Source: Anaerolineae bacterium (GTDB taxonomy: Bacteria; Chloroflexota; Anaerolineae; S140-20). Taken from it: a stretch of 64,000 nt of DNA. The translations under genes and the position numbers were made by a program. The stretch's first letter is position 1. Each line of letters starts with the position of its first letter. The notes below the pieces were generated by a model. That model made no database searches, had not been told where the DNA came from, and saw nothing but the letters and a program-made list of their open reading frames with translations. The stretch lies in assembly GCA_027021705.1 (NCBI GenBank), contig JALUTT010000099.1, forward strand, positions 32,001 to 96,000, read 5' to 3'. Positions 1 to 64,000 of the stretch are shown in pieces.

Positions 1-608
1 CGGGTGATGTCCACGTCGCCCGCCTCGGGCTCGATGAGCCGGCCAAAGCGGGTGCGCCCCTCCCCCAGCGCCGAGGGGGCCACCGTCTCGACGGCCGGAG
101 GATCACCGGCCCGGCCGGCGTCGGCCGGGAAGGCGCCGGCCAGCACCGAGACCAGCCCCGGTCCGTCGGCCAGAGCGCACTCGGCCAGCACCTTGCCGCC
201 GTAGATCTGGCTGGTGGTGACGACGGCACCGTCCTCCACCCGCAGGCCCTTGCAGTAGGCCACCAGAGGCCAGTCCAGCCGGGCCGAGAGCGCCGCCGCC
301 AGGTCCATCCCCATCGCCGTGTTGAGGAGGAGCGTCAGGCGGGGTTGGTGCTCCCGCAACAGAGGCTCCAGGGCGGCCACGTAGGCCTCCGGCACGAAGT
401 CGGCCAGGGCCGGGTCGTCCACCACCAGCACCCGGTCGGCCGCCCCCATCCGCTCGGCCATCCCCCCCACCTCGTGGCCCAGCAGCAGGCCGACGACCTG
501 GCCGCCCATCGCATCGGCCAGGGCGCGGGCCGCACCCAGCGCCTCGAAGGTGGTGTCGGTCAGCTTCCCCTGCAGGTGTTCGGCGATCACAAAGATTGAC
601 TCACTCAT
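1..608 (-). CDS. etfA: Electron transfer flavoprotein alpha subunit (5' part; runs off window start)
   Basis: Manually translated from ATG at 608 (RBS GGAGG): MSESIFVIAEHLQGKLTDTTFEALGAARALAD...SQIYGGKV; EtfA N-terminal domain; directly follows etfB. Confidence 0.9.
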   Translation of the reverse strand, partial: MSESIFVIAEHLQGKLTDTTFEALGAARALADAMGGQVVGLLLGHEVGGMAERMGAADRVLVVDDPALADFVPEAYVAALEPLLREHQPRLTLLLNTAMGMDLAAALSARLDWPLVAYCKGLRVEDGAVVTTSQIYGGKVLAECALADGPGLVSVLAGAFPADAGRAGDPPAVETVAPSALGEGRTRFGRLIEPEAGDVDIT

Positions 609-633
609 CGCGTTTCCTCCCCCGCTGTCCGCC

Positions 634-1404
634 TTACAGGATTCCCCGCTCTTGGAGGATCTCGACGATCCGCCCGGCGACCTCTTCCTCGTCTCCCTCG
701 ATGATCTCGGCCCGGCCCGTGGCCTCGGGCTTGAACATCCGCCGCACCGGGGCGACGGGCACCTCGGGCACCTCGTCCACCTCGATCTCCTCGATGGTGG
801 CCGACTTCATCGCCTGGCGCACGCGGCTGACGGGGGCGTAACGGGGGGGCTGACGGGCGGCCTGGATGCCCAGCACGGCCGGCAGCGTCACCTCCAGCTC
901 GGCCATGATGCCGCCCCAAAACTCCTTGTGCACGGTGGCCGTCCCGTCCTGGACCTGGACACCGGTCACCACGCCGACGTGGGGCAGCCCCAGGTGGGTG
1001 GCCAACATCGGAGCGACCTGACCGTCCAGGTCGTCGGCCGCCTGGACGCCGACCAGGATCAGGTCGTAGGCCATCCCTCCGATGGCGTCGGCCAGCAGCC
1101 GGGCCATCGCGTGGCTGCTGAGCCCCCCTTCCTCGAAATCACCCACCAGCTTCACCGCCCGGTCGGCCCCCTTGGCGATGGCGGTGTAGAGGGCCTGATC
1201 CAATTCGTCGGTGGTGTCCACGCCGATGACGGTCACGCTCCCGCCCACCTCCTCCTTCAGCAGCAGCGCTTCCTCCAGGGCGTGGTCGTCGAACTCGTTG
1301 AGCACGAAGCTCAGGAGGTCCGGGTCCAGACCGGTCCCTTCCTCGTTGATCTCCAGTTCCTCGATCAGATCGGGAACCTGCTTGACGGCGACGATGATCT
1401 CCAT
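634..1404 (-). CDS. etfB: Electron transfer flavoprotein beta subunit
   Basis: MEIIVAVKQVPD, NEFDDHALEEALLLKE, GADRAV, GVQAADDLDGQV motifs. Confidence 0.95.
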   Translation of the reverse strand: MEIIVAVKQVPDLIEELEINEEGTGLDPDLLSFVLNEFDDHALEEALLLKEEVGGSVTVIGVDTTDELDQALYTAIAKGADRAVKLVGDFEEGGLSSHAMARLLADAIGGMAYDLILVGVQAADDLDGQVAPMLATHLGLPHVGVVTGVQVQDGTATVHKEFWGGIMAELEVTLPAVLGIQAARQPPRYAPVSRVRQAMKSATIEEIEVDEVPEVPVAPVRRMFKPEATGRAEIIEGDEEEVAGRIVEILQERGIL

Positions 1405-1461
1405 AGGCTGATCCTCCTCTCACGCCTGATGGTTCACGCTTTCCGTTTCCTGTCCCCCGCG

Positions 1462-2742
1462 CTACCCCATCGCCTCCGCGATCAGCTCCGCGATGTCCTT
1501 CACCTGCAGCCGCCCTTCGTTCCCCGTGGACTTGACCGCGTCCTCGAAGCGGGAGACCTCGTAGGGGCAGCAGACGACGAGGGTGTCGGCCCCGGTGGCG
1601 ATGGCCTCCAGCACCCGCTGCTCCGAGAGGCGACGGCGCTGGTAGTTGACGACGAAGCCGTCCAGCCACATCCCGCCGCCTCCGCCGCCGCAGCAGTAGC
1701 CGTTCTCCCGGCAGCGCCACATCTCGACGAACTCGACGCCGGGCAGGGCCTGGATAAGCTGGCGGGGGGCGTCGTACTCGCCGTTGTGCCGGCCCAGGTA
1801 GCAGGGATCGTGGAAGGTGACCTTGTACCCCAGGGAACGGGTCATCAGCGACTGCAGCCGGTCCAGGTGCCGGGCCAGGAGCTGGGTGTAGTGCCAGACC
1901 TCGTAGTCGCCGCCGTGGCGGGGGTACTCCTTGCGGAAGGCGTTCAGGGCGTGGGGATCGGTGACGACGATGCGCTGGAACTGGTACTTGGAGAGGGTGG
2001 CGATGTTCTGCTCGGCCAGCATCTCGAAGAGGCCCCGCTCACCGGCCAGCCGCTGGGAGTCGCCAGCGCACTTCTCCTCCCGCCCCAGGATGGCGAAGTC
2101 CAGCCCCAGAGCGTTGAAGATGCGGGCCAGGGCCAGGCTGGCGTCAATCCCCCGAGGGTGGTAGGAGGGGTAGCACTCCACCCACCAGAGCCATTCGACG
2201 GGGCGCTTCTCCTTGTAGAGCAGCGGGATGGGCACGTCGGCCTTCTTGGCCCAGGCGTCCCGCTTGCGGGCCGGCTTCCCCAGGGGGTTGCCGTAGCGGA
2301 AGGTGTTCTCCAGCGCCTCCTGGAGCTCCGCCGGCACGCTGTTGCCGGAGAGGATGGCCTGCTCGCGGGCGGCAGGCATGATCTTGACCATGTCCACCTC
2401 TTTCTTGCAGACCCGCAGGCAGTTCATGCAGGTGGTGCAGAGCCACAGGTCCGGCGACTCCAGCAGGTTCACCCCCGTCTGGGCCTTGCGGTAGAGCTTG
2501 CGGGGGCCGTAATCCCCCACCACGTCCACCGGGCAGACGGGGACGCACTTGGCGCACTGGTAGCACCAGGCGAAGGACTCGGCCCCCGGCAGCGCGGCGA
2601 TCTCTTCGATTAGCTCCGGCGTGTATTCCCAGATCACCCGCTGCTCGAACATCCGGTTCCAAGGGCCGGAGATGTCCATCCCGTCAACGATGGCAACGTC
2701 CTTTTCCCAAATGGCGTCAACTTTGTCCAGTCCGGCTTCCAT
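1462..2742 (-). CDS. shdrB3: sHdrB3-like protein: 2x[4Fe-4S] ferredoxin domain fused to two CCG domains (HdrC/HdrB fusion)
   Basis: CYQCAKCVPVCP, CTTCMNCLRVC, HDPCYLGR, CCGGGGG; position between shdrH and etfB matches type II sHdr clusters. Confidence 0.8.
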   Translation of the reverse strand: MEAGLDKVDAIWEKDVAIVDGMDISGPWNRMFEQRVIWEYTPELIEEIAALPGAESFAWCYQCAKCVPVCPVDVVGDYGPRKLYRKAQTGVNLLESPDLWLCTTCMNCLRVCKKEVDMVKIMPAAREQAILSGNSVPAELQEALENTFRYGNPLGKPARKRDAWAKKADVPIPLLYKEKRPVEWLWWVECYPSYHPRGIDASLALARIFNALGLDFAILGREEKCAGDSQRLAGERGLFEMLAEQNIATLSKYQFQRIVVTDPHALNAFRKEYPRHGGDYEVWHYTQLLARHLDRLQSLMTRSLGYKVTFHDPCYLGRHNGEYDAPRQLIQALPGVEFVEMWRCRENGYCCGGGGGGMWLDGFVVNYQRRRLSEQRVLEAIATGADTLVVCCPYEVSRFEDAVKSTGNEGRLQVKDIAELIAEAMG

Positions 2743-2808
2743 AAGCGGTCTCCTTGGCTCGCGGGGATGGGGCGCGTAGAGGGCACCCCCAGGCTTTGCG
2801 TCGAAGGT

Positions 2809-3603
2809 CTAGCCGCCCGCCTTGGACAGCCCCAGGAGCCTGCGCACCATATCCGGCAGCGAGGGCAGCAGGCGGTTGAACTCCCGGCTCAGCCGCCAAC
2901 TGGTGATGCCGTAGAGGTAGACGCTGTAGGCGCAGGCCAGGAAGGCATCGGCGGCGAAGGGGCTCCGCCGGGGGTCGTTGACCAGCGCCGGGGTGAGCAG
3001 GCCGGTGCCCTCGGCGAAGCGCATGCTCATCGCGGTGACCGAGCCCACACGGACGTACCCCTCGGCCAGGTCGTCGGCCAGGAGGTTGCGCACACTGCCG
3101 GCCAGCAGGGAGAGGATGCCCGTCTGGGTCGTCCGGTCCCACAGCCAGCGGGTCCAGAGCCAGTGCTCGGCCGGCGCGGTGTAGTGCAGCAGGCCGGTGG
3201 CCAGCTCTAGGCCCAGCCGGGGGTCCAGCCCCTCCAGCCGGGCGACGAAGCGGGCGATCCGGGCCGGTGCCGGGCCGGTCCCGTGGAGGAGATCGTCCAC
3301 GAGGGAGGCCACGGGGCGGCGGCTCAGATCATCGGTCAGCATCCGGGCCTGCCGCCGGGTGGCGGTCACCGACCGGGCGATCCAGCGCAGATCGTCCGGG
3401 GAGAGGTCCGGCCTCCCCGTGCCGTTGGTCCGCCCCAGCCGCTCGACGAAACGGTGGTGCCGTTCGGCCAGTTCGTCGGCCACGGCCACCAGGTCGGCGG
3501 CGTCGGCCTGGGCCAGGGCCTCCTGGAGCGTCTCCAGCAGCTCGGGATCGTCGGGTCCGGTCTTGGGTTTGATGATGTGGCTGGGCCGTTGTCCGAAGGT
3601 CAT
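2809..3603 (-). CDS. shdrH: sHdrH-like conserved hypothetical protein
   Basis: Position after shdrA; HWLWTRWLWD..T.TG.L motif; start moved to ATG 3603 with GGAG RBS. Confidence 0.7.
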   Translation of the reverse strand: MTFGQRPSHIIKPKTGPDDPELLETLQEALAQADAADLVAVADELAERHHRFVERLGRTNGTGRPDLSPDDLRWIARSVTATRRQARMLTDDLSRRPVASLVDDLLHGTGPAPARIARFVARLEGLDPRLGLELATGLLHYTAPAEHWLWTRWLWDRTTQTGILSLLAGSVRNLLADDLAEGYVRVGSVTAMSMRFAEGTGLLTPALVNDPRRSPFAADAFLACAYSVYLYGITSWRLSREFNRLLPSLPDMVRRLLGLSKAGG

Positions 3604-3662
3604 CGCGGCTCCCAGGGCTCGTGCGGGCCGGTGATCGGTCCGGGCCGGGCAGGGCCGAGGGG

Positions 3663-4715
3663 TCACCCGGCGCGGCGGAGGGTGGCGATGGCCCGGGCGG
3701 CAGCCAGCCCGGCCATCGAGAAGGAATCGTCCAGGTCGGCGGGTCCGGCGGCGGCCCCGGCGACGAAGATGCCGGGCCGGGAGGTGGCGACGGGGTCCAC
3801 ACCCGTCGGTCCGCCGGCGGCGATGTAGCCGTACTTGTTCTGCTCCAGCCCCAGGAGCCCCGCCATCGCCCGGGTGCCGGTGCTGGGCTCCATCCCGACG
3901 GAGAGGACCACCAGGTCCACCGTCACCTCCATCGGCCGGCCCATCGTCGTGTCCTCGCCCCGGATGAGGAGCCGGTCTCCCTTGGGCAGGATCTCGCTCA
4001 CCAACCCCTTGATGTAGTTGACCTTGTACTGTTCCTGGGCCGGCCAGTAGAGTTCGTTCTCCCAGTAGCCGTACATCCGCATGTCAATGTAGAAGATGAA
4101 GACCCGGCTGTCGGGCAGGAGCCGCTTGATCTCGATGGCCTGCTTGCTGGCGATGCCGCAGCAGACCTTGGAGCAGAACTCGTTGCCGATCTGCCGGTCC
4201 CGGGAGCCGACGCACTGGATGAAGGCGACCCGCTCCGGCGTCTCCCCGTTGGAGGGCCGGACGACCTGGTGAGCCCTCAGCATCCCCTCCAGATCGGCGA
4301 TGGTGATGACGTCGGGGAAGGAGTAGTAGTTGTAGTACTGGGTCTCCCGACCGGGGTCGAAGTGCTGAAAGCCGGTGGCGACGATGATGGCCCCCGCTTC
4401 CACCGTCTTGGGGCCGGCCCCGTTCTGCACCGTCACCCGGAAGTTCCCCGCCTCACCCTCACAGGCCACCACCTGGCTGTCGGTGAGCACCTCGACGTTG
4501 GGGTTGTCGGTGATGGCGGCGACCAGCTCGGCCATCACCTCTCCGGCATCCCGAAAGTGGTGGGTAAGCTGGGCGTAGTGAACGGCGTCGGGGGTGCCGC
4601 CGAGGCGGTCTCGTTTTTCCACCAGGACGACGGGGTAGCCCAGATCGGCCACCGTGCGGGCCGCCTCCAGGCCGGCCGGCCCCCCTCCGATGATCAACAC
4701 CTTGCCTTGAGACAT
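3663..4715 (-). CDS. shdrA: sHdrA, short HdrA-like flavoprotein
   Basis: GGGPAG FAD motif, IQCVGSRD...CSKVCC; about 350 aa without ferredoxin insertions; ATG 4715 with GGAGG RBS. Confidence 0.9.
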   Translation of the reverse strand: MSQGKVLIIGGGPAGLEAARTVADLGYPVVLVEKRDRLGGTPDAVHYAQLTHHFRDAGEVMAELVAAITDNPNVEVLTDSQVVACEGEAGNFRVTVQNGAGPKTVEAGAIIVATGFQHFDPGRETQYYNYYSFPDVITIADLEGMLRAHQVVRPSNGETPERVAFIQCVGSRDRQIGNEFCSKVCCGIASKQAIEIKRLLPDSRVFIFYIDMRMYGYWENELYWPAQEQYKVNYIKGLVSEILPKGDRLLIRGEDTTMGRPMEVTVDLVVLSVGMEPSTGTRAMAGLLGLEQNKYGYIAAGGPTGVDPVATSRPGIFVAGAAAGPADLDDSFSMAGLAAARAIATLRRAG

Positions 4716-4765
4716 ACTCCCCTCCTGCCGGTCTGTCTTCGTGATGGGCGCAGTTTCACAGGTGC

Positions 4766-5989
4766 TCAAGCGGCCACGGCGATGGGCGTGTCGGCATCCT
4801 CCCAGGTCAGGCCCGCCTTCTCGCCCCGCCGGATGGCGTCCAGGTCGGCCTCGAACTCCTCCCAGTGGCGCTGCCAGTCAATGCCCAGCTTCTCCAGCAT
4901 CGGACGCCAGTCGGTCGAGTGCCAGTGAAGCTGAAGGACGCGGAAGGGGTGGGCCCCCATCGCCAGGGCCGCCACCTGGGCGTCGGAGAGGACGGGCACG
5001 CCGACCTGGCGCTGGTGGGCCTTGGCGGCGAACTGGCTCTTATCCAGCGTCGTCACGCAGCCGGTATCGTGAGTCACCACCAGGTCGGGGTCCACCTCGT
5101 TCTTCATCACCTCGATCTTGCGCAGGACGGCGAAGGAGCGGGTGAAGTCCCGCTGGACCAGGACGTGGCGGAAGCCGAAGCCGCAGCAGTCGAACCAGGT
5201 GGAGTAGTCGGCCACGTGGATGCCCAGGGTCTCCAGCAGGCCGGTGACCGTCGCCGTGCGCTGCCCGCCGTAGATGTCGGGGTCGTAGATGGCATCCTCG
5301 GCCACGATCTTGTAGTAGTGACAGGCGGGGTGGACGCAGGCCGTCAGGCTGCTCAGGTCCACGATCTGGCGCTCGGCGATGCGGTGGCGCATGGCGTGCA
5401 CCCACTCGCTGTAGTGGACGATCTCCTCAGGGACGACGAGGGGCTTGCCCAGCTTGTCCAGGATGCGCCGCACCTCGTCCCGCAGCGCCTTGTGGTGGAT
5501 CAGCTCCTCACGGGCCTCCTTGTAGTGGCCGTAGCTGGTGCCGCAGTGGATGAGGGGGTAGTAGCCCGTCTCGTAGGCGGCGGCGAAGTTGCGGCACATC
5601 ACGGCCAACTGGGCGGCGGCGTTGGAGGTGGCCGAGGCGTAGTAGTTCCAGCCGGTGCACGAGGTCTGGTCCGTGGGGTCCACGTAGTCCAGCCCGAACT
5701 GGCGGTGCAGCCAGAAGACAGAGGTGGAGTAGCCGGGGATGTGGCCGCACTGGCCGCAGGACTTGTGGTGCCAGGTGTGCTCGACGGGGATCTTCTTGGT
5801 GCGACCGAACTTGGTGGTGACCTCGATGTAGGGTTCCGGCACCCGCTGCACGATCAGCTCCCCCTTCGCCTCCAGCTCGAAGAGGGCTTCGCGCAGGTCG
5901 TGGGTCGGCGCCGTGGTCGGATCGCGGCGGACCGGCTGGGATTTCTTGGCCAGGATCTCCTCGACGGGAACGAAGTTCGCTGTCGCCAT
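4766..5989 (-). CDS. shdrB1: sHdrB1, CCG-domain heterodisulfide reductase-like subunit
   Basis: WHHKSCGQCGHIPGY, DQTSCTGWNY, HPACHYYK, DCCGFGFRH, HDTGCVTT. Confidence 0.9.
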   Translation of the reverse strand: MATANFVPVEEILAKKSQPVRRDPTTAPTHDLREALFELEAKGELIVQRVPEPYIEVTTKFGRTKKIPVEHTWHHKSCGQCGHIPGYSTSVFWLHRQFGLDYVDPTDQTSCTGWNYYASATSNAAAQLAVMCRNFAAAYETGYYPLIHCGTSYGHYKEAREELIHHKALRDEVRRILDKLGKPLVVPEEIVHYSEWVHAMRHRIAERQIVDLSSLTACVHPACHYYKIVAEDAIYDPDIYGGQRTATVTGLLETLGIHVADYSTWFDCCGFGFRHVLVQRDFTRSFAVLRKIEVMKNEVDPDLVVTHDTGCVTTLDKSQFAAKAHQRQVGVPVLSDAQVAALAMGAHPFRVLQLHWHSTDWRPMLEKLGIDWQRHWEEFEADLDAIRRGEKAGLTWEDADTPIAVAA

Positions 5990-6696
5990 CAGACTTCCTC
6001 CTCCCATTCCTCCAGCTCTTCTTCCATCACATCCACCAGGAGCTCGTAGAGCCCTTCGTCCACCTCCTGGATGATCTCGATGTTGCCGGTCTCGAACCAG
6101 ATGGTGTAGAGTTCGCGCAGCGTCTTGTCATCGGTGCGCCAGGCGGCGTCGGTGACGCCCCGCAGGGTGTCCACGGGGATCGCCTGCCGCCAGACCTGCA
6201 TGTTCTCGCTGAACTCCCGCACCCAGGGCCCCCAGTCGGGGAAGAAGTCGGGCTGGAGCATGTCGGGCGAGACCTGGTTGCCCTTGAGCATCACCTTGTA
6301 GATCACCCGGCTGTAGCCCTGGAGGACATCGCGGGTCTCCTGGATGCCGTTGCGCACGGCAACCTCCCGGATCAGCGTGACCAGGCCGCCGGGGTTGTTG
6401 TGGCGGGGGCAGCGGACGCAGGAGAAGCACTGGGCGCAATTCCAGATGTCCTCGATGAGGATTTCGTAGATGCGGTCCACATCCTCGCGGGCCATCGCCT
6501 GGGCAATGACGCGGGGGCTGTAGTCGTAGAAGCGGGCCGAGGGGCAGGCGGAGACGCAGATACCACACTCGTAGCACCCGTAGAGGTAGTCCTCGTAGCG
6601 AGGGTCCTCTTTGATCTCCAGGAAGAGGCGCTGTTTTTCCTCATAAGGAACGTCGGGATACCTGTCCACAACCTTGCCGGGGTTCCAGTCGGTCAA
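5989..6696 (-). CDS. shdrC1: sHdrC1, 4Fe-4S dicluster subunit
   Basis: CYECGICVSACP and CAQCFSCVRCP; FPDWGP motif; TTG start with GGAGGTG RBS; stop overlaps shdrB1 start. Confidence 0.88.
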   Translation of the reverse strand: MTDWNPGKVVDRYPDVPYEEKQRLFLEIKEDPRYEDYLYGCYECGICVSACPSARFYDYSPRVIAQAMAREDVDRIYEILIEDIWNCAQCFSCVRCPRHNNPGGLVTLIREVAVRNGIQETRDVLQGYSRVIYKVMLKGNQVSPDMLQPDFFPDWGPWVREFSENMQVWRQAIPVDTLRGVTDAAWRTDDKTLRELYTIWFETGNIEIIQEVDEGLYELLVDVMEEELEEWEEEV

Positions 6697-6712
6697 GATT
6701 CACCTCCTCAGC

Positions 6713-6798
6713 CTAATACCTCATCAAACGGGTTTTGACAAACCGTTGATGGGGTAGTGGTTTCCCGTCCGTTCAATCCACTCTCAAGTCCGCTGACC
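6713..6798 (-). repeat. Half copy of dispersed 'CTGTCAGCGGA...GATGAGGTA' element (family A)
   Basis: Reverse complement aligns with 29120-29206 and 35120-35205; overlaps the 3' end of the thioredoxin gene. Confidence 0.75.
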
Positions 6799-7068
6799 GA
6801 TGTCCGTTCTAGCCCGGCTCCTCGCCTGGGCGAGGGCTTCAACCATCGCGTCCCAGGGAGGGACGCCGACGAAGCGGGTGGAGCCGACGAAGACGGTGGG
6901 GACGGAGAGGACCTGAGCAGCCTTGGCCTCCTCCCGGCCTCGGGCGCTGCCTAGGCTGACGATGCGCAACCGGACGTCGGGGTTCTCGTCGGCCAGGCGC
7001 TGGGCCAGGCGGATGGCGGTGGGGCAGGTTGTGCAGACGGGATGGGTGAAGACACGCACTTCGATCAT
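6784..7068 (-). CDS. Thioredoxin/glutaredoxin-like protein
   Basis: FTHPVCTTCP CxxC motif and SVPTVFV cis-Pro motif. Confidence 0.85.
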   Translation of the reverse strand: MIEVRVFTHPVCTTCPTAIRLAQRLADENPDVRLRIVSLGSARGREEAKAAQVLSVPTVFVGSTRFVGVPPWDAMVEALAQARSRARTDIGQRT

Positions 7069-7093
7069 CGTCCTCAACAGGGGAGGGTCACGG

Positions 7094-7567
7094 CTACGGC
7101 ATCTCGAACCCTTCGCAGTGGACGCAATCGTCCAGCCCCTTCTGGGCCATCAGGGCCTCGTAGGCGGCGACGGCGGCCTCGCCGGTGATCAGCCGGCTCA
7201 GGTCGGCCTCCAGGTCCTCCGGTTGCAAGCGGGCGATCCAGCCCCGGTTGTAGGGGCTGCGGTTGATGAGGCCGGCATCCTGGGGGAGGGCATCGTTGAC
7301 GGCGATGAGGGTGCCGGCGACGGGGGTGCGCAGCGGTCCCAGCCACTTGGCGCTCTCGACCAGGGCCACGACCTTGCCCCGGGGGTAGAAGCGGCCCACG
7401 GGACGGTAGGAGACGTGGAGCATCCCGCCGGCCGTGGTCTGGGCCACGTCGGTGAAGCCCAGCGTCACGCTGCCGTCGGGCTCCGGGCGGACCCAGATAT
7501 GGTCCTCAACCCGGTAGTAGAGGTCCAGGGGCAGGACGCAGTTGCGGACGATGGCTACCCGGCCCAT
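7094..7567 (-). CDS. lbpA: Lipoate-binding protein LbpA (GcvH-like)
   Basis: H-protein fold, lipoyl-Lys in VESAKW, N-terminal Cys and C-terminal CVHC typical of LbpA; sHdr context. Confidence 0.88.
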   Translation of the reverse strand: MGRVAIVRNCVLPLDLYYRVEDHIWVRPEPDGSVTLGFTDVAQTTAGGMLHVSYRPVGRFYPRGKVVALVESAKWLGPLRTPVAGTLIAVNDALPQDAGLINRSPYNRGWIARLQPEDLEADLSRLITGEAAVAAYEALMAQKGLDDCVHCEGFEMP

Positions 7568-7569
7568 CG

Positions 7570-7950
7570 TCAGAAGGCCACCACCGCATCCGCTTCCAGG
7601 GCCATGTCGTTGAAGGCCGCCCCGCCGATCATCTCCACGCCGTCAATGAGGTCGTCCATCGTCAGGCCGTGCAGGTCCAGGGAGGGCTGGCAGACGTAGA
7701 GCTTGACCCCGACGGCGAGGGCCTGTTTGATGAAGTGGGCCAGGGGAGCGCCGCCCCCACCGGCCTTGGGCACGATGAGCTCTTCCGGGACGCCCTTGCG
7801 CAACAGGGTGGGGCCGTTCATCGTGAAGTAGATGCCGGCCTCGATGTCCATCGCTGCCGCAGCCGCAGCCAGGAAGAAGGGGGTCGCGCTGCGCTCCGGC
7901 GTGTCCACACCGTGGGTCTGCACGTAGAGAATCTTCTTGTCCTCGTCCAA
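7570..7950 (-). CDS. dsrE: DsrE-family sulfurtransferase (DsrE3-like)
   Basis: PFFLAAAAAAMD, YFTMNG, VKLYVCQPS; TTG start with GGAGG RBS. Confidence 0.8.
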   Translation of the reverse strand: MDEDKKILYVQTHGVDTPERSATPFFLAAAAAAMDIEAGIYFTMNGPTLLRKGVPEELIVPKAGGGGAPLAHFIKQALAVGVKLYVCQPSLDLHGLTMDDLIDGVEMIGGAAFNDMALEADAVVAF

Positions 7951-8016
7951 AAGGCACCTCCTCGCGCGTGAAGGCGTGAGTTGTGTAGCGTGTGACCGGT
8001 CGCGTGCCGTAGGGGG

Positions 8017-8523
8017 CTAGACGAAGAGGCTGACATCGGCTTCGGCGGCGAAGTCCAGGAAACCGGTAGCTCCCAGGCAGGAGACCCCTTCGATGAGGTC
8101 CTCCTGGGCCACGTTCATCACCCCCATCGTCGTGGCACAGGCGTAGAGGTTGACCCCCATCTCCACGCACATCTCCACCATCTCGGCAACGGTAGGGATG
8201 TTGGCCTTCTGCATCCAGCTCCTCATAAAGCTCGTCGCCAGCTCCGTCATGCCCGGGAGCATCCCGACGATGTTGGGCACCTGGAGGGGGATGGCGGGGA
8301 TGGGGGCGGGCATCGCCGGGTTGCCGATGGGGGCGACCTTGAGCTTGGCCAGCTTTTTCTTGTTGATGATGTCGAGGCCGTAGAAGGTGAAGAAGATGCC
8401 CACCTCCCAACCGATGGCGGCGGCGGTGGTGGCGAGGATGAGGGGAGGGTAGGCCATATCCAACGAGCCCTTGGACGCGACCAGGGCCAGACGACGCCGG
8501 CGGGGCTTCTGTTCCTCGGTCAT
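8017..8523 (-). CDS. dsrE2: DsrE2-family sulfur carrier
   Basis: SKGSLDMAYPPLILATTAAA, FFTFYGL, GNPAMP, YACATTM; ATG 8523 with GGAGG RBS. Confidence 0.85.
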   Translation of the reverse strand: MTEEQKPRRRRLALVASKGSLDMAYPPLILATTAAAIGWEVGIFFTFYGLDIINKKKLAKLKVAPIGNPAMPAPIPAIPLQVPNIVGMLPGMTELATSFMRSWMQKANIPTVAEMVEMCVEMGVNLYACATTMGVMNVAQEDLIEGVSCLGATGFLDFAAEADVSLFV

Positions 8524-8623
8524 GGGCAAACCTCCTTCGACGGGATAGGCATCCTCCGGCGGCCGGCCTCTCGCCGGTCCGGGTGATGGGGCCCGCGAGG
8601 GCAGGCGACCAGAGGGCCGGGGC

Positions 8624-8866
8624 CTACTGGGCACGCCGGATGTAGAAGACGAAGGTACCGTCCTCTTGCTCGCTGGCCAGCAGCTCGTTGCCCGTCTGCT
8701 TGGCCCAGGCTTCCATATCGGCCGGCGCGCCGGGGTCGGTGGCGATCATCTTCAGGACCTGACCGACTTCGATCTCCTTGATCGCCTTGGAGGTTTTGAT
8801 GACGGGGATGGGGCACAGGAGTCCGGTGCAGTCCAGCACCTTGTCCGCCGCAATTGAGGTGGTCAT
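8624..8866 (-). CDS. tusA: Sulfur carrier protein TusA
   Basis: LDCTGLLCPIP and ATDPGA motifs, 80 aa. Confidence 0.93.
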   Translation of the reverse strand: MTTSIAADKVLDCTGLLCPIPVIKTSKAIKEIEVGQVLKMIATDPGAPADMEAWAKQTGNELLASEQEDGTFVFYIRRAQ

Positions 8867-8890
8867 TGGGGCTCCTCCTTTCGCCGAGGG

Positions 8891-8987
8891 ACCCTCCCGC
8901 AGGGTCCTCCCACGACCTGAAACGTGCTATGGGCAGCTCCCAATAAGCCGTTGCTGTCACCGGGCAGCGCGTGACCTGCGGGAGGGT
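8891..8987. repeat. Mini-element with 13-bp terminal inverted repeat ACCCTCCCGCAGG (family C)
   Basis: Perfect IR at the ends; related ends at 30203-30296 and 60009-60071; interior similar to the 60009 copy. Confidence 0.7.
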
Positions 8988-9251
8988 GACCATGATTCAG
9001 GCAGCCAGACCTGCTTCTATGGTAAACCGGTCGGCCAGAATTGTCGTCCCCCTTGGGGGGGAATTGGCTTCCCCCCTAGAGGGTATTTCTCGCCTCCCCG
9101 CGCCGGGGTTCCGCTTGCGCGTTGCTGCCCCTCTGGCTGCCGGCCGGGCGCTGAACTGGGCAGAGGCGCAACTGAATTGCGCCCCATCCGGCGTCCCATC
9201 CCTGGCCTGGGTGCGGAAAGTGGGTTATAATTCCCTCAAGAGGAGAGGGCT

Positions 9252-10994
9252 ATGGGGCTCAACCTGAAGGGACTCACCCAGCAGCAGCGCGTCTTCCTGT
9301 TCCTCGTCGCTTACCGATGGGCCAGTCTGTTGCCCGCCCTGTGGGTCTTCCACCCCCGTAACCCAGACGCGCCGATCCCGCTGGCCGGCATCCTGGCGCT
9401 GGCGGCCGGCATCACCCTGTCGGTGACCGTCTTCCACCGGCGTCTGAACCGCCTGCTGATCCGGCATCCCTACATCCTGGGAGCGGATATGGTCCTGGCG
9501 GCGGCCATCCTGGGGGTCAGCGGAGGGGCCCACAGCCCCTACTACCTGTACGCCCTGAGCCCGCTGCTGGCCGGCGCCTTCTTCTTCCAGATGCGGGGGG
9601 CCATCGCCGCCGCCGCTGCTTTCACCCCCCTCTTCCTCCTCGCCACCGCCCTGGGGTACCACCTGCACAGGCTCTCCATCACCCCCCAGACCTTCATCAC
9701 TCAGATGGCCGGCCTCTGGCTCATCCCCCTCCTCTTCGGCTATCCCTCGGTGCTGCTGAAACGGCTGCGGCAGGCCCATCACGCGCTGCAGGAGGCCCGT
9801 GACGATCTGGCCCGCCAGAACGTTGAACTGAACGCCGCCCACCGCCAGTTGCGGATCATCCACGACCTGACCGTCTCCCTCCAGGCCGCCCCCGACATCC
9901 AGTCCGTCCAGCAGCGGGTGCTCCAGGCCGTCACGGGGGAACTGGGCTTCCCTCGCGCCGTCGTCGGCCTGGTGAATCCGATGTTGCAACGGCTGGAGAA
10001 CTGGCGGGCCTATCCCCAAGACGAGAGGCCACCGGGGCCGGTGGCCCCGCTCCCCCTACACCCTCGAAGCGGCCTGCTGGTGCAACAGCTTCTGGATCGC
10101 CAACCCTTTCAGTGGGCCGAGGGACCGGCACTGACCACAGACGAGGCGCTGAACCGATGGTTGGGACCGGGCCCTTGGCTCATCCTGCCCCTGGTGCTGC
10201 GGGAACACCCGGTTGGCCTCCTGCTGGTCGCTCTGGAAGCGCCCTTGATCTCCCTGCCTGAAGAGCGCCTGGCAATGCTGACCTCGGTGGCCGGCCAGGC
10301 CGCCGTCGCCCTGGGCACGACGATGCTGTGCATAGACCGGGCCTGGCGGCTGGCGGTGGAGCAGGAGCGGAACCGGATCGCCCGCGACATCCACGACACC
10401 GTGGCCCAGTCCCTCTTCGGCATCGTCTTCACCCTGGATGCATGCACCAAGATGCTGCCGGAGCAGGTGGAGAAGGTGCAACAGGAGCTGGTGGAACTGC
10501 GAGACCTGGCCAGTCGGGTGCGGGACCAGGTGCGCCAGTCCATCTTCGACATCTGGCCCTCGACGCTGACGCTGGAACGGTTCAAGGCCGACCTGCGCAA
10601 GTACGTGGCCCATTGCAGCCGCCCCCGGGCCTTCCACGTGGACTTCCGCACCGGCGGCGATTTCGACCGGCTGTCACCGGCCATCCGGCGCAGCCTCTAC
10701 CGGGTGGCGCAGGAGGCCCTGGCCAACGTCGTCCGCCACGCCGGGGTGAACTCGGCCCAGGTCTGCCTCCGGGTGGAGCCCAACGCGGTCTACCTGAGCA
10801 TCCGGGATCACGGACGGGGCTTCGATCCGGCGACGGTGCTGGCCCGGGAGCACAACCGGGAGCGTTTCGGCCTGCGGGGGGTCCGGGAGCGCATTCACGC
10901 CTTGGGGGGGGAGTGTGAGATCCTCAGCCGCCTGGGCGAGGGCACCCAGATTCTGGTCCGTCTACCGGTCAACGGGAGGGATGGCCGTGGGTGA
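9252..10994 (+). CDS. Membrane sensor histidine kinase (TM region + GAF + HisKA_3 + HATPase)
   Basis: ERNRIARDIHDTVAQ H-box, QEALANVVRHA, DHGRGF, FGLRGVRER; TATAAT upstream. Confidence 0.92.
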   Translation: MGLNLKGLTQQQRVFLFLVAYRWASLLPALWVFHPRNPDAPIPLAGILALAAGITLSVTVFHRRLNRLLIRHPYILGADMVLAAAILGVSGGAHSPYYLYALSPLLAGAFFFQMRGAIAAAAAFTPLFLLATALGYHLHRLSITPQTFITQMAGLWLIPLLFGYPSVLLKRLRQAHHALQEARDDLARQNVELNAAHRQLRIIHDLTVSLQAAPDIQSVQQRVLQAVTGELGFPRAVVGLVNPMLQRLENWRAYPQDERPPGPVAPLPLHPRSGLLVQQLLDRQPFQWAEGPALTTDEALNRWLGPGPWLILPLVLREHPVGLLLVALEAPLISLPEERLAMLTSVAGQAAVALGTTMLCIDRAWRLAVEQERNRIARDIHDTVAQSLFGIVFTLDACTKMLPEQVEKVQQELVELRDLASRVRDQVRQSIFDIWPSTLTLERFKADLRKYVAHCSRPRAFHVDFRTGGDFDRLSPAIRRSLYRVAQEALANVVRHAGVNSAQVCLRVEPNAVYLSIRDHGRGFDPATVLAREHNRERFGLRGVRERIHALGGECEILSRLGEGTQILVRLPVNGRDGRG

Positions 10995-11646
10995 GGAACG
11001 CATCCGCATCCTGATCGTAGACGACCACGCCATCGTGCGCAAGGGGTTGGCGATGGTGCTCCGGCTGGAGCCCGACTTCGAGGTGGTGGGGGAGGCGGAG
11101 AACGGGCGCAGGGCCATCGAGTTGGCCCGGGCGCTGCGCCCTGACCTGGTGCTGCTGGACCTGAAGATGCCGGGGATGGACGGCGAGGAGGTGGCCGCCG
11201 CGCTGCGGGCCAACCTCCCCAACGTCCGGCTGCTGGTGCTGACGGGCATGGAGCTGGACGAAGGGCTGGTGGACACGCTGGCGGCCGGCGTGGACGGCTA
11301 CATCCTGAAGGACGTAGAACCCGATGAGTTGGCCCAGGCCATCCGGGCGGTGGCCCGGGGCGAGGCCTACCTGCACCCGGCGGTGGCCCGGCGGCTCCTG
11401 GACCGGCTGGCGACCCGACCGATGGCCCCGCCCCCTCCTGCTGCCCGCCTCACCCCCCGCGAGCTGGAGGTGCTGCGCTGGATGGCGACGCCGGCCACCT
11501 ATCGGGAGATCGCCGAGCACCTCGTCGTCAGCGAGGAGACGGTGCGCAGCCACGCCAAGCGGATCCTGAGCAAGCTCCAGCAGCCCAACCGGGCCCAGGC
11601 GGTGCTGGCGGCCGTGCGGGCCGGCCTCATCGAACTGCCGGAGTAG
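10981..11646 (+). CDS. NarL/LuxR-family response regulator
   Basis: ILIVDDH, LLDLKMP, LTPRELEVL HTH; start at ATG 10981. Confidence 0.93.
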   Translation: MAVGEERIRILIVDDHAIVRKGLAMVLRLEPDFEVVGEAENGRRAIELARALRPDLVLLDLKMPGMDGEEVAAALRANLPNVRLLVLTGMELDEGLVDTLAAGVDGYILKDVEPDELAQAIRAVARGEAYLHPAVARRLLDRLATRPMAPPPPAARLTPRELEVLRWMATPATYREIAEHLVVSEETVRSHAKRILSKLQQPNRAQAVLAAVRAGLIELPE

Positions 11647-11652
11647 GATCGG

Positions 11653-13101
11653 CTACCCCCCTTCCCCCATCCTCTCCTGCCGCTGCCGGCGGGCCAGGAG
11701 GGCACGGATGCGGGCGTGCCGCTCCCGGGTGATGGGGTAGAACCAGGCGACGACGATGGCGCTCAGGAGCAGCACCGCCCCCATCGGGCCGGTGAGGATG
11801 CGGATGGCGGTCAGGGTGATGGGCGCCTGCTGGAAGCGGGTCACCCCCTCCGGTGGGGCCTGGTAACCGAACCACCCCAGCACCTGCAGGGCGAGGAAGA
11901 TGGCCGCTGCCTCTGTCAGCTTGCGGATGAAGTTCTTGACCCCGTAGTAGGTCCCCTCGTGACGCCGCCGGGTGCGCAGCTCATCCCACTCGATCACGTC
12001 GGGGAAGATGGCATCGGGCAGCACGTGGGCGGTGGAGACGCTGATGCCGGCCAGCACCGCCAGCACCAGGATGAACCCGATCTGGCCGGGCTGGATCAGG
12101 ATGATGAGCCCCTGCACCACCGCCCAGAAGCTCATCCCCACGATGTAGGCGATCCGCTTGCCCAGCCGGTGGGCCAGCCAGGTCCACAACGGCAGCGCAG
12201 CCACGGCGACGATGAGCAGCAGCCCCAGCACCACCGACTCCAGGGCGATCCCCTCGCCGAAGAGGTTGACGGAGGCCAACAGGTCCCCCTCGGCCACCCA
12301 GTAGACCAGGAAGAAGGGGAGCATCAGCGCCACCAGGTCGAAGGTGATCCAGTTAAGCACGTAGAGGCCGGTGGCGAAGCGGAAGGGGATGTTGCGCCAG
12401 GCCGTGCGCAAGGTCTCCCGGAAGGGAGTGGGGTTCTGGGCCAGGACGGCGCTCTCAGGCCGCTCGTAGACGACGAAGAACATCAGCAGGAAGGGCAACG
12501 CCGCCAGCCCCCCGAAGAGGGCCGCCACGATCAGGTAGCCCTGTTGCATCGAGAGCCCCCGCTGGACCGCCGTGTCCACGATGATGGGGGCGGCCACCGC
12601 CGTCGCCAGCGAGGCCATCAGGTTGAAGAACATCCGATAGCCCGTCAGCGAGGTCCGTTCGTCGTAGTCCAGCGTCATCTCCGGCGTGAGGGTGAAGAAG
12701 GGGACCGCCACCAGTGTCTGGAGGGTGTCGCTGATCATAAAGGCCAGGCTCACCGTGATCATCAGGGCGATCTGGCTCTGCCAGGGCGGGGCCCACCAGA
12801 GGAGTAGGAAGCTGAAGCCGAAGGGGATGGCGAAGAAGAGCAGGAAAGGCCGCCGACGCCCCCATCGCGTCTGGATGCGGTCGCTGAGCAGCCCCACCAG
12901 CGGGTCGTTGAGGGCATCCCAGATGATGCCCGCCAGCGCGGCCACCGAGGCCAGCCGGGGCTCCAACCCCACCACGTCGGTGAGGAAGATGGCGTAGAAG
13001 ATCTGACGCAGCGTGCCAAAGCTGGCCAGCCCCCAGTCGCCGGAGCCGTAGATCAGCTTGGTCCAGAAGGAGAGCCGAGAGGAGGGCAGGCGGTCGGGCA
13101 T
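11653..13101 (-). CDS. GPH (MelB/MFSD2-like) MFS transporter
   Basis: IWDALNDPLVGLLSDR, WGRRRPF, DYDERTSLTGYR, PDVIEWDE. Confidence 0.9.
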   Translation of the reverse strand: MPDRLPSSRLSFWTKLIYGSGDWGLASFGTLRQIFYAIFLTDVVGLEPRLASVAALAGIIWDALNDPLVGLLSDRIQTRWGRRRPFLLFFAIPFGFSFLLLWWAPPWQSQIALMITVSLAFMISDTLQTLVAVPFFTLTPEMTLDYDERTSLTGYRMFFNLMASLATAVAAPIIVDTAVQRGLSMQQGYLIVAALFGGLAALPFLLMFFVVYERPESAVLAQNPTPFRETLRTAWRNIPFRFATGLYVLNWITFDLVALMLPFFLVYWVAEGDLLASVNLFGEGIALESVVLGLLLIVAVAALPLWTWLAHRLGKRIAYIVGMSFWAVVQGLIILIQPGQIGFILVLAVLAGISVSTAHVLPDAIFPDVIEWDELRTRRRHEGTYYGVKNFIRKLTEAAAIFLALQVLGWFGYQAPPEGVTRFQQAPITLTAIRILTGPMGAVLLLSAIVVAWFYPITRERHARIRALLARRQRQERMGEGG

Positions 13102-14564
13102 CAGGTCCTCCTTTCAGGTCGGGTCAATCGGTCCAGGAAGTCCAGCACGACTTCGTGGATGTCTCCCCGGTTGGGCAGGGTGCCCATCATCCCGTACATC
13201 GCCGCCGAGCGTCGGGGGAGCCCCCCATCCCTCCCGCCCAGCAGGGCGGAGAAACGGCGGGTCAGGCGGCTGAGGAGGCCGGCAGGCAGCACCCGCGTGA
13301 TGGCCTGGGCCAGCGCCAGCGTCACGGCGTGGCCGATGCGGTGCACGCTGGGCCGCCGGACGGCCTGAGCGGCCTCGGCCAGGTCGGCCAGGAAGGCGTC
13401 GGCCACCTCGGCATGGGCCGGTGTCACCGTCAGGTGCAGGCTGGGGGGGAGGTGCTGCCGGTCCAGGTGCCAGCCGCGCAGCGTCATCTCGTCGGCGACT
13501 TCGTAGACGTCCAGCCCCTCGGAGCCGATGGCCAGCAGGCTCATGTCGGGGTCACCCAGCACCTTCAGCCCTTCGATGGCCTCGATCCCTGCCCGCAGCT
13601 TCTGGGTCGTCTTCATCACCCGGTCGGCCAGGGCCAGGTAGCCCTCCTCGCCCAGGTAGCGGATGACGGCCCAGGCGGCGGCGATGGTGCCGGCCGGGCG
13701 GGTGCCGGCGATGGCGGGGGAGGCGTAGATGCCGCCGGGCCAGTCGGTGTAGACGAAGAACTGGTGCCGGCGCAGCGCCCCATCCCGGTAGAGGATCAGC
13801 GAGGTCCCCTTGGCCGCGTAGCCGTACTTGTGCAGGTCGGCCGAGATGGAGGTCACGCCCGGCACACGGAAGTCGAAGTCGGGCACGGGGTAGCCCAGCT
13901 TGCGGAGGAAGGGGAGCATGAAGCCGCCGACGCAGGCGTCCACGTGGCAGAGGATGCCGTGCTCCTGAGCGATCTGGGCCAGCGCCGGGATGGGGTCCAC
14001 GACGCCGTGGGGGTAGGCGGGGGCGGAGCCGACGATGAGGATGGTGTTGGGGGTGACGGCGGCCCGGACGGCCTCCACGTCGGCCCGGAAGTCGGGGCCG
14101 ACAGGGGTGTGGACCGGCTTGACGCCAAAGTAGTGGGCTGCCTTCTCGAAGGCGGGATGGGCGGTGAGGGGCAGGACCATCTCCGGCGTGCCGACGGCGG
14201 GCCGGGTCGCCCGCGCCCAATCACGGGCCGTCTTCACCGCCATCAGGACGCTCTCGGTGCCCCCTGAGGTGATCGTGCCCACCGTCTCCTCGTCGCCCCC
14301 TAGCAGGTCGGCGGCCATCGCCACGACCTCCGCCTCGAGCTGCCGGATGCTGGGGAAGGCGGTGGGGTTCAGCGCGTTCTCCGAGAAGAAGAGGGTGTAG
14401 GCCTCCCGCAGGAGTTCGGTCACGTCGTCGCCGGCGTGGTAGACGAGGCTCCAGACCTTCCCCTCCTGCCAGCGCACATCCTGCCGGCGGAGCTCCCGCA
14501 TTCGGGCCAGGACCTGCTCTCTGGACATCCCCTGGGCGGGGAAGGGGATTCCACCGCTGCCCAT
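13101..14564 (-). CDS. Sphingosine-1-phosphate lyase-like PLP-dependent enzyme (group II decarboxylase fold)
   Basis: TSGGTESVLMA, HVDACVGGF, SISADLHKYGYAAKG, WPGGIYASP; ATG 14564 with AAGGAGG RBS. Confidence 0.85.
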   Translation of the reverse strand: MGSGGIPFPAQGMSREQVLARMRELRRQDVRWQEGKVWSLVYHAGDDVTELLREAYTLFFSENALNPTAFPSIRQLEAEVVAMAADLLGGDEETVGTITSGGTESVLMAVKTARDWARATRPAVGTPEMVLPLTAHPAFEKAAHYFGVKPVHTPVGPDFRADVEAVRAAVTPNTILIVGSAPAYPHGVVDPIPALAQIAQEHGILCHVDACVGGFMLPFLRKLGYPVPDFDFRVPGVTSISADLHKYGYAAKGTSLILYRDGALRRHQFFVYTDWPGGIYASPAIAGTRPAGTIAAAWAVIRYLGEEGYLALADRVMKTTQKLRAGIEAIEGLKVLGDPDMSLLAIGSEGLDVYEVADEMTLRGWHLDRQHLPPSLHLTVTPAHAEVADAFLADLAEAAQAVRRPSVHRIGHAVTLALAQAITRVLPAGLLSRLTRRFSALLGGRDGGLPRRSAAMYGMMGTLPNRGDIHEVVLDFLDRLTRPERRT

Positions 14565-14660
14565 AGGCACCTCCTTACACGCTGTGGCTTCTGGTAGAGG
14601 GGAGGCCCCATTATAGCCCAAAGCGGACCGTTGCGCAACAGAGAACTCTCTGATGATCAT

Positions 14661-14780
14661 CCACAAGGGAGCGAGAGAGTGGTCCGTAGCGGGCTGTCCA
14701 CGAATTTCTCGCGAATGCACGAATGAGGCGGTCCTCAATTCGTGTATTCGTGCCCCATTCGTGGACGGCTAACCTCCCTA
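14661..14780. repeat. Dispersed palindromic element with 'CCACGAAT...ATTCGTGGACGG' core (family B)
   Basis: Near-identical to 51093-51212; internal inverted repeats. Confidence 0.85.
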
Positions 14781-14875
14781 AACGGAGCCGGGTGGCGAGG
14801 GTTTTTCCTCGCCACCCGGCCTTTCCCATCCTCAACGCTGGGCGGTGGACGGTGGGCTCAGGACCGCCTGCTGTC

Positions 14876-17800
14876 CTACCCGCCCTTCAGCACCACCGGC
14901 AGGTAGAGGTGAAGCTCCTGGGTGCTGAAGGACCAGACGTAGTTGCTCGACAGGGGGTTGCCCGAGGTGTCCCGGATCCCCGTCGTCAGGGTCGCCGTGT
15001 ACCGCGTCCCCCATCGGAGCGGCTGGGCAGGGAGGAAGCGAGCCGAATAGTTGAGGCCGTTGTAGGTCACCTGCCCGGAGACCCGGTTCCCCTTGGCATC
15101 GGTCAGGAAGAAGGTGTCATTGGTCAGCGTAGTGGCGCTGATCGGCTCGGAGAACCTGACCCAGATGTATGGCCGATAGATGCCGGGGGCGGTCTGGACG
15201 GTGAAGACAGGCACGTCCTTCGTCCCGCTCGCCGGCGATGTGCTCTGCACCGTCGGTGGCGTGGTCTCGCTACCGGGGCGCACCAGGATGCTCACCTCGG
15301 CGGGGGCACTCTCGGTCACCCCGTTGCTCACCCGGAAGGTGAAGCGGTCCATCCCCTCGAAGTTGGCCATCGGCGTGTAGGTGATCACCGGCGGCGTCCC
15401 CACCAGCGTCCCGTAGGACGGGGTGGTGACGAGGGTGTAGGTCAGGTAGCTCAGGGTGCCAACGCCCACCGTCGCCCCGGTGAGGGTGATCACCTTCGAC
15501 ACCCCCTCCACCGTCTCCACTTCCTGCGGATAGGCCACCACCGTCCCCACGAGGGTCACCACCGGGTTGGTCGGGGTCTCTTCGGGAACGCTGGGGAAGT
15601 AGACGGTGGCGCTGTTGACGATCTTCGTGCCGCTGACGACGGTGGAAGGCACCTGGACGCTGAAGTGAAGGGTTCCGCCCGCCCGCGACGCCACCTCGCC
15701 CACCTGCCAGATGATGGTGCGGGTGCTGGCGACGTAGACCCCATCGTCCTGGAGGTTCAGGGTGCTCTCATCCAGGACGGCGGGGAGCTTGTCGGTGACG
15801 TAGACGCCGTAGGCGGTGCCGGCGCCCTCGTTCTCGTACTCGACGGTGTAGGTGATCACCTGACCGGGCAGGGCACAAGCCGGGCCGTATTTGGCGTTGG
15901 GGTCGTGGGCACCGGTGACCTCCGAGGGCAGCTCATCGGTAGGGCCACAGGCCCCGTTGACGCAGCTCTCCCCCTCCGGACACTCGGAGTAGGAGGGTGG
16001 GCCCAGTGCTCCGGTGACGGGATCGCACTCCCGCTCCTCGACCCAGCTCCCGCTCCCGCCGGTGGTGACAACCGAGGGCCACATCTCCAAGGACTGAGAA
16101 GCTGCACCGCTATCGGGTGCCGGCCCACAGGAGGCGATCGGTTTGCACGGCTGGGGCTTCTGGCACTTGTCTAGGCAGTCGGCGATGTCCAGGGCAATCC
16201 CCAGGAGGGGGACCTTGCGGGCCAGGACGCCGACCCCACAGCCCAAGCATCCCCGCGCATCGCCCTGCCCACATCGGAAGCAGTCCGCCGCCATAAAGGC
16301 CACATCTACGATGGGGAAGAGCTTCCCGAGGATCCACCACGGGATCTGGCCGCCGATGCAACCAAGCAGGCAGCTCGACGAAGAGCCCGAGCCGGTCTCG
16401 CTGCCCGCCTCCAGGTCCATCGCGATGCTCCCATCGCTGGTCAGGATCCCAAACTGGCTGCCCGCATACGTCTCGACGAAGACGGAGCCGGCATAGACGT
16501 TGATGATCCAGATTTCGTGCTCATCGGGCTTCAGCAGCGCCAGTTGGGTGGTCTCTGTGACCTGCCCTCCGACGTCAACGGTGAGCTTGTAGCCGGCCTT
16601 GTCAAAGCGGAAGCCCTTGCTCTGACCAAGCTGGACGAACTGGAGGACCTCCGGGTTGTTGTTCAGGAGGTCGTCCACCTCGGCTTCGGTCATCTCCCGT
16701 CCGGTGATCACGACGGCGGGCTGGAACGCCAGGTACTCGTCCAGGTCAATCCGGGGGTTGGGGTAGTTGCGGGCGGCTGCCGTCACTCGGAAGCTCTGGA
16801 GCATTCCGTTGCGCAGGCCCCACAGGTACTGGACCCGGACGCTGAGCACGCCGCTCTGCCCCGGTCCAACGTCCCCCAGCTTCCACACCACCTGGTTCCG
16901 TTCGAGCCAGTAGAGCCCACCGCCGGTGCTGGAGAGGTAAACGGCGTACTCGGGCAGCTGGGCCACGATTACCACATCCTGCAGGGTGCCGGTGAGGGGA
17001 TTCTGGTAGGCGACGGCGTAGTCCACTGTCTGGCCTGGACTCACATTCTGCGGCCCGCTGGGCCGCAGCACCAGCGTCGCACTCACCGCCCCCACCTGCT
17101 CCAGTTGAAGCTGATAGGTTCCCGTCCCGTCGCCATCCCGGTCGCCAACGAAGATGGCGTAGTCACCGGCAACGGGCAAGGTCATAGACACCACCGGCTT
17201 CTGGTCGGCCGTCCCCTGATACATCACGAACCCTTCGGGTCCCACCAACCATGTCTTCGGGACCAGCGACCCGGAGATGGAAAAGGTGGAGACCCGGATC
17301 ACGTCGCCGGCCTGGGCGGTGAAGGTGTACGGATCCGTCTCGAGAAACGAGCCAATGGTGCGGGTGACCGTCTCACCGTAGGTGAGGCGATCGGCGCCTG
17401 TCGGCCCGTTGGTGCGCTGAAGGTAGAGGCCGTAGACCCTTCCCTCATAGAGCCTTGCCCAATCCCCCGCCAAGAGCGTGTAAGTCCCGGTGGTGGGAAG
17501 GGACTGGAACAGTTCGGAGAGCATGTTCTCCCGCCCTTCGGCGAGGAGACTCCCATCTGGACCGTAGAGTCGGAGCAGAGGGTAGAGGGTGCCGCTGACG
17601 ACGGCCATACGGGAGAAGACCACATCGCCGGCGGTGGCCGTGAAGGTGTAAGTGCCCATCTCCGTCGCCAGCGTGAGCTCCCGGGTCACCACCGAGCCCA
17701 GGGCGATGGGCGTCGCGCTGCCGGGATCGTTCACCCGCTGGACGAAGAGGCTGAAATCGCCACCTACAAAGTCGGCGTCCTCCACCGTCATCGTGTAGAT

Positions 17801-18412
17801 GCCCGTGGACGTCACCGGCTGGGTGACCTCCAGCTCTCCTTGGCTGCCGACAGCGGTGTGGACCCGCGCGCCATCGGGGGCATACAGGCTGATCTGGGGA
17901 TTCACGAAACTGTCCTGTTCACTGGCCCAGATCAGGATGACATCCCCGTTGTTGGCTGCGAAGGTGTAGGTGACCACGTTCTCAGGAACGGGAATGGTCC
18001 CCGTCACCGTCTGTCCAAAGGTGAAGGGGATAGCGGCCGCGCTGGCGGTCTCCACCCCCAGGGTAGGCGGGGCGACCAGGGGACCGGCAACACCAGAGGA
18101 CGGAGTACCATCGGCAGCCTGGGGATCCCGTGGCTCAAGCACAGCAGGGACGGTCGGAAGAAGCCTCGCCCCTCCTCGCGACTCCCCCCCTGGGGGGGCG
18201 GAGGCCCCGGGAAGCCGCCTCATGCCAAAGGCGCTGTCGGGAATGGGAAGCGCTTCTCCCATCTCCTCCGCCGCCGGTCCTATCGGAACGGGTTGGCTGC
18301 TCGCACGGCCGGCGGGCAGAGGTCCAACGAAGCCGTGGAGAACCATTGGGGGTAGCAGGACGACGTACAGCAGCAGGCCGACCACACGCTTGGGGGATCC
18401 TCTGTAAGCCAT
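14876..18412 (-). CDS. Large secreted surface protein (PPC-like repeats, DUF11-like domains, Cys-rich core, Ig-like domains, C-terminal YLPVVLK tail)
   Basis: N-terminal hydrophobic signal; three 'YTFTA.AGDV' repeats; HDPNAKYGP; ends HLYLPVVLKGG; start ATG 18412. Confidence 0.8.
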   Translation of the reverse strand: MAYRGSPKRVVGLLLYVVLLPPMVLHGFVGPLPAGRASSQPVPIGPAAEEMGEALPIPDSAFGMRRLPGASAPPGGESRGGARLLPTVPAVLEPRDPQAADGTPSSGVAGPLVAPPTLGVETASAAAIPFTFGQTVTGTIPVPENVVTYTFAANNGDVILIWASEQDSFVNPQISLYAPDGARVHTAVGSQGELEVTQPVTSTGIYTMTVEDADFVGGDFSLFVQRVNDPGSATPIALGSVVTRELTLATEMGTYTFTATAGDVVFSRMAVVSGTLYPLLRLYGPDGSLLAEGRENMLSELFQSLPTTGTYTLLAGDWARLYEGRVYGLYLQRTNGPTGADRLTYGETVTRTIGSFLETDPYTFTAQAGDVIRVSTFSISGSLVPKTWLVGPEGFVMYQGTADQKPVVSMTLPVAGDYAIFVGDRDGDGTGTYQLQLEQVGAVSATLVLRPSGPQNVSPGQTVDYAVAYQNPLTGTLQDVVIVAQLPEYAVYLSSTGGGLYWLERNQVVWKLGDVGPGQSGVLSVRVQYLWGLRNGMLQSFRVTAAARNYPNPRIDLDEYLAFQPAVVITGREMTEAEVDDLLNNNPEVLQFVQLGQSKGFRFDKAGYKLTVDVGGQVTETTQLALLKPDEHEIWIINVYAGSVFVETYAGSQFGILTSDGSIAMDLEAGSETGSGSSSSCLLGCIGGQIPWWILGKLFPIVDVAFMAADCFRCGQGDARGCLGCGVGVLARKVPLLGIALDIADCLDKCQKPQPCKPIASCGPAPDSGAASQSLEMWPSVVTTGGSGSWVEERECDPVTGALGPPSYSECPEGESCVNGACGPTDELPSEVTGAHDPNAKYGPACALPGQVITYTVEYENEGAGTAYGVYVTDKLPAVLDESTLNLQDDGVYVASTRTIIWQVGEVASRAGGTLHFSVQVPSTVVSGTKIVNSATVYFPSVPEETPTNPVVTLVGTVVAYPQEVETVEGVSKVITLTGATVGVGTLSYLTYTLVTTPSYGTLVGTPPVITYTPMANFEGMDRFTFRVSNGVTESAPAEVSILVRPGSETTPPTVQSTSPASGTKDVPVFTVQTAPGIYRPYIWVRFSEPISATTLTNDTFFLTDAKGNRVSGQVTYNGLNYSARFLPAQPLRWGTRYTATLTTGIRDTSGNPLSSNYVWSFSTQELHLYLPVVLKGG

Positions 18413-18562
18413 CTTTCCCTCCTTTCTACAATGTTTGCCCCCCAACCTCCTAAACCGGCCAGGCCAACCGCCTCTCAGCTTTGGCGGAACCAACCTCCAC
18501 AGCAGCGTGTCCGGTCGGTCGAGACCATTTTATCACACCTCCCGGTGATCTCCAAGACCCCC

Positions 18563-18683
18563 GCCCCGGTCATAGGGCCTATCAATGCCCAAGCAAGACC
18601 CAACCGCAACACGGGTCGGGTTGGGTCCAGGCTTGCGCCGGGATCCCCATCCCCCCGTAGCTCGGGAATTCCCAGGCCGGGGC
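18563..18683. repeat. REP/REPIN-like palindromic intergenic element
   Basis: GCCCCGG...CCGGGGC ends; inner GACCCAACC/GGTTGGGTC IR; right end resembles 46305-46329. Confidence 0.45.
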
Positions 18684-18744
18684 AAAGAGGCGAGAGGCGG
18701 AGGGTATGGCCCTCCGCCTCGGTTCTTCCGAAGTCTCTTCCCGT

Positions 18745-21660
18745 TCATTTGAGCACCAGCGGCAGGTAGACGCGCCCCTGCGGAGCGATGGCCTTCGTGA
18801 CGTCGGTGACGGTGGCAGCCACGCTCCCGTCCGCCTGCGAGGTAGCGGTGACAACGGTCGTATCCACCGTGCCGCTGACGACGTTGGCCGGCACCACGAC
18901 GGTGACCTGCACCGTCGCCGAGGCCCCCATCCCCAAGGAAACGGGGTTGGGACCACAGCTCACCCCCCACCCCTTGCCGCTGGTGCAGGCGATGGTGAAG
19001 GTGTCCGGGCCGTTGCCCGTGTTGGTCAGCGTGTGGGCGTAGACGAGGCTCCCTCCGGCGTAGACCTGACCGCTGCGGTTGGGGGTCATCGCCACGCCGG
19101 GCACGTGGCCGGCCGTGGTGGTGTCGGTGACGGTGACCCGGACGGCGTTGTCCGCCTGGGAGGTGACGGTGACGGCGGTGCTCTCCACCGTGCCGCTGAT
19201 GGCGTTGGCCGGCACGGTGACGATGACCTTCACCGTGGCCGTCGCGCCGGGGCCGAGGGTGATGGGCGTGTTAGGCTGCACCGAGGCCCACCCCCGGCTG
19301 CTGGAAGAAGCGATGGAGAAGGTATCGGTGTAGGAGCCGGTGTTGGTCACGATGTGGGTGTAGGTGACGGTTTGGCCGGGCTTGGGGGAAGCATTCTGAC
19401 CGCCGGTCAGCGCCACGCCTACCAGCCTCCCGAAGGCGTACTTGAGGTCGCGGTTGGTCAGGTCGTAGTAGGATATGTAGATGTTGCCGGCGTCGTCGAG
19501 GGTGATGGAGGTGTACAGGCCCACGTCACCGGTGCTGTCCACCGTCTGAGTGATCCACCGGCCGCCGTCCCAGTAAGCGTACTTCAGGTCACCGTTGGTG
19601 GCATCGTAGTAACTGATATGGGGACGGTTGCTGCCGTCCAAGGCCATCGAGGCGTGTCCACCCACATCCCCGCCGCTGTCCACCGTCTGGGTGACCCACT
19701 GGCTGCTGTTCCACCGAGCATACCGGAGGTCCTTGTTACGGTAGTCATAGTAGGCGATGTGCGGGCGGTCGTTACCGTCCAGGGCCAGCGCGGTGGACTC
19801 CCTCCCTAGAAACCCACGTCCGGCGTTGTCTACCGTCTGGGTGATCCACTGGCTGCCGTCCCACCGGGCGTACCGAAGCTCGTCCTTGGCGTCGTTTAAC
19901 GAATCGTCGTAGTAGTAGCTGATGTGGGGCCGGCGGTTGCCGTCCAGGGCCAGGGAGGTATGGTAGCCCACATTCCCGCCGCTGTCCACCGTCTGGCTGA
20001 TCCACTGGCTGCCGTTCCAGTAGACGTACCTCAGGTCGTTGCCGGTATCGTCGAAGTAACTGATGTGAGGCGTGTACGGCGACGTCGGCTCCAGGGCCAG
20101 GGAGTTGTGCCAGCCGTGCTGCCAACCGCCGGCGACAGTCTGGGTGACCCATTGGGTGCCATCCCAGCGGGCAAACCCCAGACTGGCCCGGTAGCTGATG
20201 CGGGGGTAGCCGTCCCCGCCAAAGGCCAGCGACGTGTCGCCCCAGGCTCCCGTAACAGTCTGGCTAATCCAAGCCGTGCCACTCAGCGAGGCATATTTCA
20301 AGTTGAAGAGGGTGCGGTCCATATAACTGATGTGGGGAGTCCCCTGAGTGTCCAAGGCGATGGACGTGTCCCGCCCTACGTCGGCGCCCCGGTCTACCAC
20401 CTGGGTCACCCACTTCTTTTGACTGCTGTCCCAGTAGGCATATTTGAGTGCTCCCGCGCCGTCGTAGTAGCTGACGTGCATGGTGTAGGTACCCGAAGGG
20501 GCGATGGCGAAGGAGGTGTAGAGGCCGTCGTCGTCCACTTTTTCGTTGACCCATCCCAGCCCGCTTTCGTAGAACGCATGCGTCATCCAAAGGCCGTTGA
20601 AGCTTATGTGGGGGTTGTCCGCGGCATCCAAGGCGATGGAAGTCCAGGTTTTAAACTCAACGGTTGCGGCTACGGTATCCGTGATCCAGTCGCCTGCATT
20701 ACTGTCATAATAGGCATATCTCACATCATAATCAAAATCCCCCTCGTAGCGATAGCTGATGTGAGGCTTGTCGTTGCTGTCCAGGGCCAGGGAACAGTAG
20801 GCCCCTGCCGCGTTCGGGAAGGGTTGCTCGACTATCTCCGGATTCCAACTTAACACTTTGTAGGTGTAGTAGAGCGCGCCGTTCCACGAATCATAGTAGC
20901 AGATGTGGGGATCCCCGTCGCTATCTATGGCAATGGAAGAGTACATCCCCACGTCGTTGTCGCTGTGGGCGGTTTCGGTGTGCCACTGGCTGCCGTCCCA
21001 GTAGGCGTACTTCAGGTTCTTGTTGGTCACATCGTAGTAGCTGATGTGAGGGCGGCCTTGCTGATCCAGAGCGATGGAGGTGTACTGGCCCACGTCCCCA
21101 TTGTCGTCCACCGTCTGGACGGTCCACTGGCCGCCGGCGTCCCGGCGGGCGTACTTGAGGTCGCCGTTGACGGCGTCGTAGTAGCTGATGTGGACGGTGA
21201 TGGCCGTGGTGCCGGTGACGGCGATGGCGGCGTGGGAGCCGACGCCGGGGCTGGTGTCCACCGTCTCCCGGTGCCAGGTAGAGCCGTCGTAGTAGGCATA
21301 GTAGAGGCGGTCGCCGCCGTAGGCGATGTGGGGGCGGGCGTTGCCGTCCAGCGCCAGGCTGCGGTCGGTCATATCGGCGAAGTACTTGGGCGCGTCCACC
21401 GCCCGCACCGTCCAGACCCGTTTGGAAGCGCTCACCACGGAAGAGGAGGAGGCCGCGGCCCTGGAAGGACCGGTCGCGTTGCCCGGGGAGACGGCACGCA
21501 GGCGGGCATTCCCCTCGAGTTGAGGTGAAGCGGGCAGGCGCTCATGGGCCAGCGCCCGGCTGCTTCCCCACACCAATGCCAGCGCCCCCACCGTGATCGC
21601 CGTGAGCAGTAGCGCCAGGACACAGGCAAACAAAAGCCGTTTCCACCTCGTTGTGTTCAT
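18745..21660 (-). CDS. Secreted beta-propeller repeat protein with two C-terminal Ig-like domains and YLPLVLK tail
   Basis: Signal peptide; 14 repeats of W.TQTVD..G.VG..TS.ALD..G.PHISYYD....L.YA; ends RVYLPLVLK. Confidence 0.85.
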   Translation of the reverse strand: MNTTRWKRLLFACVLALLLTAITVGALALVWGSSRALAHERLPASPQLEGNARLRAVSPGNATGPSRAAASSSSVVSASKRVWTVRAVDAPKYFADMTDRSLALDGNARPHIAYGGDRLYYAYYDGSTWHRETVDTSPGVGSHAAIAVTGTTAITVHISYYDAVNGDLKYARRDAGGQWTVQTVDDNGDVGQYTSIALDQQGRPHISYYDVTNKNLKYAYWDGSQWHTETAHSDNDVGMYSSIAIDSDGDPHICYYDSWNGALYYTYKVLSWNPEIVEQPFPNAAGAYCSLALDSNDKPHISYRYEGDFDYDVRYAYYDSNAGDWITDTVAATVEFKTWTSIALDAADNPHISFNGLWMTHAFYESGLGWVNEKVDDDGLYTSFAIAPSGTYTMHVSYYDGAGALKYAYWDSSQKKWVTQVVDRGADVGRDTSIALDTQGTPHISYMDRTLFNLKYASLSGTAWISQTVTGAWGDTSLAFGGDGYPRISYRASLGFARWDGTQWVTQTVAGGWQHGWHNSLALEPTSPYTPHISYFDDTGNDLRYVYWNGSQWISQTVDSGGNVGYHTSLALDGNRRPHISYYYDDSLNDAKDELRYARWDGSQWITQTVDNAGRGFLGRESTALALDGNDRPHIAYYDYRNKDLRYARWNSSQWVTQTVDSGGDVGGHASMALDGSNRPHISYYDATNGDLKYAYWDGGRWITQTVDSTGDVGLYTSITLDDAGNIYISYYDLTNRDLKYAFGRLVGVALTGGQNASPKPGQTVTYTHIVTNTGSYTDTFSIASSSSRGWASVQPNTPITLGPGATATVKVIVTVPANAISGTVESTAVTVTSQADNAVRVTVTDTTTAGHVPGVAMTPNRSGQVYAGGSLVYAHTLTNTGNGPDTFTIACTSGKGWGVSCGPNPVSLGMGASATVQVTVVVPANVVSGTVDTTVVTATSQADGSVAATVTDVTKAIAPQGRVYLPLVLK

Positions 21661-21845
21661 TGCTGCTGACCTCCTTTGTGCTCAGAGAGGATGACCTTCC
21701 CGGCAATGATCACCACCTTCTATTGTCTCCGTGCCAACAAGTCCTCAAGGGAGAACAGGAACGGCTCCCCATCAAATCTGAAAAGTCTCATCGCCTATTC
21801 ACCTCCTAACATTACAACCGTCACTCAAGCGAGCACGAACCGAAG

Positions 21846-22175
21846 TCAGCGCGGAACCGTTTTGGAAAAAGCGTGGATCACCACCACACCGGCGATGATT
21901 AGAACCATCCCAACAACAGCAGGTAGGTCCGGGACCTCCCGGTAGAGTACAGCGCCGGCGACGGCGATCAACACGATCCCTAGCCCACTCCACACCGCAT
22001 AGGCAACCCCCACAGGGATGTACTTGAGCACCAAGGTCAGGAAGTAGAAAGCCGTGCCGTATCCGACGACGACCAGCAAGCTCGGTACCGGGCGGGTAAA
22101 GCGTTCCGAGGCCTTCAGCGCACTCGTTGCGGCCGTCTCGGCGATGATCGCGATGATCAGATAGAGATATGCCAT
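21846..22175 (-). CDS. SMR family multidrug efflux transporter (EmrE/QacE-like)
   Basis: MAYLYLIIAIIAE (membrane Glu), KASERFT, VAYAVWSGLG; 109 aa. Confidence 0.92.
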   Translation of the reverse strand: MAYLYLIIAIIAETAATSALKASERFTRPVPSLLVVVGYGTAFYFLTLVLKYIPVGVAYAVWSGLGIVLIAVAGAVLYREVPDLPAVVGMVLIIAGVVVIHAFSKTVPR

Positions 22176-22621
22176 CCTAAAGCCCCTTCCTCCCCCGGCG
22201 GCTCGTCCGTACTCCCTCGCTCCCAAGTCCCCTGCACCCCCCATCCTCTTCCTTCGTCCAGCAGATCAATCCGCCACAGCACGACCCGGACGACGACGTA
22301 GAGGTCTTGGAGAGGCCGGCCAACCCCTCGCGCCAACGCCCACTCGGCCCAGTCGGGCCTAGGGAGAATCCGCGCACGGCCCCAACAGCGCAGCCAACGC
22401 AGCGGCTCTTCAACATCCGGCACCACGAGGGCCACCCGGGGGTCCTGCTCCAGGTAGTAGACCAGATCGCTCCAACGAGGCAGCAGGCAATCCACCTCCA
22501 ACCCGTGGTTACGGTAGCGGACCAGCGCGGCCCGCCCGCCCTCCGGGCTCGCCACGCTGAGGACGCAGGTCCGGTGGGCGGCAAGATAGGCCACAACCTG
22601 GTCTCGCAACTCCTCCAGCAT
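22157..22621 (-). CDS. Pyridoxamine 5'-phosphate oxidase-like (split barrel) protein
   Basis: YLAAHRTCVLS...LEQDPRVALV pattern. Confidence 0.55.
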   Translation of the reverse strand: MLEELRDQVVAYLAAHRTCVLSVASPEGGRAALVRYRNHGLEVDCLLPRWSDLVYYLEQDPRVALVVPDVEEPLRWLRCWGRARILPRPDWAEWALARGVGRPLQDLYVVVRVVLWRIDLLDEGRGWGVQGTWERGSTDEPPGEEGALGWHISI

Positions 22622-22696
22622 AGCGGCAGACTTTCCCCGAAGGCGAACGGTCGGATCAGAGCAACCAGACTATACGACATCCCAGGGGGGAGTGTC

Positions 22697-22714
22697 ATCC
22701 CCCAGTTGGGGGAT
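22697..22714. promoter_or_regulatory. Palindrome ATCCCCCA-GT-TGGGGGAT, candidate LuxR/MalT-type operator
   Basis: Perfect 8-2-8 inverted repeat between the MalT-like gene and the downstream PPOX/SMR genes. Confidence 0.5.
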
Positions 22715-22751
22715 TCGATGGAGAAGAGAAGGGGGATTTTTCACAGGGAGG

Positions 22752-25448
22752 CTACTGCTGAGTCGGGGGGAGGATGCCCAGCTCGCGGGCGCGGACGGCT
22801 GCCTGAACGCGGGAGTCCACGTCCAGCTTGTGCAGGATATGGGAGACGTGGCTCTTGACCGTCTCCGGGCTGATGACGAGCTGTTGGGCGATGGCCCGGT
22901 TGCTGGCCCCCGTAGCGATGAGGCGCAGGACCTCAAGCTCGCGGGGCGTGAGCAGGTGATGGGCCTCCAGGGAGTGGGCCGGCCGATGGCGGTCCTCGGC
23001 CCCAAACAAGTCCAACAGCGAGGCAACGAAAGATTTTTGGAGGCCCCGTTCCATAGCCAACCGGAGCAAGGGGACCACCAAGGCCCCTTCCTTCAGGATG
23101 AGGCCCGGAGCCCGCTGTGCTTTGCTCTGGGCCAGCAAGGGGGCCCAACGGTCCAGCGCCGCCGAGGGATGGCCCCGCTCCAACAGGAGGCGGGCCAAGA
23201 GCGTCTGGGGGCTGCCGAAGAAGACGAGGGCAGGCTTTCCCTCCCCTTGCCGAACCGCTTGGCGCAGGGTGTGCTCGGCAGTCCCGTAATCTCCATCGGC
23301 CATCTCCAGCAAGCCGCGCATCATCAGGCGCAGTACCGAGGCCGAGGGGAACTCCCGCTCAACCGTCGCCGCTTCCATTCGATGATAGATCTGGCGGGCC
23401 TCCTCCAGCCGGCCTTGAAGCCAGCGGGTGCGCCCCAACAGGTAGAGGAAGCCGACGACGACCGCCTTGTCCAGGGGAGTCACCTCGATGTGGTGGAAGA
23501 GCCGCTCGAAGTAGCGGTCCGCCACGTCTTCCTCTCCTCGGATGGCGTGGACGACGGCCATCAGCGCCGCCACGTCTGTCTCCAGGAAGGGATGCCCGCC
23601 CAAGGTCTCGCTCTTGGCCAGGGCGGCCTCGCCCAGCGCCACAGTCTGCGCCAGGCGGCCCCGCCAGAAGTGGACAAAGGCCATCAACCCTTCCAGCAGC
23701 GCCCACAAGAGACCGGTCTGATCCCCCAGACGGGCCAGCGCATAGCGGTAGACCGTCTCGATCCGCTCAGGTCCGCCGGGGGGGAAGGTGGAAAAAGGGG
23801 ATAGGTAGAGGATCAGGGTGCGCAGGCAATCGGAAGCGCCGGGCGGGTGGACGAGCGCCAGGGCGGCGTCGAAGTCGGCCAGGGCCTGGGCCTGATCTCC
23901 TTGGAAGAACCTCAAGTAGGCCCGCTCCATCAACAGCTGCACCCGGGTGGATGGGGAGATGGGGCAGGCCAGCGCTTGCTCGATCAGCGCGTTGCCTTCC
24001 TCCAAATCGGCCTCCAGGAGAGCACAGGCGGCCAGATCGCCCAGGACCTCTCCACAGCCGGCCCGGTCGCCGGCGGCCTCGGCGCCTCGCAGGGCCTCGG
24101 TCAACAGCGCCCGGGCCTCCTCCGCGTTTCCCTGCTGCCAGGCGCAGACCCCCAGGAAGTAGGTCAGCCGAGGATGGGCCTCACGAACCGAGGGAGGCAG
24201 CGCCTCGATCAGGGAGGTGAGCGTGCTCAGCATCCCCTGCCACAGCAACTCCTCGCCCACCTGCTCGATGAGCCGAGCGGCTTCCTCCCCCATCGCCGCC
24301 GCCAGGTAGTGGCCGATGGCCCGGTGGGGCTGCTCCGCCTCCAGGGCCCGGGCCGCCCGCCGATGGAGTGTCGCCATCCGCTCCGGCTCCTCTCGCTCCA
24401 AGCGCCGGCGGAGGAACTGGGCGAAGAGGGCGTGGTAGCGGAAGGCGGTGCGGGCCTCGTCCAGGGCGACCATGAAGAGGCTCCGCCGGTCCAGCTCTTC
24501 CAGAATCGCCTGGGCATCGGTTCGCCCCGTCACCGCGTTGCACAGGGAGGCCGTCAGCTCCTCCAAGATGGAAGTCTCCAACAGAAAGGTGCGCACTTCC
24601 TCCTGCTGGTGCTCCAGCACTTCCTCGGCCAGGAAGTCGAAGACGTAGCGGTCCGTGTGGGCGAAGTGGGCGATGAAGGCGGCGCGGCTTGCCGACGCGG
24701 GGATGCGACCGAGGGAGTCGGCCAGCAGGCGCAGCCCCGCCGGCCAGCCCTCCGTGCGCCCCTGGAGCAGACGCAACTCCTCCCCGGAGAGCCCCAACCC
24801 CCGCTTCCCGTTGAGGAAGGCCGCCGACTCCTCCAGGGGGAAGCGCAGGTCTGGGACCCGCAGCTCCAGCATCTCCCCCTGGGCCCGCAGCCGTGCCAGG
24901 GAGAGGGGGGGATCGTGACGGGTGGCGATCACCAGGTGCATCGTCGGGGGCATGCGGTGCAGCAGGTAGTCCAGCGCCACGTAGACCATCGGCTCGGTCA
25001 CCCGGTGGAGGTCGTCCAGCACCAGGGCGAAGGGCTCCGACATCACCTCGGCGATCTCGTTGATCAGGACGCCGATAACCCGCTGCACCGGGAACCCTGG
25101 GGCGGGGAACTGGGGCAACTCCCGCAGCAGCGCGTGGACCGTTGCCCCGCAGCGGGGGTCCAGCCGCTGCAGGGCCGCGACCAGGTAGGCCAGGAAGAGC
25201 GCCGGATCGTTCTCGCCTTCATCCAGGCTCAACCAGGCCAGGGGGAGATCGGGAAACGAGGCCACCAGGTTGGTCAACAGGGTCGTCTTGCCATAACCGG
25301 CGGGGGCAGAGAGGAGGATGAGCCGATGGGAGCGCAGCCCCTCCCGCAGCCTCGCGAGCAGGCGCTCACGGAGGATCAGATCGCTCCGCAGGGCGGGCGG
25401 GTGGAGCTTGGTCTGAACCAGCCAGACGGACCGCTTCAGGGCTTCCAT
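22752..25448 (-). CDS. MalT-like STAND ATPase-TPR-LuxR transcriptional regulator
   Basis: TKLHPP, APAGYGKTT, WLSLDEGEND, LVLDDLH, RTEGWPAGL, C-terminal LuxR HTH. Confidence 0.93.
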   Translation of the reverse strand: MEALKRSVWLVQTKLHPPALRSDLILRERLLARLREGLRSHRLILLSAPAGYGKTTLLTNLVASFPDLPLAWLSLDEGENDPALFLAYLVAALQRLDPRCGATVHALLRELPQFPAPGFPVQRVIGVLINEIAEVMSEPFALVLDDLHRVTEPMVYVALDYLLHRMPPTMHLVIATRHDPPLSLARLRAQGEMLELRVPDLRFPLEESAAFLNGKRGLGLSGEELRLLQGRTEGWPAGLRLLADSLGRIPASASRAAFIAHFAHTDRYVFDFLAEEVLEHQQEEVRTFLLETSILEELTASLCNAVTGRTDAQAILEELDRRSLFMVALDEARTAFRYHALFAQFLRRRLEREEPERMATLHRRAARALEAEQPHRAIGHYLAAAMGEEAARLIEQVGEELLWQGMLSTLTSLIEALPPSVREAHPRLTYFLGVCAWQQGNAEEARALLTEALRGAEAAGDRAGCGEVLGDLAACALLEADLEEGNALIEQALACPISPSTRVQLLMERAYLRFFQGDQAQALADFDAALALVHPPGASDCLRTLILYLSPFSTFPPGGPERIETVYRYALARLGDQTGLLWALLEGLMAFVHFWRGRLAQTVALGEAALAKSETLGGHPFLETDVAALMAVVHAIRGEEDVADRYFERLFHHIEVTPLDKAVVVGFLYLLGRTRWLQGRLEEARQIYHRMEAATVEREFPSASVLRLMMRGLLEMADGDYGTAEHTLRQAVRQGEGKPALVFFGSPQTLLARLLLERGHPSAALDRWAPLLAQSKAQRAPGLILKEGALVVPLLRLAMERGLQKSFVASLLDLFGAEDRHRPAHSLEAHHLLTPRELEVLRLIATGASNRAIAQQLVISPETVKSHVSHILHKLDVDSRVQAAVRARELGILPPTQQ

Positions 25449-25624
25449 GGAGGCTATCTTTCTCGGCGGCGTTACCGACAGGCTGGAGCCATTTTATCAC
25501 ACTTCTCGGCAATTTCCAAGGCCCCTACGGGTGGAGGAAGGCCGAGGGTCCCGGCCAGCGAACGGCGGGAACAAGCGAGGAACGATGGGGGGAGGAATGC
25601 GCTCGTCCATTGTCGTGAGTCCTG

Positions 25625-27610
25625 CTACGGGGCCGGTGGCCGCTCCACCCAATAGACAAGGAAGAGCAGCCGGCCGTCGGCCGTCGAACGGAAGGCGCGG
25701 GGAGGCCCTCCCGGATAGCGGGCCTGGGCCGCGTTCAGTTCGCCGGCCCGCTCCGCCAGGAGGACGACGAGGTCGGGCGGCGGCGCGTCCGGCGGAACGG
25801 TCTGCTCGCTGTTGGCCGGCGGCACGTCCACCCCCCGCGCGTGGGGAGCCAGGAAGCGCAGTGAGCCGAAGTCAGCGTACATAAAGGGTGGGCCGTAGAA
25901 GTAAAAGACGGGCCGTCCCTCCTGGGCCGCCAGGTAGCGCCCCAACTCCGTGGCCACCTCCGCCGTCGGATTGCCGTAGACCCGGCTGGGCGTGTAGTCG
26001 AAGAAGTAGTAGCGCCCGTTGAGGAAGGTCACGACGATCAGCACCAGGACCAGGCCCCGCCGCCAGGCCCGGCGCGACCCGCCCAGCAGCCGCCGGCCCA
26101 GCGCAGCCACCCCGACGAGCCCCAAGGCGGCGAAGGTCGCCACAACGGGCGTGATGCCCAGCATCCGCATGCTGCTGGGCGGATTCTCCGTCAGCACCCA
26201 CCCCGCCAGGAGGGCCAGCCAGAACCAGAGGAGGAGGAGCTGGTAGCGCCGCTCCCGCCAGTGAACCATCGCCCAGAGCAGCCCCAGGGGGAAGAAGAGG
26301 CCGCTGAGCAGGTCCAGGAGGGGGATGCGGGCCCGGTACCAGAAGGTGGGATCGGTGGTGTAGTTGAAGGCGGTGACGGCCTTGCGGAACTGCTGCCAGA
26401 GCAGCGCGGCGGCGCTCTGGCCCGTCTTCTCCACCTCGCGGGCCAGCCAGCCCGAGGGGAAGATGCCCACCTGGTTGTAACGGGCGGTGAGGGTGTCGGG
26501 GTGGTGGACGTAGTAGAGCAACAGGGGCGAGGCGACGAGGAAGGCCACCGCCAGGAGGACGATCAGCCCCCGTCTGTGCCGGCCGAATTCGGAGTCCGTC
26601 AGGGCCTGCAGGCCGACCCAGGCCGCGCCGATGATGGGGATGATGCGGGCGCCGAAGTAGCCGTACCAGCCGGCCCCCATAGCCAGCCCGGCGAGGAGGA
26701 AGGGCCAGAGGGCGTCGTCCCGCCGCCGACGCTTCCCCAGCGCCTCGGCCAGAGGCCAGAAGGCGAGGGTGGCGAAGAAGGGGTCGGCGATCTGGTTGGA
26801 GCCCAGCCGGCTGAAGTGGAGGTGGTAGTGGTTGAAGGCGAGCAGGGCCAGGGTGACCAGGGCGATCCGGCGACCGAAGAGCTGCCGGACCAGCAGGTAG
26901 GTGAGGAGCAGGGTCGCCGTGCCGATCAGCGCCGAGAGCATGCGCAGGCCGGCCACGCTCCGCCCGAAGAGGCGGAGGGAGAGGGCCTGGGCGAAGAAGG
27001 ACATGGTGGGCACGGAGAACCAGCCGGTGGCGAAGGGGTTGCGTAGCCGGCCCTCCAGCACGTCCACCGCTGCCATCCCCTGAGTCCCTTCATCGCCCCC
27101 CAGGTTGGCCGGGATGTGCTCCAGGTCCCAGGCCCGCAGGAAGAAGCCGACCAGGACGAGAGCTAAGACCAGCCCCCACGCCGGCGAGGAGCGGAGGCCC
27201 GCCCTCGGCCGGCGGAGGCCTCCCCCCGGCACCCTGGTGACCGCCGCGATGAAGAGACCAACGCTCAGCAGCCAGAGGAGGACGACGGGGCGAAAGTCCG
27301 AGGGGGGCGGCGTCGCATTGGCCGCCCGGGCCGCCCAGACGTTCAGGACCAAGGACCAGAGGAGCGCGGCCACCCGCAGCGGATGGGCCGCCACCCAGCG
27401 GGAGAACCCCGTTGCCGGGGGACGGGGTCGGCTGGACCTGAGCCCGAGCCGCCGCCAGGCCAGGAGCAGGAGCAGCAGCCCCAGCAGGTGGAAGGCCACG
27501 CCGTCCCAGAAGTAGTCGCGTCGGTGGAAGAAGTAGACCTGGCCCAGGAGGGCCAGCGCCAGCCCTCCCAGGAGCAGCAAGCCCGTCGCCAAGCTCCCTC
27601 GACGGCTCAC
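25625..27610 (-). CDS. GT-C membrane glycosyltransferase (GT39/ArnT-like)
   Basis: Multiple TM helices; LRAWDLEHIP..GGDE; HLHFSR. Confidence 0.82.
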   Translation of the reverse strand: MSRRGSLATGLLLLGGLALALLGQVYFFHRRDYFWDGVAFHLLGLLLLLLAWRRLGLRSSRPRPPATGFSRWVAAHPLRVAALLWSLVLNVWAARAANATPPPSDFRPVVLLWLLSVGLFIAAVTRVPGGGLRRPRAGLRSSPAWGLVLALVLVGFFLRAWDLEHIPANLGGDEGTQGMAAVDVLEGRLRNPFATGWFSVPTMSFFAQALSLRLFGRSVAGLRMLSALIGTATLLLTYLLVRQLFGRRIALVTLALLAFNHYHLHFSRLGSNQIADPFFATLAFWPLAEALGKRRRRDDALWPFLLAGLAMGAGWYGYFGARIIPIIGAAWVGLQALTDSEFGRHRRGLIVLLAVAFLVASPLLLYYVHHPDTLTARYNQVGIFPSGWLAREVEKTGQSAAALLWQQFRKAVTAFNYTTDPTFWYRARIPLLDLLSGLFFPLGLLWAMVHWRERRYQLLLLWFWLALLAGWVLTENPPSSMRMLGITPVVATFAALGLVGVAALGRRLLGGSRRAWRRGLVLVLIVVTFLNGRYYFFDYTPSRVYGNPTAEVATELGRYLAAQEGRPVFYFYGPPFMYADFGSLRFLAPHARGVDVPPANSEQTVPPDAPPPDLVVLLAERAGELNAAQARYPGGPPRAFRSTADGRLLFLVYWVERPPAP

Positions 27611-28269
27611 CGACTCCCCCCCTTGAATCGCCTGACCCGCTCCTCGATCTCCGCCACGATCTCCCGCAATGCCGTCATATCCCCTTCGCCCACGTATTCG
27701 GCCAGGATGTCGAGCAACCGCTCCATATCGGGCTCGTATTCGTACACCAGCACCGCGACATCATTCTCGTACAGCCCCACCCGCACGAAGTCCCCCTGCC
27801 GATACAACGAGGGCAGCGCGTACAGCTTGAGCAACAACAGCCCTTCGACCGTCGCCAAGGGAACGCCTTGGCCCAAGAGTCGCTCCCGCCTCACGTACTC
27901 GCGTTGCACCCGCCGGAACAACGGATTGTCGGTGAGCAGGAAATCCACCCGCAACCCTTGAAACCTCCCCCGTGCGAAGTAGACATCTCGCTCAGCGATC
28001 TCGATCTCCGGCAGCCTGTCCAAATCCTCTCCGGCGATGATGAGGTCCAGATCCTGGGTGTTACGCCCCTTCACATAGTGAAGCAGCGCAACGCCGCCCA
28101 CCAAAGCATAGTCCACTTGCCGCTCTGCCAACAACGCAAAGAACCGTGTGACCGCTTCGACAGGAGAGCCCTCGACCGTTGACGGCATCGCTTCCCGACT
28201 CCAGTTCTGAGGATTGAAGAAATGCGCGTTCTGGACAACACGACCGATCTCTTCAACCGTCTTGAGCAT
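27607..28269 (-). CDS. Nucleotidyltransferase-fold hypothetical protein
   Basis: YALVGGVALLHY...RNTQDLD and LLLLKLYA motifs; AT-richer than neighbours. Confidence 0.6.
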   Translation of the reverse strand: MLKTVEEIGRVVQNAHFFNPQNWSREAMPSTVEGSPVEAVTRFFALLAERQVDYALVGGVALLHYVKGRNTQDLDLIIAGEDLDRLPEIEIAERDVYFARGRFQGLRVDFLLTDNPLFRRVQREYVRRERLLGQGVPLATVEGLLLLKLYALPSLYRQGDFVRVGLYENDVAVLVYEYEPDMERLLDILAEYVGEGDMTALREIVAEIEERVRRFKGGSR

Positions 28270-28278
28270 GGCCATCCC

Positions 28279-29070
28279 TCAGCCGGAGGTAGGTTTCCGG
28301 GCCACGAAGAAGGTGTAAGCGCCGGGGTTCGCCGGGGGTTCCTCGTAGAAGCGCCGCACCAGCCGCTCCGTCAGCCAGAGGTTGGCCCGCGAGGGCCAGA
28401 GCACCCAGCGTCCGGCGAGCTTCTTGGCCACCAGCGCCGGCAGCCCCAGGTAGTGGCCCCACTCCAGGGCCGTCAGCGCCCCCGGCGAGAAGTAGGACCA
28501 GTGGCGCTCCAGCACCAGGCCGGCCCGGGCCAGCCGCGCCTCCCAGACCGCCGGGGGATCGCAGTGGTAGTGGCGGGAGATGCGGTTGAAAAAGCGCCGA
28601 TAGCGGTCCCCCAGAGGCCGCAGCCCCACCCGGTCCAGCATCCGTCCAACGGAGAGGAAGGCGAGGAAATGCTCCCCCGGCACGCAGAAGTAAAAGGGGC
28701 CGCCGGGGCGCAGGACCCGGGCGACCTCGTTCAGGACCGCCTGGACATCGGGGATGTGTTCCAGCACCGAGTTGCTGACCACGGTGCCGAAGTGGCCATC
28801 GGGAAAGGGCATCCGGGCCCCGTCGGCCTGGACAAGGACGCGGTAGACCCGGCGGTCGTGGGCCTCGCGCAGGGGCCGCCACCAGGGGTCCAGGCCGACC
28901 TCCGGCGGCTCCGGGAAGGCCAGGGAGGCGAAGTGACCATCGCCGCAGCCCAGGTCGAGGACGGGCCGGGGGAGGGGTAGGTCGGCGTAGAAGCGGGCCT
29001 CCACGGCCCGCAGCAAAGCGCGGAAGGCCGGCACCTCTCGCAAGTGACGCCACAGTAGATCTTCGGGCAC
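28279..29070 (-). CDS. Class I SAM-dependent methyltransferase
   Basis: VLDLGCGDG, SNSVLEHIPD, RVLRPGG. Confidence 0.9.
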   Translation of the reverse strand: MPEDLLWRHLREVPAFRALLRAVEARFYADLPLPRPVLDLGCGDGHFASLAFPEPPEVGLDPWWRPLREAHDRRVYRVLVQADGARMPFPDGHFGTVVSNSVLEHIPDVQAVLNEVARVLRPGGPFYFCVPGEHFLAFLSVGRMLDRVGLRPLGDRYRRFFNRISRHYHCDPPAVWEARLARAGLVLERHWSYFSPGALTALEWGHYLGLPALVAKKLAGRWVLWPSRANLWLTERLVRRFYEEPPANPGAYTFFVARKPTSG

Positions 29071-29119
29071 TGCAGTCTATCTCCCCACGCGGTTTGACGA
29101 ACCTGTAAAGCAAGGATAG

Positions 29120-29318
29120 CTGTCAGCGGATTTGAGAACGGATTGAGCGGATAAGAGACAATCGCTCCACAAACGGCTTCTCGAAATCCGTTTGATGAGG
29201 TAGTAGCGGCCTGGTGGCCTAGCGGCCTAGCACTTCATCAAAGGTGATCCCGACTGGTTGGACCACCCCCTATGGGGGCGCTCCTTCCGCTCAATCCGCT
29301 CCCTTAATCCGTTGACAG
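29120..29318. repeat. Full family A element with about 32-bp imperfect terminal inverted repeats (MITE/REPIN-like)
   Basis: CTGTCAGCGGATTTGAGAACGGATTGAGCGGA ... TCCGCTCAATCCGCTCCCTTAATCCGTTGACAG; homologous to 34925-35097. Confidence 0.85.
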
Positions 29319-29377
29319 CAGTCCGTTTTGAAGCGGATAACTGTTAGCGGTTTACCTGGGGTGACCGGATGACAGAT

Positions 29378-29405
29378 TTGACGAGTTCGTAAAGCAAGGT
29401 ATAAT
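29378..29405 (+). promoter_or_regulatory. Sigma70-type promoter of the Phd/protease pair
   Basis: TTGACG-N16-TATAAT. Confidence 0.6.
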
Positions 29406-29469
29406 TTTGGAATGAGGCCGTCCACCCTCTCCAAAGCCTGGGGATGCATCCCCAGAAAGCAGGCACCCG

Positions 29470-29736
29470 ATGTCCAAGACAATCGCCCAACAAGCCCTCT
29501 CCCGCTACCTCGACCAGGTGATAGACGAGGTGGCCGAAGGCCGCGAGACCTACATCATCGAGGTCTCCGGACAACCCAAGGTCGTCATCCTGAGCCTGGA
29601 CGAATACAAGCAACTCCGAGCAAGGGCCTTCGAGGCCCCATCTCCACCCGCCCGTATCATCAGCCCCCGGCTGGCAGACCCATCTCAGGCTAAGGACTTT
29701 GAACTGGAAGTCGTGGAGGAGGACATCTATGCCTAA
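29470..29736 (+). CDS. Phd/YefM-family antitoxin-like protein
   Basis: LSRYLDQVIDEV..GRETYIIE..GQPKVVILSLDEY pattern, 88 aa. Confidence 0.7.
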   Translation: MSKTIAQQALSRYLDQVIDEVAEGRETYIIEVSGQPKVVILSLDEYKQLRARAFEAPSPPARIISPRLADPSQAKDFELEVVEEDIYA

Positions 29737-30121
29737 CTACGACTCCGAGCACTTTGCACCTCCGGCTCCAATAGCCTGGGTCAGCCTGATCAACCCCAAC
29801 ACCGGGCAATCCCTTCAAGCCATCCCTATGCTGATGGACACGGGTGCTGACATCACACTGGTGCCTGCCAAAGCCTTGCGAGACCTGGGTGTGGACACAC
29901 TCCCGGACTTGTACGCTCTAGAGGGCTTCAACGGCACCCGCGTGATGGCTCCGACTGCCTACTTGAGCCTCCGCCTCCTAGGCCGGACCTTCTATGGCCG
30001 TTTTGTGACCATAGACCAAGAGATAGGCATCCTGGGCCGGAATGTCCTGAACCACCTCGCGCTGCTTCTGGATGGGCCTCGGCTATCCTGGCAACTCCTC
30101 CCGGTGTCTCCCACCGAGTGA
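29729..30121 (+). CDS. Retropepsin-like (clan AA) aspartyl protease
   Basis: LMDTGADITLVP and ILGRNVL motifs; ATG 29729 overlaps upstream gene. Confidence 0.8.
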   Translation: MPNYDSEHFAPPAPIAWVSLINPNTGQSLQAIPMLMDTGADITLVPAKALRDLGVDTLPDLYALEGFNGTRVMAPTAYLSLRLLGRTFYGRFVTIDQEIGILGRNVLNHLALLLDGPRLSWQLLPVSPTE

Positions 30122-30174
30122 GCGTTGACCGCCACCCTCCCATAGGCCGCGCAATGCCCAGAGGCTAACGCAGC

Positions 30175-30386
30175 TCATCGAAGCCCCCCACAACGCCCTT
30201 TACCCTCCCGCAGGCCCCCCGATGCCCAAAGACCAACGTGGTCATCGAAGCCCCCCACAACGCACTGCAAGCCCGTGGATAGGACCTGCGGGAGGGCAGG
30301 CCCCCCGATGCCCAAAGACCAACGTGGTCATCGAAGCCCCCCACAACGCACTGCAAGCTCGTGGATAGGACCTGCGGGAGGGCAGG
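30175..30386. repeat. 86-bp direct repeat (about 2.3 copies) built on a family C element (CCCTCCCGCAGG IR, 30203-30296)
   Basis: TCATCGAAGCCCCCCACAACGC at 30175, 30242 and 30328. Confidence 0.85.
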
Positions 30387-30393
30387 TCGTTGT

Positions 30394-31461
30394 TCAGGTC
30401 TTCTCCAGGAAAAAGATGTACTCGTGCTTGAAGACGTAGAACCCCCCCGCCAAGGCCCGGTAGCGCCAGAGGGCCTCCTGGGACCGCTTCCCCCGTGTCC
30501 CCTCGAAGTTCTTGACCACGATGCTCTTCAGCCGAAAGCCCACGGCCAGCGCCTCCTGCATCCCGTAGAAGCCCAACGGAATCCACTCCCCCCGGACATA
30601 CTTGTCCCCTATCACCACGACCATGAACCGCCCCGGCTCCAGAAGGGGATAGACGTGCTCCACCGCCTGCCGCCACCGGGCCAGGAAGGCTTCGACGCTG
30701 GGCGCGGCGCTCAGGTCCCGGGGATCGTCGCTGAAGCGGATGATGTCGTGGTAGGGGGGATGCATCACGACCAACTGAAAGCGCCGGACAGGCAGTCGGT
30801 CCAGGTCGAAGCTCGTCGCATCCCCCACGATGAGGGGGGTCTGCACATCGTAGGGGTTGGGCTCCTGGGCGACGCGGGCCTCCGCCCGGCGGGCCACCTC
30901 CGGGTTGAGCTCAATCCCCACGCCGTGCCGGCCCAGCCGGCGGCACTCGATGAGCGTCGTGCCGCTGCCCACGAAGGGGTCCAACACCCACTCGCCCCGC
31001 CGGGTGAAGCGCCACATCGCCTGACGGGGGATCTGAGGCACGAAGTTGCCCCAGTACCAGGCCAGGTGAGCACCGCTGGAGTCCCGCCGGTCAATGAGCC
31101 AGAGGCTGTCCGTCAGGACCTCCTCGTACTCCTGCCAGCGGTTCAGGTTGATCTCGTTGATGGGCTTGGTGCGCCGCTCGGTCAGCGCCCGGCGCAGCCG
31201 TCGGAGGTAGTAGCCCGCCCGCTCCCGCGTGTAGGCCGCCTCCGCCTGGGCAAGCTGCCGGTCCAGCAGGTCCAGCCGCACCGCCTCGACGTCGGTGTCG
31301 GCCGGCGTCGCCACCACCCCCAGCGGGTCCGCCGGGTCCTGGAGGGCCGCCCGCAGCCCACGCACCCGCTCCCGTAGCTCCGCCAGCGCCTCCACCCCCA
31401 AGAGCTCGTCCAACAGCGCCGCCAGCCGGCTCACGCGCAGGGGAACCCGCTGCCCATCCAC
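30394..31461 (-). CDS. Orphan N4/N6 DNA methyltransferase
   Basis: VLDPFVGSGTT (motif I) followed by MHPPY (motif IV); N-terminal helical extension. Confidence 0.8.
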   Translation of the reverse strand: MDGQRVPLRVSRLAALLDELLGVEALAELRERVRGLRAALQDPADPLGVVATPADTDVEAVRLDLLDRQLAQAEAAYTRERAGYYLRRLRRALTERRTKPINEINLNRWQEYEEVLTDSLWLIDRRDSSGAHLAWYWGNFVPQIPRQAMWRFTRRGEWVLDPFVGSGTTLIECRRLGRHGVGIELNPEVARRAEARVAQEPNPYDVQTPLIVGDATSFDLDRLPVRRFQLVVMHPPYHDIIRFSDDPRDLSAAPSVEAFLARWRQAVEHVYPLLEPGRFMVVVIGDKYVRGEWIPLGFYGMQEALAVGFRLKSIVVKNFEGTRGKRSQEALWRYRALAGGFYVFKHEYIFFLEKT

Positions 31462-31539
31462 GCCCCGCTCCTCGCAACGGCGACCGCCGACGGCAAGCCG
31501 CCGACCACCAACGGCGCAGCACGCAACGTGCAGTGCGCC

Positions 31540-32700
31540 TCACGCCTCCCGTTTCCCATCCAGCAGCTCCCGGAACAACGCTTCGTACCCCTGGGCCGTC
31601 CGCTCGGTGCTGAAGCGGGCCTCGATCTCCTCCCGGGGCCGCACGTACCGCTCCCGCTCCCGCAGGACGCGCAGGATGGCCTCCGCCAGGGAATCGGCGT
31701 CCGCCACAGGCACCACCTCCCCCATCCCCGTCTGGTAGACGGGCTGACGCACGCCGGGCAGGTCCGAGGCTACCGAGGGGGTGCCGCACAGCATCGCCTC
31801 GACTTGGACCAACCCGAAGGACTCGGTGGAGTTGAGGCTGGGCAGGACCAGCACGTCGCTGTTGGCGTAGAAGACGGCCATCTCCTCCGGGTTGAGGACG
31901 CCCAGAAACTCCCAGTGGTCCCGGTACCGCTCGAGGAGAGGGGCCAGCCGGCGGGCGTAAGCCTCCTCGCCTAGGACGTTCCGGTACTGCCCGGCGAAGA
32001 GGACCCGGGCGTTGGGGAACTCCTCCAGGATGCGGGGCAGCGCGTACAGCAGGTACTCCACCCCCTTCTCCGTCGCCAGCCGGGCCGCCATCCCGATGAC
32101 CCGATGGCCGTTGAGGCTGTGGCGCTGGGCGAAGGCGGCGACCGCTTCGGGCCGGGGATGGGGGATCTCCACCGGCGGCGGGATCACCCGCACCTTGTGG
32201 TAGAAGCGAGAGAGGTAGGGGGAGTGGCGGGCGAAGTCCTCGGTGTAGGCGACGATGACATCGGCCAGGCGGCCGGCCAGGTCGTTCATCACATCCACAA
32301 CCCGGTTGACGAAGCGGTTGAAGAGGCCGGGGGGTAGGGAGAGGTCGCAGTGGTAGGTCAGCGTCGTCGGCTTGCCCATCAGCCGGCCGCGCAGGGCGAC
32401 GCCGGCCGCGTCGAACTGGGGCAGGTGCAAGCTAATCACGTCGTGCTGCCGCACCAGCCGGGTGGCCAGCAGCCCGAAGGTGGGCATAATCACCCCCTTG
32501 CTGACGCGGAAGAGGACCGGAGCCCGCACCACCCGCACCCCATCCCGAACCTCCTCGCGGGGCAGCGTGCGGTCGTACTGGGAGGTCAGCACCGTCACCG
32601 TGTGGCCGCGCCGGGCCATCGCCCGGGCCAGCCGCTCCACGTAGATGGTCAGCCCGCTCACGTGGGGCCGGTAATAAGTCAGGACAAAGAGAATACGCAT
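31540..32700 (-). CDS. Glycosyltransferase family 4
   Basis: RLATEKG, ESFGLVQVEAM. Confidence 0.93.
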   Translation of the reverse strand: MRILFVLTYYRPHVSGLTIYVERLARAMARRGHTVTVLTSQYDRTLPREEVRDGVRVVRAPVLFRVSKGVIMPTFGLLATRLVRQHDVISLHLPQFDAAGVALRGRLMGKPTTLTYHCDLSLPPGLFNRFVNRVVDVMNDLAGRLADVIVAYTEDFARHSPYLSRFYHKVRVIPPPVEIPHPRPEAVAAFAQRHSLNGHRVIGMAARLATEKGVEYLLYALPRILEEFPNARVLFAGQYRNVLGEEAYARRLAPLLERYRDHWEFLGVLNPEEMAVFYANSDVLVLPSLNSTESFGLVQVEAMLCGTPSVASDLPGVRQPVYQTGMGEVVPVADADSLAEAILRVLRERERYVRPREEIEARFSTERTAQGYEALFRELLDGKREA

Positions 32701-32712
32701 CCCTCGTTTCCC

Positions 32713-33735
32713 TTATGCGAATAGCGCTTGGTTGTCCACTACCCAACGGTAGAGCCGTTCGACACCCTCCTCGACGCCGATCCGGGGCACCCACCCCAGC
32801 TCTCGGCGGGCCTTGCCGATGTCGGAGACGTAGATCCGCTGATCGCCGGGCCGCCAATCCCCATAGCGGACGGGGATCTCCCGCCCCATCAGCCGCTCCA
32901 GCAGCGGGCCGAACTCCGCCCAGACGGCCATCGTGTGCTCCGGCCCCCCGCCCACATTGTAGACCTGTCCGGCGGCCACCTCGATCCGCTCCACCGCCCG
33001 GTCGTACAGGTCCAGCAGGTCGTCAATGAAGAGCAAGTCCCGCACCTGCTTGCCGTCGCCGTAGATGGTGATGGGGCGGCCCATCACGGCGGCGATGACG
33101 AACCAAGCCACCCACCCTTGGTCCTCCACGCCGAACTGCCGGTATCCGTACACGCACGACTGCCGGAAGACGACGGTCCGCAGGCCGTAGATGCGGGCGT
33201 AGTCGCGGGTGTACTGGTCCCCGGCCCCCTTGGAGCAGCCGTAGGGGGAGTGGAAGTCCAGGGGCATCGTCTCGGGAATCCCCTGGGGGTAGTCCCGGTA
33301 GCGGTAGCGGGTCGCCTCCTCGAGGACGACCACCTCCTCCATCCCGCCGTAGACCTTGTTGGTCGAGGCGTAGAGGACGATGGGGTCCGATCCGGCGTGG
33401 CGGGCCGCCTCCAGGACGTTGAAGGTCCCCAGGGCGTTGACCTCGAAGTCGGTGCGGGGGTCGGCGACCGAGGTCGTGACGGCCACCTGGGCCGCCAGGT
33501 GGTAGATCACGTCCACGCCTCGGCTGACCTCCGCCAGCGTCGGATAGTCCCGCACGTCCCCCTGCACCAGCCGGAAGCTGTCCACGCCGTGGCGCTCCCG
33601 CAGCCAGGCCAGGTTCTTCTCCGTCCCGCGCCGGGAGAGGTTGTCGTAGATGATCACCTCCTCCCCCCGCCCGATGAGCCGGTGGGCCAGGTTGGCTCCG
33701 ATGAAACCCGCACCTCCTGTGATCAGTGCTTTCAT
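32713..33735 (-). CDS. NAD-dependent nucleotide-sugar epimerase (CDP-paratose 2-epimerase-like)
   Basis: TGGAGFIG, STNKVYG, SPYGCSK, VEDQGWVAWF. Confidence 0.9.
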   Translation of the reverse strand: MKALITGGAGFIGANLAHRLIGRGEEVIIYDNLSRRGTEKNLAWLRERHGVDSFRLVQGDVRDYPTLAEVSRGVDVIYHLAAQVAVTTSVADPRTDFEVNALGTFNVLEAARHAGSDPIVLYASTNKVYGGMEEVVVLEEATRYRYRDYPQGIPETMPLDFHSPYGCSKGAGDQYTRDYARIYGLRTVVFRQSCVYGYRQFGVEDQGWVAWFVIAAVMGRPITIYGDGKQVRDLLFIDDLLDLYDRAVERIEVAAGQVYNVGGGPEHTMAVWAEFGPLLERLMGREIPVRYGDWRPGDQRIYVSDIGKARRELGWVPRIGVEEGVERLYRWVVDNQALFA

Positions 33736-33765
33736 CTCCGATGTTCCCTCAGATGGGATGATCCC

Positions 33766-34797
33766 TCACTCTGCCTGGACCTTGGCCTGGAGCCCCCGCC
33801 AGGAGAGGCTACGTCGGGCCAGGACGACCAACCCCCAGAGGCAGAGGGCGACGTACTGAAAGGTGTGGAGCACCAAGGCAAAGCTGACCGCCTGGGCCTT
33901 CGACACCCCAAAGGGCGTGACCAGTGCCTCTCGGGCCAGGACGTGGTAGACCCCCAGGCTGCCGGGCGAGGCGGGGATGGCCAGCCCCAGGTTGGTCAGG
34001 ACGAGGACCAGGCCGCCCGCCGTCAGAGGAGGGTGAGACCAGAAGGCGGTCAGGGTGAAGTAGGGGATGCCCAGGGCCGAGAGCCAGACCATGGCGGACC
34101 AGAAGAAGATGGCCCCCATCCGCCGCTGCCGCAGGACGGCCAGGCCGGCGATTCCTCCCCACAACCACCGGACCCACGCCTCGGGGTCCTGCCACCGCCA
34201 GCGCCGGAGGAGCGGAAGGCGTCCCCCCAGCCACCGCAAGGGTCGAAGCGCCGAAAGGCGGACCATCAGCCGCCGCAACAGCCGCTCCCCCCGCTCCCCC
34301 TGACCGGCCAACCAGACCAGCCCGATCAGCGTTCCCACCGCCGCGCCGCCGGCCACCAGCCCTGCCCGGACCATCCAGACCGGCAGCGCCATCGCCAGCA
34401 GCAGCCCCACCATCATCAGGAAGACCATCAGCAGGTCCAACACCCGCTCGACGACGACGGTGGAGAGGGCCTGGGTCGCCGGAACCGGGGTCCAGAGGCC
34501 GATGAGGAAGGGGCGGACCAGGTCGCCGGCCCGGAAGGGGAGCACATTGCTGAAGAGGTAGCCCACCCCCATCGCGTCGGCGCTGGCCCGAAAGCCGACC
34601 TCGGGTCCCAGCAACCGTTGCCAGCGGATCACGCGGGCCGCCATCGAGAGGGCCAGGGCCAGAAAGGCGGGCACCAGCGCCCGGTAGTCGGCCCCTGCCA
34701 GCGCTGCCCACAACTCCCGCCAGGCTACCCCCCGCATCGCCAGGAGCAGGGCCACCAGGCTGATGCCCATCCCTATCCAGAATCGCCGTTGTCGCAT
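33766..34797 (-). CDS. Lysylphosphatidylglycerol-synthase TM/flippase-like membrane protein
   Basis: RW..LL, NVLPFRAGD, VVVERVLD, PASPGSLG. Confidence 0.85.
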   Translation of the reverse strand: MRQRRFWIGMGISLVALLLAMRGVAWRELWAALAGADYRALVPAFLALALSMAARVIRWQRLLGPEVGFRASADAMGVGYLFSNVLPFRAGDLVRPFLIGLWTPVPATQALSTVVVERVLDLLMVFLMMVGLLLAMALPVWMVRAGLVAGGAAVGTLIGLVWLAGQGERGERLLRRLMVRLSALRPLRWLGGRLPLLRRWRWQDPEAWVRWLWGGIAGLAVLRQRRMGAIFFWSAMVWLSALGIPYFTLTAFWSHPPLTAGGLVLVLTNLGLAIPASPGSLGVYHVLAREALVTPFGVSKAQAVSFALVLHTFQYVALCLWGLVVLARRSLSWRGLQAKVQAE

Positions 34798-34891
34798 CGT
34801 CTTCCACGTTCTCGGTCAGGCCTTGGGATTCGGGAGGTGATTATACCATCGGGTCAGGGGATGGGCAACCGAGCCATCTTGGTGATTCCCC

Positions 34892-35205
34892 TCCGTTGAC
34901 AGCCGTCCGTTTTAGAGCGGATAGCTGTCAGCGGATTTGGGAACGGATTGAGCGGATGGGAGACGCCCACTCCGTGAGCGGTTTATCACAATCCGTTAGA
35001 TGAGATACTGGTACTTCTTCAAGGTGATGCTGACCGGTCGAATCGTTTCCTGCGGGAACGCTTCTCTCCGTTCAATCCGCTCTTAATCCGTTGACAGCAG
35101 TTCGTTTGGGAACGGAAGGCTGTCAGCGGATTTGGGAACGGATTGAGCGGATGGGAGACGCCCACTCCGTGAGCGGTTTATCACAATCCGTTGGATGAGG
35201 TACTA
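34892..35205. repeat. Tandem family A elements (period about 195 bp, about 1.6 copies)
   Basis: CTGTCAGCGGATTTGGGAACGGATTGAGCGGATGGGAGACGCCCACTCC at 34925 and 35120; right IR ends 35097. Confidence 0.9.
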
Positions 35206-36081
35206 GAGCGACTCCAACGACTCCAGGAAGACTCGGATGGCCTGGGCCGTCTCCCGGGGCCGCTCCATCGGCACCAGGTGGCCCGCCTCCGGGATGACGA
35301 CGAAACGGGTCTGGGGGACCAGGCGGGCCATCCTCGCCTGGCTGGCCGCCGGGAAGGTCCTGGAATGGGCTCCCCGCAGGACCAGCGTCGGGGTGCGGAG
35401 GCGGGGCACCGCCCGCCAGACATCGGTGGGTGCGGTGGCGAAGATGTGGGCCTCCCAGGCCGGCGGGTAGACCAGCTCCACCTGACCGTCGGCCCGCTCC
35501 CGCGTCCCGGCCTCGACGTAGGCCCGGAGGCTCTCCTCGGGCCAGGTGGCGAAGATGGACCGTCCCGCGTAGTGCTCGTAACAGGCCTGACGGCTGGGCC
35601 AGACCCGGCGGCGGCGCAGTGCCCCCTGCACCAGGGGCTGCCGGTGGCCCAGCCCCAGCCACCGCATCAGCCGCAGCAGCCACAGCCATCCCGGCGGCAT
35701 CATCACCGGGTCTATGAGGACGATGGCGCGGAAGAGGTCGGGGCGACGGATGGCCGCCCAGAGGGTCAGCACCCCGCCCAGGGAGTGCCCCACCCCGACG
35801 ATGCCCCGCAGCCCCAGTCCGTCCAGGCCGGCGATCAGATCGTCGGCCAGGGGGTGCCAGTCGGGGGCGCTCTCGGGCCGGCTGCCCGGCCAGAGGGGCC
35901 GAGAGGGCAGACCAAGGACGTGGTAGCGGTCGGTGAGGGCCTCGGCCAACGGACGGTAGGTTCCCGGCGGGAAGCCGTTGGCGTGGGCCAGGTGGATGAC
36001 CGGCCCCTCCCCACCGAAGTCGTAGGGTGGGACCGGCGGTTCCGGGAAGGCGCGGGTGTCTTCAGGTTCCATAGCCTTCAT
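35203..36081 (-). CDS. Alpha/beta hydrolase
   Basis: HANGF, GHSLGG nucleophile elbow, GHLVPME; start uncertain (36081 or 36072). Confidence 0.9.
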   Translation of the reverse strand: MKAMEPEDTRAFPEPPVPPYDFGGEGPVIHLAHANGFPPGTYRPLAEALTDRYHVLGLPSRPLWPGSRPESAPDWHPLADDLIAGLDGLGLRGIVGVGHSLGGVLTLWAAIRRPDLFRAIVLIDPVMMPPGWLWLLRLMRWLGLGHRQPLVQGALRRRRVWPSRQACYEHYAGRSIFATWPEESLRAYVEAGTRERADGQVELVYPPAWEAHIFATAPTDVWRAVPRLRTPTLVLRGAHSRTFPAASQARMARLVPQTRFVVIPEAGHLVPMERPRETAQAIRVFLESLESL

Positions 36082-36232
36082 TGTACACGATTCCCGGCCG
36101 ACGGGCCAGGCCCCCAGGAAGACAGATCGCCCCCCCAATCCCCCCACGCCAACGCACCGGTGCCCCAGGCCGTCCCCGGACGGGGGATGGGCTGCACAAC
36201 ACGAGATCGGAGGCGGTGGCGACGGCGGCTGT

Positions 36233-36982
36233 CTACAGCAGGCCGACGGCCAGCTTGCCCGCGATGAGGAGAAGCACCACCCCGAACATCCGCTTGAGGT
36301 GACGGGGCTGCATCCGGGTGTGCATCACCCGGGCACCGGCCTGGGAGCCCACGATGACCGCCAGGGCTGTGATCACCATCAACGGGCCGTCGAAGTGGCC
36401 CACCGCCAGGTGTCCCAGGAGGCCGCCGGCCGAGGAGAAGACGACGGCGAAGGCCGACGTGGCGGCAGCCACTTTGGTGGGATACCCCATCAGCATCAGC
36501 AGGGGGACGATGAGGAACCCCCCGCCGATGCCCAACAGGCCGGCGATGAACCCGATGCCCAGGCCCAGCCCCGCCCCCAGCACAGCCCGCTGTCGGACCG
36601 TGCCCCGCACCGCCTCGGGTTCGGCGCCACCGCTGAGCAGCAACATCCGCCCTCCCGCCAAGAGCACGGCCAGCGTGAAGAGCCCCAGCAACAGGCGGGT
36701 GGGCAGGAACTGGGTGACGTAGCCTCCCAGAGGCGCGGCGAGGGTTGACGTGACAACCAGCGGCAAGGCTATCCCCAGGTCAACCATGCGGCGGCGGTAG
36801 TAGACCCAGGCCGCCGAGGCCGCCGTCAGGCCGTTCAGCAGCAACCCCGTGGGGATCACCACGCTCTTGAAGTCATAGCCAAACCAAACGAGGAGGGGGT
36901 TGTAGACCATCGCTCCCCCCAGGCCCAGCATGGAGAAGAGAAAGGCAAGCCCTGTGATGAGCAAGGCGATGAAGATCAGCAT
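36233..36982 (-). CDS. TauE/SafE sulfite exporter family protein
   Basis: SMLGLGGA and AGLLGIGGG repeats, about 8 TM. Confidence 0.88.
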   Translation of the reverse strand: MLIFIALLITGLAFLFSMLGLGGAMVYNPLLVWFGYDFKSVVIPTGLLLNGLTAASAAWVYYRRRMVDLGIALPLVVTSTLAAPLGGYVTQFLPTRLLLGLFTLAVLLAGGRMLLLSGGAEPEAVRGTVRQRAVLGAGLGLGIGFIAGLLGIGGGFLIVPLLMLMGYPTKVAAATSAFAVVFSSAGGLLGHLAVGHFDGPLMVITALAVIVGSQAGARVMHTRMQPRHLKRMFGVVLLLIAGKLAVGLL

Positions 36983-37075
36983 CTCACCCTCCCACAAGCC
37001 CGGTCGGAAAAGAAAGGTGCAACGCACCTCTCCGGCGCGTTGCACCGGTCCGCTCTGCCCTTGGGTCCTCCCGCA

Positions 37076-37678
37076 TCACGCAGGATAGCCCGCGCAATCG
37101 AGGCACAGCGACCTCCCCTGCACGACCCGCAGGTAAGGTTCGGCGATCAACTCGCCACACTCGGGGCAGACGGCGAAGCGAACCACCTCCTCGGGCTCCT
37201 CCCAGGGGTAGTCCACCACCGGCCCTATGGTCATCACGTCCTCCTCGGGAGCCTCCCAGATCAGGTTGACCAGGTCCCACTGCTCTTCCTCGGGAATCTG
37301 GGTAGGCGGGATGCCGGCAGCCCGCTTCTGCATAAAGGCCGATGCCGCGATCTGCTTCTGGAGGGTGGGCTTGTAGCTGACGCGCACGGCCCGATGGCGG
37401 GCCTTGTCCACCAGGGTCAGGGCCAGTTTCCCCTTGGGACGCTTGGAGATGTTGCCTTTGCCGAAGGTACAGCCGGTGACGTATTGGACGCCATCGCCGA
37501 AACACATTGCGCCGTGATGGTTGCCGATCTCCACAATGGCGTGGAGGGACTTGGCCCCGCTGCGCTCCACGCCCAACGTCCGCATCGCGGCCAGGCCGAT
37601 GCGCACCCCCACGGTGCTGGCCCAGCACTTATGGCCGTGGAACTTCAGGGCCTCTTCCAGAATCTGACGCGAGTCCAT
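37076..37678 (-). CDS. FmdE-family protein with C-terminal zinc finger
   Basis: FHGHKC, CFGDGVQYVTGCTFGKGN, CPECGE...CLDC. Confidence 0.85.
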   Translation of the reverse strand: MDSRQILEEALKFHGHKCWASTVGVRIGLAAMRTLGVERSGAKSLHAIVEIGNHHGAMCFGDGVQYVTGCTFGKGNISKRPKGKLALTLVDKARHRAVRVSYKPTLQKQIAASAFMQKRAAGIPPTQIPEEEQWDLVNLIWEAPEEDVMTIGPVVDYPWEEPEEVVRFAVCPECGELIAEPYLRVVQGRSLCLDCAGYPA

Positions 37679-37731
37679 CGTGACCTCCTTGTACAACGGA
37701 TGAAGTGGCGGGGCGGAACAGACGCCGCTCC

Positions 37732-38268
37732 CTACGTCCGCGCTGGCGCGCTCAGAAGCAGGTCGCGCAGTGCGGCCAGTTGCTCGGCATACCGGGACTC
37801 CAAGAGGGGAGGACAGTCCTCGGGCTTTCGTTGGGCGGCCACCAGCTTCAGTGCGAAGGTGAAGCAGGTCGGCTCACCACACGCCTGACAGTTGGTCTGG
37901 GGCAGGAGCTGAAACACCTCCATCGGCGTGGGGGGACGCCGCGTCTCGTAAGAAGGCGTGATCTCATCCCGGCGCTCCCAAAGGCGGTTGATCCGCTCGA
38001 TCACCCGCTCCAAGGCCGCTTGGGCGCTCTCCCGGTCCTGGACTTCGCTCACCAGGACCTCGTAAGGGTGGACGGCGACCGTGTGCCCGTCCTCCTTCCA
38101 GGTCAGCGCCGGAGCACCGGGGTGGTAGATCGCGCCGCGCACCACGGCGTTGAGGTAGGGCAAAACCTCCCGGATGTCGGTCCGCAGGCGTGCCCGGGCG
38201 CTAAAGCGCTCCGCCCCCGGCTCACACGGCGGCGTGAACAGTTCCAGGTCATACTCCTCGATCAGCAT
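37732..38268 (-). CDS. Putative Fe-S cluster binding protein (CdhE/RnfB-type FeS domain)
   Basis: LLPQTNCQACGEPTCFTFA...CP at the C-terminus. Confidence 0.8.
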   Translation of the reverse strand: MLIEEYDLELFTPPCEPGAERFSARARLRTDIREVLPYLNAVVRGAIYHPGAPALTWKEDGHTVAVHPYEVLVSEVQDRESAQAALERVIERINRLWERRDEITPSYETRRPPTPMEVFQLLPQTNCQACGEPTCFTFALKLVAAQRKPEDCPPLLESRYAEQLAALRDLLLSAPART

Positions 38269-38271
38269 AGG

Positions 38272-38529
38272 TCACCCCTCATCGGCCAGCGCCTCCGACA
38301 ACCAGCGCGTCAGGACCTCCCTGTCGGGGACTTCCCGCTGGCTCACCAGCCGACCGTTGATCACCAGGCCGGGCGTCGCCTCCACAGGGATGTGATGTCG
38401 GATCTGGCGCTCATCGTTCACCTTGACGACGGTGACATCCTCCCGCCCCAGCGCCCGCAGCACCTCGCCCACGAGGAGCTCTAGCTGGAGGCAGTTGTAA
38501 CACCCCGTTCCCAAGATCTCCACCTTCAT
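38272..38529 (-). CDS. Small thioredoxin-like redox-active disulfide protein
   Basis: MKVEILGTGCYNC, TPGLVING. Confidence 0.88.
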   Translation of the reverse strand: MKVEILGTGCYNCLQLELLVGEVLRALGREDVTVVKVNDERQIRHHIPVEATPGLVINGRLVSQREVPDREVLTRWLSEALADEG

Positions 38530-38541
38530 AGCGCACCTCCT

Positions 38542-38889
38542 TCACACCGGCACGGCTTGCGAAGGCTCCTCCTGACAACAGGGGCAGGAACAGGCCGGCA
38601 GTCGTGCAGGCCCCCTGGCCGGCCCCAAGACTTCCTCCAGCAGCCGTGCCACCTGGTCGTCGGCCAGGCGGTAGAAGACGAAGGGGCCATCACGGTAGTT
38701 CTCGATGACCCCGGCCTCCCGCAGAACCCGCAACTGCTGGGAGATGTACGGCTGAGAGCGGCCCACCACCGCCTGGAGATGACACACGCAAGTCTCGCGC
38801 CGGCGCAGTTCGTCCAGGATCTGCAACCGGGCCGCGTGGGAGAGCACGTGGAACAGCCGAGCCCCTCGACGGTACTTGTCAGCATCCAT
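38542..38889 (-). CDS. ArsR/SmtB-family repressor with Cys-rich tail
   Basis: RLQIL, ETCVCHL, SQPYISQQL..LR; C-terminal CSCPCC. Confidence 0.9.
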   Translation of the reverse strand: MDADKYRRGARLFHVLSHAARLQILDELRRRETCVCHLQAVVGRSQPYISQQLRVLREAGVIENYRDGPFVFYRLADDQVARLLEEVLGPARGPARLPACSCPCCQEEPSQAVPV

Positions 38890-38918
38890 CCCCAAAGCAC
38901 TCCTATGCAATCCCCTGC

Positions 38919-38938
38919 ATATGCATTACAATGCATAT
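38919..38938. promoter_or_regulatory. ArsR-type operator palindrome ATATGCATT-AC-AATGCATAT
   Basis: Perfect 9-2-9 AT-rich inverted repeat 30 bp upstream of the ArsR start. Confidence 0.75.
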
Positions 38939-39052
38939 CATAGCACTGTTTTCCCAAAGGGGAAGGGACGAATGTCATCTCCCAGGGCTACGAATGTCAC
39001 GTTCCCGCCGGCGATGCCCGCGCGACCCTCCGGGCGCGTGCGCCTACTCCGC

Positions 39053-39082
39053 TTGCAGGGGAGAGAGAGCCGTGTTACAATG
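39053..39082 (+). promoter_or_regulatory. Candidate sigma70 promoter of the glmS operon
   Basis: TTGCAG-N18-TACAAT with TGn extension. Confidence 0.45.
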
Positions 39083-39102
39083 AGGCCGTTCCGACCGCTG
39101 GT

Positions 39103-39242
39103 TAAGCGGCCTAGCGACCTAGCGGCCTAGCGGCCTAGCGGCATGACCGACCTCCGACGGCCGACCGCCGACCGCCGATCAAGCGGCCTAGCGGCGGACT
39201 GAGGACTGAGGACTGAGGACTGTGGACTGAGGACTGAGGACC
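39103..39242 (+). repeat. Octamer (TAGCGGCC)n and heptamer (GAGGACT)n short tandem repeats
   Basis: Directly visible in the glmS leader. Confidence 0.85.
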
Positions 39243-39258
39243 AGGAGGCCAAAGGACT

Positions 39259-41106
<1,848 letters not shown>

Positions 41107-41210
41107 CGGCAGCCCTTGGGGTTGCCCGTGGGGCGAGGGGCAAGGCGACGAGGCGACGCAGGAGCAAGGCAACGGGGCGACCAGGCAACGGGGCACCGAG
41201 GGATGAGGTG

Positions 41211-42431
41211 ATGAAGGGGGGAGTGCGGATCGTGATGGTCGGTCCCTTCGGCCTGCGGCCCAAGGGGACGATGAGCGTTCGGGCCCTGCCCCTGGCCCGC
41301 GCCCTGGCCGACCGGGGCCACCAGGTCACGCTGCTCTTGCCTCCTTGGAGCTATCCCCAGGACAGCGGCCGGCGCTGGCAGGAGGAGGGCGTGACCGTCG
41401 AGAACGTCCCGCTGCCCCCCCTCCCCTCCTTCTGGCCCCTGACCCTCACCGGACGGCTGGTCCGGCGCGTCCTGGCCCTGCGCCCCCAGGTCGTCCACTG
41501 CTTCAAGCCCAAGGCCTACGCCGGTCTCGTCCACTACCTCCTCTGGTGGCGACGCCGCCTCCCCCCTGGGCGCGGGGGCCCCTCCCCCCGCCTGGTGGTG
41601 GACACCGATGACTGGGAGGGGCCGGGGGGCTGGAACGAGGTGGTGGACCCATCCACGGGCCGTCCCACCTACTCCTGGCCCCAGCGCCGTCTCTTCGCCT
41701 GGCAGGAGCGGTGGGGGCTGACCCACGCCGACCGGATCACCGTCGCCAGCCGGGACCTGGAGACCCTCGTCTGGAGCCTGGGCGTTCCCCCGGAGCGCGT
41801 CGTCTACCTGCCCAACGGCGTAGGCGTCCCGCCTCCCTCGGATCTTCGGCCCCGCCGACGGCAGGAAGGGCCACCCACCCTCCTCCTCTACACCCGCTTC
41901 TTCGAGTTCGACCCCGCCCGCCCCCTGCGCGTCCTGCAACGGGTGCGGGAGGCGGTGCCCCAGGCCCGGCTCCTGGTCGTGGGGAAGGGGCTCTTCGGCG
42001 AGGAGCAGACGCTGCTCCGGCTGGCCCAGGAGATGGGGCTGACCCAGGCCGTCCACTACGCCGGATGGGTCGAGCCCCAAGCGCTGGGGGGCCCCTTCGC
42101 CGAGGCCGACCTGGCCCTCTACCCCTTCGACGACACCCTGATCAACCGGACCAAGTGTGCCGTCAAGCTGCTGGACCTGATGGCCTGGGGGCTGCCCGTC
42201 GTCGCCGACGCCGTCGGTGAGAACGCCCAGATGATCGTCCACGGCGAGAGCGGATGGCTGGTGCCGCCGGGGGATGTGGAAGCGATGGCCACCGCCGTGA
42301 TCCACCTGCTGCGACAGGCCCCGCTCCGACGGCGGCTGGGCGAGGGGGCTCGACGACGGGTGATGGCCCGCTACACCTGGGAACACCTAGTCGCATACGC
42401 GGAGGAAGCTTATGGATTCACCCGCCGATGA
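41211..42431 (+). CDS. Glycosyltransferase family 4
   Basis: GT-B pattern: ALADRGHQV, LPNGV, KLLDLMAWGLPVV. Confidence 0.88.
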   Translation: MKGGVRIVMVGPFGLRPKGTMSVRALPLARALADRGHQVTLLLPPWSYPQDSGRRWQEEGVTVENVPLPPLPSFWPLTLTGRLVRRVLALRPQVVHCFKPKAYAGLVHYLLWWRRRLPPGRGGPSPRLVVDTDDWEGPGGWNEVVDPSTGRPTYSWPQRRLFAWQERWGLTHADRITVASRDLETLVWSLGVPPERVVYLPNGVGVPPPSDLRPRRRQEGPPTLLLYTRFFEFDPARPLRVLQRVREAVPQARLLVVGKGLFGEEQTLLRLAQEMGLTQAVHYAGWVEPQALGGPFAEADLALYPFDDTLINRTKCAVKLLDLMAWGLPVVADAVGENAQMIVHGESGWLVPPGDVEAMATAVIHLLRQAPLRRRLGEGARRRVMARYTWEHLVAYAEEAYGFTRR

Positions 42432-42795
42432 ATCGCTCCTTCGTCACCGGCTCCGCTTCTGGGGGCCTCCCATCCTCTGGATGGGGCTCATCTTCTACCT
42501 CTCCGCCCAGCCTCAACTTCCCACCCTCGACGAGACCTGGCTCGACTTCCTGCTCAAAAAGGCGGGCCACATCGTCGTCTACGCCGTGCTGGCCTGGCTC
42601 CTGGTTCGCGCCTTGGTTCAAGAAGGGCCGGTCCAGCCCCGCCACCTCCGCCTCGCCCTCCTCCTCACCATCCTCTACGCCCTCTCCGACGAGCTCCACC
42701 AATCCTTCGTCCCCGGCCGCACCGCCCGGCTGCTGGACGTGGGCTTCGACACCTTGGGCGCCCTCCTGGCCCTGGCCCGTTTCCGCCGACTCTGA
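42412..42795 (+). CDS. VanZ-family membrane protein
   Basis: WMGLIFYLS, KAGHIVVY, SDELHQSFVPGR. Confidence 0.9.
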   Translation: MDSPADESLLRHRLRFWGPPILWMGLIFYLSAQPQLPTLDETWLDFLLKKAGHIVVYAVLAWLLVRALVQEGPVQPRHLRLALLLTILYALSDELHQSFVPGRTARLLDVGFDTLGALLALARFRRL

Positions 42796-42859
42796 CCCAT
42801 TTCTAACGCGCCCTCGACAGCCCTCTCACCTTTGCCGAGTATCATAGGGACTTGGGGGG

Positions 42860-43020
42860 CGGCAAGGGACAAGGGGCAGGGGGCAAGGGGCAGGGGGCAG
42901 GGGGCAAGGGGCAGGGGGCAAGAAGAGGCAAGGGGCAGGGAGCAAGGGACCATCCGACCACCCGGCCACCCGACCATCCGACCACCCGGCCACCCGACCA
43001 TCCGACCACCCGACCACCTG
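42860..43020 (+). repeat. Heptamer (GGGGCAR)n followed by octamer (CCGACCAY)n tandem repeats
   Basis: Directly visible. Confidence 0.9.
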
Positions 43021-43049
43021 ACCAAGGGACCACTTGACCAAGGAGCAAG

Positions 43050-44027
43050 ATGATCCTGGTCACCGGCGGTACCGGCTTCATCGGCTCGGCCCTGGTCCGG
43101 GCTCTGCTGCAGGAGGGCCATCGGGTGCGGGTGCTCACCCGCCGTCCCGACGGCCATCCTTTGCTCTCCCGGCCGGGCGTCGAGCCCTTCGTCGCCGACC
43201 TGACCGACCCGGCCTCGCTGACCGGCGTCGCCGAGGGGGTCGAAGCCGTCTTCCACCTGGCCGGTCTCCTAGGCGGGAAGAGCGCCGACCCGACCGCCTA
43301 CGAGGCCCTACACGTCCGGGGCACCGGCCATCTGCTGGAGCAGTTCGCGGGCCGCTTCCTGGTGCGCTTCGTCCACTGCAGCACCACCGGCGTCCTCGGC
43401 CCCATCGCCCACCCGCCGGCCGACGAGAGCCGGCCTCCGCGCCCCTCCAACCTTTACGAGCGAACCAAGGCGGCGGGGGAACGGCTGGTCCTGGAGCGGG
43501 GGCGGCAGCAGGGCACGCCCGTCACCGTCATCCGGCCCGGGATGGTCTACGGGCCGGGGGACCTGCACCACCTGGGGCTCTTCCGGGCCGTTCAGCGCGG
43601 CTACTTCGTCCTCATCGGCGGTGGGCGCAGCACCCTCGATCCCGTCTACATCGCCGACGTGGTGCAGGGGCTGCGCCGGGCGCTGGAGAACGAGCAGGCG
43701 GTGGGCCAGGTCTACCACATCGCCGGCCCCCGCCCGGTCACCGTGCGGGAGCTGGCCGAGGCCATCGCCCGAGCCCTGGGCCGGCCCTTCCGCCCGCCGA
43801 CGGTGCCCCGCCCGCTGGCCTTCGCCGGGGCCTGGCTGATGACCGGCCTGCTCCGCCCGTTGGGGGTCCAGCCCCCCCTCACGCCCGGCCGCGTCCGCTT
43901 CCTGACCGAGAACCGGGGCGTCTCCATCGAGAAGGCGCGGCGCGAACTGGGCTACGAGCCGGCCTACTCCCTGGAGGCCGGCCTGCGGGAGACCGTGGCC
44001 TGGTACCGCCGGCACGGATACCTGTGA
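43050..44027 (+). CDS. NAD-dependent epimerase/dehydratase
   Basis: TGGTGFIG, YERTK. Confidence 0.92.
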   Translation: MILVTGGTGFIGSALVRALLQEGHRVRVLTRRPDGHPLLSRPGVEPFVADLTDPASLTGVAEGVEAVFHLAGLLGGKSADPTAYEALHVRGTGHLLEQFAGRFLVRFVHCSTTGVLGPIAHPPADESRPPRPSNLYERTKAAGERLVLERGRQQGTPVTVIRPGMVYGPGDLHHLGLFRAVQRGYFVLIGGGRSTLDPVYIADVVQGLRRALENEQAVGQVYHIAGPRPVTVRELAEAIARALGRPFRPPTVPRPLAFAGAWLMTGLLRPLGVQPPLTPGRVRFLTENRGVSIEKARRELGYEPAYSLEAGLRETVAWYRRHGYL

Positions 44028-45076
44028 GCGACAAATTGCGAATTGCGAATTGCAATTTGCAATTTGCAATTTGCAACTTGCAACTTGCCACTTGCCACTT
44101 GCAACTTGTAACTTGCAACCTGAAACTGCCCGTGAACGCTTTTGAGAGGTTCTCCGTCATCATCCCGTCCTACAACAGCGCGGCCACCATCCGGGCCTGC
44201 CTGGACTCGGTGCTGGCCCAGGAGACGCCGCTGCCCTACGAGATCATCGTCGCCGACAGTTCCGACGACGCCACCCCTCGGATCATCCGGCAGCGCTACG
44301 GCGACCGGGTGCGGCTCCTCCGCTTCCCCCGCCGGACCGATCCGGGCACCGCCCGCAACACGGCCATCGCCCAGGCCCAGGGTGACCTGCTCCTCTTCAC
44401 CGACGCCGACTGCATCGTGCCCCCCGACTGGGCAGCGCGGATGGTCCAGGCCCACCGGGAACAGGACTGCCGCATCGTCGGCGGAGCGGTGGTGAACGGC
44501 AACCCGGAGAGCCTCATCAGTTGGGCCGGCTACCTGAAGGAGTTCAGTGAGTACCTGCCCGACGCCCGGCCCGGCTTCGTCCACAGCCTGCCCACCTGCA
44601 ACATCTCCTACCGGCGGGAGGTCTTCGAGGAGTACGGCGGCTACCAAGGCGACTACTACCCCCAGGAAGACTACCTCTTCCACTGGCGGCTGATCAAGGG
44701 GGGCGAGCGCATCTACTTCGACCCGACCATCCAGGTGCGCCACGTCCACCGGGCCACCCTGCGCGACTACCTGCGCCACAGCCACCGCTTCGGCGTCGTC
44801 ACCTCCCAGGTGCTCAAGATCACCGACCTGCCGGGCCACTGGTTCGCCCGCCGACCCTGGCTCGCGCCCCTCTTCATCCCGTTTCTGCCCTTCATCAAGT
44901 TCACCCGGACGACGCTGCGGACCTGGCGGGTCAACCCGGAGCTGATCCGCCGGCGCCCCCTCGTCCTCCCCCTCCTCTTCGTGGGCCTGCTGAGCTGGGA
45001 GATCGGCTTCATCCAGGGCGTCTATACCGACCACCGACCGCTGACCGCCGACCGAGGCGGGCGGACCGAGGGTTGA
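44024..45076 (+). CDS. Glycosyltransferase family 2 (start 44024 by GTGA overlap, or 44132)
   Basis: SVIIPSYN, ARNTA, FTDADC, QED. Confidence 0.88.
   Translation: MSDKLRIANCNLQFAICNLQLATCHLQLVTCNLKLPVNAFERFSVIIPSYNSAATIRACLDSVLAQETPLPYEIIVADSSDDATPRIIRQRYGDRVRLLRFPRRTDPGTARNTAIAQAQGDLLLFTDADCIVPPDWAARMVQAHREQDCRIVGGAVVNGNPESLISWAGYLKEFSEYLPDARPGFVHSLPTCNISYRREVFEEYGGYQGDYYPQEDYLFHWRLIKGGERIYFDPTIQVRHVHRATLRDYLRHSHRFGVVTSQVLKITDLPGHWFARRPWLAPLFIPFLPFIKFTRTTLRTWRVNPELIRRRPLVLPLLFVGLLSWEIGFIQGVYTDHRPLTADRGGRTEG
44035..44120 (+). repeat. Heptamer (TTGCAAY)n tandem repeat
   Basis: About 12 degenerate AT-rich copies in a GC-rich context. Confidence 0.9.
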
Positions 45077-45081
45077 GACCG

Positions 45082-47739
45082 ATGGCAGAGGGTTCGAGGC
45101 TCGGGGTCACAAGCGTTGGACGCGCGGGGCTGGAGATCGCCCTCCACGGGGTCCGGCTGGCCCTGGTGACGGACTACCGCCCCCTGCTGGCCTTCGGGCG
45201 GGAGTACCTGGGGCCGCTGCTGGTGACCCATCGGGCGGAGCCCGAGGTGACGGTCTCCTTCCGGTTCGACGCCGATCCGCTGCCCCCGGCGACCTCGGCC
45301 ACCGGCCTGCGGCGGGCCGGACGGCGGCTCTGGCTGGACGACGGGCGGGTCTACCAGCCGGAACTGCTGGGGTTCCCCGGCCTCGCCCTCCTGACCCGGC
45401 GCCGGGGCAACCGCTGGACCGTCCGGGCGACCTACCGCCCCCCCTCCCGCCTGGCCCGCTGGCACCACCGGCTGCGCGGCCCCGATCCCCGCCTCGTCGC
45501 CACCCTGCTCTACTACCTGGCCTACTTCCCCCTGCTGGCCTACCTGGAGGCGCACCGGGGCTGGACGCCCCTCCACGCGGCCGGCGTCGCCCTCCCCGAA
45601 GGGGGCCTCCTCATCGCCGGCCTGCCCGGCTGCGGCAAGACGACCCTCGCCCTCGCCTTCGCCGCCCGGCCCGGGGCCCGCCTCCTCTCCGACAACCTGG
45701 TGCTCACCGACGGCCGGCAGCTCTACGCCTGCCCCGAACCCATCCACCTGGACGACGGCCTCCGCCCTCTGCTGCCCGACCTCGCCGACCTCCTGGTGGC
45801 CGAGGAGCGGACCGTCACCCACGGGCGGCGCGACTACCGCCCCCGCCCCCACCGCCAGGCCGCCGCGACGCCCCCCCGCTGGCTCCTCTTCCCCCTCTTC
45901 GCCGACGAGGTCCGGCTGGCCCCCCTCTCCCCGGAGGCCGCCCTGGACCGGCTGCTGACCATCGGCGAGCAGACGAAGGAGCTGGCCGCCTACACCGCCC
46001 AGCGGGCCGTCTGGGGGCTCCTGGACGATGCGCCGGGGTGGGCGGGCCGGGTCCGAGAGCGGCTGACCGACCTGGTGGAGCGCCTGGCCTGCTACGAGCT
46101 GCACCTACCGCCGGGCCGCCCCCTGCCCCCCCTCACCGCCGAGGTGCTGACGGCCCTCACCGCCGTTCCCGCCTCCTCCGGTCCGGGAACCCCTGCCACC
46201 TCCCCGCAAGCCCCCCTGGCCGCCGGCCAAGCGCCGAACCGCCCGGCTGAGAGGGGGAAACCCCCTTCGGGGGCTGCAAGTCAGCCCGCAGGGCTCTCTT
46301 CCCTTAGCCCGGACCTTCCAGGTCCGGGCCAGGCCGGGCAGACACCCCCCGCCTTCGACGCCCGGACCTTGGACCCCCGCGCCCTGGAGGCGCTGGAGGC
46401 GCTGGCCGCCCAACCCTTCCTGGCCTGCCCCCCCGTGGCCCTGCCCGACCTACACCTCAAGCCCCGCCTGGAAGCGCCCTCCAGCCTGGCCACGGCGACC
46501 CGGGAGCACCTGGTCCTGGGGCTGACCAGCCCCTCCCCCGGCTGCGGGATGGCGCTGGCCGTGACCCCGCTGGGGGAGGCCGACCTGAGCGCCGAACGGC
46601 TGGACCGCCTCTTCGCCCACCTGGGGGCCGTGCTGGACCCCGACCGGTCATCCCCGGCCATCGGCGAGGAGGCCCTGGACGCGGTGCTGCTGCGGGGAGC
46701 CGCCGCTTGGGCGGAGCGGCTGGGGAGGAGCGAAGCGCTGCTGAAGGCCATCGAGGGGGGAGGCGCTGCCTTCGCGCCCGAGGAGGTGGAGGCCCACGGC
46801 CCGGCCATCCTGGCGACGGTGCCGGCCGCCTTCCGCCCCGTCGCCCGGCGGGAGTTCGGCCTGGTGGGGCGGGGCAACCATTTCCTGGAGGTGCAGGTGG
46901 TCGAGGCGGTGCTGGACCCGGCCACGGCGGCGGCCTGGGGGCTCGCCGTGGGCCAGGTGGTGGTCCTCTTCCACGCCGACTCCGGCCACCTGGGGGCCAT
47001 CGTGGGCCGCCTCTTCGCCCACCGGCGCAAGAACAGCCGCCGGGGGCGGCTCATCGAATGGCAGATCAAGCTGCCCTACCACCTGCGGGGGCTCCGCTCA
47101 CCGGGGGTTGCCTGGAGCCGAGCCCGCTACTTCCTCCCCCGCCGCTGGCTGCCCATCCCGGCCGACTCGGAGGAAGGACGGCGCTGCCGATGGGCCCTGG
47201 GCGCTGCCACCAACTACGCCTTCGCCAACCGGCTGGCCGTCCTGGCAGCGCTGGAGCAGGCCCTGCAGGCGGTTTGGGGCGAGCGGGTCGGCCCCCTCCG
47301 CCTCCTCTACGACGCGCCCCACAACGGCATCGCCCGGGAGCGCATCGGCGGCCAGGACCTCTGGGTCCACCGCCACAACGCGGTGCGCGTCACCCCGCCC
47401 TCCCGCCTGCCGCCCGACAGCCCCTACCGGGCCACCGGCCACCCCGTGCTGCTGCCGGGAACCCATCGCACCGCTTCCTTCCTGTGCGCCGGCGATGAAG
47501 GGGCTGCCCACACCCTCCACTCGGCCGGCCACGGGGCCGGGGAGACGGCCTTGGCCCTGGGCCGCCCCCTGGAGGCCCCGGACCGCCGGACCCGCCTCTA
47601 CCGCTACCGGCGGGGCCTGGTCGAGGAGAGCCCCCCCCTGAGCGACGAGGGCGTGGAGGCAGTGGTGCAGACGCTGCACCGGTGGGGGATCTGCCGGCCG
47701 GTGGTCCGCCTGCGCCCCGTCGCCACGCTCAAGGGGTAG
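45082..47739 (+). CDS. Fusion protein: HPr-kinase-like P-loop domain + RtcB-fold domain
   Basis: LHAAGV...GLPGCGKTT...LLSDN; then LPDLH, GCG, GNHFLEVQ, NYAFANR, YDAPHN, PVLLPG, GHGAG and terminal RLRPVATLKG. Confidence 0.82.
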   Translation: MAEGSRLGVTSVGRAGLEIALHGVRLALVTDYRPLLAFGREYLGPLLVTHRAEPEVTVSFRFDADPLPPATSATGLRRAGRRLWLDDGRVYQPELLGFPGLALLTRRRGNRWTVRATYRPPSRLARWHHRLRGPDPRLVATLLYYLAYFPLLAYLEAHRGWTPLHAAGVALPEGGLLIAGLPGCGKTTLALAFAARPGARLLSDNLVLTDGRQLYACPEPIHLDDGLRPLLPDLADLLVAEERTVTHGRRDYRPRPHRQAAATPPRWLLFPLFADEVRLAPLSPEAALDRLLTIGEQTKELAAYTAQRAVWGLLDDAPGWAGRVRERLTDLVERLACYELHLPPGRPLPPLTAEVLTALTAVPASSGPGTPATSPQAPLAAGQAPNRPAERGKPPSGAASQPAGLSSLSPDLPGPGQAGQTPPAFDARTLDPRALEALEALAAQPFLACPPVALPDLHLKPRLEAPSSLATATREHLVLGLTSPSPGCGMALAVTPLGEADLSAERLDRLFAHLGAVLDPDRSSPAIGEEALDAVLLRGAAAWAERLGRSEALLKAIEGGGAAFAPEEVEAHGPAILATVPAAFRPVARREFGLVGRGNHFLEVQVVEAVLDPATAAAWGLAVGQVVVLFHADSGHLGAIVGRLFAHRRKNSRRGRLIEWQIKLPYHLRGLRSPGVAWSRARYFLPRRWLPIPADSEEGRRCRWALGAATNYAFANRLAVLAALEQALQAVWGERVGPLRLLYDAPHNGIARERIGGQDLWVHRHNAVRVTPPSRLPPDSPYRATGHPVLLPGTHRTASFLCAGDEGAAHTLHSAGHGAGETALALGRPLEAPDRRTRLYRYRRGLVEESPPLSDEGVEAVVQTLHRWGICRPVVRLRPVATLKG
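46241..46329. repeat. REP-like hairpin cluster read through in frame as the interdomain linker
   Basis: CCCCC-TTCG-GGGG, AGCCC-GCA-GGGCT, GCCCGGACC-TTCCA-GGTCCGGGC. Confidence 0.55.
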
Positions 47740-47749
47740 GAGGGGAGCC

Positions 47750-49135
47750 GTGCGCTTCTTCCGCCACGTCCTAAGCACCTTCTTGGCCGAGATCGCCATC
47801 GTCGGCCTCAACCTGCTCCTGGGCGTCCTGACCGCCCGGGTGCTGGGGCCGGAGCGCCGGGGCATCCTGGCCCTGGTGATGACGCTGCCCGTCACCCTGG
47901 TCACCTTCGCCGACCTGGGCATCTCCCGGGCCAACATCTACCTCATCGGCCGGCGGGGGCGCTCCCCCCAGCAGATCGCCTCCAACGCCCTCTTCTTCGC
48001 CCTGGCGACGGGGGCGTTCCTGGGGCTGGGCCTCTGGCCGGTCCGGGGGCTGGCCCTCCGCACGCTGCTACGGGGGCTCCCGGCCCGCTACCTGGCCCTC
48101 ATCCTGGTGCTGACCCCCTTCCTGCTCCTCTACACCCACTGGCTGGCGATCCTGCGGGCCTTCCAGCGCTTCGAGCTCTTCAACCTGATCCGGCTGCTGA
48201 TGCCCCTGAGCCTGTTGGGGATGATGGGGGCGGCGCTCCTCGTCTTCCACGGCGGGATCGGCTGGGCGACGGCGGCCTACGGCGCGGGGGTCCTCCTGGC
48301 CGTGGGGATCAGCCTCGCCATCGTCGGGGCCATCACCCGCCCCCGGCTCCGCTTCGACCGCTCCCTGGCCGGCGAGGCGATGGCCTACGGCCTCAAATCC
48401 TACCTCCAGAACCTGGTCAGCCACCTCACCTACCGGCTGGACCTCTACCTGGTGGCCTACTTCCTCAGCCCGCGCGAGGTGGCCTTCTACGCCATCGCCA
48501 CCTCGGCGGCGGAGCTGGCCTGGTACATCCCCAACTCGGTGGGGCTGGTCCTCTTCCCCAAGCTCTCCGCCACCGAGGAGGAGCGCATCCACCCGCTGAC
48601 GGCGGAGATCAGCCGCCACACCCTGCTGATCACCCTGCTGGCGGCCGGCGTCGTCCTGCTGGCCGGTGGCGTCGGCATCCCCCTGCTCTACGGGGCCGAC
48701 TACCGGCCGGCCGTCGGTCCGATGGTCATCCTGATGCCCGGCGTGGCGACGATGGCCCTCTACAAGGTGCTGAGCCGCAACTTCTCCAGCCGCAACCGGC
48801 AGGAGGTCTCCATCGCAGCGGCCGCTTTGGGGCTGGCCCTCGACGTGCTCCTCAACGTCATCTTCATCCCCCGGTTGCGGGTGATGGGGGCGGCTCTGGC
48901 CTCCACCATCGCCTACAGCCTGGCGGCGCTGGTCCTGCTGGAGGCTTTCCGGCGGGAGTCGGGGCTGAGCCGGGAGGCGGTGCTCCGGCTGCGGCAGGAC
49001 GACCTGCAGCGGTACGCGGAGTTGGTGGCGACGGTCCGGGCGGTTCTCGGCCGATGGCCGACCGCCGATGGCCGATGGCCGACCGCCGACGGACGACGGC
49101 CGACGGCCGACCGCCGATGGCCGACCGTGGACTGA
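47750..49135 (+). CDS. Wzx-type polysaccharide flippase (MOP family)
   Basis: ARVLGPE.RG, YRLDLYLV, PRL.VMGAALAS; many TM helices; tail derived from heptamer repeats. Confidence 0.88.
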   Translation: MRFFRHVLSTFLAEIAIVGLNLLLGVLTARVLGPERRGILALVMTLPVTLVTFADLGISRANIYLIGRRGRSPQQIASNALFFALATGAFLGLGLWPVRGLALRTLLRGLPARYLALILVLTPFLLLYTHWLAILRAFQRFELFNLIRLLMPLSLLGMMGAALLVFHGGIGWATAAYGAGVLLAVGISLAIVGAITRPRLRFDRSLAGEAMAYGLKSYLQNLVSHLTYRLDLYLVAYFLSPREVAFYAIATSAAELAWYIPNSVGLVLFPKLSATEEERIHPLTAEISRHTLLITLLAAGVVLLAGGVGIPLLYGADYRPAVGPMVILMPGVATMALYKVLSRNFSSRNRQEVSIAAAALGLALDVLLNVIFIPRLRVMGAALASTIAYSLAALVLLEAFRRESGLSREAVLRLRQDDLQRYAELVATVRAVLGRWPTADGRWPTADGRRPTADRRWPTVD

Positions 49136-49161
49136 GGACCGTGGACCGTGGACTGTGGACT

Positions 49162-50026
49162 GGCGAGGAACACGAAGGACACCAAGAACTCAAAGAGCAC
49201 AAAGCGGTACGAAGGGCTGGAGCCCCGCCCCCCCATCCGCTCAATCCGTTCCCCAATCCGCTGACAGCTCGTCCGCCCCGGCCACGGCGGAGGACACAAA
49301 GGACACCAAGAGCGCAAAGAGCACAAAGCGGTGCGAAGGGCTGGAGCCCCGCCCCCCATCCGTTCAATCCGCTCCCCAATCCGCTGACAGCTTGTCCGCC
49401 CCGGCCACGGCGAGGAACACGAAGAACACCAAGAACGCAAAGAGCACAAAGCGGTGCGAAAGGCTGGAGCACCGCCCCCCCATCCGTTCAATCCGCTCCC
49501 CAATCCGTTGACAGCTCGTCCGCCCCGGCCACGGCGGAGGACACAAAGGACACCAAGAGCGCAAAGAGCACAAAGCGGTACGAAGGGCTGGAGCACCGCC
49601 CCCCCATCCGCTCAATCCGTTCCCCAATCCGCTGACAGCTTGTCCGCCCCGGCCACGGCGGAGGACACAAAGGACACCAAGAGCGCAAAGAGCACAAAGC
49701 GGTACGAAAGGCTGGAGCCCCGCCCTCCCATCCGCTCAATCCGTTCCCCAATCCGCTGACAGCTTGTCCACCCCGGCCACGGCGAGGAACACGAAGAACA
49801 CCAAGAGCGCAAAGAGCACAAAGCGGTACGAAAGGCTGGAGCACCAACCCCCCATCCGCTCAATCCGTTCCCCAATCCGTTGACAGCTCGTCCGCCCCGG
49901 CCACGGCGGAGGACACAAAGGACACCAAGAGCGCAAAGAGCACAAAGCGGTGCGAAAGGCTGGAGCACCGCCCCCCCATCCGTTCAATCCGCTCCCCAAT
50001 CCGTTGACAGCTTGTCCGCCCCGGCC
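49162..50026. repeat. Tandem array of 7 x ~124-bp units
   Basis: Units start at 49162, 49286, 49409, 49533, 49657, 49781 and 49905; no unique spacers. Confidence 0.95.
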
Positions 50027-50069
50027 TGAAGCGCCGGGGCTGGGAAAGAAGAAACCCAGCACCGCCTGT

Positions 50070-50994
50070 TTACGGCGGTGCACAAGGGATGGGGGAGACG
50101 CACCGAAACCCGACGTTGACGCTCGAGATGTACGGGACGACCCTGACGCACACCGCACAGCGGGCGATCTCCTGAAAGTCGTACCACGAGCCGCCACGCA
50201 CAACGCGCGCTACCTCGTCACCTGGGGAGGGATCCTCCCGACCGTCGTCCGGGCGGTAGGGATAACCGAAGGCCGGCCGCCGCCAGTCCGGCCCCCACAG
50301 GCTCAACGTCCATTCCCACACATTCCCCGCCATGTCGGCCGCGCCATAGGGGCTATCCCCGCCCGGCAGGATCCCCACAGGTGAGGGTTGCTCGAGCCCG
50401 GCCTCGCCCGTATTGGCCCTGCCCTCTTCCCACCTGTCCCCCCAGGGCCAAGTCCGGCCGTCGGTACCCCGAGCTACCTTCTCCCATTCGGCCTCCGTCG
50501 GCAGTCGAACGATCTCGGGTGTCAGGTTCAGGGTCTGAAGTTGTCCCTCCTGCCAGACCTGTACCCTGGAACCCGTAGCTCGAAACCGCTCCTACAGCCA
50601 TCGGCAGAAAGCCATCGCTTCGTACCAGGTCACCCCCACCACCGGCTGGTTGGGAGCATTAAAGCGGGGATCGTGCCAGAAGTCGGGCCGGCCGGTCCGC
50701 TGCCACTCCCGGCGCGGCTTTCCCCGCCGCCAGGCCCAGCCGGAGCTCTCTTCGCCCCCCCACCAGGTCGGGTCGTCGTACCCACCGGCCTCGATGAAGC
50801 AGCGATATTGGGCGTTGGTGATGGGGTAGCGGCTGATCAGGAAGGCGGGCAGATCCAGTTGATGCCGGTCCCGCTCCCCCTCCAGCCATCCCCATAGGAG
50901 CTCGAGGAGTTCCTCTTGAGACAACCCTTCAGCGGTATACGTGCCGTCTTCCACCTTCTGCTGTACCCACGCTTTCCATCGCTCCACTTCCTCA
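50070..50994 (-). pseudogene. FGE-sulfatase (SUMF1/CLec-fold) domain gene, 5'-truncated with an in-frame TAG
   Basis: One frame: SRYPITNAQY...PVVGVTWYEAMAFCRWL*(50592-50594)ERF...RLPTEAEWEK.ARG...DMAGNVWEW...RGGSW...GFRCV; 5' end abuts a family B repeat. Confidence 0.85.
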
Positions 50995-51233
50995 GCGGTC
51001 CTTAATTCGTGTATTCGTGCCCCATTCGTGGACGGTCGGTCTCCCTATCTCCAAAGATATGGGGAATCACCAGGCTTGACAGCGGTGATTCCCCACAAGT
51101 GAGCGAGAGAGTGATCCGTAGCAGGCCGTCCACGAATTTCTCACAAATGCACGAATGAGGCGGCCCTTAATTCGTGTATTCGTGCCCCATTCGTGGACGG
51201 CTCGTCTCCCTATCTCCAAAGATATGGGTAATC
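50995..51233. repeat. Family B palindromic element, 1.5 tandem copies with an intervening hairpin
   Basis: 50995-51068 duplicates about 51160-51233; 51093-51212 matches 14661-14780; hairpin TGGGGAATCACC...GGTGATTCCCCA. Confidence 0.85.
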
Positions 51234-51254
51234 TAATCACCGGGCGTGACAGCG

Positions 51255-51283
51255 TTGACGGAGGGGCGGAGTTGCGGTAAACT
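51255..51283 (+). promoter_or_regulatory. Candidate sigma70 promoter
   Basis: TTGACG-N17-TAAACT upstream of the response regulator. Confidence 0.55.
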
Positions 51284-51351
51284 CCTGTGAGCAACTACCC
51301 GCACCATCGGCAGCGGCAGCGCCGCCTGCCCGACCGCGAAGGAGTTCCCTG

Positions 51352-52011
51352 ATGGCACCCATCCGTGTCCTGCTGGCCGACGACCACGCCGTGGTCCGCA
51401 AAGGTATCCGTGAGTTCCTCGAAGCGCTGGGAGAGATCGAGGTGGTGGCCGAGGCGGCCGATGGCGAGGAGGCCAAAGCCCTCATCCGCCAGCACCGGCC
51501 CGACGTCGCCATCCTCGACATCCGCATGCCCAAGGCCACCGGCATCGAGGTCACCCGCTGGATCCGGGATCAGGAGATCCCCATCGGCGTGCTCATCCTG
51601 ACCGCCTACGACGACGATCCCTTCGTCCTGGCCGCCCTCCAGGCCGGTGCCAACGGCTACGTGCTCAAGACGGCCGAGGCCGAGGAGATCGTCGCCGCCG
51701 TCCAGGCCGTCCACCGGGGGCAGTCCGCCCTCGACCCGGTCATCGCCCGCAAGCTGATGGCCCACCTGGCCAGCCCCGCCTCCACGGCCAGGCCGGTCGA
51801 GCCGCTGACCGCCCGCGAACGCCAGGTCCTGGAGTTGGCCGCCCGGGGCCTGACCAACCGCGCCATCGGTATGGAGCTGGGGATCAGCAACCGCACCGTC
51901 CAGGGCCACCTGGCCAACATCTACGCCAAGCTCCAGGTGGGCAGCCGCACCGAGGCGGTGACCAAAGCCCTCCGCCTGGGCATCATCCGCCTGCCGGAGG
52001 AGGCGTCGTGA
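51352..52011 (+). CDS. NarL/LuxR-family response regulator
   Basis: LLADDH, ILDIRMP, LTARERQVL HTH. Confidence 0.95.
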   Translation: MAPIRVLLADDHAVVRKGIREFLEALGEIEVVAEAADGEEAKALIRQHRPDVAILDIRMPKATGIEVTRWIRDQEIPIGVLILTAYDDDPFVLAALQAGANGYVLKTAEAEEIVAAVQAVHRGQSALDPVIARKLMAHLASPASTARPVEPLTARERQVLELAARGLTNRAIGMELGISNRTVQGHLANIYAKLQVGSRTEAVTKALRLGIIRLPEEAS

Positions 52012-53708
52012 GGAAGAGGTGGGCTTCCGTCAGCCTGCGCAGCCTCCAGGTCCAAATCCTCCTCTGGACCATCCTCCCCCTCACCATCCTCCTCATCGCC
52101 CTCTCCCTCACCGGCATCCGCAGCCACCAACACTCGATGCGCCTCCTGGTCGCCGAACGGGACGCCGGGCTGGCCCGGCTGCTGGCCGACGACATCGCCA
52201 CCGCGCTGGCACGCTACACCACCGGCCTGCAGGTCCTGGCCGCGTCCGAGGCCCTGCGCCACGGCGACAGCCAGACTGTCAAGATCGCCCTGACCGAGGC
52301 CAGCCACCAGATGGACGGGATGGTCCTCCTGACCGTGGACGCCTCAGGACGGGTCCTGACCGGCCCCCCGGTGCTGCCCGCCTGGACCGATGAGGCCGTC
52401 CGCCACCTCCTGACCGCCCCCCAGGCGATGCACGCACCCGCCGTCACCACGATGGCCGACCAACGGACCCTCGTCTGGAGCATTCCCCTGGGGCAGGAGG
52501 GCTCAACGTCGAGCCCTCGGAGTTGGCTGCTGGCCGGCCTGCCCCTGGACGCGCTGTCCCTGGCCCGGCTGCGCGAGACCAGCCACCTGAGCCAGGTGGG
52601 AACCGTCGTCCTGGTGGACCAAGAGAAGCGTGTCCTCTACGCCAGCGGCCCCCTGGTGGACGGCGAGACCTTGGACGACGGGCCAGGGGTCGCGCCCGCC
52701 CTGGCCGGTGAGCACGGTGTCCTCTTCGTCCCCACCCCCCAGGGCGAGTTGGTCGTCGCCTACACCCCCGTCCCCGGCCCCGGCTGGGCCCTTGTCCTGC
52801 GCGAACCGTGGGAGTCGCTGGCCGCCCCGCTCCTGCGCTTCGACCGGGTGATGCCCTTCGTCCTGCTCACCGCCGCCGTCGTTTCCCTCCTCACCCTCTT
52901 CTTCGGCCTGCGCTACGTCGTCCGCCCCCTGCAGAAGCTGGAGGCCCAAGCCCGCCAGATCGGCCTGGGGGACTTCGAGGCCGTCGCCGACCCGGTGGGG
53001 GGCGTCAAGGAGATCGAAGAGCTGCGCCGCACCCTCGACCAGATGGCCCACCAGGTCCAGCGCTACCAGGATGCCCTGGAAGCCTACCTGGGCGCGATGA
53101 CCCGGGCCCAGGAGGAGGAACGGGCCCGGCTGGCCCGGGAGCTGCACGACGAAACGGTCCAGACCCTCATCGCCCTCAACCAGCGGGTCCAGATGGTGCA
53201 GCGGACCCTGGAACGGGATCCGCCCCATGCCGCCGAGCGGCTGGCCGAACTGCGGACGATGCTCAGCGAAGCCGTCGAGGAAGTGCGTCGCTTCAGCCGG
53301 GCCTTGCGCCCCCTCTACCTGGAGGAGCTGGGGCTGGTGCCGGCCCTGGAGATGCTGGCCCGAGAGGCCGGGGCCTTCTTCCGCTACAGTGGCCCCCTCC
53401 GCCGTCTGACCGCTGAGCAAGAGCTGGCCTTCTACCGCATCGCCCAGGAGGCGTTGAGCAACGTCCAGCGCCACGCCAACGCCTCCCACGCCGAGATCGA
53501 ACTGACCTTTGCCCAGGACAGGGTGCTCCTGCGGGTGTGGGACGACGGGAGGGGCTTCGCCGTCCCGGAACGCCTCACCGACCTGACCCGCAACGGTCAC
53601 TTCGGACTGATGGGGATGTACGAACGGGCCCAGCTCATCGGGGGCCGGCTGACCATCACCTCAACCCCCGGCCACGGAACGACCGTCGAAGTGGAGCTCC
53701 CCCTCTGA
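52008..53708 (+). CDS. Sensor histidine kinase (Cache-like, HAMP, HisKA_3)
   Basis: Two TM segments, EERARLARELHDETVQ, QEALSNV, DDGRGF. Confidence 0.93.
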   Translation: MRKRWASVSLRSLQVQILLWTILPLTILLIALSLTGIRSHQHSMRLLVAERDAGLARLLADDIATALARYTTGLQVLAASEALRHGDSQTVKIALTEASHQMDGMVLLTVDASGRVLTGPPVLPAWTDEAVRHLLTAPQAMHAPAVTTMADQRTLVWSIPLGQEGSTSSPRSWLLAGLPLDALSLARLRETSHLSQVGTVVLVDQEKRVLYASGPLVDGETLDDGPGVAPALAGEHGVLFVPTPQGELVVAYTPVPGPGWALVLREPWESLAAPLLRFDRVMPFVLLTAAVVSLLTLFFGLRYVVRPLQKLEAQARQIGLGDFEAVADPVGGVKEIEELRRTLDQMAHQVQRYQDALEAYLGAMTRAQEEERARLARELHDETVQTLIALNQRVQMVQRTLERDPPHAAERLAELRTMLSEAVEEVRRFSRALRPLYLEELGLVPALEMLAREAGAFFRYSGPLRRLTAEQELAFYRIAQEALSNVQRHANASHAEIELTFAQDRVLLRVWDDGRGFAVPERLTDLTRNGHFGLMGMYERAQLIGGRLTITSTPGHGTTVEVELPL

Positions 53709-53872
53709 CCGATGCGCCATTTGGCGGGGTGGCCAATGCGCCGAAAAGCCCTTGCGGACGTCCGAGAGCTATGCTACACTCCTGGTCAAACCCGCCAGGC
53801 GCCAAAGCGCGGGATAAGCCTGCGAGGGCCGGGGCGTTGAAAAGCCCCGGACAAGCCTTGCGAAGGTGGAGT

Positions 53873-54097
53873 ATGGCACGAGCACGGGTCAAACGTCGAA
53901 AAGAAGAGAAGCCGCGAGACTGGCTTCCCCTGGTCGCCTTCCTGGGGACGATGGCGGGGTTCCTGGGGGCCTACCTGGGTGCTGAGGTCCTGCTGGGCAC
54001 CCGGCCCCACCCGCTGCACTGGCTGGTGGCAGGCTCGGGGGGCCTCCTGGGTTATCTGGGTGGGATGATCCGATACTGGCGTCGAGGAGACCTATGA
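53873..54097 (+). CDS. Small two-TM membrane protein
   Basis: ATG with GGAG RBS; stop overlaps next start (ATGA); HPLHW motif. Confidence 0.65.
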   Translation: MARARVKRRKEEKPRDWLPLVAFLGTMAGFLGAYLGAEVLLGTRPHPLHWLVAGSGGLLGYLGGMIRYWRRGDL

Positions 54098-54498
54098 ACG
54101 AGTTGATGCGGGTGGCTAGGGACTGGCAGGAGGTGGTGGAACGCCTGATCCAGGCGCTGGAGACGCAGGGAATGCGCGTCTACCGCAGCTTCGATCTGCG
54201 CACCGCCCTTGCCGCTCTCCCTGATTGCGGCTGCCCCCATCACGGCACCGAACAGTGCACCTGCCAGTACGCCGTGCTGCTGGTCTACGGGGATGCCCCC
54301 TCGCCGGCTCAGGTGGTGACCCACGGGCGCGATGGGCAGACCTGGCTCTCCGTGCTCGGCGCTGACGACCCCTCCCCTTCGCTGAAGGCCCGTATCCTGG
54401 AGCTGCTGACGGCCACCTTCACGCCGGAAGAGCGGGGGTATCGGCACGCCACCCCCACGGGCGTCGCCGGAACCATCCCCCGCACCCCTTCGCCATGA
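54094..54498 (+). CDS. Hypothetical Cys/His-rich protein
   Basis: RSFDLR..., CGCPHHGTEQCTCQ possible metal-binding motif. Confidence 0.7.
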   Translation: MNELMRVARDWQEVVERLIQALETQGMRVYRSFDLRTALAALPDCGCPHHGTEQCTCQYAVLLVYGDAPSPAQVVTHGRDGQTWLSVLGADDPSPSLKARILELLTATFTPEERGYRHATPTGVAGTIPRTPSP

Positions 54499-54525
54499 TC
54501 CATCGGATGGGCAACGGAGAGACCT

Positions 54526-55320
54526 ATGGACCAACCGAGCACGAAAAAGGTGGTGACCGGTCGCACGCGCACCGTGGTCATCTGGCTACAACGCCGGATC
54601 CTGGAGCTCAGCCGCCACTGGCTGGCCTGGGCCAACCTCTTCTGGGGCCTGATGGTGGGCCTGCCTTGGCTGGCCCCGGTCCTGATGAAGCTGGGGGCCA
54701 CGACCCCGGCCCGGGCCATCTACTTCGTCTACGGCTTCCTCTGCCACCAGTTCGCCAACCGCTCCTTCTTCCTCTTCGGCCCCAAGACGATGTACGCCTA
54801 CACGGAGCTGCTGCCCTACGCTCCCGACGCCAACACCTGGCTGGGGCTGCGGGCCTTCATCGGCAACGCCGAACTGGGCTACAAGGTCGCCTGGTCCGAC
54901 CGGATGGTCTCGATGTACGGCGGCGTCTTCCTGGGCGGATTGCTCTTCGCCCTGCTGCGCCACCGGATGAAACCCCTCTCCTGGCGCACCTTCGGGCTGA
55001 TGATCCTTCCGATGATCGTGGACGGCTCCACCCACTGGATCAGCGACCTGGCCGGCGTCGGTCAGGGCTTCCGCTACCACAACGGCTGGCTGGCGACGCT
55101 CACCGGGAACCTCTTCCCCTCCAGCTTCTACGTGGGCAACGCCCTGGGCTCCTTCAACTCCTGGATGCGGCTGATCACCGGCCTGCTCTTCGGGCTGGCG
55201 ATAGTCTGGATGGTCTACCCGCTGATGGAAGCCTCCTTCCAGGACGTGCGCCAGACGCTGGAGCCCCGGATGCGGCGGCTTCGCTCCCCGCTCCCCCAGA
55301 CCGTGATAGATGTCACGTGA
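54526..55320 (+). CDS. DUF2085-like membrane protein
   Basis: LPWLAPVLM, LCHQ...RSF, RLITGLLFG. Confidence 0.75.
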   Translation: MDQPSTKKVVTGRTRTVVIWLQRRILELSRHWLAWANLFWGLMVGLPWLAPVLMKLGATTPARAIYFVYGFLCHQFANRSFFLFGPKTMYAYTELLPYAPDANTWLGLRAFIGNAELGYKVAWSDRMVSMYGGVFLGGLLFALLRHRMKPLSWRTFGLMILPMIVDGSTHWISDLAGVGQGFRYHNGWLATLTGNLFPSSFYVGNALGSFNSWMRLITGLLFGLAIVWMVYPLMEASFQDVRQTLEPRMRRLRSPLPQTVIDVT

Positions 55321-55515
55321 TATTTGTCACCTATTCCCCTCGCCATTTGGCCTGCTCCCAACCCCGCCATTCGGCGCTGGCAACCGCCTTCCTTCTATGG
55401 TATGCTCTTCCCCAAGAAGCCCCGTGGCCCTCCCAAGGCCAGGTCCGGGAGGCAGCCGGGGGCTCCCCACCATCTCTAGCCGATTACTATCTCCTCGTCG
55501 GAAGGACGGTTCGCC

Positions 55516-56766
55516 ATGCACCGTTGGCAACGATGGATTTCCGGGCTGAGCCTGCTGATCATCTTGGCGGGATGGGCAATGCCGGTCCTGGCCCAATCGG
55601 AGACGACCGAGGGCTTCCACATCTTCTTCAGCGCCGGCTGCGCCGATTGCTGGCCCTACGTCGAAGAGGTCCTGGTGCCGGCCCTCCAGGCCGGCGGTGT
55701 CACCGCAGAGCCGGTCATCCACGACTTCACCCGTCCCGGTGGTCGCCAGTTGCTGGCCGACCAGGCCAGAGCGGTCGGGCTGCCGCGTCGGATCGCCGAC
55801 TCCCTCTACGCCTTCGTCCCCCGTCCCGACGGCGGCTTCCTGGTCGTGCTGGGCCACGTGCCCGGCCCGCTGCTGGAGGAGTTGCTGGCCCGCGACGACC
55901 TGCCCCGCAAGCTGGTCATCCAGCAGCCCAAGATGCACGGCCAGCCCGAAGAGTACCGCCTCTGGTCCTTCACCGGCGAGATGCTGAGCTTCCCCATCAA
56001 CACGCCGTTGGACGAGGCGATCCCGCTGTTGCCCCCCACCCCCAGCCAATCGCTGCTGGACCCCGCCGAGGCCAACCTGGCCACGCTGCTGCCGGCCGTC
56101 GTCGTCACGGGCCTGCTGGACAGCGTCAACCCCTGCGCCTTCGCCGTCATCCTCCTGCTGCTCGCCTTCCTCTTCACCCTGCGCAAGAGCCGGGGCCAGG
56201 TCCTGAAGCTGGGGGCCATCTACGTGGCCATGATCTTCCTCGTCTACTTTGCCATCGGCCTCGGCATCCTGAGCACGGTCCGGCTGAGCGACGACCCCCA
56301 CTTCGTCGCCCGCATCGGCAGCTACCTGCTCATCGGGCTGGGGGTGCTGAACCTGATCGAGTACCGGTGGCCCCGCTTCCCCATCAAGCTGCACATGCCG
56401 GCCGTCGCCCACAAGAAGGTCAACCAGCTCCTGAAGGTAGCGACCGTACCGGCCACCATCGGGGTGGGCCTCATCGTCGGACTCTGCACCTTTCCCTGCT
56501 CCGGCGGCGTCTACGTCAGCATCATCACGCTGCTGAACGCCAAGACGACGATGGCCTGGGGGCTGGCCTACCTGACGCTGTACAACCTTCTCTTCGTCCT
56601 TCCGCTGGTCGTGATCCTGCTGGCCGTCGGCAACCGGGTCACCGCCAAGCGGTGGGCAGCCTGGGAACGGGAGCACGCCTTGGCCCTGCGGCTCTGGTTT
56701 GGTCTGATGATGATTGGTCTGGGAGTGCTGATGTTGACCGTCGTAATCCCCTCGGGAGGTGTGTGA
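55516..56766 (+). CDS. Thioredoxin-like domain fused to CcdA/DsbD-beta-type membrane domain
   Basis: Signal peptide, GCADC, DSVNPCAF, FPCSGGVY. Confidence 0.8.
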   Translation: MHRWQRWISGLSLLIILAGWAMPVLAQSETTEGFHIFFSAGCADCWPYVEEVLVPALQAGGVTAEPVIHDFTRPGGRQLLADQARAVGLPRRIADSLYAFVPRPDGGFLVVLGHVPGPLLEELLARDDLPRKLVIQQPKMHGQPEEYRLWSFTGEMLSFPINTPLDEAIPLLPPTPSQSLLDPAEANLATLLPAVVVTGLLDSVNPCAFAVILLLLAFLFTLRKSRGQVLKLGAIYVAMIFLVYFAIGLGILSTVRLSDDPHFVARIGSYLLIGLGVLNLIEYRWPRFPIKLHMPAVAHKKVNQLLKVATVPATIGVGLIVGLCTFPCSGGVYVSIITLLNAKTTMAWGLAYLTLYNLLFVLPLVVILLAVGNRVTAKRWAAWEREHALALRLWFGLMMIGLGVLMLTVVIPSGGV

Positions 56767-57399
56767 GTGGTGCTGAACATCAACGTGAAAGAGACTATGG
56801 CGACGCGAGCGCGTTACAACCGCATCGCGCCGCTCTATGATTTTTTGGAGACGTTGGCCGAACGTCGCTACCGGAACTGGCGACAGCGCGTCTGGTCCCT
56901 CGTGGAAGGGCCGAAGGTGCTGGAGGTCGGCGTGGGAACCGGTAAGAATATGCCCTACTACCCTCCGGGGGTCCAGGTGACCGGCGTGGACCTGAGCGAG
57001 AAGATGCTGCTCCGCGCCCGACGCCGGGCCGAAAGGATGGGCCTCTCGGTGGCCCTCTTGCAGATGGACGCCCAGGTCCTAGACTTCCCCGATGACACCT
57101 TCGACAGCGCCGTCGCCACCTTCGTCTTCTGCTCCGTGCCCGACCCGGTGCAGGGACTGCGGGAGATGGCCCGCGTGGTCAGGCCGGGAGGTCGGATCGT
57201 GCTGCTGGAACACGTGCGGGCAGAACACCCCCTCCTGGGGCGGCTGATGGATCTGCTCGATCCGCTCGTCGCCCGGCTGATGGGGCCTCACATCAACCGG
57301 GAGACGGTGGAGAACGTGCGACGAGCGGGGCTTACCTTGGAACGGGTGGAAGACGTTGGCATGGGGGGGATCTTCAAGTTGATCGTAGCCAAGATCTAG
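56767..57399 (+). CDS. Class I SAM-dependent methyltransferase (PmtA/UbiE-like)
   Basis: VLEVGVGTG, FVFCSVPDP, LLEHV. Confidence 0.9.
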   Translation: MVLNINVKETMATRARYNRIAPLYDFLETLAERRYRNWRQRVWSLVEGPKVLEVGVGTGKNMPYYPPGVQVTGVDLSEKMLLRARRRAERMGLSVALLQMDAQVLDFPDDTFDSAVATFVFCSVPDPVQGLREMARVVRPGGRIVLLEHVRAEHPLLGRLMDLLDPLVARLMGPHINRETVENVRRAGLTLERVEDVGMGGIFKLIVAKI

Positions 57400-57443
57400 C
57401 CAAGGTCAGCCAAGGTCAGCCAAGGTCGGAGGAGAGGAACACG

Positions 57444-58040
57444 TTGGAACGCAAGCTGCCGGACTGGGACAACCGGACCACCTGGCGGGGGCTGATGGCC
57501 TTGCTCTTGGTCGCGGGCCTGGCCTGGATCGCCCTCAGCCGGGTGCCTGAAGGGGAGATCACCACCCGCCACGACCGTCCTCCCCAGCCCCAACGGGGCT
57601 TCCCGGCCCCGGACCTCTCACTGGAGACGTTGGAAGGGCAGACGATCGCCCTCTCCGACCTGCGGGGCCAAGCGGTGATCATCAACTTCTGGGCCACCTG
57701 GTGTCCGCCCTGCCGCGCGGAGATGCCGGCCCTCCAGAAGGTCTACGAACGGTATCGGGACCAGGGCCTGACCATCCTGGCCGTCAACCAGCAAGAGAGC
57801 AACGGACGGGTGGCCGACTTCACCGCTCAGTTCGGCCTCACCTTCCCCATCCTGATGGATCGGGATGGCCGCGTCTTCGCCCGCTACCGGGTCACCGCCC
57901 TGCCCACCACCTTCTTCGTGGACCGGGAGGGGATCATCCGAGAGGTGACCATCGGCGGACCGATGAGCGAGCCCTTCATCGAGAGTCAAGTCACGGCGCT
58001 GCTGGGGACCACCACGGCCCGTCAGGAGCCTGAGGGATAG
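57444..58040 (+). CDS. TlpA/ResA-family membrane-anchored disulfide reductase
   Basis: INFWATWCPPCRAEMP, LPTTFFVD. Confidence 0.93.
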   Translation: MERKLPDWDNRTTWRGLMALLLVAGLAWIALSRVPEGEITTRHDRPPQPQRGFPAPDLSLETLEGQTIALSDLRGQAVIINFWATWCPPCRAEMPALQKVYERYRDQGLTILAVNQQESNGRVADFTAQFGLTFPILMDRDGRVFARYRVTALPTTFFVDREGIIREVTIGGPMSEPFIESQVTALLGTTTARQEPEG

Positions 58041-58053
58041 CCGGAGGCCGACG

Positions 58054-58833
58054 ATGGCACCAACGCTCAACCTCTTCGGCGCTGCCGTCCGGGTCTACGG
58101 GCTGATCCTCCTCCTGGCCGCTTGGGCCGGGTTGTGGCTGGCGGCCCGTCAGGCCCGACGGCTGGGGCTGAATGAAGACCACGTCTACAACTTGGGCTTC
58201 TACGCCCTGCTGGCCACACTGCTGGGGGCGCGGCTGGCCTACGTCCTCCGCTACTGGTCCGTCTACCAGGACGCCCTCCTCTCGGCCCTCTCACCGACGC
58301 CAACGGCGCTGGCCTGGTCGGAGGGGGCGCTCATTGGTGCGGTGACCGCCATCGCCTACGGCAGCCGCCGCCGGCTGCCCGTGGGGGCCACGCTGGATGC
58401 CCTCGCACCGGGAGCGGCCCTGGCCCTGGCCCTGGAACGGCTGGGAGCCTTCCTCGACGGCAGGGGCTTCGGAGAGCCGACAACGCTCCCTTGGGGTGTC
58501 CACCTGTGGGACGAGGTCCGCCACCCGGTCCAGCTCTACGAGATGGCAGCGCTGCTGATCATCCTGGGAGTCCTCTGGTGGGGAGTGAAGCGCAGCCCCT
58601 TCCAGGGCTACCGCTTCACCCTGTTCGCGGCCCTCTACGCCGGCGCCCGCCTCTTCCTAGAGGCCTTCCGGGCCGACGCCCCCCTGATGGCCAACGGCGT
58701 GCGGACCGTCCAGGTCATCGCGTTGGGAGTGATGCTGGGGGCCATCGGCTACCTCTACCGCCGTCGCTTCCCCCCACCGGCTCCCCAGGAACCACCTGCC
58801 GGTCACGCCCCCCAGGGGTCTGGGGCAGAGTAG
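58054..58833 (+). CDS. lgt: Prolipoprotein diacylglyceryl transferase family protein (divergent)
   Basis: YGL, GARLAYV, RLGAFLDG..FG.PT.LPWG, RHPVQLYE, R..LE.FR. Confidence 0.75.
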   Translation: MAPTLNLFGAAVRVYGLILLLAAWAGLWLAARQARRLGLNEDHVYNLGFYALLATLLGARLAYVLRYWSVYQDALLSALSPTPTALAWSEGALIGAVTAIAYGSRRRLPVGATLDALAPGAALALALERLGAFLDGRGFGEPTTLPWGVHLWDEVRHPVQLYEMAALLIILGVLWWGVKRSPFQGYRFTLFAALYAGARLFLEAFRADAPLMANGVRTVQVIALGVMLGAIGYLYRRRFPPPAPQEPPAGHAPQGSGAE

Positions 58834-58918
58834 AGCCCGCCGGTCGGACACTTCCCTTGGGAATCCGACCGGGGATTGAAGCAATGACCGTCAAATCCAC
58901 CAACGAGAGGGAATGGCT

Positions 58919-59314
58919 ATGCGAAAAACCCTGCTCATCGGCGGCCTGTTCACCCTGCTCCTCCTCGCCGCCTGCGCCCGTGGACAACCCGACATCGCCG
59001 TAGACACCACCCGTCACGACTTCGGTTCCATCCCCCAGGGCCAGGTCGCCACCGCCGAGATCACTGTGCGCAACACCGGACAGGGAGCCCTCAAGATCGA
59101 GGCCGTCTCCACATCCTGTGGCTGCACCTCGGCCCGCGTCGAACCCACCACCATCCCCCCCGGCGGGGAGGGACGGCTCCTCATCCGCTACGACTCGGGC
59201 CTCCATCCCGACAGCGGACCGGTGCGACGCCACATCTACATCGCGTCCAACGACCCCGATGAGCCGGAGGTCGAGGTGATCATCACCGCCGACGTCCAGG
59301 AGCCGACGTCGTGA
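58919..59314 (+). CDS. DUF1573-domain lipoprotein
   Basis: Lipobox LAAC; DFG.I, RNTG, TSCGCT, SNDP. Confidence 0.82.
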   Translation: MRKTLLIGGLFTLLLLAACARGQPDIAVDTTRHDFGSIPQGQVATAEITVRNTGQGALKIEAVSTSCGCTSARVEPTTIPPGGEGRLLIRYDSGLHPDSGPVRRHIYIASNDPDEPEVEVIITADVQEPTS

Positions 59315-59370
59315 CGACAGGACACCCTCAACCGAGGGCGTCCCGTTGAGCAACCCAGGAGGAAGAGACG

Positions 59371-59973
59371 ATGAGCAAACGTCGAACTCCCAAACGCCGC
59401 TCGCGCCGCTACAAGTCCTATAAGAAGAACAACAGCCTGACGATGGTCCTCATCGGCGGTGCCGCCCTGATCCTGCTGCTGGTCGGATGGTACCTCCTCC
59501 AGGATCGGGAGACGCCCAGCCTGGCCGCCTCCACCGACACCCTCACCTACAATCCTGAGGACGTCGTCTACGACGAGGGGCTCTTCGGCGTCCACGAGAT
59601 GGGGCCCTCCCAGACCCCCATCCCCTTCCTGCCCGCCGACGGCCCCCAACCCAAGCTGGAGATCCCCCAGACCTACTGGAGCTTCGGCCAGGTAGGACCG
59701 CGTGACGTGGTGGACCACGTCTTCGTGCTGAAGAACGTGGGCGACGCCCCCCTGACCATCAGCCGCATCTACACGACCTGTGGCTGCACGACGGCGGAAC
59801 TCTCGGCCCGGGTCATCCCCCCGGGCAAGATCGCCCTGTTGCGCGTCATCTTCGACGCCGGCTACCACGACGTGCGCGGGCAGCGGGTGCGGCGGGGCGT
59901 CATCATCGAGAACAACGACCCCACGAACAGCCAGGCCGAGGTCTGGACCGAGGCAGCCGTCCGCTGGAAGTGA
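59371..59973 (+). CDS. Membrane-anchored DUF1573-domain protein
   Basis: Basic N-terminus + TM; KNVGDAPL, TTCGCT, NNDP. Confidence 0.82.
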   Translation: MSKRRTPKRRSRRYKSYKKNNSLTMVLIGGAALILLLVGWYLLQDRETPSLAASTDTLTYNPEDVVYDEGLFGVHEMGPSQTPIPFLPADGPQPKLEIPQTYWSFGQVGPRDVVDHVFVLKNVGDAPLTISRIYTTCGCTTAELSARVIPPGKIALLRVIFDAGYHDVRGQRVRRGVIIENNDPTNSQAEVWTEAAVRWK

Positions 59974-60008
59974 AACTCCACAATGAGCTACCGGACCCAC
60001 TCCCAGGG

Positions 60009-60071
60009 ATCCTCCCGCAGGTTCCCTTAAGCCACCGCTGCCGCCGGGCACCGCGCGACCTGCGGGAGGAT
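60009..60071. repeat. Short family C element (ATCCTCCCGCAGGT inverted ends)
   Basis: 14-bp IR; interior resembles 8938-8973. Confidence 0.7.
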
Positions 60072-60124
60072 GACAACGGTCAGGTAGCGAGACTCCACAA
60101 ACCACCAGGAGGAGAACAGGTCTG

Positions 60125-60850
60125 ATGCCTTCGCTCACCGTGCCCCTGGCCTTTCTGGCCGGGCTGCTTTCCTTCGTCTCACCCTGCGTGCTGCCCTTGG
60201 TGCCCGTCTACCTGGGCTACCTGTCGGGAAGCAGCCTCACCGACGATGCCCCCCTGCCCCGCCGACGGTGGGTCTTCAGCCACGCCCTGGCCTTCGTCGG
60301 CGGCTTCACCTTCATCTTCATCGTCCTCTTCGGCCTGCCGACGACCCTCCTCGGCAGCACCCTGCAACAGTACAGCGATGGGATCGCCAAGGTTGGGGGA
60401 GCCATCGTCATCCTCTTCGGCCTGCACACGATGGGGATCATCACCATCCCCTTCCTGAACGTGACGCGCCGGGTGGAGATAGGAGGGGGGATGGAACCCG
60501 GTCACCTTCGCTCGACCCTCTTCGGCGTCACCTTCGCCGCCGGTTGGACACCCTGCATCGGGCCGCTGCTGGGCACCGTGATGACCCTCGCCTTCACCGA
60601 GCCCTCTCGGGCGGTGGGGTTCATCCTCATCTACGCCCTAGGGCTGGCCACCCCCTTCCTGGTGACGGCAGCCCTGCTGACGCGGGCCATCGGCTGGCTA
60701 AAGCGGCTCAACCGATACCTGCGGGCCGTGGAGATCGCCAGCGGTGCACTGATGACCGGCGTGGGCCTCCTACTGGTCAGCGGAACCTTCTCCGTGCTCA
60801 ACAGCTACTTCATCCAACTCACGCCGGAGTGGCTCCTGCGCTACCTGTGA
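60125..60850 (+). CDS. ccdA: Cytochrome c biogenesis/thiol transporter CcdA
   Basis: AGLLSFVSPCVLPLVP, GWTPCIGP. Confidence 0.92.
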   Translation: MPSLTVPLAFLAGLLSFVSPCVLPLVPVYLGYLSGSSLTDDAPLPRRRWVFSHALAFVGGFTFIFIVLFGLPTTLLGSTLQQYSDGIAKVGGAIVILFGLHTMGIITIPFLNVTRRVEIGGGMEPGHLRSTLFGVTFAAGWTPCIGPLLGTVMTLAFTEPSRAVGFILIYALGLATPFLVTAALLTRAIGWLKRLNRYLRAVEIASGALMTGVGLLLVSGTFSVLNSYFIQLTPEWLLRYL

Positions 60851-60861
60851 GGAGCCAAGCC

Positions 60862-61554
60862 ATGCCCAAAGCCAAGATCCTGGTTGTGGACGACGAACCG
60901 ACCATCGTCAACACGGTGCGGGCCTACCTGGAGCAGGAGGGCTACGGGGTCCACACCGCCACGGATGGCCCCGCCGCCCTCAAGGCCGCCCGCACCTTCC
61001 GACCCGACCTGATCGTGCTGGACATCATGCTCCCCGGCCTGGACGGGCTGGAAGTGCTCCGGCGGTTGCGCCAGGAGTCCGACGTCTACGTCCTGATGCT
61101 GACCGCCAGGACCGAGGAGACGGACAAGATCGTGGGCCTCACCATCGGGGCCGACGACTACCTGACGAAGCCCTTCAGTCCACGCGAGCTGGTGGCCCGG
61201 GTGAAGGCCATCCTACGCCGGGGGCGGGGCATCACGACGGGTGAACCAACGCTGGCCTTCCGCCGCCTGCGCATCGAGCCCGAAGCCCGCCGGGCCTGGA
61301 AGGACGGGGAAAGCCTCGACCTGACGCCCATCGAGTTCGACCTGCTCCACGCCTTGGCCCGCCATCGGGGTCGGGTGCTGAGCCGGGAGCAGCTCATCGA
61401 GCAGGTGTGGGGCTACGACTACTACGGCGACGAGCGGGTGGTGGACGTTCACATTGGCCGCCTGCGCAAGAAGGTGGAAGACGACCCGGCCCACCCGACG
61501 CTGATCGTCACCGTGCGGGGCGTCGGCTACCGTTTTGAGGACGAGGCGGTGTGA
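60862..61554 (+). CDS. OmpR/PhoB-family response regulator
   Basis: ILVVDDE, LDIMLP, GADDYLTKPF, VDVHIGRLRKK, TVRGVGY. Confidence 0.95.
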   Translation: MPKAKILVVDDEPTIVNTVRAYLEQEGYGVHTATDGPAALKAARTFRPDLIVLDIMLPGLDGLEVLRRLRQESDVYVLMLTARTEETDKIVGLTIGADDYLTKPFSPRELVARVKAILRRGRGITTGEPTLAFRRLRIEPEARRAWKDGESLDLTPIEFDLLHALARHRGRVLSREQLIEQVWGYDYYGDERVVDVHIGRLRKKVEDDPAHPTLIVTVRGVGYRFEDEAV

Positions 61555-61555
61555 G

Positions 61556-62665
61556 ATGAAATGGGAAAGCCTCCACCGGCGGCTGGGATGGAAGCTCTTC
61601 CTCTCCTACCTGCTCATCGTTGTGGTGGGGGTGGTGGTGCTGGCCGGCACGGCCGAGCTCCACGCCCCCACCGCCCTGGCCCGGCACATCGCCCGGATGG
61701 AGACGGCGCTGGGGGATAACCCTGAGCTGGTGGCCGACCTCCACGCCAACTTTCGGGCGGCGGTGAACGAGGTCCTCGCCGTTGCAGCCCTGGCCGCCTT
61801 CTTGGCAGCGATCGCCGTCAGCCTCTTCACCAGCCGGCGCATCGTCGGCCCCATTCAGGCGATGATGGAGGCCAGCCAGCGCATCGCTGCCGGCGACTAC
61901 CACGAGCGGGTCCAGATCCCCAGCCAGGATGAGCTGGGAGCCCTGGCTCAGGCCTTCAACCGCATGGCCGAGACCCTGGAGCAGGTGGAGCGGCGGCGGA
62001 TGGAGCTCATCGGCGACGTGGCCCACGAACTGCGCACCCCCCTCAGCAGCATCAAGGGCATCATGGAGGGGCTGGTGGACGGCGTGCTTCCGATGGAGCC
62101 TGCCACCTTCCTCGACGTTCAGCGGGAGGTCAACCGGCTCCAACGGCTGGTCCACGATCTGGAAGAGCTCTCCCGGGCCGAAGCGGGCCAGATCCCCCTG
62201 GCCCCCCGTCCCACCGCTATGACCGACCTGATCCGCACCGCCGCCGACCGCCTACGCCCCCAGTTCGAGGACAAGGGCATCGGCCTGCACCTGGACCTCC
62301 CGGCCCACCTGCCCCCGGCCCGCGCCGATCCCAGCCGCATCACCCAGGTGCTGCTCAACCTGATGGGCAACGCGCTCCAGTACACCCCGCCGGGGGGCCA
62401 GGTCACCGTCCGGGCCTGGAACACAGGCACGGAGGTGACCGTCGCTGTGCAGGACACAGGCATCGGGATCCCGGCCCAACACCTGCCTCACATCTTCGAG
62501 CGCTTCTACCGGGTGGACAAGTCGCGCTCCCGAGCCGGCGGCGGCAGCGGCATCGGCCTGACCATCGCCAAACACCTGGTGGAAGCCCACGGCGGACGCA
62601 TCTGGGCCGAGAGCGCCGGCCCGAATCGGGGCAGCACCTTCACCTTCACCCTCCCCCTGGCCTGA
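61556..62665 (+). CDS. HAMP-HisKA sensor histidine kinase (BaeS-like)
   Basis: VAHELRTPL, NLMGNALQY, DTGIG, GSGIGL. Confidence 0.95.
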   Translation: MKWESLHRRLGWKLFLSYLLIVVVGVVVLAGTAELHAPTALARHIARMETALGDNPELVADLHANFRAAVNEVLAVAALAAFLAAIAVSLFTSRRIVGPIQAMMEASQRIAAGDYHERVQIPSQDELGALAQAFNRMAETLEQVERRRMELIGDVAHELRTPLSSIKGIMEGLVDGVLPMEPATFLDVQREVNRLQRLVHDLEELSRAEAGQIPLAPRPTAMTDLIRTAADRLRPQFEDKGIGLHLDLPAHLPPARADPSRITQVLLNLMGNALQYTPPGGQVTVRAWNTGTEVTVAVQDTGIGIPAQHLPHIFERFYRVDKSRSRAGGGSGIGLTIAKHLVEAHGGRIWAESAGPNRGSTFTFTLPLA

Positions 62666-62754
62666 GAGCCAACCGTTCTGCGCTTGCTAGGAAGGAGTTC
62701 TTGAGGTACAATTGGGGGCGCAGAGCAGGGAAAGCTCAGGAGGCCTGGTGAAAC

Positions 62755-63561
62755 GTGGTCCAGCCCGATCCTCAACCCCCGGTGCCACCAACACGCTACG
62801 ATGAGGATTACTTCCTGACGGCCTGTGAAGGCTACGAGGAGTTCCTCGCCACAGAAGGAGAACATCTCTCCCGTCGCCTACGGGCCGCCTTCCGGCAAGC
62901 TGATGTCAGTCCCGGCATGCGGGTGCTCGACGTAGGGTGTGGACGGGGGGAGATCCTGCGCCATTGCGCCCGGCTGGGGGCCGATGCCTACGGCATTGAC
63001 TACGCCCCGGTGGCCGTCCGCCTCTCCCGCCGCCTGGCCGACGCTGCCGGGGAGACCCCGGGCCAGATCGGCGTCTACCAGGCCGACGCCAAGCACCTCC
63101 CCTTCCCCGCCGCCTTCTTCGACCGGGTCCTGATGTTCGACGTGGTGGAACACCTCCACCCGTGGGAGCTCCATCAGGCGATGCGGGAGGTGCACCGGGT
63201 GCTGGCTCCGGAGGGGCGCTTCATCATCCACACAGCGCCCAACCGCTGGTACGACGCCTACGCCTACCCGCTGGTCCGGCTGGTGCGCACGCTGATGGGC
63301 GAGGGGGAGCGCTACCCCCGCAACCCCCGGGCGCTGAACGTGGCCGTGAACCTAGACGTTCACGTGAACGAGCAGGACATCCTGAGCCTGCGCCGGGCGT
63401 TGAAGCGAGCAGGCTTCCGGGCCCGCATCTGGCTGGACACCCCTCCTCAGAACCGGGACGAAGGGCCGGTGCTGACCGCCCTTCGCCACATCGCTTTCAA
63501 CTGGCCGCCTTTTCGGTGGTTCTTTGAACGGGAGATCTTCGCTGTGGCGTGGAAAGGGTAG
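62755..63561 (+). CDS. Class I SAM-dependent methyltransferase
   Basis: VLDVGCGRG, DVVEHL. Confidence 0.88.
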   Translation: MVQPDPQPPVPPTRYDEDYFLTACEGYEEFLATEGEHLSRRLRAAFRQADVSPGMRVLDVGCGRGEILRHCARLGADAYGIDYAPVAVRLSRRLADAAGETPGQIGVYQADAKHLPFPAAFFDRVLMFDVVEHLHPWELHQAMREVHRVLAPEGRFIIHTAPNRWYDAYAYPLVRLVRTLMGEGERYPRNPRALNVAVNLDVHVNEQDILSLRRALKRAGFRARIWLDTPPQNRDEGPVLTALRHIAFNWPPFRWFFEREIFAVAWKG

Positions 63562-63577
63562 GAAACGGTGTAGGACG

Positions 63578-64000
63578 ATGAAGGATCGGCGTTCGGTTGA
63601 CGACCTGAGCATCGAGGAACTGGAACGGATCCTCCTGATGAAGAAGCGGGAGGCCCGGCTGGCCCGACTGCGCCGGCAGCACCCGTCGGAGTGGGACGTG
63701 ACCCGCGACCCCCTGGCCCCGGATCCCCCGGAGCCGGAACCCTTCCTGCCGGTGGAGCATCGGGAGCACGACGGCGAAGGGGCGACGGCCACCTACCGCA
63801 CGGTCGAGCTCCCCCCTCGGCCCCCCCTCTGGCGGCGGCTGCTCCGCCTAGGCCCCCGCCCTGAGGAACCATCCCCATCCCCCTGGGCGCAACAGGAACC
63901 CCCGCCTCCCTGGCACCGTCGGGTCCGGTGGCGGTGGGTGCGGGATACCTTCCTCCTGATCTTGGAGGTAGCCGCCCTGGTCGGGCTGATCCTCGTGCTG
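63578..64000 (+). CDS. N-terminal part of a membrane-anchored protein, possibly a class D sortase (runs off window end)
   Basis: Manual translation MKDRRSVDDLSIEELERILLMKKRE...RDTFLLILEVAALVGLILVL; resembles Anaerolineae sortase N-termini as I recall them; catalytic domain not in window. Confidence 0.5.
   Translation, partial: MKDRRSVDDLSIEELERILLMKKREARLARLRRQHPSEWDVTRDPLAPDPPEPEPFLPVEHREHDGEGATATYRTVELPPRPPLWRRLLRLGPRPEEPSPSPWAQQEPPPPWHRRVRWRWVRDTFLLILEVAALVGLILVL

Follow-up and report, generated by a model that had tools for sequence, protein, structure and literature searches.

The 64,000-nucleotide stretch of an Anaerolineae genome analysed here (the window) carries a forward-strand run of envelope sugar genes, in the midst of which a single open reading frame joins a predicted kinase to a divergent member of the RtcB family. 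The run includes a GlmS-type glutamine-fructose-6-phosphate aminotransferase (39259..41106; Pfam SIS and GATase), a GT4 glycosyltransferase (41208..42431; Pfam) and an SDR epimerase/dehydratase-family gene (HpnA/OleD-like; 43050..44027), which was assigned by tblastn (41% identity to the SDR of the conserved cassette described below) and NCBIfam (HpnA, 143 bits, below the cut-off). The GT2 glycosyltransferase gene that comes next (44099..45076, with an uncertain start between about 44045 and 44150) is well supported by Pfam (Glycos_transf_2, E 4e-35), while its best NCBIfam matches, MftF-like and EpsD-like, both remain below cut-off. A preliminary description of this DNA had read the SDR and GT2 genes as one 680-aa GT2 frame; they are in fact two genes.

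The fused reading frame (45073/45082..47739, forward strand, 888/885 aa) is open throughout. Its ATG at 45082 is preceded by a GAGGG 9 nt upstream and lies 5 nt behind the TGA of the GT2 frame (45074-45076), and a MOP-family (Wzx/MurJ-like) flippase gene (47750..49135, forward strand; Pfam Polysacc_synt_3, Polysacc_synt and MurJ) begins 10 nt past its stop. The preliminary description was thus accurate in placing one 885-aa two-domain frame between a GT2 gene and a flippase gene with gaps of a few bases, and every motif it quoted is present in the translation: LHAAG, GLPGCGKTT and SDN as well as SPSPGCG, HADSGH, HRHNA, GHGAGE and the terminal LRPVATLKG. The protein is composed of a predicted P-loop kinase of the PEPCK/HprK superfamily (residues 1-357, 45082..46152; AF2, fold matches and invariant residues), a low-complexity linker rich in Pro, Ala, Gly and Ser (about residues 358-429, 46153..46368; translation, pLDDT and alignment) and a divergent RtcB-family domain (residues 430-885, 46369..47739; Pfam, 1uc2 alignment, AF2 and a residue table).

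The fused gene is a lineage-specific form of a two-gene module

That an assembly frameshift created the fusion is ruled out by contigs of an independent run from a second study (X2), which tile positions 44900-47900 without indels and with substitutions that create no stop; two further runs (X3 and X4) cover the region of the fused frame in part. The gene is real, and in it the two genes of a module have fused naturally. Among the 34 homologues compared, the 885-aa form is the sole one of its kind, and in all 16 loci of related Chloroflexota genomes the two halves are separate adjacent genes with the kinase frame directly upstream. The fusion described for the window is a genuine single gene but not the general state. 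The split genes of the relatives are translationally coupled: in at least 10 of the 16 loci the stop of the kinase gene lies 4-14 nt beyond a candidate start of the RtcB-like gene, so that the two overlap. Metagenome loci extending past the kinase likewise have the RtcB-like gene next (16/16), although the two sets of loci share some of their DNA. The linker, with pLDDT values below 50 from residue 366 onwards (AF2), has no counterpart in the relatives, whose alignment ends there and which have a stop and an overlapping start instead. Prediction of a complex between the kinase half and the RtcB-like half yielded a score of 0.00 and is uninformative either way. The 90% cluster of the window protein has five further members.

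The kinase half combines features of PEP carboxykinase and HPr kinase

The AF2 model of the kinase half (pLDDT 85.9) finds its best whole-chain structural match in ATP-dependent PEP carboxykinase (ATP-PEPCK; Z 15-16 over about 290-300 residues), and the C-terminal domains of HPr kinase/phosphorylase superpose on it with Z 12.6-13.2 and rmsd 2.4-3.5 Å over 129-139 residues (3tqf, 1ko7, 1kkl, 1jb1, 1knx and 2qmh). In contrast to this clear structural agreement, similarity at the sequence level is weak, and no curated family in Pfam or NCBIfam is reached at threshold: Hpr_kinase_C (PF07475) scores 11.9 bits against 33.3 (E 0.16), PEPCK_ATP (PF01293) 9.4 bits against 26.5 (E 0.5), and the HprK-related kinase models score 37.2 bits (TIGR04352; HprK_rel_A, E 1.7e-9) and 25.5 bits (TIGR04355), each against a cut-off of 200. 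The best PDB profile match is ATP-PEPCK, with E 0.0065 over the kinase-1a/P-loop segment, and a word-based search returned 10 proteins only, with one precomputed Pfam label (PF27840). In an alignment of 17 sequences H165, G180, G183, G185, K186, N205, D210, E219 and R249 are invariant, including the three glycines and the lysine of the Walker A motif GLPGCGKT (residues 180-187, nt 45619-45642).

The half is predicted from these matches to be an ATP-type P-loop kinase of the PEPCK/HprK superfamily. Its earlier assignment as an HprK-type domain holds for the fold and the Walker A motif (Z ~13) but is too narrow, as the half is equally close to PEPCK. With HPr kinase/phosphorylase and the HprK-related kinases, among them the lasso-peptide kinases, it shares the P-loop fold and the motif LHA...G.PG.GK[ST]; unlike them, it falls below the family thresholds, has a PEPCK-like N-terminal domain rather than the HprK N-domain and carries SDN as its conserved motif. 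From ATP-PEPCK it differs in being ~150 residues shorter and in that an oxaloacetate/PEP site is not evident. The nearest named small-molecule relative is FomB-like.

The RtcB-like half retains the guanylylation residues and has lost the RNA contacts

Pfam RtcB (PF01139) matches residues 440-885 with 182.4 bits against a gathering threshold of 27 (E 2.4e-53), PDB entry 1uc2 is matched with E 8.9e-34, and the predicted structure (AF2 and VIA) superposes on ten RtcB entries with Z 35-43 and rmsd 2.3-3.2 Å over 371-393 residues, the best unrelated chain reaching Z 4.4. Both the HMM search and the comparison with P. horikoshii RtcB thus confirm the RtcB fold, whereas the score for the NCBIfam RtcB equivalog NF007153 (80.1 bits) is below its cut-off of 407. 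In a phylogenetic tree computed with FastTree only, from rows selected as best matches to the window protein, the fused protein does not group with canonical RtcB but falls into a divergent clade of 91 rows that stands apart from the canonical-type rows with a support of 100; six linked rows are scattered across this clade. The window genome has a separate canonical RtcB, which scores 585 bits with Pfam RtcB against 182 for the fused protein.

Residues were compared, with P. horikoshii RtcB as reference for alignment and numbering, over a close clade of 29 sequences and a canonical-type set of 11. The roles of the catalytic, metal and guanine residues (His404, Cys98, His234, His329, Asp95, His203, Glu206 and Lys480) follow passages of PMC9745838, those of the 5'-OH-strand contacts Arg238, Arg190, Gln194 and His242 passages of PMC8051266. 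Cys98, His203, His234, His329, His404, Asn202, Glu206 and Lys480 are kept in 29/29 sequences of the close clade, which bears out the proposal that the guanylylation apparatus (nucleophile, guanine contacts and Cys/His ligands) is retained. In the window protein His404 corresponds to His817 (nt 47530-47532), the predicted GMP acceptor, the metal-1 ligands Cys98, His234 and His329 to Cys488 (nt 46543-46545), His631 and His747, and the guanine contacts Glu206 and Lys480 to Glu603 and Lys884; Asn330 is also retained. The metal ligands are kept in five of six positions, since of the metal-2 ligands His203 is present and Asp95 is replaced by Ser485. At this position Ser is found in all 29 sequences of the close clade and Asp in none of 78 other divergent rows, compared to Asp in 11/11 canonical-type sequences, all of which also keep Arg238 and Arg408. 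Without Asp95 the metal-2 site and the use of GTP could be weakened. Retention of Asn202 does not separate ligation from activation alone.

All four 5'-OH-strand contacts are lost in the window protein (Arg238 to Gly, Arg190 to Val, Gln194 to Glu, His242 to Ala). The alignment thereby agrees with the motif changes originally pointed out, and the loss of RNA-contacting residues is now seen clade-wide: among the 29 sequences Arg238 is Gly in 28 and His242 is Ala in 27, Arg190 is Ile, Leu, Val or Ala in all, and Gln194 is Gln in none. The change of HGAGR to HGAGE, on the other hand, is true of the window protein but no trait of the clade, as HGAGE occurs only in this protein and one other, and Arg is found at that position in 21/29; neither Arg408 nor Arg341 is discussed in the review PMC10630183. 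New polar residues, invariant in the clade and near the active site (K, E and SS in PDLHxKPxLExPSS, D and S in HADSG, H and N in HRHNA), could make a new acceptor site. A conserved, very basic insert of the divergent clade (AHRRKN..RGR..W..K) may bind RNA, or equally a membrane or an anionic sugar. As judged by its residues, the divergent clade is predicted to keep the GTP site, the two-metal centre (with Ser for Asp95) and the GMP-accepting His, with the polynucleotide-holding side chains gone.

Two further fusions occur within the divergent clade. P0060, from another subclade, is a second colinear kinase-RtcB fusion, in whose RtcB half Arg238 and Arg408 are retained, and P0097, from another branch, joins a flippase to an RtcB-like domain that is possibly inactive, as the Cys98 position is Asp. 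The kinase-RtcB fusion itself is nearly unique. The long RtcBs P0174 and P0191 were considered as additional fusions and rejected, being canonical RtcBs interrupted by inteins.

The kinase-RtcB pair belongs to a conserved envelope cassette

The Chloroflexota cassette consists of genes for a radical SAM protein, an SDR, a GT2, the kinase, the RtcB-like protein, a flippase, a GT-C, a UbiA and a PEP-synthase-like protein; the GT-C is of the PMT_2 type, and geranylgeranyl-reductase (GGR)-like genes also belong to it. A GT2 gene lies at most 4 kb upstream in 14 of the 16 related loci, a flippase gene directly follows the RtcB-like gene in 12/12 loci that extend far enough, and a radical SAM/SPASM gene and a methyltransferase gene are found in 11/16 cassettes. 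A distant kinase-RtcB pair in another class is located among GT2, DegT, CapD-like and GT4 genes. At locus L094 a flippase is absent after the RtcB-like gene, and at locus L072 no flippase model of Pfam matches the gene that follows; when the kinase HMM was run against the frames of loci L030-L073 (for the most part canonical RtcB loci of archaea, with weak matches in other phyla), a kinase was found in L072 only. In the window genome the remaining cassette genes (UbiA, PEP-synthase-like, radical SAM and GT1) are dispersed over other contigs.

This gene-neighbourhood survey, for which the related loci were searched with a profile built on an 11-sequence alignment, shows that the association with glycan loci is conserved and not accidental, as judged by the constant kinase and flippase neighbours, the distant pair and the flippase fusion. 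The term polysaccharide operon needs amending, as the UbiA, GT-C, GGR-like and PEP-synthase-like genes of the cassette indicate an intermediate linked to a polyprenyl or isoprenoid lipid. Genes for HPr/PTS or lasso-peptide partners, the context of HprK-type kinases, were not seen among the neighbours scanned. The kinase-RtcB pair is rare and patchy, occurring in 8/401 genomes of the class sample and in 0/3 of the window genome's own family.

Discussion

RtcB is a textbook ligase of RNA repair and splicing; we know of no member of its family that acts on anything beyond nucleic-acid ends. The RtcB-like half described here has the fold and the Pfam family in common with the characterised ligases (P. 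horikoshii PH1602, E. coli RtcB and human RTCB) and keeps the His nucleophile, Cys98, Asn330 and others; it differs from them in the Ser for Asp95 and the replaced strand contacts, and in its close clade the protein always occurs with a kinase partner in envelope gene clusters. A small-molecule-type kinase fused to a divergent RtcB amid envelope sugar and lipid genes suggests that this branch acts on a non-RNA substrate. In the literature we found no description of RtcB together with HPr kinase or of RtcB in glycosyltransferase, flippase or polysaccharide clusters, and among the matches listed for RtcB-like proteins none concerned glycan or lipid loci.

Drawing every chemical step from gene context and residue patterns, we infer, with a probability of about one half, that the kinase adds a phosphate to a sugar or a lipid-linked compound and that the RtcB-like domain activates the phosphate with GMP and probably ligates it. 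The kinase would phosphorylate a hydroxyl of a non-nucleic-acid substrate X, most likely a sugar of an intermediate that a polyprenyl phosphate or an isoprenoid lipid carries on the cytoplasmic side of the membrane; the RtcB-like domain would auto-guanylylate His817 with GTP and Mn2+ and pass the GMP on to the phosphate of X, giving a G(5')pp-X intermediate. Attack by a second hydroxyl would then form a phosphodiester and release GMP, which we slightly favour (~55:45) over release of GDP-X to another enzyme, and the neighbouring MOP flippase would export the product. Phospho-ligation of a surface glycan is thus something that we infer, and a pathway ending at a GDP-activated product without ligation would be equally simple. 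Of the interpretation first proposed for the locus, the architecture, the pattern of residue retention and loss and the link to glycan genes stand; the plain HprK kinase, the general fusion and the plain polysaccharide operon have been amended. More doubtful is the extension to the whole divergent clade, whose members might be GTP-dependent His-GMP ligases that, with a PEPCK/HprK-type kinase, make phosphodiester links on lipid-linked envelope glycoconjugates. The RtcB fold would then, for the first time, be seen to serve on something other than nucleic acids, and glycan decorations linked by phosphodiesters would have a third route besides the CDP-alcohol and NDP-sugar-phosphate transferases.

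HldE and Fkp are bifunctional sugar kinase/nucleotidyltransferases, and CDP-alcohol or teichoic-acid phosphotransfer chemistry is found in glycan loci. The analogy to these systems is functional only (phosphorylate, activate with a nucleotide, transfer a phosphate ester), as the folds are unrelated, and a Pfam scan of the fused frame found no NTP_transferase, GHMP or CDP-alcohol phosphotransferase domain. The existence of such fused kinase-nucleotidyltransferases speaks for a reading less probable again, in which the RtcB-like domain activates without ligating (X-OH to X-P to GDP-X + PPi) and the neighbouring GT2 or GT-C uses GDP-X. The SDR-GT2-kinase-RtcB order would fit it in resembling an NDP-sugar supply pathway, the scanned cassettes showed no nucleotidyltransferase of the conventional kind, and with the four strand contacts lost a second substrate site is not evident, although the new invariant polar residues could be just such an acceptor site. 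The RtcB steps are separable, as passages of PMC8051266 describe EcoRtcB mutants that guanylylate without sealing. Yet ordinary nucleotidyltransferases are plentiful, so that recruitment of the RtcB fold would need a reason, and the flippase-RtcB-like fusion is more in line with an enzyme that acts last, on a lipid-linked substrate, than with a soluble one in precursor supply.

We consider it improbable that the pair is a kinase and ligase for the healing, sealing or capping of RNA or DNA ends with a regulatory or coincidental link to the envelope. All characterised RtcBs work on nucleic-acid ends, and the intact guanylylation residues, the basic insert and the two arginines kept in P0060 would be in keeping with such an activity; the strand contacts, however, are lost throughout the close clade, the synteny with GT2 and flippase genes is conserved over families and classes and extends to a fusion, and a canonical RtcB is already encoded elsewhere in the genome. 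A 5'-kinase partner would moreover destroy the 5'-OH that RtcB needs besides a 3'-phosphate, and we know of no 3'-kinase in an RtcB pathway. PADLOC defence models gave only P-loop-length matches to the kinase half (E 5e-4 or weaker) and none for the RtcB half or for the pair of a relative. A parallel in favour of a nucleic-acid role is RtcB2-PrfH, where an RtcB paralogue has likewise become specialised through an obligate partner encoded next to it and, as reported in PMC13166195, still repairs RNA; its partner is a release-factor homologue and its substrate 16S rRNA, unlike the kinase partner and glycan/lipid neighbours found here. Modification of a peptide or protein, in which the HprK-type kinase would phosphorylate Ser/Thr and the RtcB-like domain attach something to the phosphate (RiPP-like or phosphoglycosylation), is very improbable: a remote kinase relative (P0044) is fused to a lasso-type Transglut_core3 domain, the cassettes often contain radical SAM/SPASM and methyltransferase genes and the best family match of the GT2 is MftF-like, but among the genes scanned in the tightly packed cassettes neither room for a precursor gene nor an RRE/PqqD match was seen, the kinase fold is PEPCK-like and two-domain with a FomB-like small-molecule relative, and the flippase, GT-C and UbiA genes indicate lipid-linked chemistry.

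The divergent clade represents a sizeable, unstudied RtcB branch that keeps the chemistry residues, has dropped the RNA grip and is tied to a kinase by gene overlap and two independent fusions. If the preferred reading of kinase and RtcB-like domain acting on a lipid-linked or sugar substrate is true, it would bring a new enzyme logic for phosphate esters in cell-surface molecules, and annotators would have cause to drop the name tRNA-splicing ligase for such genes. The fused protein of the window is a handy single-polypeptide entry for biochemistry.

Fusion of a kinase and an RtcB-like domain

Because the G+C content of the window is ~68%, long spurious open reading frames are plentiful in it; even so, 45073/45082..47739 (+) is a genuine gene. 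The start codon, ATG at 45082, comes 5 nt past the stop of the upstream GT2 gene and 9 nt past a GAGGG motif, and 10 nt separate its stop from the start of the next gene. The 885-aa product carries a kinase half and an RtcB-like half in one frame, joined by a Pro/Ala/Gly/Ser-rich linker of ~70 residues that is absent from relatives and predicted to be disordered in the AlphaFold model. Among 34 homologues in an index of 5.8 billion proteins this length is unique to the window's own protein, the remaining 33 being stand-alone RtcB-like proteins of 487-523 aa. Across species-representative genomes, the two genes are paired at all 16 close loci, but as separate ORFs in different frames, and at least 10 of the 16 have the kinase stop 4-14 nt beyond a candidate start of the RtcB-like gene. 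All of these loci are labelled Anaerolineae, Thermoflexia or Chloroflexota MAGs, and three coincide with contigs of same-class relatives of the window's genome. The fusion is the joined form of a two-gene module.

Contigs of four public sequencing runs (X1-X4) were compared over positions 44900-47900. X1, possibly the source run, covers the region wholly with no difference; X2, from another study, tiles it fully, its eight contigs leaving 0 gaps and showing 21 substitutions; coverage by X3 and X4 is partial. No insertions or deletions were listed for the contigs of the four runs, and the frame stays open once the listed substitutions are applied. The single ORF claimed in the preliminary description is thus confirmed by its open frame, by its RtcB domain match and by the indel-free tiling of an independent run, and the fusion is genuine and present in more than one strain.

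Residue conservation in the RtcB-like half

Pfam RtcB matches fusion residues 440-885 (E 2.4e-53, 182.4 bits), and the closest solved structure is Pyrococcus horikoshii RtcB (E 8.9e-34). The AlphaFold model of this half (pLDDT 80) superposes on ten RtcB entries with Z 35-43, the next unrelated chain reaching Z 4.4, which establishes the RtcB fold by both profile and predicted structure. According to the active-site passages of PMC9745838, P. horikoshii RtcB binds metal 1 through His234, His329 and Cys98 and metal 2 through Cys98, Asp95 and His203, uses His404 as nucleophile, reads guanine with Glu206 and Lys480 and contacts the GTP phosphates with Asn202 and Asn330; the 5'-OH strand is described as gripped by Asn202, Arg238, Arg190, Gln194 and His242, and the E. 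coli counterpart of Arg238 has a 200-fold importance for sealing (PMC8051266).

We compared these positions, in P. horikoshii numbering, across 118 aligned sequences (11 canonical-type, 29 of the close clade, 78 other divergent rows). Cys98, His203, His234, His329, His404, Asn202, Glu206 and Lys480 are kept in 11/11 canonical-type and 29/29 close-clade sequences, so that the proposed retention of the guanylylated histidine and of these metal ligands holds throughout the close clade; among the 78 other rows His203, His234, His329 and Glu206 occur in 78, His404 in 77, Asn202 in 74, Cys98 in 72 and Lys480 in 66. Apart from the HGAGR arginine, the RNA-contacting and metal positions reported as altered are replaced across the close clade. 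Asp95 is Asp in all 11 canonical-type sequences, Ser in 29/29 of the close clade and never Asp in the other 78; Arg238 (11/11) is Gly in 28/29, and Gly in 48 and Arg in 8 of the 78; His242 (His in 8, Tyr in 3) is Ala in 27/29 and variable elsewhere (Gly 21, Tyr 11, Lys 10). Arg190 and Gln194, each present in 8/11, are Ile, Leu, Val or Ala in 29/29 and never Gln in the 29, respectively, and both are variable in the 78. The change of HGAGR to HGAGE is present in the fusion but is a local peculiarity, since Arg408 (11/11) is kept in 21/29 close-clade sequences; it occurs in 32/78 of the others. New clade-wide motifs are PDLHxKPxLExPSS, HADSGxLGA, VHRHNA and a basic insert, AHRRKN..RGR..W. As judged from these residues, the RtcB-like half has kept the parts for guanylylation and lost the polynucleotide grip.

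Fold of the kinase half

Sequence comparison gives only weak family signals for the N-terminal half: HprK_rel_A (E 1.7e-9, 37 bits against a cut-off of 200), HprK_rel_B (E 6e-6), a FomB-type kinase (E 4e-4) and Hpr_kinase_C (E 0.16). In the AlphaFold model (pLDDT 85.9) the P-loop fold, residues about 160-365, superposes on HprK/P catalytic domains (Z 12.6-13.2, rmsd 2.4-3.5 Å), in agreement with the earlier designation as HprK-type; the best structural match of the whole half is ATP-PEPCK (Z 15-16 over about 290-300 residues). A profile of 17 kinase-family members matches best the P-loop segment of Thermus thermophilus PEPCK (E 0.0065), compared with E 0.41 for HprK. On these comparisons, PEPCK/HprK-superfamily kinase is the accurate name for this predicted kinase-competent P-loop protein. 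Members of the family also share a long conserved helix rich in aromatic residues, IYYLVYFPLxWWLERERGW (window 45490-45560, residues about 136-159), which might anchor the protein at the membrane interface.

Conserved neighbourhood of envelope-glycoconjugate and isoprenoid-lipid genes

In the window the gene order is GlmS, GT4, SDR (43050-44027), GT2 (about 44099-45076), fusion and MOP flippase. The association with glycan loci extends to relatives: a GT2 gene lies within 4 kb upstream in 14/16 close loci (none was detected upstream in L023 and L029), and a flippase directly follows the RtcB-like gene in all 12 that extend past it. Of the 16 loci, 11 have a radical SAM/SPASM gene, 10 have a UbiA-family gene and 9 have a PEP-synthase-like (PigC/RedH/Rph-like) gene, most loci without them ending too early. 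Also encoded in the cassette are a methyltransferase, a GT1, a weakly CrtC-like protein and flavoproteins resembling geranylgeranyl reductase and CrtI/CrtD; between flippase and UbiA lies a PMT_2-type GT-C of about 495 aa (L016, E 1.8e-14). The combination of GT2, flippase and GT-C is the one seen in polyprenyl-phosphate-sugar pathways such as the Arn and Gtr systems. When the kinase alignment was used to scan metagenome contigs, it detected 20 loci outside the window's own contig, several evidently the same DNA as genome loci and two distant (26% kinase identity); the RtcB-like gene is next in 16/16 that run past the kinase and the flippase in 14/15 that run on. A pair from a different class of the phylum, with 36% RtcB identity, lies between GT2 and DegT, CapD-like dehydratase and GT4 genes. 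The adjacency of kinase and RtcB-like genes was surveyed within Chloroflexota.

In the window's own genome, the other cassette genes are present but dispersed: C50 carries UbiA and the PEP-synthase-like gene next to FabF and FabH, C181 the rSAM gene, C113 the CrtC-like gene and C40 the GT1 gene. On C50 (L096, 4190-11673) the FabF-/FabH-type ketoacyl synthases are on the opposite strand to the adjoining UbiA and PEP-synthase-like genes. NF004520, an 854-aa 'sugar epimerase family protein' in NCBIfam, matches the cassette SDR with its N-part and the PEP-utilizer protein with its C-part (L011 3750-6395 and 12771-13811; L012 5116-6807), which hints that the two are fused elsewhere and work together. 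At L011 7692-8986 (-), equal to L018 11353-12620, the flippase that follows the RtcB-like gene is split into pieces of 231 aa and 215 aa (two tblastn segments) and may be frameshifted or broken in that MAG. Elsewhere in the window, an N6/N4 DNA methylase (30394-31461 (-), Pfam N6_N4_Mtase E 1.9e-18) directly adjoins GT4 (31540-32700), SDR (32713-33735) and LPG_synthase_TM (33766-34797) genes. A LuxR-type response regulator and a dCache/HAMP histidine kinase (51352-53708 (+)) lie 2 kb downstream of the flippase; ORFs in the interval 49136-51350 gave no Pfam matches.

Proposed function

Glycan phospho-ligation, as put forward in the preliminary description, is the leading idea and is partly supported: architecture, residue pattern and envelope-gene neighbourhood argue for it, while we infer the phosphorylation, GMP-transfer and ligation steps. 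The kinase would convert a sugar or lipid-linked intermediate into a phosphomonoester, to which the RtcB-like domain would pass GMP via His817; a hydroxyl attack would then yield a phosphodiester (favoured at about 55:45) or GDP-X would be handed on, and the flippase would export the product. Activation only by the kinase and the RtcB-like domain is the nearest rival. Continued action on nucleic acids, a less likely alternative, would agree with the RtcB fold but not with the replaced strand-gripping residues. A peptide or protein substrate is the least favoured alternative. Full-text literature searching, with most subscription journals outside its scope, found neither RtcB in glycan or lipid loci nor an RtcB-kinase pair.

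Distribution, further fusions and phylogeny

The module is found in 8/401 genomes of a class-wide sample, in 3/40 nearest relatives and in 0/3 genomes of the window's own family, a rare and patchy occurrence consistent with an accessory cassette that can be transferred. Elsewhere, the window's genome also encodes a canonical RtcB (585 bits). When 1.84 billion representatives were searched exhaustively by phmmer with the fusion as query, 2024 hits reached E <= 1e-3 and 130 reached E <= 1e-30. The best 150 matches include a second colinear kinase-RtcB fusion, P0060 (755 aa; 28% identity over 825 columns, E 6e-66; RtcB half 297 bits), and a protein of 996 aa, P0097, in which a MOP flippase is joined to an RtcB-like domain; these are independent Rosetta-stone fusions of the RtcB-like domain to kinase and to flippase. 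In a FastTree phylogeny of 103 rows, chosen as best matches to the fusion, the homologs do not group with canonical RtcB: 91 divergent rows form one clade apart from the canonical-type rows (local support 100, an approximate measure), and the six rows known to have a kinase or flippase link are distributed across both main subclades. P0097 and its nearest row, P0101, carry Asp at the essential Cys98 position and may either be inactive or arrange their metals differently. Two more long matches, P0174 and P0191, were rejected as fusions, being canonical RtcBs with intein-like inserts at the Cys98 motif. Canonical RtcB genes with open frames of about 1000 aa occur in four class relatives (G001, G004, G007, G016).
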